The notes beneath the pieces are model-generated. The model saw only the letters and a list, made by a program, of their open reading frames with translations. It was not told where the DNA came from and searched no databases. A DNA stretch of 64,000 nucleotides, taken from assembly GCA_964016885.1 (NCBI GenBank), contig OZ024742.1:323826001-323890000 (forward strand), given 5' to 3'. Both the position numbers and the translations under genes were made by a program. This document shows positions 1 to 64,000 of this stretch, one piece after another. The DNA is from Eledone cirrhosa. Lineage: Eukaryota. Positions within the stretch are counted from its first letter, which is position 1. Each line of letters starts with the position of its first letter.

Positions 1-1492
1 CAGACAAAATGGGGAAGGTAAACACAAAATGAAATTAATTAAAGAACACGAAGTAGCATATCACACTAGCTATCACAGTAATCAGTAATAGATAGTACAT
101 TGTCTCAGAGTGTTGAGTTTTAGTCAGATGAAAATACAAGTAGGTAGTAATATTGATTGAGAAATATGTAAATATTATAAAAGTGCTGACTAGTAATAAG
201 AAACTCTCAGGAGAGCTGGACAGCAGAAGGTTTTACAGAGAAGAAACCCCCCATCCACCTCTCAAGTGAGTGTTTTGGACCTAAAAACTGTTACTGAAAA
301 TACAGAATCACAATATTCTAAGATGTGCCTATGTAAACTGACAGAGAAACTACAGCAAACTACACAGATATTGTTATTAACTTTTAACACCCTCTACCTC
401 ATAAAAGTACACTAAGATATTTTTGGAAAGTTCAAAACAGCACTGACTGCATTACATTAAAAAATAAAATCTTTACTCTAATACAGTAAATGTTCACAAC
501 AATCTGTCCACTAGTAATATTAATTAGATGAATTTTAGAAAATTGTTTTTAAATATTATTTTCTGCTAAATCAATACAGAATGTTAAGATTTAAAGATAA
601 AATTTAGAAAGAATATCTCTTTATCAACAAATCAATCAGATCTGGTCAGAATATTGTTCAGGAGAACATTGGAAAACTATCGAAATACAAAGATTTAAAG
701 GCAGATATAAAACATGTGAGAAATGAATGGAAACATTGTTCTCATTGTAATTGGAATGTTAGTAGTTGTTAGAACAAACAGGAAAATACACACTTAGCAT
801 TCTAGGCAGCATACATCTATAATGAACACCAAAATTTAGCATTTCTACACACAGAACAAACTACATCTAGAAACTTCTCTTTTAACTACATGAAATACAC
901 ACACACACACATTACTGACTAAAATATGCTGGCATGTTCATACCCTGAAAAGCTTTTGATTACAGCACTGCTTAATTCATGCTGACCTAGGCTGGATACA
1001 GATAGGCCACATAGAATTTATTTTGGAAGAACAGACAAAAATTACTGTATATATTCATATATAAACTGAGAAATATGTGACAAAAAACAAACAATGGTAA
1101 TATGAGAGGGGGGAGGGGAGGGGGGTCAACTTAGATTCTAGGTCAATATTTTGCCAATTTTCACCAACTTCAAAATTTTACGTAAATGAGGTAGTAAAAT
1201 ATTTTCACTTCATATTATGCTGGTTTCACTGTCAACATGAAGTTCTTATTTCCTATTGTTTTTATGTTTTGAATGAATATGGCCTTCAAAACGGTCAGAA
1301 ATTGGTTAAGAATCCATACATAATGGAGTTCTGAAACAAATACTATATTCTAAACATCAAAATATTACTCATGTAAATTTCAAAACCCGCACCATTTAAA
1401 CATATGTTGATTATCTGCCTCGGTTTATAAATCTACTCAACTCCAGTAGTTGACTGATAGTTCATAAGCATTTTGAACAGCAATCATTATTA

Positions 1493-1805
1493 ATCCCGCC
1501 GAGGTAACTTTGCCTTTTATCCTTACGGGGTCGATAAAATAAAGTACCAGTAATACACTTGGATAATTGCTGGCCTTGTGCCAAAAGTAGAAACAATTAT
1601 TAAATATAAAATAGGGTGGTGGATTGGCAGTATCGGTAGAGAGTTGGACGCCATGCTTTCTAGCATAGTTACGTCCCTTTACGGTCTGAGTTCAAATCCC
1701 GTCGAGGTTAACTTTGCCTTTCATCCTTACAGGGTCGATAAAATAAAGTACCAGTAATGTACTGGATTATTGCTGGTCTTGTGCCAAAAGTAGAAACTAT
1801 TATTA
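1493..1805 (+). mobile_element. tRNA-derived SINE (about 190 bp) in partial+full tandem; same family at 4441-4770(+), 5853-6035(-), 18189-18372(-), 21165-21358(+), 28733-28916(-), 31709-31902(+), 43715-43900(-), 49098-49168(+), 53230-53550(+), 59850-60140(+), 60790-60978(+)
   Basis: A-box-like TGGCAGTATCGGTAG, B-box GAGTTCAAATCC, conserved core CTTTGCCTTTCATCCTTACGGGGTCGATAAAATAAAGTACCAG, (ATT) tail. The 18189 copy has an ~18-bp TSD catttttatatcaataat. Confidence 0.9.
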
Positions 1806-2150
1806 AATATAAAATAGCATTTATTTACTATGAAATAAAATATTCATTGATGAGCTTTATGGTTGAAATTTTTTAGTTTACTTATATCCTGTATTCTAAT
1901 AGGAAAGTCTCTCACACAGTCTTTCTCACTTATTAATGTTAGTCTATTTAGTCTATGCTAATATATGTTCTACCTACAAAAGTATTTCAACTCAATACTA
2001 CAAACTAAAGAAAAACAAAAAGAGAGCTGAGAACAGTGAAATACCATGCTAGTTACAGCAAAGTATCCAAAATGTGGTTCTCAATAATAAAACAAATAAA
2101 TCAATCAAATGAGAGACAGAGAAGTTTGAAGTTTAATTGACTAGACATAC

Positions 2151-2258
2151 CTGCACAGTGTTAGCGGTGGACCAATACTGACCAGAAGTGAGGCATCGTA
2201 GAAATAACCGGTGGGAAGTGGGAGCTACAGGAGACTGAAGGAGTCTTGCTATCCACAT
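2151..2258 (-). CDS. HARS: Putative alternative first coding exon of HARS encoding a mitochondrial targeting presequence
   Basis: Minus strand aatcATG...CAG|GTATG, 108 nt, phase 0: MWIARLLQSPVAPTSHRLFLRCLTSGQYWSTANTVQ (3 Arg, Leu/Ser/Thr-rich, no Asp/Glu). Same strand and same intron phase as the WHEP exon at 9790-9698 and downstream of it. Assignment to HARS is inferred. Confidence 0.65.
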
Positions 2259-2919
2259 GATTGATGGAGTCACCAAATACAGCCAGATACTTAGCAAGGT
2301 TATGCTTGCACGTGCAGTTGTTCACTGGTATCGAGAGCAGAGTTAGAACTTCTGTAGACCACAAATAAACATATTTTCAGTACACCAGTGACAAGTGTCT
2401 TAGCATCAGTTTCAAACCATTCTACAACATTTAGGCTGCCTTTTCCAAACACTTCACTGATATTTACAAGACTGACGGGCTATGAGTGTAAGCTAGGCTT
2501 GAATTCATAAATGAAATTGTTGAAAATTGTGGTTTCATTCATGGTTTGAATAAAGTGAATTTACAGAAAAACATTAATAACATTAATAATAATTATTATA
2601 GAAATGATTTCTTTTGAAGGTCAATTATTGTAGTGAAGGGATATAGTCAGTCGAATCAACAGCAGTATACTACTGGTACTTAGTATATTAGACCCTGAAA
2701 CAATTTGAACATGAAACCAAAAGAGGCAATATTCTAATGCATTTAGTACAGTGTTCAACTAGTTAACCATCCCTGCTTTCCAGGAGTTTTTTTGCTTGTA
2801 TAGAGCAACTGGGGTATTGAAGCTTCGAATGAAGGTGTTGGAAAGAGTGTTAGAGAAGAGAACAAGAGAAAAAAAATTAAAATTGATGAAATGCAGTTTT
2901 GAATTATACCAGAAAGAGG

Positions 2920-3540
2920 AATAACAGATGCAATTTTTCTTGTGAGGTAGTTACAGTAGAAATATAGGGACAAGAGGAAAGAGGTGTTTGTTTAAGGTTG
3001 TTAATCTGGAGAAAGCTTTCTACAAGGTTCCATGTGTATTGAGAGAATTTGGGGTGGAAGAATGGTTGATTAGAATAGCGACGACAATGTATGAGAGAAT
3101 TAGGAATGAAGGAATGTTTGATTAGAATAGTGATGACAATATATGACAGAGCATGCAAGGATGAAGGACAAGAACAGGGACGAGTTTGAAATGAAGGTTG
3201 GAATGCATCAGAGGTTGGTATTAAGCCCACTACTATTTGTAGTTGTGATGGCAGTACTGATATGAAGAAGGGTTTACCATGGGAGTTACTGCAAACATGT
3301 TCTGGTGTTAATAGCAGAGAGTATGGATGGATTGAGGATGAATATGGAGAGATGAAAGGAATGTACAGAGGCAAAAGGTATGAAGGCAAATATGAGAAAG
3401 TCAAAGGTGATAGCAAGTGGGAGGTGAAAAGAACAGGGGATGTGTGCAGGAAGGTTATTGGAATGAACTCCATTAAATGTGATATGACCTGGGTGAGTAC
3501 ATTGAAAATATAGTGGTGTGAAAAGATTATTAAATAATGT
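2920..3540 (+). mobile_element. Highly decayed RTE-type LINE RT fragment (others at about 10400-10620, 11500-12400, 21730-21940, 32275-32485, 58220-58590)
   Basis: Remnant motifs NLEKAF, GLPWELL, CRKVIGMNSIKC, similar to the intact RTE ORF at 40754-42684. Confidence 0.6.
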
Positions 3541-6500
3541 GGCAGCTACATTTCAGTGTAAAGTGTGTGTGGAGGGAGCTGTAGATAGAGATTGAGCTAG
3601 ATCTTGGAAATGGCATGAAGATGGAAGGTATGAAAATGTTTTTTTCATCATTTAAAACAGGGAAAACAGATGTTAAATGATGATGATGATGATGATGATA
3701 TTTGTTGATTGAAGAAGGTGGATCAAACTCAGTAACCATAGTTAGAGTTAGATGTGCATGGAAGAAATTCTAGAAATTGAGTAGTGTGCTGAGGAGGGGA
3801 ATGTCACTGAAACAGAATAGAAGGGTGTATGCTGTATGTGTGAGAAGTGCATTGGCTTACAGAAGCAATATATAGGTGATGAATATGAAACAGCAGAGAA
3901 AGCTAAAAAGAACAAAAATGAGAATGACTCAGTGGATAAGTGGAATATTGCTGAGCTATAGGAAGACAAACAATGAGTTGCAGGGGGAATAGAACTAGTG
4001 ATGAATGTTGTGAACAGAAATGGAATGAGGTGTCTAAATCATATGTTGAAGAAGGATGGAAGTGACTAGGTGAGATGAGTGATGGAAATGAATGTGGGAA
4101 GAAGTAGAAGAAAAGAAAGACCAAAAGAAGAAATAACATCCATGGGACTGATGAAGGGGCAATGCAGAGGATAGGGCAAAGTGGTCGTGGAGGTGCCACG
4201 GCAAAAAAGCACCCAGCCCACACTGTAAAGTGGACATGTAGGTGCCACGGAAAAAAGCACCCAGCACTCACTGTAAATGAGGTTGGTGTTAGGAAGGGCA
4301 TCCAGCTGTAGAAATCAAGCCAGAATCAGTTCCTGTATGAGCAAGGCATGGTCAGCCGACCAGACACTGCCCGCAACAGGACAACCCCTCTAACCCATGC
4401 TAGCGTGGAAGAACGGAATAAAACGGTGATGATGATGATGATTGGCAGTATCAGTAGAGAGTCAGACACCATGCTTTGCAGTATAGAGTTACGTCCCTTT
4501 ACGTTCTGAGTTCAAATCCCGCCGAGGTTAGCTTTGCCTTTCATCCTTACGGGGTCAATAAAATAAAGTACCAGTAATACACTGGGATAATTGCTGGCCT
4601 TGTGCCAAAAATAGAAATAATTATTATTAGGGTGGTGGATTGGCACTATCGGTAGAGCATTGGGCACTATGCTTTGTGGCATAAAGTTACAAGCCTTTAC
4701 GTTCTAAGTTCAAATCCCGCCGAGGTTAGCTTTGCCTTTCATCCTTACGGAGTCAATAAAATAAAGTACCATGACAACTACGAGATTACTTTATTAACCA
4801 CTTATCATTTAAACCAGCCACATCCGGCCAGAATTCTCTCACCGCTTTGTGCTCAAACTGCCTGAAAATGGCTGTTCATACTGACGTTAAGGTATTGTAC
4901 TCAAAATAAATAACATCAACATCTCATAGATTCGATATTATGTGAGATAATTATGGAAGATAAAGCCTTTACCACAAAAATACAATAGTAAATATAAAGT
5001 AATGTAAATGCTAAAGAGTTAAATAGTTAAGCTTTTTCAATAATTTTAAAGAACCCATGCAAGCATGGAAAAGCAGGAAAAAAAATGTGATGACATCTAA
5101 ACAATGAATTAGAATAATAGTACATATCTAGTAGTATCTAGTAGTACAATAAATCTTAACAAAGTCTTGATAGGGCTTAAAAAATCCTGGAAATGATTAC
5201 ATCACTTTGACCATAATAGGGATTAACATTAAGAAATACCCTTATTAAAACAATTCATGCAAATGTGAAAATTTGTTAAATTCATCCTATACAATCATTG
5301 TTTTATTCTTTTACTAGTTTCAGTCATTAGACTGTGGCCATACTGGAGCACTGACTTGATTTATGATAGTTGATATGAATCCAGTACCTTTGTTTTTCAA
5401 GTCTGATACCGATGTTATTGATCTCAAGTTTGTTGAACCGCTGACATAAATATAGACACGTACACACACACACACACATATATATGATGAGCTACCAAAT
5501 TCTACTCACAAGATATGGGTCAACCCAAGGCTACAGTAGAAGACATTTTCACAAGGTACCACACAATGGGACTGAACCCAGAACTAAGGTTACAAAGCAA
5601 ACTGCTTAGCCACACAGCTATGCCTGCACCTAAATGAAAGGGTTACAAATAAAATAACAATAATGATGATAATTTCTTTTAAGTACAAAGTACTTCTGGC
5701 AAAGAAAAGGGATATATTTAAAAGAACTGACTCCTGTAATCAAACTTCACAAGGATAAAAGACAAGGTTGACACTGTAGGAACTCAAAACCATAGATGTG
5801 TTAAAAAAGTATATCTGCAATAAAGCTTTCTCTATACCCTAACATTATATGATAATTGTTTCTACTTTTGGCACAAGGCCAGCAATTATCCAGTGGATTA
5901 CTGGTACTTTATTTTATCGACCCCGTAAGGATAAAAGGCAAAGTTAACCTCAGCGGGATTTGAACTCAGAATGGCAAGGACTGTAACTCTATACAACAAA
6001 GCATGGCGTCCGACTCTCTACCGGTACTGCCAATATAATAATGATCTATATAGTCTGCCATTTGCACAGAGAGATAAGCTTTTAGTTGTTGTCATAGGGT
6101 GGACCTGGTATATTCACAGTAACAATAAATAAATCAATACCTTTTCAACTTATCCCTTATGAATAAACATAAAAAAAATGAGATGGCAGGCTTAAAATAC
6201 CCATCTATTTTTAACCTATGTGGTAGCTACACTCATCATTGCAACTTCTTTCTGTAATATGCCTGCACTGACATAGAATCCCCTTCATTTAAAAAATATA
6301 TATATTTTTTCAGAGAGTCAAATATAAAAAGACTGGGCAGTGTGTACTACAAAGAAACATAATATTATTGTCATCCCTTGTATTCATGAACAGTCAGTGA
6401 TTGATGGGTTTTAGTCAGTCTTGTTTGAAAGGGTAAGAGTCATTGAAAACCAAATATTTGCTATGACATTTAAACAAAATTAGTCCACCACCTCAAGACA

Positions 6501-6653
6501 ATATTCATCATAGAAAATTAAAAACTCTGCACTAATGTAATATTTATATTAGTACTGGATCATTACAGTACATAAAATCTTGACCATTTTATTTATTTAT
6601 TTTTTTTACTATTTAGTTATGGATGATAAGGCAGGGCTCATGTTCTTTTACAG

Positions 6654-6794
6654 GTCCTATGAAACTGGTGGGAAGAAGATATCCTCATTCTGGAGACATA
6701 ATCCAAATGTTTGTAATAGAATAGATTCTGCTAAAAGCCTCCAATGGCTGGGTGGTGGTGTCAAACTCAGTGATGGATTAACTTTACCACACAA
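6654..6794 (+). CDS. Candidate internal coding exon of an unidentified plus-strand gene, antisense within the HARS intron
   Basis: tgttcttttacAG| 141 nt |GTAAGC; one open frame, phase 2-2: SYETGGKKISSFWRHNPNVCNRIDSAKSLQWLGGGVKLSDGLTLPH; less AT-rich than flanks. Protein not recognised. Confidence 0.45.
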
Positions 6795-7607
6795 GTAAGC
6801 CACCTTAAAATTTAAACTGACGACACAAAGAGTTGGAGTACCACAAAAACCTTGTTTAATGTACAAACAATTAGTCTGTCAATCCATTGCTCTGAAAGCA
6901 TGAAAGGCAAAGTTGACAATGACAGGATTTGAACTAAGAGTGTAGAGAGCCAGAACAAATTCCACATCTGCCTGAAGCTCTAACAGCTTTGCTAATACAC
7001 TGGAGAAAGTAGGATAAACTATTATGTCCATGCTTCTCCCAAAGTTATTTTATCGTTACTCAAGTGGAATGGCTTAAATACCAATTCTTGTTTGATTAAA
7101 CATGAAGTTGCATCCAGAGGAACTTGATATAACATAATATAACAATGCATTTATTCTAATAAGCCTACTGTCTTAAATATCTCATCATAATCATTTTATA
7201 TCCACTTTTCCATATTTGTATGGGTTGAACAGGTCTTTTCTAACGCAGCATTCCTCCACTCATTGCAACCCTTCATCACCTCTTCTGTGAGATTCAGTGA
7301 ATTGAAATCAGTTCTCAACCTTTGCCTAGTTTTTTCTTGGTCTCCCGCTACTGCAGAGGATCCTCTCCAGTGCTGGTGGCACAAAGAATACATTTAGTTC
7401 ATACTGTAAAGGGCATCAAACCAGAAAAGCCCTGCCAAAAACTATGAAAATAAGATACCTTCACTTTCTATTTATGATAAGTACTGTAGATTAATGGGTA
7501 GCCTATTGTGCAGGTTTTAAGAGATTTCCCTTCCCTACTACAGCTAATGTCTCACTTCCCATATCTCTGTCTTTTAAAATATAAGGCGAATATAGATACT
7601 CATACCA

Positions 7608-7955
7608 TGGAGGCACATGGCTTAGTGGTTAGAGCATTGGCCTTGCAATCGAAAGGTTGTGAGTTCAATTCTCAGACCGGGTGATGTGTTGTTTCCTTGA
7701 GCAAGACACTTTATTTCACATTGCTCCAGTTTACTCAGCTGTAGAAATGAGATGATAGGGACTGGGGTCCATATCATTCCACTGCAAAGTGGTCGTGGAG
7801 GTGCCACGGAAAAAAAGCAGCCAGCACTCACTGTAAATGAGGTTGGTGTTAAGAAGGGCATCCAGCTGTAGAAATCAAGCCAGCATCAGTTCCCGTCCCA
7901 CCCTTGTAAGCAGGGAAAAAGCGGACGTAAAATGAAATGATGATGAAAATGATGA
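7608..7955 (+). mobile_element. tRNA-derived SINE with RTE-type 3' tail
   Basis: TGGCTTAGTGGTTAGAGC A-box, GAGTTCAATTC B-box, CCTTGAGCAAGACACTT core, 3' end shared with the RTE UTR (GAAGGGCATCCAGC...(GAT)n). A related tail is at 4180-4440 and another SINE family at about 5490-5630(-). Confidence 0.75.
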
Positions 7956-8986
7956 CACCAACAGCATTCTGAACAATCAACTGAGAGGACAGCAGTGCCT
8001 TCATCACTATCCAACATCTTTTTTCCATGCTTGCATGGATTAGATGGGTTCCATGTTCAGAGGCTAGACTAGCCAAATGACCATGTCTTGTTTATACATC
8101 CCATTTTTGGCTTAGCTGGATGCTCTTCCTAACATCAACCACTTTACAGCAAGGTTTCTATGGCTGGATGCCCTTCCTAACAACAACCACTTTTCTGCAC
8201 GTACTGGGAACATTTTTTTCTAAACTATTATTTATAGCAATCACCGTTATTACCTGCGTTCGAGTTTATATATATAAATATATTGATGCTACCTTACAGA
8301 TTCTGCTAATTCACTCTTGTATTTGAAATAATTTTAAAACGTAAAAATGGAATGTCGACAAACATATTTTATATAAGTTTAATAAGTTCATAGTCTCTCA
8401 GTATTTCTCCTTTTTTTTTTTTTTTTTATAAAAATCAAAACTAAATAATTTTGTACATTCACACGCAAATATATATTCATAAATAAATCACCATCATCAT
8501 TTAACCTCTGAACGGATCGCCAAAGACCAAGTCAGTGTACTTTAATTGGAATTACTGTCCTCTCACTGGACCGGGAGCTACGTTTCGTTTATATACGTGT
8601 ATTCACAAATAAATAGAGCTCATTTGAAAAACAGATGTCTAAGTGTAAAAGAGAAAATGTGTGCATCTGTCGATCTAAGGTATTTTGAATTTGATTAAGC
8701 ACAAGCTCTTTTGTTACTGTTGTTTATGTCCAGATCAGTTCTGATCGGACAAACCTATGATAAAAGGCAACCCAGTCATGACATACCTGTCTTTTTTCAG
8801 GCATAGTTTCTCTCAGACCACATTATGTGTTCTTTTTTAAGACGGTAACAGGGGATTTGGCTGCTGTTTCTAGCATGTTATATGTATGTGCACACACACA
8901 TATATATATATACATACATGTGTGTGTGTGTGTATTCATATAATCAATACAATATAACCCCCATGACAGAAACAATGTGGAGAGTG

Positions 8987-9160
8987 CAGTGCCGGATTTT
9001 GGACAAATGGGGCCCTGTGTTAATTAAGTTATGAGGCCCCTTACTTGGGCCCTGAAGGTGGTAGGCCCGGTAAAAACAAAAATATTGGCAGGAAGATGCC
9101 CCTTGGCCAACGGGACCCTGTGCTTAAGCATACCTAAGTACAATGGTAAATCCGGCACAG
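8987..9160. mobile_element. hAT-like MITE
   Basis: TIRs CAGTGCCGGATTT / AAATCCGGCACAG; 8-bp TSD ggagagtg/gaagagtg (1 mismatch). Confidence 0.75.
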
Positions 9161-9697
9161 GAAGAGTGTAGTAGGGAGAAAAACTAGCAGCGTGCTGAGT
9201 TCGTTTGTCGGCAAATACATTACGTTGCTAAATTTGAAAAGGGCATGAACTTTACTCATTTTCAAGCAACAATCCTCCCTATAAATCTACCATCTTCTAT
9301 AATAGTGATAAGCCGGTAAAGATAGTGGCATAATACTAACACAAGACTGCACACTATACTACATCTCTGTGCTCAGCTGTTCGGGGTTACAAATACTGGT
9401 GGTGTCGATTGAGTCATAAGTACCGGTAACAACATAGGAACCACTCAGATCTTTCCCCGACAAAAATTAGCCCTATGTTACAAGAAATCAATATATGTAG
9501 TATTGATAAATAATATGATATTAATGATAATTTAATTACTTGTCACCTTATATAAGCAAGACTATTTTTTTACAGAGAAATGTATGGGCTACGAATCCGA
9601 TAAAAGTATGCCATATGATTTGCAAAATGCAGTCATTATAATCAATGTAACTAGCTCAAATTTGAAGTAGTCATACGAAAGATATATCAAACCTTAC

Positions 9698-9790
9698 TTT
9701 TTCTTTTTCAGCTTTCTTAGCTTTTAATTCGCGCACAATTTCCCCTTGGTCTTTGACTGCCTGTTTAATTGCTGCTTTTTGATCGGCCAT
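9698..9790 (-). CDS. HARS: HARS exon 1 (cytosolic isoform), first helix of the N-terminal WHEP domain
   Basis: caccATG with in-frame upstream TAA; MADQKAAIKQAVKDQGEIVRELKAKKAEKEK|GTAAG. Matches the WHEP QG-x-x-VR-x-LK motif and the metazoan HisRS N-terminus (from memory, Drosophila ...QGDLVRQLKAAKESKEK; human exon 1 is about 30 codons with a phase-0 intron). The rest of the gene lies left of the window. Confidence 0.85.
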
Positions 9791-9850
9791 GGTGATGATT
9801 TGTTAGCAGCTGAAAGGTCACTTCCGTTAACGGCGCAGTTAATGGTAAAA

Positions 9851-9859
9851 TGATGCAAT
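9851..9859. promoter_or_regulatory. C/EBP-ATF composite (CARE/AARE) motif TGATGCAAT upstream of HARS exon 1; also at 17879-17887, 18526-18534, 28423-28431, 29070-29078
   Basis: Exact ATTGCATCA on the minus strand 61-72 nt upstream of each exon-1-type ATG while flanks diverge. An ETS-like CGGAAGTG also lies at 9819-9826. Confidence 0.55.
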
Positions 9860-12800
9860 GCTACGGTACTATAACAACTATGGACTTGGCTGGACCGGTA
9901 AAAACACCGTTTTACATGTATTAGGGTCAGTACCAAAAATGACTTTCTTTCTTTTAATACTGTAAAGGAATACTAGTAACTGTATGGAATCAAGTCTAGA
10001 ATATTTGTGACGATTGCGCATTAAAACAAGTGGCAGTGACATAACTAACGTGAAGTTACTTATGTCACTTTATTTACTTATGTCACTTTATTTACTTTAT
10101 TTACTTTAGACATGAAATGTTTTACTTTAGAAATGAAATGTTTTATCTATGAAACCTATAAATATCCTTTAAAATATTCAGAAATTAGAATCAGATAACA
10201 AAATGGAATTGGAAATTTGGTCTTTTTTTTCTTTCATTCAATGCCGTCTTAAGGATTTTATTGTTGACTTAGGATTGTTTATTGCTTCTTTATCTTGTTT
10301 AACCCCAGGTCAATCATCTGACCTACCTCCATCGATTTTTATATCAAAATAAAGCAAAAGAAATCATCTTCATGACTATCATTTTCAACACAAATCAAGG
10401 TATACTGAACTAGAACTAACGTTACCTTCAAAAACGAAAATGGGACAAACGTAAATCAGTGGAAATACGAAGGTGATTAAGGAGATCTGGCATGATATGT
10501 AAGGTATCACAGAATCAAAAGGCCTAAGAGTAAACTTAGCCAAAACAGGGAAGTGGCCCTGCTCAGTATGTAGAAAAGGAGTCGGCATAAACTCCATACG
10601 ATGTACACAACGTAAATAGAACTGTCAATTCTCCTCGTCCGACGGGGTCTCCCACCCACTTTGGGGTGGGTGAGAGATGTCTTCTCTTGTGAAAATGAGT
10701 ATAGCTTTCATTATGTAAAATCTCCCTATTTCGCCTCATTTCTCCCCGTTTTCGGACACCTATTTTCGTGGTTGAGTGGTTGGCATCTAAACCGGCAACC
10801 CCACCAAGCTTGCTTTGTGAGGAGGGTGATTTTTTGGACACCTCACCGGATGAAGGACAAAACCCATCAAAGGACAGAAGTGATGAGAGTCAACGGCTAT
10901 CCAGTTTGATCTATATATGTGTATATTTTTATATATACATTTATTTTATTAATTATATATTATGTCTGTGTGTAAAACTAAGAATAATATATATAATAGA
11001 TGGATGGATATATGTGTGTGTGTGGAATTAAAATATCAGGTTGGTGTCTGGCACATAATATAGTTCAGCTCATGAGATGGAAAACTCTGAAGAGAAAGCC
11101 TAAGTCTGCTGTTAATCAGTCTTGTGGTATATTTGCATCAACTGTTGCTATCAACAGTGCCAAAAAGTGTGAATGGTCCCACACAAATCATTACCACTAT
11201 AAACAAGTGACTGTGGTATGTCTAAGGGATTTACTTACTCCACTTTTTATCAAGATCATCCTGAAAAGCACCCCTTTTTATATATATGCATGGCAACAGG
11301 GACAAGTAGATGATCCATCTGGTAGTTCTTAGTTGGTACCCTGCACAGATGGTGGCTCAGTAAGTAATTGTCATTTAGGATCAATTCTATGGGCAATTGA
11401 GCTGCTCGTGTCCTCTGTTGGATAACAAAGCACTGCTTTCTCTTAATTGAGAGGGGGTGAGAAAAGGAGCCCTAAAAAATTGCACAACCATAAAGACTTG
11501 TCATCTTAATTTGCTTGAAACTTAAAGCAAAGACAAAAAATCCCATTGAAATTTGGTTCTTGGAATGACCAAACCCTTCAGGATAGTGAAGACTCATTAG
11601 AAAAGAAAACAGTTCTTGTGTCAAAGGTCCTAAATAAGTACAATGTAAACATAGCAGCATTATGTGAAGCTCGACTTCCTGTTTATGGACAACTTGAGGT
11701 GAAAGGGGAAGCTTATATGTACATTCTTCTCGTTATGGAATAAAGAAGATGCAATATGCTCTTTAGGTGTTGGATGCATCCAAGGTCAAAAGAATGGCAT
11801 TTGATTAACTTGATTTTAACAAAAACGTGATATTTGTTATACCCATTCCTTCCATAGCTCATATTGGTTATCTGATCATTCTCTGTTGCAGTGTAAGATA
11901 TTGTTTTAATATCATGTAAAGCATAGAAGACAATGCAAAATTTATAAAATGAATAAATGTTTGGTCACTTGATGCTGAAAGAAAAGCTAGGTTGTCTTGA
12001 TTGCTTGACAAGCAATTTCAATAAGTTGAAATTTCAGAAAATATTGAAGAATCGTGGAGAAAATTTCAAGGAAGTAACATATTTTGCTTCATTTGAAGCT
12101 CTTGGTTTGCCATTTTAAAAGCATCAAGATTGGTTCGATGAAAATAATACAGATACAAGGATAAGCTGAAGAATAATATCAAGCATATTGGAAGCATCAG
12201 AATTTGAGGAATGTGTTGTTGACCAAAATAGGTGGAGGAAAACCTGTTAAAATGACATCAGGAGCCATGTCAACACAAGGATTGAGCTCCTATATGATCT
12301 AAGGCAAGGTTAAAGGAATGCAGTTTCTGTTCAACATTTTGTGTGTGAAGGATGCAGTCTGGTTTGCAAAAACAAAGCAGGTCAGTGTCTCACAGAAGAT
12401 ACAAACACTAAAATGTAGAGTGAAAAGGAAGTAATAATTTATTTTGGTCCTCATGCATCAAACACTATTAGAGAGTCCATCATGTATATATAGGGTGAGC
12501 ATAAAGTTTTTCCCTTTTTGTTTCCCAGATGTCATTTTGTTACTGAAAATTACAACTACTTTCTGCATGTACTGGGAACATTTTTAGAACTTGAAATTTA
12601 TAAATTAAAACAATGAAAAAGTAAAATCTCAAATAGTATCCGAGATATGGTATTTTATAATCAGGGAAAAACTTTATGCTCACCCACGACTTTATGTTGA
12701 CCCTGTATATATACAACATATTTCTACACAGTTTTTATCTACCAAATTTCACTCACAGGACAGTCATCAATGCAAGGCTATATGTAGAAGACTTTTGCAC

Positions 12801-13443
12801 AAGGTATCATGCAGTGAGAGATAACCTGAAACCATATGGTTGCGAACTGATATCCTTAACCACATAGCTATGACTGCACCTATCTGGTTTAATGCCATTC
12901 TTATACCAAACCCTGCTGTTCCATGACACAATATTGAAATAAAAAAAAGAGCAGCATCTGCAGAATGCCAGATACATAGTTTATGTTCAAAATTCAAATT
13001 TTGCTATGAGCCATGCAACTTTGCCTTTCATCCTTCTGAAGTTACTCTAATGGATTGTATCCTTGGGCTAATGTTTCCGAAAGTGGTAAGGGACTGGGTT
13101 TAATATATTACAAGTATTACTATTTCTAGAGTGTTTATTTGCTTATGTGTTCTATTATTTATAATAATAATAATGAAATTATTGTGTACAGTACTCAGTA
13201 AATTGCAGAGATCAGCAAACTACTTCAATAATACAAGTCCAGACAGTTATGACTTTGTCCTCCGTTCTTATGGAGTTGATAAAATAGTTATGGGATCAAG
13301 TCCATGTAATAACCATACAATTCAAAACTGGCACTGTAACACCAGTGAAAAGAAATCAAGGAAAGTAACTTCCTGGTAAACTTTCTCAACTCAACTCAAA
13401 ACTATTCTTCTTTTGCTACTAGATGATCAGAAACATCTGATTA

Positions 13444-14340
13444 CACTGTGTAACATATTTTTTGTTCCCCGGTTCTAAGTGTCATATCCTGGTTTGTTAT
13501 ATCCCATTATTATAAAAAAAAACACTATTATTTAATCAGAAGTTTGGGTTTGTGGTCAGGAGTTTGATATTTCGAAATTTTCATATTTTTCAAGAAAAAA
13601 CACATTTTTTAAAAATTCATCAGTTCATATAATTAAATCAACAGAGTATATATTTATTTTATTACACAGGCTTATCAAAATCAAACAAGTAAAAACAAAT
13701 AACACTTATAAAGCAACTTATACACGTCAGAAATGACTGGATTTGTGGTTGTAGTCCAGGTCACATTCTCGCACGAGCCCCCAGATATTTTTTCATTGTA
13801 GTGGCCCTGTTACCTCCGCTCTATCTCTTTCACATCTTGGTAGAATCGTTTGCCTTGTTCTTCTGAGTAGGCACCCATATTGTCCTTGAATTTTTCAAGG
13901 TGAGCGTCCAGCATATGGAGTTTAAGCGACATCCTGCATCCCATGGTGCCAAAAGCCAGATCCTGCACCAGTTGCTGGTAGTTTTCAGCTCTGTAGTTGC
14001 CCAGAAAGCCCTTAACAACTGCCTTGAAACAGTTCCATGCTGTTCTCTCAATCCTATTGAGCTTATTGGAGAACTCGGTAGACTGAAACACCTTCTTTAT
14101 CTGAGGTCCAACAAAAATTCCACCTTTGATTTTGGCCTCAGATAACTTGGGGAAGAACTCAAGAAGGTACTTAAAAGCGGCTGATTCTTGGTTGAGAGCC
14201 TTCACAAACTGCTTCATCAACCCCAACTTAATATGCAGTGGCGGCATGATCACAATCCTGTGATCAACCAGTGGCTCCCACATGACGTTCCGGGTCTCAA
14301 CTACAAATTCTGTTCGCTCCCAGTTCTTTCACTCCATATT
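13444..14340 (-). mobile_element. DNA transposon 3' fragment, probably CMC/Chapaev3-like transposase
   Basis: ORF 13810-14283 with PPLHIKLGLMKQFVK, KLSEAKIKGGIFVGPQI, GCRMSLKLHML, SEEQGKRFYQD; CACTGTGTAACA terminus at 13444. Superfamily assignment from memory. Confidence 0.7.
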
Positions 14341-14668
14341 GAAATATATTCAATCAAATAAAACATAGCTGTATAAGTGCTGGACTAATTGAAAATAGTA
14401 TTATTCATTGATATGTAACCCCCTATTAATTCCAAGAATAAAATAGAAGTTTCAATGTTCATTCCATTCATAATTAATGCCATAGCTTTTTTTTTAACTT
14501 GAGAAATGAATGGTTGGTTGGCTGTTTGTTTGGTTAAAAACAATAATTTTTATGTATGTGTGTATGTAACATGTGGTGCAGTAAATAAATATATAAATGA
14601 ATGGTAATGAAATGGCTAAGCCTTTCCATTACCATATGAAATGTACTGCTTATGTGTTTCAATTAATT

Positions 14669-16697
14669 TATAGCGAAGATACTGGGTTGTATGAATGTAA
14701 CAAGGCAATTTAGCGTAGATACTGGCGGTGTATGAATGTAACAAGGAGACATGGTTTGTGTGTATAGTGTTTAATTAACAATCATGGATATATATAGAAC
14801 AGTATAGTTGACATGTCAAAGTAATAGATGATAGAATGAAGCAAAGTTAGTAGTTACCGTTTTGATTGCCAGGCAAACGCGAGACGCCTGGCGAAGGCCA
14901 GGCGCCGGAAGGGCAAAAGAGAGGGAGAGAGCCGAAGGCTATTCGTTTTATAGGGCTCTGCCGGAAGTTACAGAAAGGGTTCTACTTCCCGTCTAGATGT
15001 TAATCTATTGGGGTTGTGAGTCACAACAAGGGAGACAACCGCTACATAACCTCCCGCCAGAATTTTAGAATATAAAAATCGCATGAAATATGTAGCAAGT
15101 TGGCGAGAATGTTGTAACAGGCATGAAAATTAAGACAAAAGAATGTTTGCAAAAATCAATGATAGATATCAAGGTAGCCAACCGCTCTTGGCCAGAGAAC
15201 GACTGGACATCTATCTATCCATCACCCAAAGATACAATGTAATAAAGTAAGAGAAGAGCTCAAAGTTCAAATGTACAAAATATAGTTCACAGGTGAGCAA
15301 TCACATGACAGCAGGAAAGAAAGTGTGTTCCAGAGAATGAATGCAGGTGGTTTCTGTTCTGTGGTATATCGTGAAATTTCCAACCTCCGAATGGATTTTC
15401 TCACAGGAAGAGTGCTGCAAAAATAAATTCTCTGGCTTGTTCTGCTGGTTTTGGTTGTTGGTGAAGCTGTGTTGCTGTGGATGTTGTCTCGCGGAGTGAG
15501 CGTATTCGGTGTTTAAATTCACAGTAAAAAAAAAATTTTTCAGAAAAAATGAGTTGCGCAAAGTGCTAGAAATAACAGCCGAAGTTGATGGTCGATGTTG
15601 AGAATGCGTTGACCTGGAAGGGTCAAGAGGCCAGCGACCAAAGAAATAAGCATTCTGAATAAATGCGCAGTTTTCAACGGCAAATTTACGTGGTAAATTT
15701 TTAAACCGGCAAATAGGAGAATATAGCTTAAGGCTGAAGAATCCTTGGCGAGAAACGTTATCTCTGGCGTGCGGCTATCTCTGTGAGTCGAGAATATCTC
15801 CGTGAGTTGAGAATTTGTGCTGCCTACACGTGCCAATACACGGATAAGTTAGGTTGAAAAAATAATATTTCTAACGCGCGAGAAAATGATAGTGCAAGTG
15901 TGAAAGTGACAATGATGAAAAGGCTTCACTTAGCATAATTATTGGTGTGAACTTTGAAAAAAAAAACTTGAACGATGAAGAAAACGATGAAAAAAAAAAA
16001 AAAGGCAAGGGTTCATCGAAAATAAATTTTCTTGTTGAAATGTTTTTTAAAAAATATCAAATATCTTGTTTTTTTTTTTTTTTTTTTTTGTTTTGAAAGT
16101 GTTCGTTGTAAGAAACGAGAAACATATATATATCGTGAAATGCGACAGTTAGTTGATGCGTGAGAGAAAAAGTCTGTCTGAACGCGAATTTCACATGTGC
16201 GTGTGTGCGTTTCTTTGAGTATTTTCATAGTTTGTCGATAAATTTGCTGTGTATTCGTAATGTTACTCACACAACACCAGAATCTGTTATTTTTTTCTTT
16301 TTTTGGGGTGACCACTTATAGCGATGAACGGCTGCGTGTTCGTATCACGTCAGGGTTACCAATATAGCGAAGATACTGGGTTGTATGAATGTAACACGGA
16401 GACATGGTTTGTGTATAATATTTAATTAACAATCATGGATATAGATAGAACAGTATAGTTGACATGTCAAAGTAATAGATGATAGAATGAAGCAAAGTTA
16501 GTAGTTACCGTTTTGATTGCCAGGCAAACGCGAGACGCCTGGCGAAGGCCAGGCGCCGGAAGGGCAAAAGAGAGGGAGAGAGCCGAAGGCTATTCGTTTT
16601 ATAGGGCTCTGCCGGAAGTTACAGAAAGGGTTCTACTTCCCGTCTAGATGTTAATCTATTGGGGTTGTGAGTCACAACAAGGGAGACAACCGCTACA
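14669..16697 (-). mobile_element. Non-autonomous LTR retroelement; 5' LTR 16363-16697, 3' LTR 14669-15046, tRNA-Trp PBS
   Basis: About 335-bp near-identical direct repeats TGTAGCG...CGCTATA, AATT TSD, PBS TGGTAACCCTGACGTGAT (16361-16344), PPT-like GGCGGGAGG before the 3' LTR; 1.3-kb interior with no recognisable pol. Confidence 0.85.
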
Positions 16698-16821
16698 AAT
16701 TTTTTAAATGAAAAAATTAGAGGAATTAAATAAACTAACATTCTCATTAATAAGCTGATGTTTGAAACATTATTTAACACATGTTTCTTAAATAAAATTA
16801 TGATGGAAGGGTTTAATATAA

Positions 16822-17476
16822 GTATAAACGAACTAAGGAAAAAATTAGAGATAAGAGGGATCAGATGTTGTTTACTCGAGAGAAGGCTACGTTGGTATGG
16901 ACACGTGATGCGCATGAAAGTCGATAGCTGTATAACAAAGTGCAGGGCAATAAAGATAGACGGTAGTCACGGAATAGGCAGACCTAGAAAAACCTGGGAC
17001 GAGCTGATAAACTCCGACATCACACACTTACACCTCTCCAAGACAATGTCACTGGACCGAGACCTTTGGCGGTACTCAGTAACAGAGAAGACCCGCCTTA
17101 CCTAAATATATAGTAAAACCTACTCCAGCCAGTAGGCATCTCTAACAAAATACACCCCGTCCCACCACCCCCACCCCATCCACACCACCCCGTTCTATGT
17201 AAAGTTATGTTGGTGCCGCGCCATCCAGGCCGAAACAAATGAGATCGTGTAGGTGTCACGACAAAAAACACACAGTCCACGCTGTAAATGTGGCCGTGTA
17301 GGCAACACGGTAAAAACCTCCCAGACCCACACTGTAAATGTGGTTGGTGTTAGGAAGGGCATCCAACTGTAGAAAACCTGCCAGACAGTCCTATGCGAGC
17401 AAGACAATCACTCTTGCCTCAAGTGGGACTACCCCCGTCCAAACCCATGCAAGCGTGGAACACGGACGTTAAACGT

Positions 17477-17507
<31 letters not shown>
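16822..17507 (+). mobile_element. 5'-truncated RTE LINE (copy A); related copy B at 27211-28051 and 37756-38590
   Basis: RRLRWYGHVMRM...GRPRKTW C-terminus, family 3' UTR, (GAT)n tail. Confidence 0.9.
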
Positions 17508-17510
<3 letters not shown>

Positions 17511-17719
17511 CGTTTTAAAGTGGACAGTTTTATATCCTAAAACCAGGACAGATTCAAGCAGTTTATTATCAAATGTGTTGCATATATCAAGATTTGCAAG
17601 AGTCAGAATTTATAATTGAACAAGCTGGAATTAAAAGTGATATTATACTAGTAGAAATATTAGTAATAATAGTAGAAATCATTATTATATTGATATATAT
17701 ATAATTTTTCAAACCTTAC

Positions 17720-17815
17720 TTTTTCTTTTGAAGCTTCCTCTATTTTTAATTTTTCCACAATTTGCATTTGATTTTGGATTGCCTGTTCAATTTCTGCATC
17801 CACTTGTTCTGCCAT
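17720..17815 (-). CDS. HARS: Divergent duplicate of HARS exon 1 (acidic WHEP helix-1 variant)
   Basis: caccATG, 96 nt open, MAEQVDAEIEQAIQNQMQIVEKLKIEEASKEK|GTAAGGTTTGA. Same donor context and phase 0 as 9790-9698. Confidence 0.65.
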
Positions 17816-17933
17816 GGTGTTTATTTGATATTAACTCTTGAGAAATATTTGAGAACAGAGCAGGATTGTGCTTTTAAATGATGCAATATTGACAGCGGCA
17901 AAGGTCTGTGTGGAAGTGCAGAAGTTTTAGAGC

Positions 17934-17967
17934 AACTAATGAAAAGGCTTTAATATCTAGTCATATA
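17934..17967 (-). promoter_or_regulatory. TATA-like/Inr-like core promoter candidate for the acidic exon (paralogue at 18568-18603)
   Basis: TATATGA at -30 to TTAGTT; in the paralogue TATATAA at -32 to TCAGTT. Confidence 0.35.
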
Positions 17968-18428
17968 TGCACTTATGTCAAGTTTTACTCCTCCCAGAAC
18001 AATAGAGAAAAGGGGGAGGAGGCTTACAAACCAAAGCCAGCTAGCTATACCACTCCCATTAAATTGTTTTTTTTATATACAGTTGTTTAAAGTAATATTC
18101 CCAATATATTGTGGTTTTTCTGACAGTATGAGTGACCAACTAGGCTAAATAATCATTCTCATTCACAATACATTTTTATATCAATAATTGTTTCTACTTT
18201 AGGCACAAGGACAGCAATTACCCAGTACATTACTGGTACTTTATTTTATCGACCCCGTAAGGATGAAAGGCAAAGTTAACCTCGGCGGGATTTGAACTCA
18301 GACTGTAAAGGGACGTAACTATGCTAGAAAGCATGGCGTCCAACCCTCTACCGATACTGCCAATTCACCGCCCATTTTTATATCAATAATGCAATGCTGG
18401 AGTATTGTAGAGTAACTGTTAACATCAG

Positions 18429-18464
18429 TCACTCTTCGTCCGTGGCATTCACTTTCTCTGACAT
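18429..18464 (-). pseudogene. Truncated third exon-1 paralogue (MSEKVNATDEE*); duplicate at 28973-29008
   Basis: aataaacaccATG context and about 150 nt upstream are homologous to 17816-17970. The peptide aligns with MAEQVDAEIEQ, then TGA; no phase-0 donor. Confidence 0.55.
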
Positions 18465-19325
18465 GGTGTTTATTTCATTGTAAGTTGTGGGTGATTTCTA
18501 AGCAACAGACCATTGTCGTGTTGAATGATGCAATATTTGCTGTGAAGAAGGGCAACATTTCTAGGGCAACTGATAAAATGCCTTTTTAGTATTTAGTTAT
18601 ATATCCAGTTACATTGAGTTGAAATTCCACTGTTGTTAATTGCCTTCTACCTTCAATTATTCTAAGATCTAGAACACAAGTTCAAACACTTCATAAGTGA
18701 TGACCTTATACAAATGTTAGTTGTCAATATTGGGGTAGACAAAAAAAGGTAGTTTATAGTAAAGCACTGGATTAAATTGATTGATTACAGTGTTTGGCCA
18801 TTCTATATTACATGCCAGGTATTACTTTCCATTTATTTTGTTCTAGTGTTGATAATATTATAAGTACCAGTAATTATATGGTATTGAGTCAAAATAAAAT
18901 CCCATAATTCCAAAATTAACTTTATGACTACTTGTTAAATTCAAGCAGGTAGATTTATAAGAAAATTATCTTTGTAACCTTTGAAAAATGACCAAATCTA
19001 TAGAAATTCATATTTCCTTGTATATACAAAATGTAGAAATTTTGCATCTAGTATACAGAAACCAATATTTCATAGGTAAATATACAAAGTATGCTAGTAA
19101 TATGTATGTATGTATGCATGGACCCGTAACTCCTGGTGAAATTGTAGGGGTACCATAGTAGTGACATATGTCATTTCTTTGGCATTTTAAACATAGCAGA
19201 GCCCATCCCTTTCCATGTCTGAATACAGCAAATTTATTCTGGAGAGAGAGGGGGTGGGGTGGGGGGAGGGGGTTAAGAAAGATATAGAGGAAGAATTTTC
19301 CCCCAGCACTGGACTGGTACTTTAT

Positions 19326-21047
19326 AATAATAATAATAATAATAATAATGAAATATTGTGTACAGTGCTCAGATGCACTACAACTCATCAAAAAGTGTAT
19401 GTATAGTACATAGGGTAATGTACAAACATCAGGAAAATGAACAGTGCATGAGTCATGATACACATGTGTGCATGTGTATGGAAGGGGTACATCAGGTGTA
19501 GTTTTGGCGTATTTCGGGAAGCATGAGTGTCTTAAAGGATGCAGTGTCTCGGCAGCTAACAACTGACGCAGGCAGTTTGTTCCATGCTTCAGCAACTCTG
19601 AGCGTGAAAAAATGTCTACGAAAGTCATGGGAGCTGTGTTGTTTTCTGATTTTGTAGGCATGTCCATGTGTGTTAGACACACGGAGATCAAAAAGGTGCT
19701 CAGGGTTGCAATTGGCGAGATGTCCATTGCCAGACGTCGGAGCTTCAATGAATCCATGCCCAGGGAAGCAAGGCGTTCAGAGTATGGTAGGTGTCTGATG
19801 GAGGGTATGCGCTTGGTTGCACGTCTCTGAACAGTTTCCAGGAGATCAATGTTCTGAGCAAGATAGGGTTTCCAGACTGATGATGCGAATTCCAAGTGTG
19901 GTCGTACCATAGCTGTATACAGTTTTAAATAGATGGCTGGAGAGCGGCTAACAAAGGTCTTGCTGAGTGATGCCAAGACACCCTCGGCCTTCTTGACAAT
20001 CTTAGAGACATGCTTTGTCCAACGCAAATCGCTGCTGACAGTAATGCCCAGGTCACGTTCACAAGAGGACTTCTTGATATCAGTGTTGTGGAGGGAGTAT
20101 GTGGATGCTGGATTTTTCCTCCCAAAATGCATGGTGGTACACTTGTCCACAGCCAGCTTCAGTTGCCAGTCTGTGATCCATTGCTGCATTGTGTCCAGGT
20201 CTGATTGTAGGAAAGAGTTGTAGATTTCAGGATCAGTCCTTTTGATTTCAAGGTACAGCTTGATGTCATCTGCATATTTCAGTACCGTGGCATTCTGTAA
20301 GTTGGCATCTATGTCATTAATATATGCCACAAACAAAAGGGGACCAAGAACTGATTCCTGTGGTACACCAGATGACATCTCATATGGTGAAGAATGCTGT
20401 CCTAGAACCCTGACTACCTCTTTTTGGCTGAGAATGAAGGATTTCAACCAGTCGAAAAGATCATCCCTCACACCCATTGCAGAGAGTTTTGCCATAAGTC
20501 TTTTGTGTGGCACAGAATTAAAAGCCTTAGCAAAGTCAAGGTAAACAACATCCACCCATGAGCCGCTGTCAGTGATCCGGGTGATGTCTTCAAGGAACTC
20601 GATAAGCTGATCACAGCAGCTGGAGTTAGGGATAAATCCAAACTGTGAGGGCCGGATGAGGCTGTGAGAGCTCCAGAAGTTCCAAAGTGTTTCTCTGACA
20701 CAGGATTCCATCAGTTTGGCCATACAGCTAGTAAGACTGACTGGACGATAGTTGACAGGTGACGTGCGGTTGCCCTTTTTGAACAGTGGAATGACACTGG
20801 CAGTTTTCCACTGCTCCGGAGTAGCACCATTGTTGAGACAGTATTGAAAGAAGAAAGAAAGCTGGCGCAAAAGGAAATACCCGCTACGTTTGAGAAGCAG
20901 GTATGTAACACCATCAAGACCAGGGGAGGCATAGTTACGCTTATTCTTAAGGTGACGTCGCAACATTGCAGGTGAAAATTCCATAGTTGTTATGGAATTT
21001 GATGTTAGAGATGGTGGAGATGGTACATTCTGGTTTTCAACTGCAAA
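19326..21047 (-). mobile_element. 5'-truncated CR1/L2-group LINE RT; duplicate at 29870-31591
   Basis: PGLDG, PLFKKG, YRPVSLTS, QFGF, YLDFAKAF, GVPQESVLGPLLF, YADD, RPHLEF; (TAT)n tail; frame disruption near the C-terminus. Confidence 0.92.
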
Positions 21048-22419
21048 GTACTCTATCCAACATACTAACAGCTCTGCCAATTCACTGCCTCACTATTTAT
21101 ATACTTCTACATTATATTTGTAATTAAAATACAACAATCTAGTTTCTATTATTTTATAAGACAACAAGGGCAGTGGACTGGCAGTATCGGTAGAGGGTTG
21201 GACGCCATGCTTTGCAGCATAGAGTTACGGCCCTTTACGGTCTGAATTCAAATCCCACTGAGGTTCACTTTGCCTTTCATCCTTATGGGGTTGATGAAAT
21301 AAAGCACCAGTAATACACTGGGATAATTGCTGGCCTTGTGCCAAAAGTAGAAAATTATTTTAAAAGACAAAACACTACATTATTTAGGATCATCATAATC
21401 ATCATTTCACTTTTATTTTTCATGCTTGTATGGGTTAGATGGGCTGTCAACTACTGATGCCAGATTGGTCACGTGACTATATCCTTACGTTCTGTCTTTG
21501 GTTTGATTTCTATGGTTGGATGCCATTCCTAACACCAGCCACTTTACAGTGTGTACTGGGAGCATTTTATCATGACACCAGCACAACTATTTTACAGAGT
21601 GGGCTGAGTGCATTTTATCATAGCACCAGCACTATCTCATTACAACAATAGAGTACTCAATGTAGTATTGGTCAGGCAAAAATAAGAAATGGGTTCTGTT
21701 ATGCAGTTTATTCTTATCAAAGATTTTAGTACATGAAAGACGACAGCTGTATAAAAAAGTGCAGGGCGATTAGACGGAAGCTATGGAGTAGGAAACCCAG
21801 AAAAACCTGGGACGATTTGATAAATTCTGACCTTACACACTTAACCTCTCCAAGACAATGTCACTGGACCGAGATCTTTGGCGCTACACAGTAATACAGA
21901 AGACCCGTCTTGCCTAAGTACAGTCAGTAGGCACCTCTTAACCAAAAATGACTTAAGTGGGTATACCTCTTCCCTGAATTTGAGGCCTAATGGACATATC
22001 CAAAAAGAAACTTTTAACAATCTACACTATACACTTTGATGAAATAGATTCAGAAATTATGGTTATATAAATCAACTCTAGTCATGAATATGTTGCTATC
22101 CCTATAAACATCAGAAAAAGGATTACATTTGACATCCATATCTTTTTATAATAGAATCACACCTTGGGAGGGAGGGAGGGGTAAATATATGTTATACGAA
22201 TTTGTTAACTCTATTGTGACTGTATTTCTAATTCTTCTTCTGAAAAAAAAAAAAAATTATGCTTGTAAGGGCAGCAAAATTTAGCTCGTTCAGAGTGCCA
22301 GCAACCCTAGGTTTTGTTCTGTCCTTGAATTTCATCCTTCTAAAATCAATATCATGAGTATCATCTAGTACTGGGACCGATTCCTAACACTGTGCCAATG
22401 TTAGGAATTGAATTTGCAT

Positions 22420-25400
22420 TTAACCCTTTCATTACTGTAGCCGGAGGCATTCGGACTTACCTTGCATCTCTCTGGTCCACGTGGGAGTACTTTCCGCTTG
22501 CGTCTGTCTTCGCACGTCCGTAACCTTCGAGGGTGTACGGCTAAGAGGCCCCTGTTGACCGCCTGGTCCCTCGAGTCGCCCCCGTCCTCCTGCTTCTAGG
22601 TCAGGTATCCCCCAACTTCCGGCAATTCTCCCTCCCATGGCCGCTCTACACCCCCTTCCATCTTGCAGCAGCCCCACATGCCCCCCCCCCCTGATCCCAA
22701 GGATCAACCCCCACCACCACCACACTGCTCCATCCACCTAGGTTGGCGGCGGCTCCGTTGCGATCTCCGCACTGTCAGGGCGGCACTTTCCTCTTCCTCG
22801 GAGTCCGTCAGCACAACGACTCTACGGATGCCCAAGACATGACGTGGCATTCTGTCCACAGACATGTTGTTTTGGGAATTTATGGCGGTTACCATTCCCT
22901 TTCCCCATTGAGATGTGCAATGTGTGTTCGGGGGCTTGACCCATACCTCCTCGCCTACTTGTATGAATGCGCTCTCTCTCTCCACCGGCTGCTGTGGTAC
23001 CAAGCGCGGGTGTCGCCATTCATATCTGTATATTGCCCTGTCCCACCCACGGAGACATGTTGTACCAGAACACTGCCTCCTTTGGGGAAATGTGCCCCCT
23101 TTCCGCCATGGCCTTGATCGTGCGATGGTGTCTCTCCACGATCCCATTTCCACTCGGCCTGTATGCCGCTCTGAAGAAACGGTTCACCTTCCACTTGTCA
23201 AGCATTTCCCTCAGTGCCTCCGAGCGAAACACCGTTGTCCATCAGCAGTTCATCCACAGGGCCCCGCTCCAAGAATATGTCTCTCAGCGTCCGCACGATT
23301 TCCTCAGCAGTCCCTGTCTTCCTTTCCCTCCATATCGCCATCCACCCCTGGCCCACAATCGACTATCGAAAGATACATTCCTTGTCGGTAGTGTGTCATG
23401 TCCTCTGCTAATCGCTTCCAGCTGTGCTCCACCGGGATGCTTCCTGTCTCGTGCACATCCGGGGCAGGGTTGATAGACTGGCATCTGTCGCAACCTCCGA
23501 CCACTCTCTGGACACTGTCTGCTAACATCAGAGTCGATTCTTCTGGCTAGGAACAGGGTCCTATCCACCCCATGTGGTGCATGGCGTGCAGTCCCCTCAA
23601 CTCCGAATCACTCAGCCGACACACTGCCGCTATCCCCTTCTCTGCGTCCCCTGGCGTTTCTAGCCAGGCTTTCTTCACCCTGGTTAATACGGCTACCCTG
23701 TTTTTCTCTGAGGGCACAAAAACCACACTCAACTCCAGGCCGAACTCAGTGGACAGCTGTCCCAGAGTTTCCAGGCAGCGCTTTATCAACATTTCTGCTG
23801 CAACTCTTGTTCACACCCTCCTCTCACTGGTAAGCACTGATCTCACCCATCCGAGTACAGTGGCTGAGTCAGTGCGAATTTCTATGGTGCGCAGCCCCCA
23901 TCTCAGGGCGAGATTCACCCCTCTCAGCACAGCATCCAGTTCAGTCACGTTGATGTGGTTGTAGTCCTCCTTCTACCTGAGCCAGGCTGCGTCCTCAACC
24001 TCAACGCCCCCTATCTCCAGAGTGACCCCTAGTGCTATGCTGCTGGCATCACACCATACGGTCCCAATTTGGGGACGTACCAGCATCCTCTCACTGGGTC
24101 ATCCGCTTTTACTCTCTCCACGATTTCCTACATCATGGCCACTGTCCTCTCTCCAACCCTGTCAGCCCAGCTCACTCCATCTGCTCGTCTCTTGACATAG
24201 CTGCATGCCGTCCGGAGCCACCCTGCAATCGGATAGTGGCCCACCAATTTACCACACATTGAGAAGAGTTCCCGTCTATTCATATCGGGGCCCAGTTCCG
24301 GGACTTCATTACCCCTCCGAAACACGAGTGTGCCCGTCTTATCCCTTTGCAACCTCAGTCCTAGCGCGGTTCCTCCTTCCAGCGCCTCCGGCGGTTTCGT
24401 GGTCAGCCCGAACCTTCCCAAGTGGCCTGAGACTTCTGCTGCTGACACCACCGTCCCATCCACCAAGATGTTGTCGATGTAGGAGTTGGTGGGTCCCTTC
24501 ACCTTGTCCGCTTTCCCCAGAATGACCTTGAGGGCCGTCGCCATGATTTTTGGCGCAGAGTTCAACCCGAAGCCAAGCCTGGTCAGGCAGTATGTCTGGC
24601 CCTTATACCTGACCAGCTGATATTTCCACAGTTTCTCATGCACGTGTAACTGCAGATATGCCAACAGTCAACAATCGGGGAGGCCCCCGTCATTCGTCTC
24701 CACTCTCGCAAAGTTTCTCCGCAAACATCTGTGACCTCACCACCTGTGTGGCATGACATGTGTTCGCTCAGCTGACGAAAGTCCAGCACCGGCCTAACCT
24801 TGTCCTTCATGGGCTGCACACTCCACACTTCACCTCCTCCTTCTAAGGAAGCAGTATACCCTCCTCGATCCATCTCTGTACCTCTCCCTCAAACTCGCTT
24901 CTGGCAATTCCTTTCAGGGTGTGCTGATAGCAGCCCACTCTGTTTTTCAGCGTTGGTGGCTCTCCCTTCCAGTACCACTCAACTACCCACCGCTGCCCAT
25001 CGAACACCGCCCTGAAATCCTTGTCCTGTATGGTATTTTCTTCATGGATCGCCCTGTTCTTCGTGGATTCTCCCAGCTCGCTCACAGCACATGATGTCCT
25101 CTCGCTACCAAACGTCACCCCGACTTCAGTCACTGTAACACCTCCAAGGCAGCCAATCGTGTCTATGCCCATTACTACATCGTTCCATCCACCGCCTGGT
25201 CAATCACAATCGCCCAAAACCTAATTTTTCTTCTCTGTACCACCATCGACATCTTGCTGGTACCTCAGCATCTAACCTCCCTGTCGTTGACTGCCCTTAT
25301 ACTGCTCATCCTGCTCCACTTTTTAACCACCTCCGTGGTCACTAGTGTTGTCGTGCAACCCGTGTCCACGAGTGCTCGCGATGGCTTCCCTTCCACCAAA

Positions 25401-26718
25401 ACTTCCACTACGGGCAACGACTGCAAAGGCACCTCTACTCGCCTACAGGGGTGGCTACTGGTGCAGTAGCCCCCCTTAGACAATTTCGCTGGTCGCAATT
25501 ATTTGTGATATGGCCTGGTCGCAATTATTAGCGATGTGGTCTGGTCACTTGCAACGATAGCAGACTATAGCTGGATTCGGCTCTCTGCAGTCCCTTGCCA
25601 TGTGCGGGCCCTGGCACCTGAAGCACCGACCTCCGAACGCACGCGGACGACTATTCACAGCAGCTGGTCTCTTTTCGTCATACGATGGTCGCTGTCAACT
25701 GCCATGGACTTCCGTTGCTGCCAGCGCTGCAACACTCCACCTCGTGTCCTGTGTTATTACGCGGGCCTGTGCAATGAGCTCGCTCATGCTCATTTCCCTG
25801 TTGCCGGGCAGCTGTTGGAGCTTCATGGAGATTTCGTCGGGGAACCCATTCGTAAAAGCCAACCGCATGGCGCATTCGCGTTCTACCGCAAATCTGGCCA
25901 ACGTAGCCAACCGCCGTAACTCTGTCGCGAACATGTCCACGTGCTCTCCCTGCCATCTCGCTCTGCCTAACTTCCTTAAGTTGCTGTCCTATCCTCTCCA
26001 CGTTCAGTTGGTCGCTCTTGTCCATCTCAAGGTACAGTGCTAGGGCATCCCCATCGAGATATAGAGCGATCAAACCAGCAACGTTGTCAATGCTTTACAG
26101 CGAGGCGACCAATGTGACCTTTCTCAACCAGGCCACAACATCTCCTTCGCCGTTAAAAGCCTTGATCGTCTCACTATTCAATCTCAGTTTCAGATCGGAA
26201 AAAAATCAACAATGATACCCCACGAAAGAGAGCTAAACTAAAGGGCGGCTGTGCCGGGAGTAAAAATGCCAAAAGATGGAAAATTTAATTAAATGCCGAA
26301 ATAGCTTGTAGCTGGAGGCATTCAGACTTACCTTGCATCTCTCTGGCCCACGTGGGAGTACTTTCCGCTTGCGTCTGTCTTTGCACGTCCGTCACCTTCG
26401 AGGACATATGGCTAAGAGACCCCTGTTGACCGCCTGGTCCCTTGAGTTGCCCCTGTCCTCCTGCTTCCGGTCAGGTATCCCCCAACTTCCGGCAATCCCC
26501 CTCCCACAGCAGCCCCACAATTACCATTTCGAAAGTAATCAAGAATTTGGAAGGATTTAGAATATAAGTAACTTTCTCATTATTAAGCTGGTGTTTCAAA
26601 CATGACTTAACTTGGGTTCTTACATAGAATTATGATAGAAGGTTTTTAAATAAATATAAACAGCTTCGTATTGTAGAACCATGGACAGTTTCAGGCAGTT
26701 TGGTATCAAAAGGGTTAA
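22420..26718. mobile_element. piggyBac-like MITE (TTAA-CCCT...AGGG-TTAA) split by the gypsy insertion
   Basis: TTAACCCTTTCATTAC left of the gypsy element and TGGTATCAAAAGGGTTAA at 26701-26718. Related interior sequence at 14620-14668+16698-16820. Confidence 0.6.
22436..26519 (-). mobile_element. Decayed full-length Ty3/gypsy LTR retrotransposon (3' LTR 22436-22678, 5' LTR 26307-26519)
   Basis: TG...CA LTRs, ATTAC TSD, G-run PPT; fragmented gag (Cys/His knuckles), protease ALVDTGC, RT RPVLDFR/LGFGLNSAP/YIDN, RNase H, integrase RPSGNGIVERHHRTIK in gypsy order; many frameshifts. Confidence 0.92.
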
Positions 26719-28019
26719 ATATTTAGTGTTTAGCCAGGAACGACTTTCTATTTCATAAAACTGGTGTCAGTAAATATATGGTATTGAATTAATATGTTTA
26801 TATAATAACTCTCATGTTCCAAAAGTGAGCTTGTTACTACTGAAAAGAAACCAAATAAGGCAATATCCTGGTGGACTATTCTCTTTACTTGTTACAAATT
26901 TCTTGGAAAAGCACACATCTATACAAATTAAAAACCGTTGTGACTATTAAACAGAAACTAATATTTTGTGAGTCATTTTCCTATATTATATATTCAAAAT
27001 ACATAAGTAAGACACTGGCTGTATTTCTATTCTAAATACAATGGTCTAGTTTCTATTATTTATTGAAGGTATATTATGATAATAACAAGGAATAGTTTTC
27101 TGACATGTCACATACTCTTATCAAAAACTACAGTGCATACTATCCTATATTCTAATCTTGGTTTTATTTTAATAGTGACTTACTCACACACACACACAGA
27201 TATACACACACAATGAAGGGCAGGCTGTATGATGCCTGCATACGAACAGCAATGTTACATGGCAGTGAGACCTGGGCATTGTGTGCAGAGGATATACGCA
27301 GACTGGAGAGAAACGAAGCTTGCATGCTCCGCTGGATGTGTAATAGTAACATACGTGAACGACATAGCATAAATGTACTAAGGGAGAAATTAGAAATAAG
27401 AGGGATCAGATGTTGTTTACTCGAGAGAAGACTACGTTGGTATGGTCACGTGATGCACATGAAAGATGACAGCCGTATAAAAAAGTGCAGGGCAATAAAA
27501 ATAGACAGTAGCCACGGAGTAGGCAGACCCAGAAAAACCTGGGACGACTCGATAAATTCCAACCTCACACACTTACACCTCTCCAAGGCAATGTCACTGG
27601 ACCGAGAGCTTTGGCGCTACACAGTAATAGAGAAGACCCGTCTTACCTAAGTACAAAGTAAAACCTACTACAGTCAGTAGGCACCTCTGACAAAATACAC
27701 CCCGTCCCACTACCCCCACCCCATCCACACTACCCCTTCAATGTAAAGTTATGTTGGTGTTACAACGTCCAGCCTGAAACAAATGAGGTCGTGTAGGTGT
27801 CACAACAAAAAAAACACACAGTCCACGCTGTAATGTGGCCGTGTAGGCAACACGGTAAAAACCTCCCAGTTCCACACTGTAAATCTGGTTGGTGTTAGGA
27901 AGGGCATCCAGCCGTAGAAAACCCGCCAGACAGTCCTATGCGAGCAAGACAACCACTCTTGCCTCAAGTGGGAAACCCCCGTCCAAACCCATGCAAGCGT
28001 GGAATATGGACGTTAAACA

Positions 28020-28054
<35 letters not shown>

Positions 28055-28263
28055 CGTTTTAAAGTGGACAGTTTTATATCCTAAAACCAGGACAGATTCA
28101 AGCAGTTTATTATCAAATGTGTTGCATATATCAAGATTTGCAAGAGTCAGAATTTATAATTGAACAAGCTGGAATTAAAAGTGATATTATACTAGTAGAA
28201 ATATTAGTAATAATAGTAGAAATCATTATTATATTGATATATATATAATTTTTCAAACCTTAC

Positions 28264-28359
28264 TTTTTCTTTTGAAGCTTCCTCTATTTTTAATTTTTCC
28301 ACAATTTGCATTTGATTTTGGATTGCCTGTTCAATTTCTGCATCCACTTGTTCTGCCAT
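28264..28359 (-). CDS. HARS: Second identical copy of the acidic HARS exon-1 variant (inside the tandem duplication)
   Basis: Identical to 17720-17815 at offset +10544. Confidence 0.55.
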
Positions 28360-31300
28360 GGTGTTTATTTGATATTAACTCTTGAGAAATATTTGAGAAC
28401 AGAGCAGGATTGTGCTTTTAAATGATGCAATATTGACAGCGGCAAAGGTCTGTGTGGAAGTGCAGAAGTTTTAGAGCAACTAATGAAAAGGCTTTAATAT
28501 CTAGTCATATATGCACTTATGTCAAGTTTTACTCCTCCCAGAACAATAGAGAAAAGGGGGAGGAGGCTTACAAACCAAAGCCAGCTAGCTATACCACTCC
28601 CATTAAATTGTTTTTTTTATATACAGTTGTTTAAAGTAATATTCCCAATATATTGTGGTTTTTCTGACAGTATGAGTGACCAACTAGGCTAAATAATCAT
28701 TCTCATTCACAATACATTTTTATATCAATAATTGTTTCTACTTTAGGCACAAGGACAGCAATTACCCAGTACATTACTGGTACTTTATTTTATCGACCCC
28801 GTAAGGATGAAAGGCAAAGTTAACCTCGGCGGGATTTGAACTCAGACTGTAAAGGGACGTAACTATGCTAGAAAGCATGGCGTCCAACCCTCTACCGATA
28901 CTGCCAATTCACCGCCCATTTTTATATCAATAATGCAATGCTGGAGTATTGTAGAGTAACTGTTAACATCAGTCACTCTTCGTCCGTGGCATTCACTTTC
29001 TCTGACATGGTGTTTATTTCATTGTAAGTTGTGGGTGATTTCTAAGCAACAGACCATTGTCGTGTTGAATGATGCAATATTTGCTGTGAAGAAGGGCAAC
29101 ATTTCTAGGGCAACTGATAAAATGCCTTTTTAGTATTTAGTTATATATCCAGTTACATTGAGTTGAAATTCCACTGTTGTTAATTGCCTTCTACCTTCAA
29201 TTATTCTAAGATCTAGAACACAAGTTCAAACACTTCATAAGTGATGACCTTATACAAATGTTAGTTGTCAATATTGGGGTAGACAAAAAAAGGTAGTTTA
29301 TAGTAAAGCACTGGATTAAATTGATTGATTACAGTGTTTGGCCATTCTATATTACATGCCAGGTATTACTTTCCATTTATTTTGTTCTAGTGTTGATAAT
29401 ATTATAAGTACCAGTAATTATATGGTATTGAGTCAAAATAAAATCCCATAATTCCAAAATTAACTTTATGACTACTTGTTAAATTCAAGCAGGTAGATTT
29501 ATAAGAAAATTATCTTTGTAACCTTTGAAAAATGACCAAATCTATAGAAATTCATATTTCCTTGTATATACAAAATGTAGAAATTTTGCATCTAGTATAC
29601 AGAAACCAATATTTCATAGGTAAATATACAAAGTATGCTAGTAATATGTATGTATGTATGCATGGACCCGTAACTCCTGGTGAAATTGTAGGGGTACCAT
29701 AGTAGTGACATATGTCATTTCTTTGGCATTTTAAACATAGCAGAGCCCATCCCTTTCCATGTCTGAATACAGCAAATTTATTCTGGAGAGAGAGGGGGTG
29801 GGGTGGGGGGAGGGGGTTAAGAAAGATATAGAGGAAGAATTTTCCCCCAGCACTGGACTGGTACTTTATAATAATAATAATAATAATAATAATGAAATAT
29901 TGTGTACAGTGCTCAGATGCACTACAACTCATCAAAAAGTGTATGTATAGTACATAGGGTAATGTACAAACATCAGGAAAATGAACAGTGCATGAGTCAT
30001 GATACACATGTGTGCATGTGTATGGAAGGGGTACATCAGGTGTAGTTTTGGCGTATTTCGGGAAGCATGAGTGTCTTAAAGGATGCAGTGTCTCGGCAGC
30101 TAACAACTGACGCAGGCAGTTTGTTCCATGCTTCAGCAACTCTGAGCGTGAAAAAATGTCTACGAAAGTCATGGGAGCTGTGTTGTTTTCTGATTTTGTA
30201 GGCATGTCCATGTGTGTTAGACACACGGAGATCAAAAAGGTGCTCAGGGTTGCAATTGGCGAGATGTCCATTGCCAGACGTCGGAGCTTCAATGAATCCA
30301 TGCCCAGGGAAGCAAGGCGTTCAGAGTATGGTAGGTGTCTGATGGAGGGTATGCGCTTGGTTGCACGTCTCTGAACAGTTTCCAGGAGATCAATGTTCTG
30401 AGCAAGATAGGGTTTCCAGACTGATGATGCGAATTCCAAGTGTGGTCGTACCATAGCTGTATACAGTTTTAAATAGATGGCTGGAGAGCGGCTAACAAAG
30501 GTCTTGCTGAGTGATGCCAAGACACCCTCGGCCTTCTTGACAATCTTAGAGACATGCTTTGTCCAACGCAAATCGCTGCTGACAGTAATGCCCAGGTCAC
30601 GTTCACAAGAGGACTTCTTGATATCAGTGTTGTGGAGGGAGTATGTGGATGCTGGATTTTTCCTCCCAAAATGCATGGTGGTACACTTGTCCACAGCCAG
30701 CTTCAGTTGCCAGTCTGTGATCCATTGCTGCATTGTGTCCAGGTCTGATTGTAGGAAAGAGTTGTAGATTTCAGGATCAGTCCTTTTGATTTCAAGGTAC
30801 AGCTTGATGTCATCTGCATATTTCAGTACCGTGGCATTCTGTAAGTTGGCATCTATGTCATTAATATATGCCACAAACAAAAGGGGACCAAGAACTGATT
30901 CCTGTGGTACACCAGATGACATCTCATATGGTGAAGAATGCTGTCCTAGAACCCTGACTACCTCTTTTTGGCTGAGAATGAAGGATTTCAACCAGTCGAA
31001 AAGATCATCCCTCACACCCATTGCAGAGAGTTTTGCCATAAGTCTTTTGTGTGGCACAGAATTAAAAGCCTTAGCAAAGTCAAGGTAAACAACATCCACC
31101 CATGAGCCGCTGTCAGTGATCCGGGTGATGTCTTCAAGGAACTCGATAAGCTGATCACAGCAGCTGGAGTTAGGGATAAATCCAAACTGTGAGGGCCGGA
31201 TGAGGCTGTGAGAGCTCCAGAAGTTCCAAAGTGTTTCTCTGACACAGGATTCCATCAGTTTGGCCATACAGCTAGTAAGACTGACTGGACGATAGTTGAC

Positions 31301-32979
31301 AGGTGACGTGCGGTTGCCCTTTTTGAACAGTGGAATGACACTGGCAGTTTTCCACTGCTCCGGAGTAGCACCATTGTTGAGACAGTATTGAAAGAAGAAA
31401 GAAAGCTGGCGCAAAAGGAAATACCCGCTACGTTTGAGAAGCAGGTATGTAACACCATCAAGACCAGGGGAGGCATAGTTACGCTTATTCTTAAGGTGAC
31501 GTCGCAACATTGCAGGTGAAAATTCCATAGTTGTTATGGAATTTGATGTTAGAGATGGTGGAGATGGTACATTCTGGTTTTCAACTGCAAAGTACTCTAT
31601 CCAACATACTAACAGCTCTGCCAATTCACTGCCTCACTATTTATATACTTCTACATTATATTTGTAATTAAAATACAACAATCTAGTTTCTATTATTTTA
31701 TAAGACAACAAGGGCAGTGGACTGGCAGTATCGGTAGAGGGTTGGACGCCATGCTTTGCAGCATAGAGTTACGGCCCTTTACGGTCTGAATTCAAATCCC
31801 ACTGAGGTTCACTTTGCCTTTCATCCTTATGGGGTTGATGAAATAAAGCACCAGTAATACACTGGGATAATTGCTGGCCTTGTGCCAAAAGTAGAAAATT
31901 ATTTTAAAAGACAAAACACTACATTATTTAGGATCATCATAATCATCATTTCACTTTTATTTTTCATGCTTGTATGGGTTAGATGGGCTGTCAACTACTG
32001 ATGCCAGATTGGTCACGTGACTATATCCTTACGTTCTGTCTTTGGTTTGATTTCTATGGTTGGATGCCATTCCTAACACCAGCCACTTTACAGTGTGTAC
32101 TGGGAGCATTTTATCATGACACCAGCACAACTATTTTACAGAGTGGGCTGAGTGCATTTTATCATAGCACCAGCACTATCTCATTACAACAATAGAGTAC
32201 TCAATGTAGTATTGGTCAGGCAAAAATAAGAAATGGGTTCTGTTATGCAGTTTATTCTTATCAAAGATTTTAGTACATGAAAGACGACAGCTGTATAAAA
32301 AAGTGCAGGGCGATTAGACGGAAGCTATGGAGTAGGAAACCCAGAAAAACCTGGGACGATTTGATAAATTCTGACCTTACACACTTAACCTCTCCAAGAC
32401 AATGTCACTGGACCGAGATCTTTGGCGCTACACAGTAATACAGAAGACCCGTCTTGCCTAAGTACAGTCAGTAGGCACCTCTTAACCAAAAATGACTTAA
32501 GTGGGTATACCTCTTCCCTGAATTTGAGGCCTAATGGACATATCCAAAAAGAAACTTTTAACAATCTACACTATACACTTTGATGAAATAGATTCAGAAA
32601 TTATGGTTATATAAATCAACTCTAGTCATGAATATGTTGCTATCCCTATAAACATCAGAAAAAGGATTACATTTGACATCCATATCTTTTTATAATAGAA
32701 TCACACCTTGGGAGGGAGGGAGGGGTAAATATATGTTATACGAATTTGTTAACTCTATTGTGACTGTATTTCTAATTCTTCTTCTGAAAAAAAAAAAAAA
32801 TTATGCTTGTAAGGGCAGCAAAATTTAGCTCGTTCAGAGTGCCAGCAACCCTAGGTTTTGTTCTGTCCTTGAATTTCATCCTTCTAAAATCAATATCATG
32901 AGTATCATCTAGTACTGGGACCGATTCCTAACACTGTGCCAATGTTAGGAATTGAATTTGCATTTAACCCTTTCATTAC

Positions 32980-35900
32980 TGTAGCCGGAGGCATTCGGAC
33001 TTACCTTGCATCTCTCTGGTCCACGTGGGAGTACTTTCCGCTTGCGTCTGTCTTCGCACGTCCGTAACCTTCGAGGGTGTACGGCTAAGAGGCCCCTGTT
33101 GACCGCCTGGTCCCTCGAGTCGCCCCCGTCCTCCTGCTTCTAGGTCAGGTATCCCCCAACTTCCGGCAATTCTCCCTCCCATGGCCGCTCTACACCCCCT
33201 TCCATCTTGCAGCAGCCCCACATGCCCCCCCCCCCCTGATCCCAAGGATCAACCCCCACCACCACCACACTGCTCCATCCACCTAGGTTGGCGGCGGCTC
33301 CGTTGCGATCTCCGCACTGTCAGGGCGGCACTTTCCTCTTCCTCGGAGTCCGTCAGCACAACGACTCTACGGATGCCCAAGACATGACGTGGCATTCTGT
33401 CCACAGACATGTTGTTTTGGGAATTTATGGCGGTTACCATTCCCTTTCCCCATTGAGATGTGCAATGTGTGTTCGGGGGCTTGACCCATACCTCCTCGCC
33501 TACTTGTATGAATGCGCTCTCTCTCTCCACCGGCTGCTGTGGTACCAAGCGCGGGTGTCGCCATTCATATCTGTATATTGCCCTGTCCCACCCACGGAGA
33601 CATGTTGTACCAGAACACTGCCTCCTTTGGGGAAATGTGCCCCCTTTCCGCCATGGCCTTGATCGTGCGATGGTGTCTCTCCACGATCCCATTTCCACTC
33701 GGCCTGTATGCCGCTCTGAAGAAACGGTTCACCTTCCACTTGTCAAGCATTTCCCTCAGTGCCTCCGAGCGAAACACCGTTGTCCATCAGCAGTTCATCC
33801 ACAGGGCCCCGCTCCAAGAATATGTCTCTCAGCGTCCGCACGATTTCCTCAGCAGTCCCTGTCTTCCTTTCCCTCCATATCGCCATCCACCCCTGGCCCA
33901 CAATCGACTATCGAAAGATACATTCCTTGTCGGTAGTGTGTCATGTCCTCTGCTAATCGCTTCCAGCTGTGCTCCACCGGGATGCTTCCTGTCTCGTGCA
34001 CATCCGGGGCAGGGTTGATAGACTGGCATCTGTCGCAACCTCCGACCACTCTCTGGACACTGTCTGCTAACATCAGAGTCGATTCTTCTGGCTAGGAACA
34101 GGGTCCTATCCACCCCATGTGGTGCATGGCGTGCAGTCCCCTCAACTCCGAATCACTCAGCCGACACACTGCCGCTATCCCCTTCTCTGCGTCCCCTGGC
34201 GTTTCTAGCCAGGCTTTCTTCACCCTGGTTAATACGGCTACCCTGTTTTTCTCTGAGGGCACAAAAACCACACTCAACTCCAGGCCGAACTCAGTGGACA
34301 GCTGTCCCAGAGTTTCCAGGCAGCGCTTTATCAACATTTCTGCTGCAACTCTTGTTCACACCCTCCTCTCACTGGTAAGCACTGATCTCACCCATCCGAG
34401 TACAGTGGCTGAGTCAGTGCGAATTTCTATGGTGCGCAGCCCCCATCTCAGGGCGAGATTCACCCCTCTCAGCACAGCATCCAGTTCAGTCACGTTGATG
34501 TGGTTGTAGTCCTCCTTCTACCTGAGCCAGGCTGCGTCCTCAACCTCAACGCCCCCTATCTCCAGAGTGACCCCTAGTGCTATGCTGCTGGCATCACACC
34601 ATACGGTCCCAATTTGGGGACGTACCAGCATCCTCTCACTGGGTCATCCGCTTTTACTCTCTCCACGATTTCCTGCATCATGGCCACTGTCCTCTCTCCA
34701 ACCCTGTCAGCCCAGCTCACTCCATCTGCTCGTCTCTTGACATAGCTGCATGCCGTCCGGAGCCACCCTGCAATCGGATAGTGGCCCACCAATTTACCAC
34801 ACATTGAGAAGAGTTCCCGTCTATTCATATCGGGGCCCAGTTCCGGGACTTCATTACCCCTCCGAAACACGAGTGTGCCCGTCTTATCCCTTTGCAACCT
34901 CAGTCCTAGCGCGGTTCCTCCTTCCAGCGCCTCCGGCGGTTTCGTGGTCAGCCCGAACCTTCCCAAGTGGCCTGAGACTTCTGCTGCTGACACCACCGTC
35001 CCATCCACCAAGATGTTGTCGATGTAGGAGTTGGTGGGTCCCTTCACCTTGTCCGCTTTCCCCAGAATGACCTTGAGGGCCGTCGCCATGATTTTTGGCG
35101 CAGAGTTCAACCCGAAGCCAAGCCTGGTCAGGCAGTATGTCTGGCCCTTATACCTGACCAGCTGATATTTCCACAGTTTCTCATGCACGTGTAACTGCAG
35201 ATATGCCAACAGTCAACAATCGGGGAGGCCCCCGTCATTCGTCTCCACTCTCGCAAAGTTTCTCCGCAAACATCTGTGACCTCACCACCTGTGTGGCATG
35301 ACATGTGTTCGCTCAGCTGACGAAAGTCCAGCACCGGCCTAACCTTGTCCTTCATGGGCTGCACACTCCACACTTCACCTCCTCCTTCTAAGGAAGCAGT
35401 ATACCCTCCTCGATCCATCTCTGTACCTCTCCCTCAAACTCGCTTCTGGCAATTCCTTTCAGGGTGTGCTGATAGCAGCCCACTCTGTTTTTCAGCGTTG
35501 GTGGCTCTCCCTTCCAGTACCACTCAACTACCCACCGCTGCCCATCGAACACCGCCCTGAAATCCTTGTCCTGTATGGTATTTTCTTCATGGATCGCCCT
35601 GTTCTTCGTGGATTCTCCCAGCTCGCTCACAGCACATGATGTCCTCTCGCTACCAAACGTCACCCCGACTTCAGTCACTGTAACACCTCCAAGGCAGCCA
35701 ATCGTGTCTATGCCCATTACTACATCGTTCCATCCACCGCCTGGTCAATCACAATCGCCCAAAACCTAATTTTTCTTCTCTGTACCACCATCGACATCTT
35801 GCTGGTACCTCAGCATCTAACCTCCCTGTCGTTGACTGCCCTTATACTGCTCATCCTGCTCCACTTTTTAACCACCTCCGTGGTCACTAGTGTTGTCGTG

Positions 35901-37064
35901 CAACCCGTGTCCACGAGTGCTCGCGATGGCTTCCCTTCCACCAAAACTTCCACTACGGGCAACGACTGCAAAGGCACCTCTACTCGCCTACAGGGGTGGC
36001 TACTGGTGCAGTAGCCCCCCTTAGACAATTTCGCTGGTCGCAATTATTTGTGATATGGCCTGGTCGCAATTATTAGCGATGTGGTCTGGTCACTTGCAAC
36101 GATAGCAGACTATAGCTGGATTCGGCTCTCTGCAGTCCCTTGCCATGTGCGGGCCCTGGCACCTGAAGCACCGACCTCCGAACGCACGCGGACGACTATT
36201 CACAGCAGCTGGTCTCTTTTCGTCATACGATGGTCGCTGTCAACTGCCATGGACTTCCGTTGCTGCCAGCGCTGCAACACTCCACCTCGTGTCCTGTGTT
36301 ATTACGCGGGCCTGTGCAATGAGCTCGCTCATGCTCATTTCCCTGTTGCCGGGCAGCTGTTGGAGCTTCATGGAGATTTCGTCGGGGAACCCATTCGTAA
36401 AAGCCAACCGCATGGCGCATTCGCGTTCTACCGCAAATCTGGCCAACGTAGCCAACCGCCGTAACTCTGTCGCGAACATGTCCACGTGCTCTCCCTGCCA
36501 TCTCGCTCTGCCTAACTTCCTTAAGTTGCTGTCCTATCCTCTCCACGTTCAGTTGGTCGCTCTTGTCCATCTCAAGGTACAGTGCTAGGGCATCCCCATC
36601 GAGATATAGAGCGATCAAACCAGCAACGTTGTCAATGCTTTACAGCGAGGCGACCAATGTGACCTTTCTCAACCAGGCCACAACATCTCCTTCGCCGTTA
36701 AAAGCCTTGATCGTCTCACTATTCAATCTCAGTTTCAGATCGGAAAAAAATCAACAATGATACCCCACGAAAGAGAGCTAAACTAAAGGGCGGCTGTGCC
36801 GGGAGTAAAAATGCCAAAAGATGGAAAATTTAATTAAATGCCGAAATAGCTTGTAGCTGGAGGCATTCAGACTTACCTTGCATCTCTCTGGCCCACGTGG
36901 GAGTACTTTCCGCTTGCGTCTGTCTTTGCACGTCCGTCACCTTCGAGGACATATGGCTAAGAGACCCCTGTTGACCGCCTGGTCCCTTGAGTTGCCCCTG
37001 TCCTCCTGCTTCCGGTCAGGTATCCCCCAACTTCCGGCAATCCCCCTCCCACAGCAGCCCCACA
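32980..37064 (-). mobile_element. Duplicate of the Ty3/gypsy element
   Basis: Same as 22436-26519; lacks the TAG stop at 24130 (CAG at 34675). Confidence 0.92.
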
Positions 37065-38954
37065 ATTACCATTTCGAAAGTAATCAAGAATTTGGAAGGA
37101 TTTAGAATATAAGTAACTTTCTCATTATTAAGCTGGTGTTTCAAACATGACTTAACTTGGGTTCTTACATAGAATTATGATAGAAGGTTTTTAAATAAAT
37201 ATAAACAGCTTCGTATTGTAGAACCATGGACAGTTTCAGGCAGTTTGGTATCAAAAGGGTTAAATATTTAGTGTTTAGCCAGGAACGACTTTCTATTTCA
37301 TAAAACTGGTGTCAGTAAATATATGGTATTGAATTAATATGTTTATATAATAACTCTCATGTTCCAAAAGTGAGCTTGTTACTACTGAAAAGAAACCAAA
37401 TAAGGCAATATCCTGGTGGACTATTCTCTTTACTTGTTACAAATTTCTTGGAAAAGCACACATCTATACAAATTAAAAACCGTTGTGACTATTAAACAGA
37501 AACTAATATTTTGTGAGTCATTTTCCTATATTATATATTCAAAATACATAAGTAAGACACTGGCTGTATTTCTATTCTAAATACAATGGTCTAGTTTCTA
37601 TTATTTATTGAAGGTATATTATGATAATAACAAGGAATAGTTTTCTGACATGTCACATACTCTTATCAAAAACTACAGTGCATACTATCCTATATTCTAA
37701 TCTTGGTTTTATTTTAATAGTGACTTACTCACACACACACACAGATATACACACACAATGAAGGGCAGGCTGTATGATGCCTGCATACGAACAGCAATGT
37801 TACATGGCAGTGAGACCTGGGCATTGTGTGCAGAGGATATACGCAGACTGGAGAGAAACGAAGCTTGCATGCTCCGCTGGATGTGTAATAGTAACATACG
37901 TGAACGACATAGCATAAATGTACTAAGGGAGAAATTAGAAATAAGAGGGATCAGATGTTGTTTACTCGAGAGAAGACTACGTTGGTATGGTCACGTGATG
38001 CACATGAAAGATGACAGCCGTATAAAAAAGTGCAGGGCAATAAAAATAGACAGTAGCCACGGAGTAGGCAGACCCAGAAAAACCTGGGACGACTCGATAA
38101 ATTCCAACCTCACACACTTACACCTCTCCAAGGCAATGTCACTGGACCGAGAGCTTTGGCGCTACACAGTAATAGAGAAGACCCGTCTTACCTAAGTACA
38201 AAGTAAAACCTACTACAGTCAGTAGGCACCTCTGACAAAATACACCCCGTCCCACTACCCCCACCCCATCCACACTACCCCTTCAATGTAAAGTTATGTT
38301 GGTGTTACAACGTCCAGCCTGAAACAAATGAGGTCGTGTAGGTGTCACAACAAAAAAAACACACAGTCCACGCTGTAATGTGGCCGTGTAGGCAACACGG
38401 TAAAAACCTCCCAGTTCCACACTGTAAATCTGGTTGGTGTTAGGAAGGGCATCCAGCCGTAGAAAACCCGCCAGACAGTCCTATGCGAGCAAGACAACCA
38501 CTCTTGCCTCAAGTGGGAAACCCCCGTCCAAACCCATGCAAGCGTGGAATATGGACGTTAAACAATGATGATGATGATGATGATGATGATGCGCACACAC
38601 ACAGAGAGATACACACACAGACAGACACTCACACACACACACACACACACACACTCTCTCTCTCTCTCCTGGAATTAATTCTAAAGTTAAACATGTAATG
38701 TCTATATTTTTTGTTTAACTATTTGCCATTTGGCTTCCTTTGCTGCAGCCAGCTTTGCCTTTACTACAGTGTTGACTAGCAAAAGGGTAACCCTTTAGCA
38801 TTTAAACCAGCCATTTCACCTATTTCTGTTCAAACCGGCCATAAATGGCCACTCATACTGATGCTAAGGTATTGTTCTCAAAATGAATAATATCAAAATC
38901 TCATAGATATGATATTATGTGAAATAAAGCCTTTACCTTGAAAATACAATATTA

Positions 38955-41900
38955 TATACATGCTGCCGGATGAAAGGGCAAGGACTCCCCCTCTTTGTTT
39001 CGGCCGCGGATGGCCAACATAACCCCAACCCCCTCACCCCTCCCCGCGCCCCACCCACCAAACGCAATCCAAAACTTCAGAGTTGGTACCATGAATGTAG
39101 GCACCTTAAAAGGTCGCTCTAACAAGGTTGTAGAAATGCTTGAACGTAAGGAGGTTGATGTTTGCTGTATCCAAGAGACCAGGTGGAGGGGTGGGCCTGC
39201 TAGATTCATTGTGGGTAAAAAACGATGCTATAAGCTTTTCTGGGTGGGAAATGACAATGGGCTGGGTGGGGTAGGAATCATGTTAGCAGAAAAATGGGTG
39301 GATAAGATAATAGATGTAAATAGAGTGAATGACAGAATAATTAAAATAAGACTTGTTCTAAATAGAACTACTGTGACAGTAATATCTGCATACGCACCCC
39401 AATCCGGACTGCCTGGCACTGTAAAAGACAGATTCTATGAGACACTGATGCTCACTACCTCCCAAATAACTGACAGTGACTATATAATTATTGCTGGCGA
39501 CCTAAATGGTCTTCCAATTCCTTTGGAAGAGGCGGGCTCCTTTGGTGAGAAGATCCATCTGCTGCCAACACCCTTCCAACGGAGGGCTGGGGATGCCGTG
39601 GCTGACGATGCGCAAACACGCGCTAAGGCTGCAGCATCTCTACGTATTCCTCACCGGACAACCGGTGTGGGCCCCGTTCGTGAGGCGAGCTTTCCCACGA
39701 CTCGTCTCGCTGACCGAGCTGCAGTCCTGGGTCAAGCAAAGACCGAGGAAAATGGGCGACAGGCACATCGAATGTGCTCAGGCGCTCACAGTCCTCTGGC
39801 AAGCGGACCCGGCGATCAGTGGAGACTCCACTTCGTCATTCTATAGAGGGTTGATCCGCAGCAAGTGCGACGATGTGCTCGGTGAAACTTTGGGCGTAGA
39901 GGAAGATGAACTGGCCAGTCTGTTCGGGAGGACCTTCCGCCCGGGACCGATGGACAACTTCCAAAAGTCCCTGGCCTGGCAGTGCTACCGAGGAGCTCTA
40001 CCAGTTCGAGACAAGCTCTACAGACATGGGCGTCCGGGCAGGGACCCTGCAAAAAAGATCTGTCCGAGGTGCGTACGAGACGAAGAAACCGTCGCGCACG
40101 CATTCATACACTGCCCGGGCGTCACCGACCTGTGGAGCTATGTGGAACGACTATTGTCGCGGGTGGGACCAATCCAGTTGACCACCGAGTCCATTGTCAT
40201 GATCAAACCGCCACCCTCCTTCAAAAGCGAAGGAGAGGCGGTTTTCCTTTGTGTGATAGCTATGGCGAAAGGTTGTATGGTGGACAAGGTTGAAAGGGCT
40301 GAGGTCAGACACCCTTCTCTCCGGCCAACAACTGATTCTTTTTTTCAAATACCACTTTGGAAGAAGAATCAGGATGGAGAGAGAGGTGCTGTACCCCAGC
40401 AAGTTTTATGAAAGGTGGGTGAAAGTGGCGAGAATGGCCCGAGTGAATGGGCCTTCTCTCTATATCAGCCTGTAGGTTGAGGAAAAAGAGGAGGAGAGGA
40501 AAGGAGTACAAACTCTTCGTACTCCTGGAGATGAAGGTTGCACATTTTTTTTCGGGGGTATGTGTTACCCATATGTAATGTCTCCTCCTATTGGGGAAAA
40601 TCGATTAATTTTTAAATTGCATTTCTGATAATATTTTACACGTTTTTATTGTATGTAAACTTCCCCCTTTGTATTTGTCCCCTTCTTTTGTGCCCCTGTG
40701 GCTAATAAAGAAACATATCTGTAAACACTAACTTCAAAAAACGAGACAATCACTTGATCACCTATAGATCGGGGGAACACACAAGCCAGGTAGATTATAT
40801 CCTTACCAGAAGACGTGTCAGAGTGTCTGTTGTAAACACTAAATCCCTCCCCCATGAAGAATGCACCTCTCAACATAGACTCATAATTAGCGACCTCATA
40901 GTCAGGACGAGACGTACTCGACAACAGAAGAGGACTATCCTCAGGAAAAAAATATGGAAGCTAAAGGACCCCACAGCCAGTAATAAATTTAAAAGCATAT
41001 TACTTGATGCTTTCGACAGTAAGGAAGAGCAATTAGAGTCGTACAATATAGAGGAACAGTGGGAATTCCTGAAAGCTAACCTGCTGAAGGCGACAGATGA
41101 AACCTGTGGCTGGAGCAGCAGACCTATAGGCAGGAGGAGAGTAATGTGGTGGTGGAACAGTAAGGTGGAGGAGTCAATTAAGGCCAAAAAGCAGGCTTGG
41201 AAAGTATGGCGGGATGGGGGAAGTAGAGAAGACTATCAAGTGGCCAGGAGGGAAGCTAGGAGACAAGTGTACTTCGCAAGAAGGGAAGCAGAGGAAAGAA
41301 AGTTCAAGCATGTTCTACAACGCGAGGACCAAAAACGTGAGGTATTCAGGATTGCTAGGCAATGTGTCAAGGAAAACCGTGATATTGTCGGGGAGAAGTG
41401 TGTCCTTAATGATGATGGTGTACTTGCCATCACTGACGCTGATAAGAAGGTAGCTTGGAAGTGTCACTACGAAAGGCTACTAAATGAGGAGAATAAATGG
41501 CAGAAAGACAGTCTCCCCCAAATCGATCCAATAGAGGGACCAGCAGTGTTAGTCGAAGGTAGTATAATAAATAAGGCAATCAAAGATATGAAGACGGGTA
41601 AGGCGGCTGGGCCTTCGGAAACAGTTGCTGAAATGCTGAAAGCTTCTGGAACGGTGGGACACACTATGGTCACCCGGATAGTAAACCAAGTCATACAAAA
41701 TGGGGTTGTTCCGAAGGACTGGCGTAGCAGCATCATCATTAACTGCTACAAGGGTAAAGGAGATGCCCTAGATAGGGGTAACTATAGAGGCATTAAATTA
41801 ATCGACCAGGTCATGAAGGTCACAGAAAAAGTAATAGCGCAATTAATCAGAGAGCGAATTGATCTAGATGAAATGCAGTTCGGGTTTGTGTCAGGTAAAA

Positions 41901-43594
41901 GTACCACAGACGCTCTTTTCATTGTACAACAACTACAGGAGAAGTACCTAGCTAAAAGTAAACCCCTATACTTAGCTTTTGTCGACTTGGAGAAAGCCTT
42001 TGACAGAGTCCCCGTTCCATTATCTGGTGGGCTCTTAGAAAACTAGGTGTTGATGAATGGCTTGTGAGAGCTATACAAGCCATGTATAAAGAAACAGTCA
42101 GCAAGGTTAGAATTAACAACGAATATAGTGAAGAGTTTAGCGTAAAAGTTGGTGTTCATCAGGGCTCCGTTCTTAGCCCCCTACTATTTATTATTGCCCT
42201 TCAGGCTATAACAGAGGAGTTCAAGACCGGCTGCCCATGGGAACTCCTATATGCAGATGATCTAACGCTCATAGCTGAATCAATGGCTGAATTAGAGAAG
42301 AAATTCCAAACATGGAAGCATGGCCTAGAATCAAAAGGCCTTAAAATTAACCTGTCTAAGACTAAAGTTCTAGTTTGTAAGAAGGAAAATAGGGCACTGG
42401 TCCCATCCGGGAAATGGCCATGCTCAGTGTGTAGGAAAGGAGTAGGCAGAAACTCCATTTTATGTCCCAAATACAAAGTATGGGTGCATAAAAGATGTTG
42501 TGGGATCACAGGTAAGCTAACTAAGAATATAGATTTTATATGTGGCCGGTGCTCTGGTGCAATAAGTAGCAGCAAGTGCCCACTGAATACTAGCTCATTC
42601 CATTGCACAGATGGTTCTATAGAAATAGTGGACAGCTTCCGTTACTTGGGTGACAAAATCAGCAGTGGTGGCGGGATGCTCTGAAAGTACAGTAGCTAGA
42701 GTCAGAACTGGATGGAAAAAGTATCAAGAGCTTATACCACTATTAGCCGCTAAAGGGTTCTCTCTAAAAATGAAAGGCAGAATGTATGATGCCTGCATAC
42801 GAACAACAATGTTACATGGCAGTGAGACCTGGGCATTGTGTGCAGAGGATATACGCAGACTGGAGAGGAACGAAGCTTGCATGCTCCGCTGGATGTGTAA
42901 TAGTAATATACGTGAACGGCAAAGCATAAACGAACTAAGGGAAAAATTAGGAATAAGAGGGATCAGATGTTGTTTACTCGAGAGAAGACTACATTGGTAT
43001 GGTCACGTGAAGCGCATGAAAGACGACAGCTGTATAAAAACGTGCAGGGCGATAAAAATAGATGGTAGCCACGGAGTAGGCAGACCCAGAAAAACCTGGG
43101 ACGACTTGATAAATTCCGACCTCACACACTTACACCTCTCCAAGACAATGTCACTGGACCGAGATCTTTGGCGCTACACAGTAATAGAGAAGACCCGCCT
43201 TACCTAAGTACAAAGTGAAACCTACTACAGTCAGTAGGCACTTCTAACAAAAATACACCCCCGTCCCACTACCCCCACCCCATCCACACCACCCCTTTCA
43301 ATGTAAAGTTATGTTGGTGCCACAACATCCAGTCCTAAATAAATGAGATCGTGTAGGTGTCACGACAAAAAAACACACAGTCCACGCTGTAATGTGGCCG
43401 TGTAGGTAACACGGTAAAAACCTCCCAGTCCACACTGTAAACGTAGTTGGTGTTAGGAAGGGCATCCAGCCGTAGAAAACCCGCCAGACAGTCCTATGCG
43501 AGCAAGACAACCACTCTTGCCTCACATGGGAAAACTCCTGTCCAAACCCATGCAATCGTGGCAGATGGACGTTAAACGATGATGATGATGATGA
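38955..43594 (+). mobile_element. Near full-length RTE LINE (APE endonuclease + RT), interrupted and frameshifted, inserted in a TTAA-CCCT MITE (38789-38950/43596-43620)
   Basis: EN: GTMNVGTL, CIQETRW, SAYAPQ, IAGDLNG, SQVDYIL; RT: YKGKGD, NYRGIKL, QFGF, FVDLEKAFDRVP, GVHQGSVLSPLLF, YADD; (GAT)n tail. Confidence 0.95.
39506..40712 (+). mobile_element. 5'-truncated L1/Tx1-like LINE fragment inserted in the RTE endonuclease
   Basis: GGLGMP, ALPVRDKL, zf-RVT-like CPRC...ETVAHAFIHC; GC-rich block ending at AATAAAGAAA. Confidence 0.8.
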
Positions 43595-45558
43595 GAGTAA
43601 TGTAAATGTTAAAGGGTTAAGCAGAACATCAACAGCATCAATTTTACAAATTTCAGAGGACCTAAATTTGCCATCAGTACTGTACCTTCTTTCAAACCAA
43701 ACACATAAAAACAAAAAATAATATTTTTGGCACAAGGCCAGCAATTATCTCAGTATATTACTGGTACTTTATTTTATCGACCTCGTAAGGATGAAAGGTA
43801 AAGTTAACATCGGCGAGATTTGAACTCAGATCATAAAGGGCCGTAACTCTTAGTTGCAAAGCATGGTGTCCGACCCACTACCGATACTGCCAATCCACGT
43901 CTACTGACCAAATATATAGAGATATATTTTCTTTATTTTCATTTGTTAATATTTTATATTCTCTTTTTGGTTAATATTGGATTAAATCATCATCATCATT
44001 TAATATCTTTTTTACCTGCTAGCAAGGTTTGAGCAGGTCATCATTGATCATGTCAACACTTAATCACAGCTACTGAACTCTCAGATGGGCCAGGTGCTTG
44101 CATCTTGCTTGCACTAGGGAAGATGTCAGTTATTTACTCAACTGAAGAGCCCTCTCTACCCTATAGAGGGAACATTGAGCAGATGTGGGATAAGAAGGAT
44201 GATAAGTATGATGTCATAGGTATATAATAAATGTGGTGAGGTGGTAGGATTTGGGAGGGTAATAGAATAGAAATAGGAGAGGTGACACAGCAAAGACTTT
44301 TTATTTATGAGCTTGTAAATTTATGATTTGCTTATATTTTCCAAAGCTGATCTTAATTCTTTTGTGAACATTTTTTTCTAATGAAATACATTTTATTTCA
44401 ATTAATTAATAAAAGGATTTGAAGAATTTGCGAAAGTATTTAATTATTAAGATAGCAATTTAACATATAGTTCTTATATAAAATTATGTTGAAAGATTTT
44501 AATTTAAATAGGAATCTAAGCAACTATGAAGCTTTTCAGGACCTCCAGCACTGGTGAGAGGAATTCAAGAATCACCCACAGACTGTAGACCTGGCCTGAA
44601 TTCTTTAATGGCACCCAAGGATCAGGCAGAAGTGATAAACTGAGCAACTGATAAATCTATTACACAAGAACAGATTCGCACAGTTTTTATTGACCAAATT
44701 TCAGAAAAAGTTTTTGTCAATTGACCAATGTGATGTACAGTGGGATCATGTATACCTAATTTGAAATCAGAATATAACCTAGACAAGTAGCTCTGCATCT
44801 TGGCACTCTACAATTTCTACCAACACACTACTCTTTGTTATATAGAATATTGATTTCTTACATAGCACCAAGGCCACAAATTTGAGGAGAACAGTATAAA
44901 TGATTACATTGACCCCTGTATTTGACTGGTATTTATTACAGATAAAAGGCAAAGTTGAACTCAGTGTGATTTGAATTCAGAACATAAAGCAATGTAACTA
45001 AATATCAGCAGGAATTTTGTCCATCCTATTGGTCAAGCATTTCTGCCAATTCACTGCTTTTCTTACATAAAATATTGATATATAAGCATTGATATATAAA
45101 TGCTAAAAAAAAATTGGTTTTATTTTTAAAGAAGCTATTTTCTAATAAGAGTGTGTTGTTATTATCTTTAACATTTAATGTTTATTTGCATTGCTGTAGC
45201 CCTCTAAAACACACACTATTCACTTCTTTTCTAATTTTATTAATATTTGAAAAATAAGATCAAATGTAGATATTATACATATATTCATAAAATCTGCATT
45301 TTTTTTCTTTACTCAAACTTGAGTAAGACTAAACCTATTCTAAATTAGTAGTAAATCCTTGGTTTTCAGGCTGTTATTAAAAACTAAATAAAATAATACA
45401 GGTGACCATAGTGTAAATATATATAGCTTAAACTCCAGCAGAAATTCTCTATATCTTGTTTCTATTTTCAGTTGTTATTCACTCCCTTTATTGACTTTGA
45501 AGATTTGAACATCTTTTGAACCATCAATATGTGAAGGTGATCATTCTGTCTACAGTCA

Positions 45559-46380
45559 ATGGTGGCATCAAACAGACTATGGCTTACTAGAAGTAGGCCA
45601 TTTGCTATATATATAATACGTGGACATTCTTCTGTCAATAGCCCAGCAAATTTAATTTACATTTTGCCAGACACAAACCCTGAGAAGATACCATTTTTAT
45701 GTCAATATCAACGTGTCTTCAATTTAACAAGATTCAACATTCCAAACTTACAACAGAATTCAGCGAAACTACGCAGACCAGAACTAAAAGTAGATGATGC
45801 TCATCTCTTCTATACACCACAGCTGGCTCTTTCTTTCAATAATAATATCAGACAACTAGAAATTCAGTATTCAATATTGAAAAAAATATTTGAAGTTATT
45901 TCTTCAATTTACTGCAAGAATCCATTGTTGTTGCTAGATATTGCATGTGGTACTGGAGTGAGTGCTGAAAATTTTGCTCCAAACAATTGCTATCTTATTG
46001 GCACAGACATTAGTATGTCGATGTTGTCTATGGCAGTGAAAAAGAGGTCTTTAAAGAATTGTGATTATCTCCAGCTTGACAACAGTCACAAACTCCCCTT
46101 TCGCCCAAATTGTTTTGATGTTGTCACCAGTATCTCTTTTTTACAGTGGCTATTAGTTAGAAAAGATTCCAACTGCATTCTACAAAGATTTTATTCTTTT
46201 GTTTCACATGTTTTAAAGCCCGGTGGACAATTTTTGCTCCAATTCTATGCAAGGAACATTTCTGATGTTCAACTAGCTTTGAATTTATCTTCAGAAGTTT
46301 TCCGAGGAGCCTTGTTTTCTTGTAAACCACATCCTAGACGAGGGTTGAAGCTTTTCCTGTTTCTCTATAAAGAAAATTAA
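45559..46380 (+). CDS. BUD23-like: Class I SAM-dependent methyltransferase, divergent BUD23/WBSCR22 (rRNA guanine-N7) family member, single-exon CDS
   Basis: 273 aa; colinear BUD23 hallmarks RRPE..LFY..IQ, LLDIACGTG (motif I), GTDISMSML, LPFRPNCFD, SISFLQWL, VLKPGG..LQFY, FRG..P..KLFLFL. AATAAA follows the stop (46382-46387); upstream acceptor-like sites at 45471 and 45555. Confidence 0.8.
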   Translation: MVASNRLWLTRSRPFAIYIIRGHSSVNSPANLIYILPDTNPEKIPFLCQYQRVFNLTRFNIPNLQQNSAKLRRPELKVDDAHLFYTPQLALSFNNNIRQLEIQYSILKKIFEVISSIYCKNPLLLLDIACGTGVSAENFAPNNCYLIGTDISMSMLSMAVKKRSLKNCDYLQLDNSHKLPFRPNCFDVVTSISFLQWLLVRKDSNCILQRFYSFVSHVLKPGGQFLLQFYARNISDVQLALNLSSEVFRGALFSCKPHPRRGLKLFLFLYKEN

Positions 46381-46907
46381 TAATAAACATTTTTCTTAAA
46401 CATCATTTTTTTTGCCTTTGGTAATTTTAACATCCTGTACTGCACGAAAGTATTCTTAAAAAGTACAAAACAACATCATGACTTCATGTTAAAAGTTAAA
46501 GTCTCTATTCTAATACTGCACATTTTCACAACAATCTGTCCATTAGTGAAGATACCATATGTAAACATTTGAATTAATAAATCTGCTTTTAGATATTTTC
46601 TGCTAAATCATTACAAGATGTTAAGAGTTAATAAATTTTAATATTTGTTGCTATAGGAGCAAAATCACTTTTACAGTTTTCCTACAGCTAACAACTTAAC
46701 TATAAAAAAGAATGAAATATTTCAGCAAGCAAGATTAAAACTAGCGAAGCTAATTATCTTAGTGTGGTAAATACATTGTGGATAAAGTATGTCAACAATA
46801 AAAGCCATTATATTTAGATAACAGTGAAGTTAATATTGTGGCAGAGAGGCAATTTAGGTTTGATTCCCAGTTATACATGATTCCCATTTATCCATTGTCT
46901 TACTTCA

Positions 46908-47827
46908 CAAGCTGTACCTTGAGATAAAAAGGACAGATCCTGAATACTATAGATCTTTCCTACAATCAGACCTGGACACAATGCAGGAATGGATCACGGA
47001 CTGGCAACTCAAGATGGCTGTGGACAAGTGTACCACCATGCATTTTGGGAGGAAAAACCCAGCGTCCACATACTCCCTCCACAACACTAATATCAAGAAG
47101 TCTTCTTGTGAACGTGACCTGGGCATTACTGTCAGCAGCGATTTGCATTGGACGAAGCACGTCTCTAAAATTGTCAAGAAAGCCAGGGGTGTCTTAGCAT
47201 CATTCAGCAAGACCTTTGTCAGCCGCTCTCCAGCTATCTATTTAAAGCTGTATATAGCTATGGTGCGGCCACACTTAGAATTTGCATCACCAGTCTGGAA
47301 CCCCTATCTTGCTCAGAACATTGACCTCCTGGAAACTGCGAATACCCTCCATCAGGCATCTACCATACTCTGAATGCCTTGCTTCCCTGGGCATGGATAC
47401 ATTGAAGCTCCGACATCTGACAACTGACTTGGTAAACACCCACAAAATTATTAACCATCTTGCCAACAACAACCCTGAGCACCTTTTTGATTTCCATGTG
47501 TCAAACACACATGGGCATGCCTACAAAGTCAGAAAACAGCACAGCTCCCATGACTTTCGGGAACATTTTTCCCGCTCAGAGTTGGCAAAGCAGGGAACAA
47601 ACTACTTGTTGTTAGCTGTGGAGACACTGCATCCTTTAAAACCTCCATGCTTCCTGAAATTCACCAACACTACACCTGATATCCCCCCTCCATACACACG
47701 CACACCTGTATTTCATGACTCATACACTGTTCATTTTCTTTCCTGACATTTGAACATTATTCTATGTACTATACATGCACCTTTGATGAGTTGAGCACTG
47801 TACACAATAATTTCATTATTATTATTA
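46908..47827 (+). mobile_element. 5'-truncated CR1-like LINE, same family as 19326-21047
   Basis: Near-identical peptide MQEWITDWQLK...RPHLEFASPVWNPY; (TAT)n tail. Confidence 0.9.
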
Positions 47828-49539
47828 CAAAGGTATGAACATCTGAAATAGCGATCTATAGCGATCTGTATGTATAGTATATTTGGTAATATACTGTATG
47901 TTTAATTAAAAACATTTGGAAGACCATTTGCTATTAGTCTTTAAGTAGTGACTATGTCACTTACTTATTTTCGGCAAAAACAAAGGGAGAGTGATCGACA
48001 GTCTGTTTCTTGCTTGTTGGGGTTTATCAAGACCACACACTCCCCTGCCTTTGCTGAAAACTATAAAAGCTGGATTCTTATACATACATTCATATATATA
48101 TATATATATATAGTGGTAGGAAGAGCACCCAGTCATAAAAAGCTTGTCAAAAAAACGATTGGGAGGACTTTTGAGTTGTGTCAAAGCCACAATAACCTCA
48201 CCTGTGCACTCGATAGAATGGAAAACTGTATGTAAGCAAGATGCAGAATTCTTGGCTTATCTGGGAGATCAGTAGTCCTGATTCTGTACTGACTTGGTCT
48301 ATGTAGACCTGTCCAACACTTGCTAGCAGGGAAAGTAGATGTACAGGTCTACATAGACCAAGTCAGTACTGAAACAGGGCTAATGACCTCCCAGCTCGCT
48401 TATGTACCATCATACATTCTATCCAGTGTAAAGGAGAAGTTGTCATGTCATTTGACACAAATTTAAAGGTCCTCCAAACCACTTTACAGCATTTACTGGA
48501 TGCATTTATCATGTAAATCATCAATACTAGAGAGGTTGTAATGTCCTTGACACAACTGAGGGTCTTCCCAACTCTTTGTTTGATAAGCTTTCTATGACTG
48601 GATGCCCTTCCTATCATCTACCACTTTACAGTGTATACTGTGTGTGTTTCACATGTAGATCACCAACACAAGAGGGTTGTAATTTTGACACAACTGAAAG
48701 GTACTCTCAACCTTTTTAGGCATGGTTTCTAAAACACGGTGCCCTTCCTGTCACCAACTACCCTTACAGAGTGTACCAGGTGCATTTTCATGGCACTGTT
48801 ATTAGAGAGGTTGTTCGTCACAGACCTAACTGAAGAGCCGTCTCTACTCTGGGGAGGGAGGCGTAATAGAGAGAGATAGGTGTATGTGCTGATAAGGCAT
48901 ATATATATATATATATACTAGCCAAATGATGATACTAGCCGAATTACCCGCGTCTTGCTGTGTTTCACACATTTTTTTTGTAAGAAAATGATGATTGATT
49001 TGAAATCAGTGATATAATTTATGGAGAAAAACTCTGCATTTCAATATTACTCAATGTAAATGTAATGCATGAAAAATTGGAAAACATTATTTTTTGTACG
49101 ATAAAATAAAGTACCAGTAATGCACTGGGTAATTGCTGGCCTTGTGCCAAAAGTAGAAACAATTATTTTTTGTAATATATCAAATGAAAATTACATTATT
49201 AAATCTTATTCTTATTTTGTTTCTTGTAAATAATTTTTTTCAAAATATAAATTCAAAACTTTTGTGAATAGGCATCATATCTTGTCATTTACCTATGGTT
49301 TCAATTTCATATAAATCGAAGGGAAAACATTTTCAGCAGGGTTTGTGCCCCACTTTGATTAAAATGAAATATACTTATCCAAGTACCCTGGGCAATGTAG
49401 TTTCAATATATATATGGTTATGGGGGTCTATCTCCAAAACTATAGGAGTAGTTCATGAACAAATAAACAGACAAGAATACAATTTTATATATATATATAT
49501 ATATATACAAATATACTTTATATATATATATATATATAC

Positions 49540-51810
49540 AAATTTAGGAAAGCCCTTCAAGATGTGTATGACGAAAAAGGAAACGATTTAGAGACGTATG
49601 ACATATATAATAACTGGAATTTCTTACGTGACAGCTTACTGCAGGCTACTGATGAAACTTGTGGCTGGAGCAGAGCTCCAACCAGACAGAGAGTGACCTG
49701 GTGGTGGAACAGCACAGTAGATAAGGCCATTAGAGACAAAAGACTAGCATGGTAGGCTTGGAAAAAGGGTGGGAGTAGGGAAGGATATACAGGCGCTAAG
49801 AGAGAAGCTAGACGTCAGGTGTACTTAGCACGCAGGGAGGCTGAGAGTAGGAGGTTTGCCAATGTTCTGCAACGGGAAGATCAGAGGCGTGCGGTGTTCC
49901 ACATTGCAAGGCAGTGTGTCAATGCAAATCAGGATGTTGTTGGAGATAAATGTGTCCGGAATGATGCTGGTGTACTTAGTGTCACGAATGATCAAAAAAA
50001 GGAGGCTTGGAAATGTCATTATGAGAGACTGATGAATGTGGAGAACGAATGGGAGAGAGAGAAATTACTCTTAGTAGATCCGACAGGGGAACCATCTATT
50101 GAGATTGACGAATATAGGGTCCAAGAGGCGATTAGGGAAATGAAAAATGGTAAGGCTGCTGGACCATCGGGGATAGTTGCTGAGATGCTGAAGGCATCAG
50201 GGGACGTAGGCACTAAACTGGTTGCATGCATCATCAATCAGGCTATATATGGTGGTGTCATACCCAAAGACTGGTGCAGCAGTATTCTCATAAATTGCTA
50301 CAAAGGTAAAGGGGATGCTCTGGAGAGGAGCAATTATAGGGGTATAAAACTGATGGATCAGGTTATGAAAGTGGCAGAAAGGATATTAGCACAACTAATT
50401 AGAGAAAGGGTCAAACTAGATGAGATACAGTTTGGTTTTGTGCTTGGGAAGAGTACAACAGATGCCCTCTTCTTGGTAAGACAATTGCAAGAGATGTTCT
50501 TAGAGAAAAATAAGCCACTATACTTAGCCTTTGTTGACCTAGAGAAGGCCTTTGATAGGGTACCCTGATCTGTCATCTGGTGGTCCCTAAGGAAACTAGG
50601 GGTTGAGGAATGGCTTGTGAGGACAGTGCAAACTTTGTACAGAGGTACTGTCAGTAAAGTCAGGGTAGGAATGGAGTTTAGTGAGGAATTCCAGATACAA
50701 GTAGGAGTACATCAAGGTTCAGTCCTCAGCCTGCTCTTGTTAATTATAGTCCTCCAAGCCATAACAGAGGAGTTTAAGACTGGCTGTCCATGGGAACTTC
50801 TCTATGCTGACGATCTGGTTCTTATAGCAGAATCAGTAGAGGAGCTAGAGAATAAATTCTGGCTATGGAAACAGCAGTTGGAAGCAAGAGGACTGAGAGT
50901 GAACCTAGCTAAGACAAAAGTGTTGATGAGTAGAAAAGAGGACAAAACTCTGATTCCGCCAGGGAAATGGCCATGTTCGATATGCAGAAAAGGAATTGGC
51001 ATAAATTCTATAAAATGCACACAATGCAGATCCTGGGTACACAAGAGATGTAGCGGGATAGCAGGCAAACTAACAGGTAGGGAGAAATACGTATGCAGTA
51101 GATGTACAGGGAAATTAGACAGTAGAAGTCGCATTGATAGAGACATTTTTCAAATGCAGGAGGGTGCTATAGAAGTGGTGGATAGCTTCCGGTACCTAGA
51201 AGATCAGATTAGCATGGGAGGGTGGGTGGGTTCTGAGGCCATAGTATCTAGAATAAGGACGGGTTGGAAGAAGTTTAGGGAGCTGCTTCCTCTGCTGACG
51301 AAGAAGGGTTTCTCCCTGCGTACAAAAGACCGGTTATATGATGTCTGTGTGAGGAGCGCGATGCTGCATGGTAGTGAGACATGGGCAGCAACTGCAGAGG
51401 ATATGTGACGGCTGGAGAGAAATGAGGCAAGCATGCTCCGTTGGATGTGCAGTGTCAATGTGCATGAACGACCCAGCATGAATGTGTTGAGAGAGAAACT
51501 GTGTCTGAGAGGGATAGAATCTAGTGTGCGAGAGCGGAGACTGAGATGGTATGGACATGTGATGCGCATGGAGGATGACCGATGGGTGAAGAAATGCCAG
51601 GAAATGCCAGTTGAAGGAAGATGTGGTAGAGGTAGACCACGAAAGACATGGGCAGAGGTGGTGAGAACAGACCTCAGATTGCTGAAGCTCACGGTGGAGA
51701 TGACGAAGGACCGTGACAAGTGGAGAGATGCTGTGCTGAATAAGACCCGTCCCACCCTTGCAAGCAGGGAAGAGCAGACGTAAAATGATGATGATGATGA
51801 TGATGATGAT
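49540..51810 (+). mobile_element. RTE LINE, second subfamily, 5'-truncated with stops
   Basis: RT motifs as in 40754-42684 but diverged; short 3' UTR with (GAT)n tail. Confidence 0.92.
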
Positions 51811-52340
51811 ATATATATATATATATATACATATATGCAGAGGTTATATTTAATTTGTTGGGATTCAACAAGCTTAAAAAATATATATACATATATATAT
51901 ATGGGGGGGGGGGGTAAGTAATATTTGAGTAACTGCTCCACCCAGTCCACTTCAGCCCAACAGTTAACAGTGTTTTCATGGAAAACTAAATTGTCAGGCA
52001 CCCGCTTTCTTCTGTCCACCTGCTCATACCTAACCCAAATAACTCTATGCTTCAATACATGATTTCAAATGAGTCACTGTCTCATTCCCTACCTACTATA
52101 CTGTGTCCAGTAAAGTGATTTACAAGTATGAGTGTGTGTGTATATATATATATAGTAAAAATCTGTTAGACCTTTACTTACCAGAGTACTCAATACTTGG
52201 GATAGTAAAGTGTGGTAATATGAAGGATTCGGGATCCCAACAGCTATTTCTGAACTGAGTTTAGAAATAGCTGTTGAAACAGCAGGAGCTCAGCCATCAG
52301 GGTCTCGAATCCTTCATATATATATATATGTATGTATGTA

Positions 52341-52371
<31 letters not shown>

Positions 52372-53569
52372 GTGCATGCTGGACTGCAGTCCATATTATT
52401 CTCTTCTGTGTTACTTTTTCTCTGCTTTCTATATTTTTACTCCTTTAGCTAAGCCTTCAAGCACTGTTCTATCCCTTCTTTGTCAGTTGACACACATTGG
52501 ATACTTTGTCAGCTATCATCATCATCATCATCAGGTTTAGCGTCTGTGTTCCACTATATTTGTGTAATTTGCCTAAAGGCATAACTTGTCATGTCTTTGT
52601 CTTTACCTGTTTTGTTATGTCCCAATGTGCACTGGAATAAACAGTATCTACCTTAATAACTGAAAAGTGATTTCCAGATGTTGACTGAGAAGACAGGATT
52701 GTCCATCTTTCTGTTGTTTTTCCTGTTGTCATTATCCTATGTCCTGTGTGATCCTTAATATATATATATGTATATATGATGTCCTCTCATGTCGTATATC
52801 GACATATGAGGGCTCAACAGACTTTTCAGTTCAATCTTTTATGGTTATGCCTTAAATAGCAGTTTAGTCAAGCTGCTGACTTACACATCAGGGCACATTT
52901 AGTGCAGATGTCAAGATTTTGAGTGGAGCAACATGGAATATTTGATTGGATCTTGGTGTTAGATCAACAAGATGAATGAGACAAGATTTTTCAAAGTTCT
53001 TTATACCTTCATGGCAGACGGTTTTCCAATTTCCATGGTCAGCAGCTAGGACTTTAAACAAATTGAGAGGTTCACAGAGAACAGAAGCTATGACATAACC
53101 CTGCTTCATACCGTTTGTGACACCAAAGGGTTCAGAGCATTCACTATTTGACCTAATTGAAGTTCTAACATAGTGGAGTCCTATAAGGCACTATATTGGT
53201 CCTATTTCTCTTCATTATTTACTTAAATACTGAGTTCAAATCCCGCCGAGGTTAACTTTGCCTTTCATCCTTACGGGGTCGATAAAATAAAGTACCAGTA
53301 ATGCACTGGGTAATTGCTGGCCTTGTGCCTAAAGTAGAAACAATTATTTACTTAAATGATGGTGGTGGATTGGCAGTATCGGTAGAGGGTTGGACACCAT
53401 GCTTTCCAGTATAGTTATGTCCCTTTACGATCTGAGTTCAAATCCCGCCGAGGTTGACTTTGCCTTTCATCCTTTCGGGGTCGATAAAATAAAGTACCAG
53501 TAATGCACTGGGTAATTGCTGGCCTTGTGCTTAAAATAGAAACAATTATTTACTTAAATGATATTATAG

Positions 53570-54440
53570 ACATCATCAAGCATAGAAAATAAGAATTTTT
53601 CCAGATGATTCCAAGCTTCAAAAGATCGGCTCGCTCTCGTCCAATGGGCAACAAAAAATAATAAGCTACTAAACGAAGATAAATTTGAACTAATCCACTT
53701 TGGAAAAAAGGATGCATTAAAGATACTCTATTTTCTTGCCTCAGATGAAACCCTCATGGTACCAAAACCTTGAAGTAATTGTTGATAACAACATAAGCTG
53801 GTCTACTCTCATAAACAACAAAGTTGACTTGGCCCACAGGATGTGTTCTTGGATTCTCAAAACTTTCCAGTCTAGAGAAATTTACACTATCATCCTACTC
53901 TATGCTACCTTTGCCCAGCCCCACCTTGAATACTGTTGTCCACTCTGGTCACCTCACACAAAACAAAGTATTATGAAAATTGAAGCACCCAAGAGGTCAA
54001 CTACAAAAAAGATAGACAGTATGACAGGCTTTGACTTTTGGTCTCGACTACCAAAACTGAAACACTAATCTCTCCAACGTCACAGAGGACTACATCATCT
54101 GTATGATGTGAAAAATATTCCATCAATATTGCCCAAATGATGTTGGCATCAACTTTAAAATACACCCATGGCTTGGTCGCCATGCTATTCACCCACTACA
54201 AAAATCAAATTTACATGTCATAGCAATGATACAACACAACTATTTCACCTCAACTGGTCCTGCTCTCTTTAATATCATATCAAAATATATCAAAACAGAA
54301 ACAGATCCCATAATATTCAAAAGCTCCCAGAACAAATTCCTCCAAGAAATCCCAGATAAACCCTCGACACTCGGATATGCCTCCAAAAATAGCAACTCTT
54401 TACTAGAGTTGGCTATGGTATCCAAAACATGACTAGGTTG
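53570..54440 (+). mobile_element. Decayed CR1/L2-group LINE fragment
   Basis: QPHLEYCCPLWSPH, GPALFN remnants. Confidence 0.7.
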
Positions 54441-54545
54441 GGAACCCATGATCTGAAAGACTTTGCCAGGTGGTGCTATTAAATTAGACATGGCCTGGGC
54501 CAACACTGGCCGAAACCTACCAAAGTTATGTATATATAAATATAT

Positions 54546-55597
54546 TATCATTATTTTACGTCCGCTTTTCCCTGCTTGCAAGGGTTGGACGGGTCCTATT
54601 CAGCACAGAATCTCTCCACTTGTCACGGTCCTTCGTCATCTCCTCCGTGAGTTTACAGCGATCTGAGGTCTGCTCTCACCACTCCGCCCATGTTTTTCAT
54701 GGTCTACCTCTACTGCGTCTTTCTTCTACTGGGATTTCTTGGCACTTTACCCAGCGGTCATCCTCCATGCGCATCATATGCCCATATCATCTCAGCCTTC
54801 TCTCCTGCACACCACAACTTATCCCTCTTATACCCAGTTTCTTTCTCAACTCGTCTATGCTTAGTCATTCACGCACATTGGCATTGCACATCCAACGGAG
54901 CATACTTGCTTCATTTCTCTCCAGCTGTTGCATATCTTCTGCAGTTGCTGCCCATGTCTCACTACCATGCAGCATTGCGCATCTCACACAGGCATCATGT
55001 AACCGTCCTTTCATACGCAGGGAGAAACCCTTCTTAGTCAACAGAGGAAGCAACTCTCTAAACTTCTTCCAACCCGTCCTTATTCTAGATACTATGGCCT
55101 CGGAACTCCTGTACATAGCTTGCACTGTCCTCACAAGCCATTCCTCTACACCTAGTTTCCTTAGGGACCACCAGATGACAGATCTGGGTACCCTATCAAG
55201 CCAGTCTTAAACTCCTCTGTTATGACTTGGAGGACTATAATGAACAAGAGCGGGCTGAGAACTGAACCTTGATGTACTCCTACTTGTATCTGGAATTCCT
55301 CACTAAACTCCATTCCTACCCTGACTTTACTGACAGTACCTCTGTACAAAGTTTGCACTGTCCTCACAAGCCATTCCTCAACCCCTAGTTTCCTTAGGGA
55401 CCACCAGATGACAGATCAGGGTACCCTATCAAAGGCCTTCTCTAGGTCAACAAAGGCTAAGTATAGTGGCTTATTTTTCTCTAAGAACATCTCTTGCAAT
55501 TGTCTCACCAAGAAGAGGGCATCTGTTGTACTCTTCCCAAGCACAAAACCAAACTGCATCTCATCTAATTTGACCCTTTCTCTAATCAGTTGCGCAA
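54546..55597 (-). mobile_element. Rearranged inverted copy of the second RTE subfamily
   Basis: 55205-55597 is nearly the reverse complement of about 50385-50785; internal deletions and a repeated segment. Confidence 0.85.
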
Positions 55598-55884
55598 CTG
55601 GAGTCTTTTTAAAAATATTTATTTCCTTTACCGATTTCACAGTTCTTAATTGGGATAGTAGAGTACAACAAATTAGAAAGATTTGGGGCAGCTGAGCCCT
55701 TTCTGTTCCAACAGTTTGTTCCAGACTGTTAACACAAACAGACTTACATTTCAGCAGGAGCGTGGCTTAAGTGATTGATGTGTTGGTAAAACAATGGGTC
55801 GTTTATATAAGGGTATAAGCTGTCTATGTAAGGGTAAAGTTTGTTTATAGGATGTAAAAGAAAAGTTTTAGAATGAATTGATTC

Positions 55885-55915
<31 letters not shown>

Positions 55916-57149
55916 CGTGGGAAAGTAAAAAGTCGGAGAATAGACCGTTAAAACATGTTTATTTAAAACAGCACCTACGTACGTTTCGCCCAACTGGGCT
56001 AACTCTCTAGCCCACTAAATATTAACACTTCGAATATTTAATACTGCCGGCACTAGTATCGAGCACCTTTGGCATACGCTACTTGGCAAATAACTATATG
56101 TATCACCTATCCCCCCTTTTTTTCTCTTTCTCGATACGTAAATACTGTATATATATATATATATATATATGTGGAGATGTTATATAATTTTATGTAATAT
56201 GTCCATGATGGTCCAGGTAATAGTCAAACTTTTCCCTGAGTCGGTTTTTTCGTTGTTCTGGTCCTAGCGGCTCGCTTTTCGGTTGCTGGCTTCAATTTGC
56301 ATAGCGGTTTAAACGTAATGTTATAACTCTAAGGTAAAATTCGTTATTGCGTGCTTTTGGCTGCATTTCCTGACAGCATTCGTTAGCTTGCCCACAACCA
56401 GAGCTCTGATTATGCTGTACTACTTTCTTATATATATATATATTAGGATCGGTGCTCTCAAATAGCGATGTATACATGATTGTATGCATGGTATATTTGG
56501 CAATATACGGTATATTTAATTAAAAACATTTAGAGGAAGACCATATGCTATCAGTTTTAAAGTAGTGACTATGTCACTTCTTTTCGGTGAAAGAAGGGAG
56601 AGAAGCTGACAGTCTGTTGCACGCTGGTTGGTGATCATCAGAGCCACGCACTTCCCTGCTTCCGCCGAAAATTATAGAAGCTGGATTCTTATAGAATTCC
56701 AGTAATAATCAGGAGCTGATTATACAGAGCGATTGCCAGTACAGCAAAAATTAGGTATTAGAATTGGTGCTCCGAAATAGCGACGTATACATGAATGTAT
56801 GTATAGTATATTTGGCAATATACGGTATGTTTAATTAAAAACATTTATATATATATATTTTGTATATATTTTCCAGGAGTGGTTTCTGTGTGTGTGTGGG
56901 GCTGTGCCAGTGAGTGAATGTGTGTGTATGTGTGTCTGTATGTTTTGTTACTTATGTGGAGATGGGTAAGAGAAACTGTGGTGTTGTAGCGGTGTGTATG
57001 TGTTGGGGCGGAATTAGGCTATGTTGAAGAATTGTCAAGAGGAAATGGAATTTATTTATCATCTTCATTTATTGGGTTGTGTGTGTATGTGCGATTTTAG
57101 TTAGATTTCTGGTTGTTGTATTTGTAGCTGGTTGTTGTATTTGTAGCTG

Positions 57150-57430
57150 GTTGTTCTAACTTATTTTATGAGCATACTCTCTGTTCAAAAACATCTGATC
57201 AGATTCTTCCAGGAATTAGGATTTAAAATATTATTACAGACTTCCTTAACCTGTACCAACTTCTTGGATGTTACCCTAAACTAGGAGAACCAGCTGCACT
57301 ACTGCCTGTGCAATTAATGTTCCGAAGAAACCATCCAAATTTTGTTTGCCAAGGAACAACTATTAAACAAAAAGGACAAACTTGTGACTTTGTCCAAGCA
57401 CCGGATTTACAAAACATACCTCAACTTCAG
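57150..57430 (+). mobile_element. Penelope-like element (PLE) remnant
   Basis: VQKHLIRFFQELGFKILLQTSLTCTNFLDVTLN (RT motif) and CN*CSEE..ILF..QLLNKKDKLV..KH (GIY-YIG C-terminal-like). A weaker remnant EENSLPFL lies on the minus strand near 59545-59570. Confidence 0.6.
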
Positions 57431-58592
57431 ACCTTCTCATGATCCATGAGGGTAAGATTATTTCCCAACATTCATTGTACACACCCACCCTGGCATATAT
57501 ACCCCTAGGTACACACAGTACATATGAACACCCAATCATACTTCTATACTGACATACATGCCCCTAGTTCCACACATACATAACTATCTAAAACCCACCA
57601 ACAGATGCCACAATACCACACCCAGACAGACAGCTAGCACCAGTGTATACATAAACACCTGCACAGATGCATACAGACACACACCATAGAATTATATATA
57701 CCTTTGCTTGCACATAAGCAGCCTCCTATACACCAACCCAAGCTGCACTTCCAACACTTAATCCATACAGGATAACTCCAAAATAGGTTGGCACCACAGC
57801 ACCAATCCAAATGCGGCCCCAGAACAACAACACTCACCCAGGCACTCCATTTCAAAAGTAATAATAATTAATTGTATGCAGAGTCTCCCTCTGAGCACAT
57901 ATAGGCACCCACGATAACATTAGGCCTACTATATTGCATAAAAAATGAGTTCAAATGAGTCACTGTCTCATTTCCCTACCTACTATACTGTGTCCAGTAA
58001 GGTGATTTACACATATGAATGTGTGTATACATATATATATATGTCTGTGTATCCTGGGTTCAATAGGGGGTAACCACAGTAAGTAAAGTACTCAATACAT
58101 AGCAGACTATAAATATTTAATATAGAAATAGCTTCTACTGGACTAGAACTGTTTCATTCATATATATATATACACACACATATTCATACTTGTAAATCAC
58201 TTTACTGGACCTAGTATAGTAGGTAGCGAAGAATGCGCCTCCCAACATAATTTAATAGTAAGTGATCTCAGAGTCAGGGCCAGACGTAATTGCCAGCAGA
58301 GGAGTACCTGGAAGATTATGGAAGTTGAAGAACCCCGCAGTAACAAATTCAAAGGCATATTACATGATGCTTTTGATAGTAAGGAAGAGCAATTAGAGTC
58401 ATACAGTATAGAGGAACAGTGGGAATTCTTGAAAGTTAACCTGTTGAAGGAGACTGATGAAATCTGTGGCTGGAGCAGACCTTTAGGCAGGAGGAGAGTG
58501 ACATGGTAGTGGAACAGAGTGACATGGTAGTGGAACAGAGTGACATGGTGGAGGAGTCCATCAAGGGCAAAAAGCAGGCATGGAAAGAATGG

Positions 58593-58793
58593 CAGAACTG
58601 CAGACACTAATGTTTCTGGGTATCACCCTTCATCAGTACAGCTCACTGTTCCCCAGCCAACTGTCAGACCTAGTGAAAATATATGCTATTTTGAAAATAG
58701 CATTTATTTTCACGAGCTCTGACAGTTGGCAGGTGAACAGTGAGCTGTACTGATGAAGGGTGATACCCAGAAACATTAGTGTCTGCAGTTCTG
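58593..58793. repeat. 201-bp near-perfect palindrome centred at 58693
   Basis: Arms CAGAACTGCAGACACTAATG... / ...CATTAGTGTCTGCAGTTCTG, with a few mismatches in the inner part. Confidence 0.95.
58742..58791 (+). ncRNA. Minimal type I hammerhead ribozyme (mirror copy on the minus strand 58595-58644)
   Basis: GAGCTGTA-CTGATGA-A-GGGT(GAT)ACCC-A-GAAAC-ATTAGT-GTC-TGCAGTTC; 8-bp stem I with G-U pairs, quasi-palindromic stem III; the 10.1-11.1 position is a non-canonical A.A. Confidence 0.65.
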
Positions 58794-60434
58794 TTTACAT
58801 GCCAACACAGGAGCAAGAATGAAGGGTTCATTCTACTGACATGGCTTTAAAAATGAGGCTTGTTTGCATAATGAATTGAATGTTATTATTAATATTAAAA
58901 AAACTCAGATTACATTTATTGTATTCAGCCATGTACAGCGAAATTTCTTTTTCTTTTTATTTTGAATGTGGCAAGGCTGGCCATTTATCACTCGTGTGCA
59001 GGATACTGACTGGCCGGTCTGCTGGTGTGCAGATCTGACTGATTGGCCAGTCTGCTAGTGTGCAGGTCAGACCAATCGGTCACTGTTTATTTTTGGAGAT
59101 GGCATGTATTTTCGCTGACTCTGACGGTTGGCAGGTGGGCAGTCGGCTGTGCTGATGGGTGGGTGGGTGGGGGGGGGGGGGGGGGGGGCTGGCGTGTGAT
59201 GCCCGGAAGCATTAGTGTCTGCAGTTCTGTTTACATGCCAACACAAGAGTAAGAATGAAGAGTTCATTCTACTGACATGGCTTTGGAAGTAAGGCTTGTT
59301 TGCATAGTTGCAAATGAATCAAATGTTGTTATTAATATTTGAAAAGCTCGGATTGCGTTTGTTGTATTCAGCCATGTAGAGCGAACATTTTTTTGAAATT
59401 TTTTAAAAATTTATATATATATATAAATATATCAGAATGGATGCAGTAAAAATCTGTTAGACCTTAACTCACCAGAGTACTCAATACTTGGGGTAGTAGA
59501 GTGTGGCAATATGAAGGATTCGGGACCCACAACCTTCTTTTGGTCAGGAAGGGCAGGGAGTTTTCCTCTGCTTGGTGGCTATAGCGAAAGAAGTTATGTG
59601 GTGGACAATGCTTAAAGAACTGAAGACACTTTTCTCTTCGGCCAATTCCTCATCAACTTTTTCAAGTTTCACTTGGAAAGAAAGATGAAGTGGAGAGGGA
59701 AATACTGACCCCCAATATATTTGCTAAAAAGGAAGTAAATGTGGTGAGGGTAGCCTGCTGGCTGGTTGATTTGAAAAGGAGAGTTGTGTCCTTCCCAGGT
59801 GCTCTCGGTGCATCGGGTGGTTCAGGATTGGCGAACTGTTGTTGTTATAGGGTAGTGGATTGGTAGAATAAGTAGAGCGTCTGACACATGCTTTGCAAGC
59901 ATACTTACGTCCCTTTACGTTGAGTTCAAATCCTGCCGAGGCTCGCTTTGCCTTTCATCCTTACAGGGTCGATAAAATAAAGCACCAGTAATGTACTGGG
60001 GTTGGTTTAATCGACCCTCCCGTCCCACCACCAAATTACTGGCCTTGTGCCTATAGTAGAAATAATTATTAGCAGTGGATTGGCAGTATCAGTAGAGGGT
60101 TGGACGCCCTGCTTTGCATCATAGAGTTACGCCCCTTTATGTCATACAGAACACTCAAGTATTTCAAAATTCATAACAGAGAAAAGCAGACAAAACGTTC
60201 GAAGGGAAGTAACTTACATTAGAAATCTTGTAGATGGACACACACACACACTAGATAGAAATTTCTTCCTATGTTCCAAATACAAACTATGGTTACACAA
60301 GAGATGTAATGGGATCTCTGGTAGGTTAATTGTTTGATGCACAGGTGCATTAGTAGCAAGAACGTCCTGCTGTGAGACAAGGTAGATCAGTGTCTTGCTC
60401 ATATATATATATATATATATCTAAGAACTGACTA

Positions 60435-60492
60435 ACTGCCTGATGAGGTCATAGCCATTCAATGGCTATCATCGAAATATATATATAGCAGT
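60435..60492 (+). ncRNA. Minimal type I hammerhead ribozyme
   Basis: ACTGC-CTGATGA-GGTCATAGCCAT(TCA)ATGGCTATCATC-GAAA-TATATAT-ATA-GCAGT, followed by AATAAA, between (TA)n tracts. Confidence 0.7.
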
Positions 60493-60533
60493 AAATAAAG
60501 GATTATGAGTTCATGCAATTGACTTATGTTTCG

Positions 60534-60591
<58 letters not shown>

Positions 60592-61656
60592 CGTGTGTGT
60601 GTAGCGAAAGAAATATTTTCCTACAGTGTGGTGTTTTCTTTTCACTTAGGGACACAAAGTAAGTGACCTGTGACCTCGCAGAGAAGACACTAGATAAATT
60701 CTCCTAACAGTAGAATTTATGGCACCATTCCTAGAAGATATTCTTAGGTCATCTGTTAAGTATCAAAAATAAGTACCTGTCATTATAGATAGGCAGTGAA
60801 TTGGCAGTATCGGTAGAGGGTTGGACGCCATGCTTTCTAGCATAGTTACGTCCATTTACAGTCTGAGTTCAAATCCCGTCGAGGTTAACTTTGCCTTTCA
60901 TCCTTACAGGGTCAATGAAATAAAGTACCAGTAATGTACTGGTTAATTGCTGGCCTTGTGCCAAAAGTAGAAAAATTATAGATAGGCTGTCCTGTGGTCC
61001 TAACACTCAGTCATTTACCTCTTCTTCTAGATACTACAGTTCACTGCCACTTCGCATGTACAACACAACCTCACCATAATAGAGTTTACTACTACCTCTG
61101 CTGGTACATACTGTCTGACTACAACTTGTTACTTTTTAAAGGAACATCCCATAGTAAATAAAGAGATCCCCGCACAACACAGAAGCCTTATTGAACACTA
61201 AATTCATTTGTGAACACTATAATCAAACTTTATATTTACGGTTTGAAGTAATCATATTTCCTTTTTGCTGAAGTGAAGTAAAGATATATATTCAACCAGA
61301 ATTATTGGTTTTGTTGTGTTTCTCATTCTCTTCCGAAACAACCAAAACTTTGCTTCATGTATATATATATATATATATATTAACTAGTACAACGTTCATT
61401 TGTCAGTGTTGAACAAACGAGCAACGATGGTTGCTAGACATTACGGCTTAATAAGGGATGTTTGTTTACAAACACACCTAGCATTATAATAAATGTTCGG
61501 TGAATCCATACGTACATATATATATGTGTGCATGTATGTATATATATATACATACTACTGTACGTCTGTATACATATATGTATGTACGTGTACATACTTA
61601 TATTTAAGTAACAGCCATACTAAGAGTGGGAAATGAAATTTTGTTTCATTTTTTCC

Positions 61657-61704
<48 letters not shown>

Positions 61705-61925
61705 AATTAAGTTAAAAATGTACATCCACATATGTATACTGAAATACTAGTATGCATATGAATACACACACGTATACATATGTAGATGTACCAAGTTTTT
61801 CACTGGTCACTTTACTGTGAGTGTCCAGCTATTCTGTATGAAAACACACAGACAAACCGGTTTTTAGAGTCATACTGGTTTTTGAGGAAACACCTTTCCT
61901 CTATTCTCCAGAAAGCCAGACAAGG

Positions 61926-61970
61926 AATATTGAACTAGTTTCGTTGTTGTTACAACTCATCAGCAATATT
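61926..61970 (-). ncRNA. Minimal type I hammerhead ribozyme
   Basis: AATATTG-CTGATGA-GTTG(TAACAA)CAAC-GAAAC-TA-GTT-CAATATT; 7-bp stem I, palindromic ACTAGT stem III. Confidence 0.7.
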
Positions 61971-62160
61971 TACCTATCTTCCGGCCTTTCTGGAGAATCG
62001 TAAAAGCACATATCGTTATATGCTTTTTCTATGAAAATTAGTAGTGGGCAGACTAATTTGCATAGAGTGTGAGTACGTACCGGTTCAACGGAGACGATAA
62101 AAAACAAATAACGAAACGAAATTAAATTTCGTTTCGTTTGTAACTCACTTTTGTATGACA

Positions 62161-62283
62161 CGCTTAACAATTAAGTTAAAAATGTACATCCACATATGTA
62201 TATATATACTGAAATATTCATATGCATACTAGTATTTCAGTATACATATGTGGATGTACATTTTTAACTTAATTGTTTAAGCG
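62161..62283. repeat. About 120-bp palindrome with a direct partial copy at 61702-61765
   Basis: CGCTTAACAATTAAGTTAAAAATGTACATCCACATATG...CATATGTGGATGTACATTTTTAACTTAATTGTTTAAGCG. Confidence 0.9.
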
Positions 62284-62289
62284 TCAGTC

Positions 62290-63562
<1,273 letters not shown>

Positions 63563-64000
63563 CAATCTTTGAGGTGTGGGGTCAACTGGAAAGCTTCCAT
63601 TACTCATACTTCTCGCCTTCATCACTACCTCTTCTACGGCCTCGATATGAATACCCCCTCCGCCTCCGTGGTATTTTCTTCGTGGTTATAAGAGGCTTAG
63701 CTCTGTTTCTCGACCGTTATATCGCGTGACTATCTCCCCCTCCGCCTTTTGGGATTCTTTCTCACGTCGTGTAGACGCGTTCTTGAGACTAGTAAAATGA
63801 GGTATCCTCTTGATAAGTCGGCAGACCTCGCAAGGACTCTATATCTTTGATATATTGTTTTTGTTTATGCCACGAAACTACGTAGTCGAGGAATTTAGGA
63901 ACAGTTTAGGTATGATACATTTTATTACTAATTATATCTAAATGTTTCTTCTCTCTTCATAATGTATTTTTTACTCTGATACTGGTTCAGTCTAGTTCAA

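Follow-up and report, generated by a model that had tools for sequence, protein, structure and literature searches.

The 5' end of the histidyl-tRNA synthetase gene (HARS) of an octopod lies in a 64 kb stretch of a 3.0 Gb genome (C3:323826001-323890000, hereafter the window), where the exon that encodes the first helix of the WHEP domain has an acidic paralogue. The question that this locus raises is whether the acidic paralogue serves as an alternative first exon, giving a histidyl-tRNA synthetase (HisRS) with an altered WHEP, or is a duplicate in decay. On the sequences compared below we lean, if only a little, towards a functional alternative first exon.

One HARS gene and its first exons

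HARS exons 2-14 are found on the same strand, 3.9-27.5 kb to the left of the window (C3:323.798-323.822 Mb; TIGR00442, tblastn), and with the catalytic and anticodon-binding exons among them the gene is identified as a class IIa histidyl-tRNA synthetase. Exon 2 starts at C3:323822096 in phase 0 and encodes the second WHEP helix. The core of the protein matches O. vulgaris HARS at 89% over 473 residues, and a tree of HARS cores places it in an octopod clade (100/99), with a pairing to Argonauta (93/92) that is not firm. All six TIGR00442 matches in the genome, and all twelve matches to the Argonauta hians HARS model P0010, fall at C3:323.80-323.82 Mb; the PF13393 profile, searched exon by exon against the genome, gives no match. 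HARS is thus the sole copy detected in the genome, and an added first exon can only use the downstream exons of this one locus. On the same searches we rejected a further HARS gene and a duplication of exon 2, and no copy of exon 2 is matched within the window, in agreement with the preliminary description, which had seen no exon-2-like sequence between the copies of the first exon.

The canonical first exon (Table 1) has the nine basic and six acidic residues counted earlier and matches the O. vulgaris N-terminus at 78%. Joined to exon 2, it scores 69.2 bits on our own WHEP profile, built from non-cephalopod HARS, on which canonical forms score 69-76; a homologue search with the 43-residue canonical frame returned no match. 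The acidic exon is 75% identical to it in DNA and has lost five of its basic residues. The reported composition of the paralogue (four basic, eight acidic), the change of QG/VR to QM/VE, and the CACC-ATG, phase 0 and donor common to both exons all agree with our analysis, the 11-nt donor GTAAGGTTTGA being identical in the two. A DNA search of the whole genome finds five related places only, all of them within the window.

With a good start context, an open frame and a donor in phase with exon 2, the acidic exon has the sequence properties of an alternative first exon, and it keeps the hydrophobic core positions and LK. It has QM..VE and a net charge of -4 in place of the QG..VR motif and basic first helix of WHEP. 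Joined to exon 2 it scores 46.6 bits on the WHEP profile, as compared with 28.3 +/- 1.8 for the shuffled exon (none of 200 shuffles reach the value). The acidic exon taken alone matches nothing in Pfam or the PDB, and its hydrophobic moment is not above that of shuffled versions, 14% of which reach it. The best matches in the ESM Atlas are WHEP clusters (0.79-0.84), and these are leads only. A 1209-residue repetitive protein, the lone match of the acidic exon in a search of 50% representatives, is put down to chance, its score being summed over eight stretches.

Two points of the earlier account have to be reworded. The whole-codon insertion ascribed to the acidic exon is rather a one-codon deletion in the canonical exon of this species, because the exon also has 32 codons in O. 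vulgaris, Sepia and Pomacea. The acidic peptide shares 19 of 32 residues with the canonical peptide of O. vulgaris as against 16 of 32 with the neighbouring canonical exon, and the exon duplication is therefore older than several of the changes in the canonical copy. The term "charge-reversed" is sound within this gene, but the first helices of 28 non-cephalopod HARS proteins already range from -2 to +4 (28 segments counted; four mis-anchored ones of 32, P0036, P0097, P0105 and P0133, were left out here and kept in the profile), so that the loss of QG/VR is a sharper oddity than the charge.

Table 1. Features of the HARS 5' region, in window positions
Feature	Position	Strand	Remarks
Candidate mitochondrial-targeting cassette exon	2151-2351	-	acceptor 2351, ATG 2258, 36 codons, CAG/GTATGT donor, phase 0
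Canonical coding first exon, first WHEP helix	9698-9790	-	31 codons, net +3; PF00458 E 2.4e-6, resting on half the domain (this exon alone)
CARE core ATTGCATCA	9851-9859	-	61 nt before canonical ATG
Left bounding dispersed repeat	16821-17502		about 90% to the other two copies
Tandem unit 1	17477-28020		contains acidic exon, third copy, reverse-transcriptase ORF 19008-21089, LTR-type element 22436-26506
Acidic first-exon paralogue	17720-17815	-	32 codons, net -4, QM/VE for QG/VR; ATG, frame, phase 0 and donor intact
CARE core	17879-17887	-	64 nt before acidic ATG; in 12-nt exact match to canonical upstream region
Dispersed SINE-like repeat	18174-18390	-	between third copy and acidic exon; SINE label from size and dispersion
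Truncated third module copy	18429-18464	-	ATG, 11 codons, stop; upstream region (about 190 nt) 70% identical to that of acidic copy
CARE core	18526-18534	-	62 nt before third-copy ATG
Tandem unit 2	28021-38591		2 differences from unit 1; ends in third bounding-repeat copy 37757-38591
Second acidic copy	28264-28359	-	100% identical; within tandem unit 2
CARE core of second acidic copy	28423-28431	-	motif scan
Truncated third module, identical second copy	28973-29008	-	in tandem unit 2
CARE core of second truncated copy	29070-29078	-	motif scan

The upstream element, the Argonauta model and possible neutral decay

We turn our attention to the DNA upstream of the first exons. The core of a C/EBP-ATF element (CARE), ATTGCATCA, occurs five times in the 64 kb where 1.16 matches are expected (0 of 100 shuffles reach five), and all five matches are 61-64 nt ahead of the five first-exon ATGs; they reduce to three independent loci once the tandem copy is collapsed. 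Only this exact form is position-specific, the looser consensus TGATGxAAx being common (24 matches). Outside the window there are three matches in the other 300 kb examined; GARS in this genome has two more close to its first WHEP exon. The 190-nt upstream flanks of the canonical and acidic exons agree at 62% (0 of 200 shuffles reach the score) and those of the acidic and third copies at 70%, and the longest exact match between the canonical and acidic flanks is a 12-mer that contains the CARE core (5 of 1000 shuffles reach a length of 12). This upstream region is not a dispersed repeat, for only its two tandem copies were found. Beyond the donor, the introns of the two exons align globally at the level of shuffles (97 of 200 reach the score) and locally with a score of 50, against a shuffle maximum of 44. 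The locus therefore has what is expected in sequence of a CARE promoter, that is, TGATGCAAT near the gene start and conserved between copies. In mammalian cells, ATF4 is described as acting through such elements to induce 16 of 20 cytosolic synthetase genes (PMC5175342). The portion of its supplement that was searched does not hold the site of a Hars element, and in the largely open-access literature we found no paper on CARE control of synthetase genes in cephalopods. The frame of the third copy is dead and its element is kept nonetheless; the element alone is therefore no proof that the acidic exon is translated.

The leading rival to a functional exon, a rival that we still consider unlikely, is that the acidic exon is a decaying pseudo-exon: the extra elements would persist fortuitously or as enhancers serving the canonical promoter, and mutation would account for the drift towards acidic residues. 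In keeping with this explanation, transposon insertions are abundant in the region and a sister copy, the truncated third module, has already decayed. The dN/dS between canonical and acidic exons, 1.4 with a bootstrap range of 0.5-7.3, gives no net signal of purifying selection and is near 1; a pseudo-exon would be expected at about 0.5-1, which falls within the range, and the ratio is uninformative alone. What argues against decay is the joint survival of the parts. In neutral simulations with 8-12 amino-acid changes, the full set of ATG, open frame, GTAAG, element and five core residues is left intact in 0.3-2.4% of the runs, or in 0.04-0.8% when indels are included at an assumed rate of one per ten substitutions. 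A net charge of -3 or lower is reached in only 2-5% of the neutral runs, and in 0.2-0.5% the R of VR is replaced by an acidic residue. These percentages overstate the case for function, because exons come to notice by being intact.

A parallel acidic helix, which also speaks against a pseudo-exon, is found at the head of a HARS model of Argonauta hians (GAB1608506.1, the P0010 named above), where a first helix with five basic and ten acidic residues is joined to exon 2. Among 26 WHEP-type N-termini, QG is kept in 25 and the R of VR in 24, and P0010 alone lacks QG and alone has VE (QH..VE); the 26 were counted from 41 proteins with a recognisable exon 2 after 15 mitochondrial-type, truncated or mis-started rows were left out. 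There are 20 positions that are invariant in three canonical cephalopod exons, and of these eight are changed in both acidic peptides, none in the window peptide only, five in Argonauta only and seven in neither (Fisher p 0.010). With exon 2, P0010 scores 46.5 bits on our WHEP profile, as compared with 46.6 for the acidic form of the window; its WHEP score of 30.4 is under the Pfam cut-off of 32.5. AlphaFold2 gives helices at residues 3-26 and 31-47 of P0010 with a pLDDT of 84-87, from a 30-row alignment that consists mostly of canonical WHEPs.

Are the two acidic exons orthologous? They have 10 of 32 residues in common, which equals the count for Argonauta and the canonical exon of the window, and in an exon tree the acidic peptides do not group, all the relevant forks being open. 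The retention of the core in both peptides would also fit independent selection; the likeness may be due to orthology or to convergence. The pipeline behind P0010 is described as combining ab initio prediction with evidence from RNA-seq and homology (PMC12682272), and the model is therefore not proof of a transcript. No acidic N-terminus is seen among the members of the Octopus cluster (n=6, in which the O. sinensis and O. bimaculoides models have the N-terminus cut off) or of the Sepia cluster (n=4), a point in favour of the pseudo-exon. A search with residues 1-52 of P0010, limited to cluster representatives, gave no further acidic N-terminus among three returned of 1283 candidates. The retained C/EBP-ATF element and the acidic helix of Argonauta are two independent supports for function.

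A candidate mitochondrial cassette and a probable tandem duplication

The preliminary description proposed at least three N-termini, mitochondrial, basic WHEP and acidic WHEP, reached by promoter choice. Three N-termini is still the best reading, with the mitochondrial form outside the coordinates of that description. The ATG at 29008 (and at 18464) is not that of a mitochondrial exon and belongs to the truncated third copy, which has 11 codons with one basic and four acidic residues and then a stop; we rejected the idea that its homology resumes past the SINE-like repeat. For the mitochondrial form, a downstream cassette exon of the zebrafish kind is a more likely source than a promoter of its own. 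The candidate exon at 2151-2351 is likely to be this cassette, its targeting role being judged from composition (three Arg, no Asp or Glu). It was picked from a list of 31 phase-0 frames that run from an ATG to a donor in the stretch from exon 2 to the window end; its hydrophobic moment is not above that of shuffled versions, and a comparison with the Sepia presequence gave no significant match. Any phase-0 first exon spliced into it reads AAG TTC TAA, with a stop as the third codon. The hars gene of zebrafish is described as having such a cassette, with its own ATG and a stop to the first-exon frame, and as sharing exon 2 onwards (PMC5608375).

This layout allows another role for the acidic exon, which we rate as improbable: transcripts from its promoter would mainly include the mitochondrial cassette, and the acidic frame would be an upstream ORF, the acidic helix seldom appearing in HisRS. 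The stop on entry into the cassette, reported likewise for zebrafish hars, suits such a regulatory promoter, which needs an ATG, a donor and a promoter element and no basic face; such a part would also suit the truncated third copy and its element. It leaves the retention of the hydrophobic core unexplained, however, and the Argonauta model joins its acidic helix directly to exon 2.

The copy number of the module is a separate matter. The tandem duplication has a period of 10,544-10,545 bp, with two differences outside its terminal repeat; the remaining differences between the units are confined to the first 660 bp, which belong to a dispersed repeat present in three copies. The acidic paralogue is indeed present twice, as first described, but the copies are identical and lie inside this 10.5-kb duplication, and they therefore represent one evolutionary event. 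The "array of duplicated" first exons is thus not made of independent members and reduces to one acidic exon and its tandem copy. Of the three bounding repeats the left one is distinct while the middle equals the right, and a distinct left repeat with identical middle and right ones is the pattern of unequal crossover. In three runs the unique contigs inside the unit are 1.9, 3.1 and 2.5 times as deep as the four single-copy contigs next to it in each run, and at least 1.9 times as deep as those of the GARS locus (eight contigs per run). The 10.5-kb tandem duplication is probably real and very recent. That the assembly wrote the segment twice, which would affect copy number only, is the least probable alternative: the two units show only two differences over about 10.5 kb, no contig crosses their junction, which falls within a dispersed repeat, and the three depth runs are of one sample, possibly the assembly's own, with an uneven GARS control (2.9-10.0 between runs), but both the depth ratios and the order of the bounding repeats go against it.

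Proposed isoforms and comparison with known systems

Under the reading of a functional alternative first exon, an old duplicate of the HARS first exon and its upstream region would have become an alternative promoter and first exon. The upstream copy would be transcribed, under putative ATF4-type control through the retained element, and the acidic donor would be joined to exon 2 in frame by splicing over 21.6 or 32.1 kb. The product would be a cytosolic HisRS that shares the catalytic exons, with a WHEP hairpin predicted to keep its fold and lose its basic face. Later, a crossover between two copies of the dispersed repeat would have doubled the module, the second acidic copy being a matter of dosage at most, and the mitochondrial form would come from the downstream cassette exon with its own ATG.

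The altered WHEP would be expected to bind RNA or acidic partners more weakly and to leave the charging of tRNA-His largely unchanged. Basic WHEP residues carry RNA binding. The WHEP domain is described as a bundle of two helices with a supposed role in binding proteins and tRNA (PMC9956352, PMC4357726), and disruption of the WHEP of mouse GlyRS is described as leaving charging intact and changing release and neuropilin binding (10.1101/2025.05.14.654074). Normal charging with altered non-catalytic contacts is therefore the likely outcome. A wider proposal, possible and held only tentatively, is that octopods share an inherited third HARS promoter of the ATF4 type that swaps the basic first helix for an acidic one. 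The exons of the window and of Argonauta would then be fast-evolving orthologues, and the product would keep tRNA-His charging but drop or change the RNA or receptor contacts of the WHEP in particular tissues or under amino-acid stress.

The purpose of the WHEP appendage of HisRS is unsettled; that of GlyRS is described as largely dispensable for charging and needed for non-catalytic roles. If the acidic isoform is true, two forms with the same catalytic body and a difference confined to one helix of the hairpin would allow the functions of the basic face to be separated directly from fold and catalysis, and nature would provide a charge-switched HisRS together with mixed dimers. If the exon is silent, the locus is an ordinary decaying duplication. 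The repeated C/EBP-ATF element suggests that ATF4-type control of synthetase genes may extend to cephalopods.

That a single dual-targeted HARS gene may have alternative 5' exons is already known. In the largely open-access literature that we searched, no description turned up of a WHEP first exon that is duplicated, shifted in charge to acidic and provided with a C/EBP-ATF element of its own. The proposed layout of the window is that described for zebrafish hars, where one gene has a WHEP first exon for the cytosolic form and a cassette, and the models of Sepia and Pomacea likewise join mitochondrial-type N-termini to this exon 2. Unlike these, the HARS of the window has a further first exon of WHEP type, which arose by duplication and diverged to a net charge of -4; Pomacea has a third annotated N-terminus that is not WHEP-like.

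As to control, the CARE given for human SARS is the exact TGATGCAAT, the reverse complement of ATTGCATCA, that is also close to the start of HARS in the window. The mammalian control is shown in cells, whereas that of the window HARS is predicted from sequence, with the element repeated at each copy of the first exon. As to the protein, the WHEP-TRS domain (PF00458) of HisRS, GlyRS, TrpRS, MetRS and EPRS is a two-helix hairpin split by a phase-0 intron; the HARS of the window has the phase-0 intron and is predicted to form the hairpin, but the acidic form is without QG and VR and has an acidic first helix; relative to the canonical domain the profile score falls from 69 to 47 bits. The acidic form finds its closest likeness in Argonauta P0010, which has the acidic first helix, the loss of QG, the VE and the same exon-2 junction, in a first exon of 33 codons where the acidic exon of the window has 32.

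Retroelements and a methyltransferase frame around HARS

Both the 693-codon reverse-transcriptase frame and the LTR-type element (see the table) have been copied as passengers within the tandem duplication, the 10.5-kb units that each carry an acidic first exon. The intronless methyltransferase frame, which is matched by PF08241 (E 4.6e-15), is divergent in orientation from HARS and is possibly a retrogene or a single-exon neighbour of it.

Features in the window and on contigs C2 and C8 of the Eledone cirrhosa assembly (G000)
Feature	Location	Strand	Remarks
Reverse-transcriptase frame, 693 codons	window 19008-21089 and 29552-31633	(-)	
LTR-type element	window 22436-26506 and 32980-37051		terminal repeats 92% alike; DUF7047 match
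Two retroelement fragments	window 40709-42684 and 49756-51408	both (+)	reverse transcriptase, then PHD finger
Intronless open frame, 279 codons	window 45541-46380	(+)	class I SAM-dependent methyltransferase domain
Possible phase-0 donor AAA/GTGAAT	window 18453-18464 and 28997-29008	(-)	in truncated third copy of HARS first exon
Terminal WHEP exon of another synthetase, 3 copies	C8:25,468,230-25,482,397		
46-bp satellite array, at least 10 kb	C8:25,489,800-25,500,000		alongside triplicated WHEP exons
Two ATTGCATCA (CARE core) elements	C2:304,942,891 and 304,946,798		close to WHEP exon of GARS

Other synthetase genes

The three terminal WHEP exons on C8 are 97-99% identical, as recent local duplications, and one has a longer C-terminus through a frame change within a lysine run. 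Because of the C-terminal position of the exon, the synthetase is likely MARS. At GARS, the two CARE cores near the WHEP exon hint that ATF4-type control is general among the synthetase genes of this octopod.

Variety of HARS first exons

The weak candidate donor of the truncated third copy lies four codons past its ATG and, if used, would speculatively yield a HisRS without the entire first WHEP helix. In Pomacea canaliculata, isoform X1 of the HARS gene model (P0131) has a third, non-WHEP N-terminus joined onto the same exon 2, so innovation may be recurrent at the first-exon position of HARS in molluscs.

Follow-up and report, generated by a model that had tools for sequence, protein, structure and literature searches.

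A tail-less second BUD23-type methyltransferase of Eledone cirrhosa with a presequence-like leader, a candidate modifier of mitochondrial RNA

Analysis of a 64,000-nucleotide stretch of Eledone cirrhosa DNA (contig OZ024742.1; hereafter the window) reveals an intact open reading frame for a SAM-dependent methyltransferase that is a member of the BUD23/WBSCR22 family in the broad sense, with a core that is closest to BUD23 by both sequence and predicted fold. The protein belongs to an undescribed family of BUD23 relatives that is conserved across phyla and carries a new N-terminal module. We tentatively read it as a conserved second octopod BUD23-type methyltransferase that is probably transcribed and whose predicted destination is the mitochondrion. 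Its most likely activity there would be N7 methylation of a guanine in mitochondrial RNA, with the wobble G34 of mt-tRNA-Ser(GCU) as the best candidate.

Gene layout and transcript

The features of the gene are collected in Table 1. Base composition leads to an expectation of only about 0.0016 open frames of this length in the window, and no sequence variants are present in the CDS across the runs X1-X4. Among the 62 ORFs scanned in the window, no second recognisable host gene is found. The preliminary description had placed the gene in TE-dense surroundings, which agrees with the flanking ORFs that carry RVT_1, Exo_endo_phos, zf-RVT and PHD domains. The upstream flank of retrotransposon fragments shows a very high read depth in all four runs.

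Table 1. Positions of the gene, its parts and its upstream flank within the window
Feature	Position	Strand	Remark
Non-LTR retrotransposon fragments (endonuclease, zf-RVT, reverse transcriptase, PHD), upstream flank	38974..43204	+	outside the gene
Splice acceptor AG	45470..45471	+	preceded by a polypyrimidine tract; exon begins at 45472; the run X4 contig departs here
5' UTR portion of the coding exon	45472..45558	+	sequence read directly
Minimal uORF ATG-TGA	45529-45534	+	in the 5' UTR
In-frame stop TGA	45538-45540	+	second stop in the 5' UTR
BUD23-like SAM-dependent methyltransferase, complete CDS	45559..46380	+	intact; 273 codons and TAA
Leader, aa 1-30	45559..45648	+	presequence-like by composition
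Family-specific N-module, aa 31-75 (NLIYILPDT...FNIPNL...RRPE)	45649..45783	+	ends in the BUD23 RRPE motif
Class I methyltransferase core, aa 76-273	45784..46377	+	seven strands
Motif I LLDIACGTG	45931-45957	+	within the core
3' UTR	46381..46581	+	AATAAA at 46382-46387 and 46576-46581

A contig of 813 nt from X4, a small run of the same project, matches positions 45471-46211 and carries 72 further nucleotides that are unlike the genome. The contig leaves the genome match exactly at the AG 45470/71, which makes a 5' UTR intron probable and suggests a spliced 5' UTR exon upstream of this site. On the 3' side, overlapping X4 contigs cover 46188-46360 and 46332-46557. The DNA-like runs X1-X3 span 44487-46538 uninterrupted, the acceptor included. 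Run X4 totals 87.8 million letters, equivalent to 0.03x of a 3.0 Gb genome if genomic; its depth is approximately 5 over 45471-46557, yet 0 over 45350-45437. We infer the RNA nature of X4, for which the library type is unrecorded, from this depth and from the splice-like contig, and the gene is probably transcribed.

Between the acceptor and the ATG at 45559, the reading frame of this ATG is interrupted by two TGA codons (45532 and 45538); an upstream coding exon therefore cannot extend the protein in this transcript form, and the Met at 45559 is the true start. Thus, the N-terminus is truly N-terminal, a point that the preliminary description had made dependent on there being no upstream coding exon spliced at 45555: the acceptor at 45471 is used, and the X4 contig reads through the one at 45555. 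The gene had also been called intronless, which holds for the uninterrupted CDS but not for the transcript as a whole, in which the break of the X4 contig indicates a probable 5' UTR intron.

BUD23-like core and its relatives

In a phmmer search against the PDB, the top matches are human BUD23 (7wtw_q, 1.1e-20, residues 71-270 against 5-205) and yeast Bud23 (4qtt_B, 1.5e-18), and the first non-BUD23 chain follows at 2.8e-8; Pfam assigns generic class I methyltransferase families, e.g., Methyltransf_11 (4.4e-15). The AF2 model (mean pLDDT 88.1, pTM 0.84) also has BUD23 structures as its top Foldseek matches (6g4w_q, E 2.1e-18, TM 0.89; 4qtu_B, E 2.7e-18), with TM scores of 0.86-0.89 and rmsd values of 2.3-2.7 Å against human and yeast BUD23, seven orders of E value above the next fold (1e-11). 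The likeness to BUD23 that was initially proposed from the letters is borne out by both searches.

BUD23/WBSCR22 (Bud23 in yeast) is the 18S rRNA (guanine-N7)-methyltransferase and is partnered by TRMT112 (Trm112), with which the canonical heterodimer forms via the β3 edge strand. The window protein shares the class I SAM methyltransferase core of BUD23 at 30-35% identity, has the RRPE motif immediately ahead of the first helices of the core, and keeps the SISxxQW and QxYP motifs. A difference is the presence of 72 extra N-terminal residues (the 30-aa leader and the 45-aa module), with the RRPE motif located internally at residues 72-75 instead of near the start. Additionally, the basic C-terminal WBS_methylT tail is absent: PF12589 has no match in the 273-aa protein, and the chain ends at residue 273, three residues past the last predicted strand (264-270). 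The internal RRPE, the end right after the last strand and the missing tail are all as first described. The coding sequence is a single exon, compared with at least 10 exons in the canonical gene.

The 50 family and canonical rows all share D127, G131, D150, S191, W197, Q228, Y230, P257 and K264, and R73, P74 and E75 of the RRPE motif are at least 90% conserved. The window protein keeps 32 of the 35 columns with at least 85% conservation (49 family and canonical BUD23 rows), and it deviates at I110, G129A and P231A. G129A, which lies in SAM motif I, and P231A are found in this species alone, at positions that are at least 90% conserved, and these substitutions may speak against activity. Active methyltransferases with alanine in place of the first glycine of motif I are known. 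The enzyme is predicted to retain N7-guanine chemistry.

The protein is not the canonical BUD23 orthologue, i.e., the writer of 18S m7G1575/1639, in that it has no tail, falls outside the canonical clade and is accompanied by a second gene. By tblastn, a canonical multi-exon BUD23 with a basic tail is located on a different chromosome (G000:C1:322506570-322533084), with at least 10 exon matches, tail exons included, which confirms the view of a paralogue rather than the sole BUD23 of the species. A PF12589 profile search of the same genome gave no match although tblastn found the tail exons, and this blank is thus uninformative. For TRMT112, only the last exon is found in the genome, in two copies, with no first exon within 1.5 kb of it; a database query with this exon yielded no more than a read-through fragment of 165 aa.

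Other octopods, including Octopus vulgaris and Argonauta, have orthologues of 274, 275 and 274 aa (79, 75 and 69% identity, respectively), and the frame is thus intact and of near-equal length in four octopods. Further members come from cephalopods, gastropods, Mytilus, an annelid and a fluke (trematode). All share a common build, in which a variable, basic, acid-poor leader of approximately 17-46 aa and the 45-aa N-module before RRPE are followed by the BUD23 core, and the C-terminal tail of canonical BUD23 is absent from every member. In the databases, the members are labelled “bud23-like” or “uncharacterized”, and that of Aplysia is labelled “7SK snRNA methylphosphate capping enzyme”. Because this architecture is shared by gastropods, Mytilus, the annelid and the trematode, the duplication is at least as old as Spiralia; a recent retro-duplication is not upheld, and the retroposition first suggested cannot be shown.

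In two trees, all canonical eukaryotic BUD23 sequences form a clade that excludes the family (99 and 95), the outgroup of the second tree consisting of short rows without taxon names, and the family branches are 5-10 times longer than those of canonical BUD23. Grouping the ORF with metazoan BUD23 costs 19.3 lnL (p-AU 0.030), which is a borderline result for a group that was defined post hoc from the tree and that involves long branches. The trees do not separate an origin as an ancient paralogue from one as a fast-evolving duplicate within Spiralia. Two “N-extended” plant rows (Dendrobium and Striga) fall inside plant canonical BUD23 in the tree and were rejected as members.

The named bivalve members, among the best 150 matches listed, are from two Mytilus species only, and the canonical BUD23 of Mercenaria and Mizuhopecten was found in the searches. 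No echinoderm member is present among the named family rows listed; 13 family clusters carry no taxon name. The ESM Atlas holds no cluster of the BUD23-like N-module family, and its closest entries are Asgard and eukaryotic BUD23 clusters, the Asgard Bud23-family clusters being the closest by language-model features (0.97). The Asgard proteins have BUD23-like cores of approximately 200 aa that are also tail-less; unlike the ORF, they have neither the leader nor the N-module. Text searches of the literature found nothing on BUD23 in molluscs and nothing related on “bud23-like” proteins, and for WBSCR22 in octopus, the listed match is, judged by its title, a general RNA-modification review.

Leader and N-terminal module

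By composition, the leader appears to be of the mitochondrial presequence type. Residues 1-30 include 4 R/K, 0 D/E and 6 S/T; the arginines (R6, R11, R13 and R21) are spaced among hydrophobic and hydroxylated residues with no K/R cluster, residues 1-37 contain no D/E, and the first acidic residue is D38, as the preliminary description had counted. The AF2 model places a helix at residues 6-24 with low confidence. The presequence-like, acid-poor and basic character noted there recurs in the relatives: in the pre-module residues of 28 family members (n=873), D/E account for 4.5%, versus 9.0% in the rest of the protein, and K/R account for 17.2%, versus 11.8% (binomial p 2e-7 and 2e-6, respectively, from rows that are not independent). 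Between Octopodidae and Argonauta, identity is 17-20% in the leader but 73-80% in the N-module and 68-73% in the core. The leader is nearly absent from some members (4 aa in Mytilus, 4 aa in Gigantopelta and none in P0030), possibly through truncation of their gene models. The variable basic leader is predicted to be a cleavable presequence.

The same features bear on a different location for the enzyme. With the tail gone, a basic N-terminus could also serve in RNA binding or as a signal for the nucleus or nucleolus. The protein may be a nuclear or cytosolic BUD23 paralogue in which the leader and N-module have one of these roles and which would methylate a guanine in some other cytosolic RNA, or in the 18S rRNA of certain tissues, e.g., the germ line. 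The retained BUD23 core and RRPE motif, the high net charge of the whole protein (+15) and the lack of a leader in some family members are consistent with this explanation, and many intronless duplicates have such a tissue-restricted role. However, the leader evolves fast and yet keeps its composition, which is typical of import presequences and not of RNA-binding or NLS segments; its arginines are spaced rather than clustered, and a canonical BUD23 is already present for 18S rRNA. We regard a nuclear or cytosolic role as somewhat unlikely.

The N-module aligns across the 28 family members and is modelled with high confidence (pLDDT 94-97 at residues 31-60), with a strand at 32-35; neither Pfam nor the PDB yields a match to it with a meaningful E value. 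A visual resemblance between the octopod ILPDTNPEKIPF...NIPNL and CPETDKKFPIKNGIPNML, from the last exon of TRMT112, raised the idea that the module is a built-in mimic of TRMT112. A module profile of 21 sequences retrieved no Trm112 chain from the PDB (top match FANCL, E 0.11), the Pfam family Trm112p was found in 0 of the 21 module members, and hhalign against the TRMT112 exon of the same genome gave a probability of 0.8% (BLASTP E 0.37). The mimic idea is thus rejected at the sequence level.

Candidate target in mitochondria

m7G34 is a textbook explanation for the reading of AGA and AGG as serine in invertebrate mitochondria, and it was reportedly found in the mt-tRNA-Ser(GCU) of squid and starfish in 1998. 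In the mtDNA of E. cirrhosa (C1796), trnS(gct) is the only AGN tRNA, and 93 of the 3325 codons are AGR (76 AGA and 17 AGG). The available passages of a 2018 review state that squid and starfish mt-tRNA-Ser(GCU) reads AGN codons by virtue of m7G34, name no writer gene and still give the enzyme as unknown (PMC6320965). In our full-text literature search for “m7G34”, the term occurred in no title or abstract among the matches. G34 is the candidate target because m7G occurs at this position in squid as an orphan mark, and E. cirrhosa has its own trnS(GCU) together with the 93 AGR codons.

According to the portions of the two papers at hand, GCT is shared by every cephalopod mtDNA available at that time (PMC1544340), and most marine bivalves use UCU, with GCU in Mytiloida (PMC3022732). 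The restriction of the named bivalve members to Mytilus, among the best 150 matches listed, agrees with GCU in Mytiloida and is a phyletic hint.

In the proposed mechanism, a BUD23 duplicate would have lost the ribosome-docking C-terminal tail and acquired two parts at the other end, an import leader and a new module. The leader would direct the protein into mitochondria and would then be cleaved, whereas the 45-aa N-module may replace the role of the lost tail, presumably in substrate docking. The enzyme would thereby be repurposed from rRNA to a tRNA anticodon, with the N7 of G34 in mt-tRNA-Ser(GCU) as its target. Against a mt-tRNA target stands the known substrate of BUD23, which is rRNA and not tRNA. 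A broader proposal is that the family as a whole is the missing writer of m7G34 in invertebrate mt-tRNA-Ser(GCU), which would enable one tRNA to read all four AGN codons and would underlie AGA and AGG as serine; we consider this rather unlikely at present. Starfish carry m7G34, yet no named echinoderm member appears in the rows listed.

Two known systems are comparable in part. METTL1-WDR4, Trm8-Trm82 and TrmB perform on tRNA the same chemistry as that proposed for the ORF, according to the review passages available (PMC6320965); they differ in methyltransferase family and in acting at position 46 rather than 34, and no similarity to the ORF was detected. A PF02390 (METTL1/TrmB) search of the E. 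cirrhosa genome had no match (E <= 0.001), although with a split gene such a blank carries no information. In the part of a human study that was available, TRMT11-TRMT112 is a precedent for a TRMT112-dependent RNA methyltransferase that, like TRMT112 itself, is imported into mitochondria by N-terminal signals and modifies mt-tRNA there; it differs in belonging to the THUMP-domain family, in its mark (m2G10) and in being one dual-localised gene rather than a dedicated paralogue (PMC13539109).

The leader evidence fits equally well a mitochondrial enzyme with a different target, either the small-subunit mt-rRNA, at the site equivalent to 18S G1575/G1639, or a mt-tRNA position other than G34 of tRNA-Ser. 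The parent enzyme is indeed an SSU rRNA methyltransferase in the accessible text of PMC5372719, but the family lacks the tail that BUD23 uses on pre-ribosomes, and m7G34 is a documented orphan mark in a cephalopod, as far as the review passages go (PMC6320965). Such a target is, in our judgement, quite improbable. Animal mt-rRNA is not known to contain m7G. A retrocopy that is decaying or no longer functional and lies among transposons by chance, as an intronless CDS in TE-dense DNA with two species-specific substitutions at near-invariant positions might suggest, can hardly be maintained in light of the intact frame of equal length in four octopods, the retention of the family across phyla, the uneven constraint between the leader and the module and core, the spliced X4 contig that suggests transcription, and the small chance of a frame this long.

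The gene offers a concrete nuclear candidate for the m7G34 writer, which combines an N7-guanine methyltransferase family with an import-type leader and is present in a cephalopod whose mtDNA needs an activity of the m7G34 type. The question of the m7G34 writer thereby becomes testable at the bench, and even if the tRNA idea fails, a cross-phylum family of BUD23 relatives that had gone undescribed remains.

Sequence and predicted structure of the BUD23-like protein

The open reading frame of the window gene runs without interruption from ATG to TAA, as reported for an intact 273-aa ORF in the preliminary description, and ~0.0016 frames of this length are expected per 64 kb on both strands at the base composition of the window. 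In a Pfam scan, the protein matches generic class I SAM-methyltransferase families alone (Methyltransf_11 at 4.4e-15, and others), and the tail domain WBS_methylT is not matched. The top five chains in a search of all PDB sequences are BUD23 proteins, including human BUD23 (7wtw_q, E 1.1e-20, window residues 71-270 against 5-205) and yeast Bud23 (4qtt_B, E 1.5e-18), versus 2.8e-8 for the best non-BUD23 family, which confirms the proposed likeness to BUD23. Other features of the preliminary description are also present: the RRPE motif is internal (residues 72-75), residues 1-37 contain four Arg and no Asp or Glu, with D38 as the first acidic residue, and the chain ends three residues beyond the last predicted strand, without a C-terminal tail.

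An AlphaFold2 model run on a 50-row alignment (mean pLDDT 88.1, pTM 0.84) contains all seven strands of the core. Residues 1-30 have pLDDT values of 46-61 and a helix at 6-24, and residues 31-60 have values of 94-97 and a strand at 32-35. The top Foldseek matches are human BUD23 in pre-40S particles and yeast Bud23-Trm112 (E 2e-18 to 4e-16, TM 0.86-0.89, rmsd 2.3-2.7 A), and the next fold follows at 1e-11. Residues D127, G131, D150, S191, W197, Q228, Y230, P257 and K264 are invariant over canonical BUD23 and the relatives that share the build of the window protein (the family), and 32 of the 35 highly conserved columns are kept by the window protein. One deviation, I110, is common to octopods; the other two, G129A (the first Gly of SAM motif I) and P231A (the Pro of QFYP), occur in this species alone: the other three octopod rows keep G and P, and conservation of both columns reaches at least 90% over the 50 aligned rows. 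The four sequencing runs X1-X4 show no variants at these two sites. Because other members also deviate, at 0-8 columns, G129A and P231A are not a sign of decay, and this allele may be active.

Features of the window and of other contigs of the Eledone cirrhosa genome
Feature	Position (strand)	Remarks
BUD23-like gene	45559-46380 (+)	273 codons
SAM motif I	45931-45957	LLDIACGTG
Crossed by X1-X3 contigs	44487-46538	unbroken, genomic-DNA-like
X4 depth ~5	45471-46557	three overlapping contigs
X4 depth 0	45350-45437	
Match of 813-nt X4 contig	45471-46211	then 72 nt foreign to the window
In-frame stops	45532 and 45538	between acceptor and ATG
Minimal uORF	45529-45534	ATG then TGA at once
Direct tandem duplication	17300-38400	~10.5 kb
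Identical segments	17501-22500 and 28045-33044	100%, offset 10544
Reverse-transcriptase ORFs	19008-21089 and 29552-31633	693 aa, one in each copy
Open in all six frames	62268-63729	~1.4 kb; ORFs of 301-482 aa on both strands
Canonical BUD23 exon matches	C1:322506570-322533084 (-)	colinear
TRMT112 last exons (L002, L003)	C20:29447581-29447733 (-) and C20:29635279-29635431 (+)	Trm112p 27.8 bits each
cox1 numts (L013-L015)	C2:345136945-345138289 and C2:115164123-115165043	

Genomic setting and transcript

The window gene sits on contig C3 of a 3.0-Gb genome, surrounded by transposon debris. The recognisable ORFs among 62 flanking ORFs scanned carry RVT_1, Exo_endo_phos, zf-RVT, PHD or DUF7047, in agreement with the TE-dense DNA described earlier, and no further host gene is recognised among them. 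A canonical BUD23 query against the same genome finds the window gene and exon-sized matches on contig C1, where tblastn over 40 kb reveals at least 10 exon matches, two of which belong to the basic C-terminal tail. The window gene is therefore not the sole BUD23 orthologue but a second gene of BUD23 type, and the canonical copy expected for a paralogue is present.

Elsewhere in the window, the tandem duplication, whose repeated ORFs go on at an offset of 10545, is either a very recent event or an assembly artefact. The segment open in all six frames, whose ORFs have no Pfam match, probably consists of simple or low-complexity repeats.

Runs X1-X4, all from one study, cover the stretch. X4 comprises 87.8 million letters in all, equal to 0.03x of this genome, and its 813-nt contig breaks at AG 45470/71, which is preceded by a polypyrimidine tract. 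A depth over the gene far above 0.03x and the departure of the contig from the genome at this AG suggest an expressed-sequence library for X4 and an upstream non-coding exon in the mRNA; "intronless" thus holds for the coding sequence and probably not for the transcript. Of the two acceptors suggested previously, 45471 coincides with the break, whereas the X4 contig runs straight across 45555. This read-through, the in-frame stops upstream of the ATG and the position of the next in-frame Met, at residue 153, make the leader the genuine N-terminus for the observed transcript form, in which an upstream coding extension that would make the "presequence" internal is excluded. The minimal uORF belongs to the 5' UTR exon and shares the frame of the main ATG, which follows 30 nt downstream and is preceded by T at -3.

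A family of the same build and its age

A HMMER search with the window protein yields 2109 matches at E <= 0.001, and the family is drawn from the best 150. Among these 150, canonical rows align their own residue 3 with query residue 73 and carry tails of 55-130 aa, and a distinct set aligns from query residues 6-37 on and ends at most 7 residues past the core. Names were sought for 30 rows of this set. The nearest proteins, which mark the window as octopod DNA, include those of Octopus vulgaris (274 aa, 79% identity), a second close relative (275 aa, 75%) and Argonauta hians (274 aa, 69%). Members of this set among the matches listed are also the gastropods Patella caerulea, Haliotis cracherodii, H. 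rufescens, Gigantopelta aegis, Physella acuta, Lymnaea stagnalis, Aplysia californica and Plakobranchus ocellatus, the bivalves Mytilus trossulus and M. californianus, the annelid Owenia fusiformis, the trematode Dicrocoelium dendriticum and 13 further clusters. Members are labelled "uncharacterized" or "bud23-like", and the Aplysia record "7SK snRNA methylphosphate capping enzyme". Heterobranch members, including Aplysia, Lymnaea and Plakobranchus, reach 348-388 aa through an insertion inside the methyltransferase core (P0017, P0018, P0021-P0023, P0027, P0031), and their alignment to the query is broken into 2-3 stretches. Two plant rows with long N-termini were rejected as members, as they nest in plant canonical BUD23 in the tree. 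Literature searches, whose scope excluded supplements, found no paper on this BUD23-like family.

The family shares the order leader, N-module, BUD23 core and no tail. The leader, usually 17-46 aa and unalignable across genera, contains 4.5% D/E and 17.2% K/R (28 members, 873 residues) versus 9.0% and 11.8% in the remainder of the same proteins, with binomial p values of 2e-7 and 2e-6 that exaggerate the significance, given the relatedness of the rows. Three members with 0-4 residues in this position are possibly truncated gene models. The N-module is a conserved 45-aa segment that runs from a hydrophobic strand through (P/K/N)xT, another hydrophobic patch and a basic GG turn to RRPE, and it has no counterpart among Pfam families or PDB chains. 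Between Octopodidae and Argonauta, identity is 17-20% in the leader, 73-80% in the N-module and 68-73% in the core; this uneven constraint, together with octopod frames that are intact and equal in length, argues for purifying selection on the octopod gene. In make-up and evolutionary behaviour, the leader resembles an import presequence.

In a 71-row tree, a branch with a value of 99 separates all 35 canonical rows and 7 others from the family, of which 22 rows form a clade (97) whose named rows are all molluscs, with the four octopods at 99. A second tree places the family between the canonical eukaryotic clade (95) and an outgroup of short, ~200-aa BUD23-like rows; terminal branches in the outgroup tree are 1-2 changes per column in the family versus 0.1-0.3 in canonical rows. 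Forcing the family with metazoan BUD23, a grouping set after the tree was seen and involving long branches, costs 19.3 lnL (p-AU 0.030) and is marginally rejected. Because mollusc, annelid and trematode members have the same build, the duplication dates back at least to the ancestor shared by molluscs, annelids and flatworms, which excludes a recent event as the form of the retro-duplication proposed previously; an ancient retroposition is possible. The window protein is a new architectural variant inside the BUD23 family and not BUD23 itself.

Candidate role in mitochondrial RNA methylation

The window gene is almost certainly a functional, conserved paralogue and is probably transcribed. Its BUD23-type catalytic apparatus, import-type leader, new N-module and absence of a pre-ribosome/NLS-type tail would point to mitochondrial RNA methylation, and the mitochondrial m7G writer (RNA N7-guanine methyltransferase) of the preliminary description is the favoured, though tentative, reading of these sequence features. 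A nuclear or cytosolic paralogue acting on another RNA is a somewhat less likely reading. The protein resembles canonical BUD23 in fold and, by inference, in chemistry, but it lacks the basic tail and is placed apart from animal BUD23. TRMT112 is described as the obligate BUD23 partner (PMC5372719) and is reported to enter human mitochondria together with TRMT11 (PMC13539109), so that, by analogy, a mitochondrial holoenzyme with the window protein is conceivable. In this genome, the last exon of TRMT112 occurs twice, ~188 kb apart and in opposite orientation, with no first exon within 1.5 kb of either, and may represent two genes or a duplicated segment.

The best candidate target of a mitochondrial enzyme would be wobble G34 of mt-tRNA-Ser(GCU), although a role specifically as the m7G34 writer is less likely than not. 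A 2018 review reports m7G at this position in the squid Loligo bleekeri and a starfish, where it allows reading of AGA/AGG besides AGU/AGC; according to the review, no gene "for anticodon m7G of mt tRNA" had been identified, and the enzyme is given as "?" in Table 1 (PMC6320965). Five papers contain "m7G34" somewhere in their full text, and the titles and abstracts listed lack it. In another paper, all cephalopod mtDNAs then known have GCT, and the same modification is expected (PMC1544340). Marine bivalves mostly have UCU-tRNA-Ser(AGN) and Mytiloida GCU, for which the authors speculated on m7G34 (PMC3022732). The named bivalve members are two Mytilus species only (best 150 of 2109; unnamed rows may include other bivalves), and canonical BUD23 of Mercenaria and Mizuhopecten is found in the searches, a weak hint that presence of the family tracks the GCU anticodon in bivalves. 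No echinoderm occurs among the named rows of the matches listed (best 150 of 2109).

The mtDNA contig (C1796, 16,147 bp; L016, L017) carries 25 tRNA-like genes by aragorn -mt versus 22, and the extras, a second trnI(gat), a second trnQ(ttg) and trnN(att), may be false calls or may reflect tRNA gene duplication close to the non-coding regions. Of the two cox1 numts, one is near full length with stops only at TGA, and TAA and TAG stops interrupt the other, degraded copy. The serine tRNA genes of the mtDNA are trnS(gct) and trnS(tga), and aragorn -mt finds no AGN tRNA other than trnS(gct). AGA and AGG occur 76 and 17 times in 3325 codons of ORFs of at least 90 codons, which may include one or two spurious frames, and cox1, nad1 and nad5 by themselves account for 43 of these codons. 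With trnS(gct) as the sole AGN tRNA and AGA/AGG in use, the organism therefore needs an activity of the m7G34 type.
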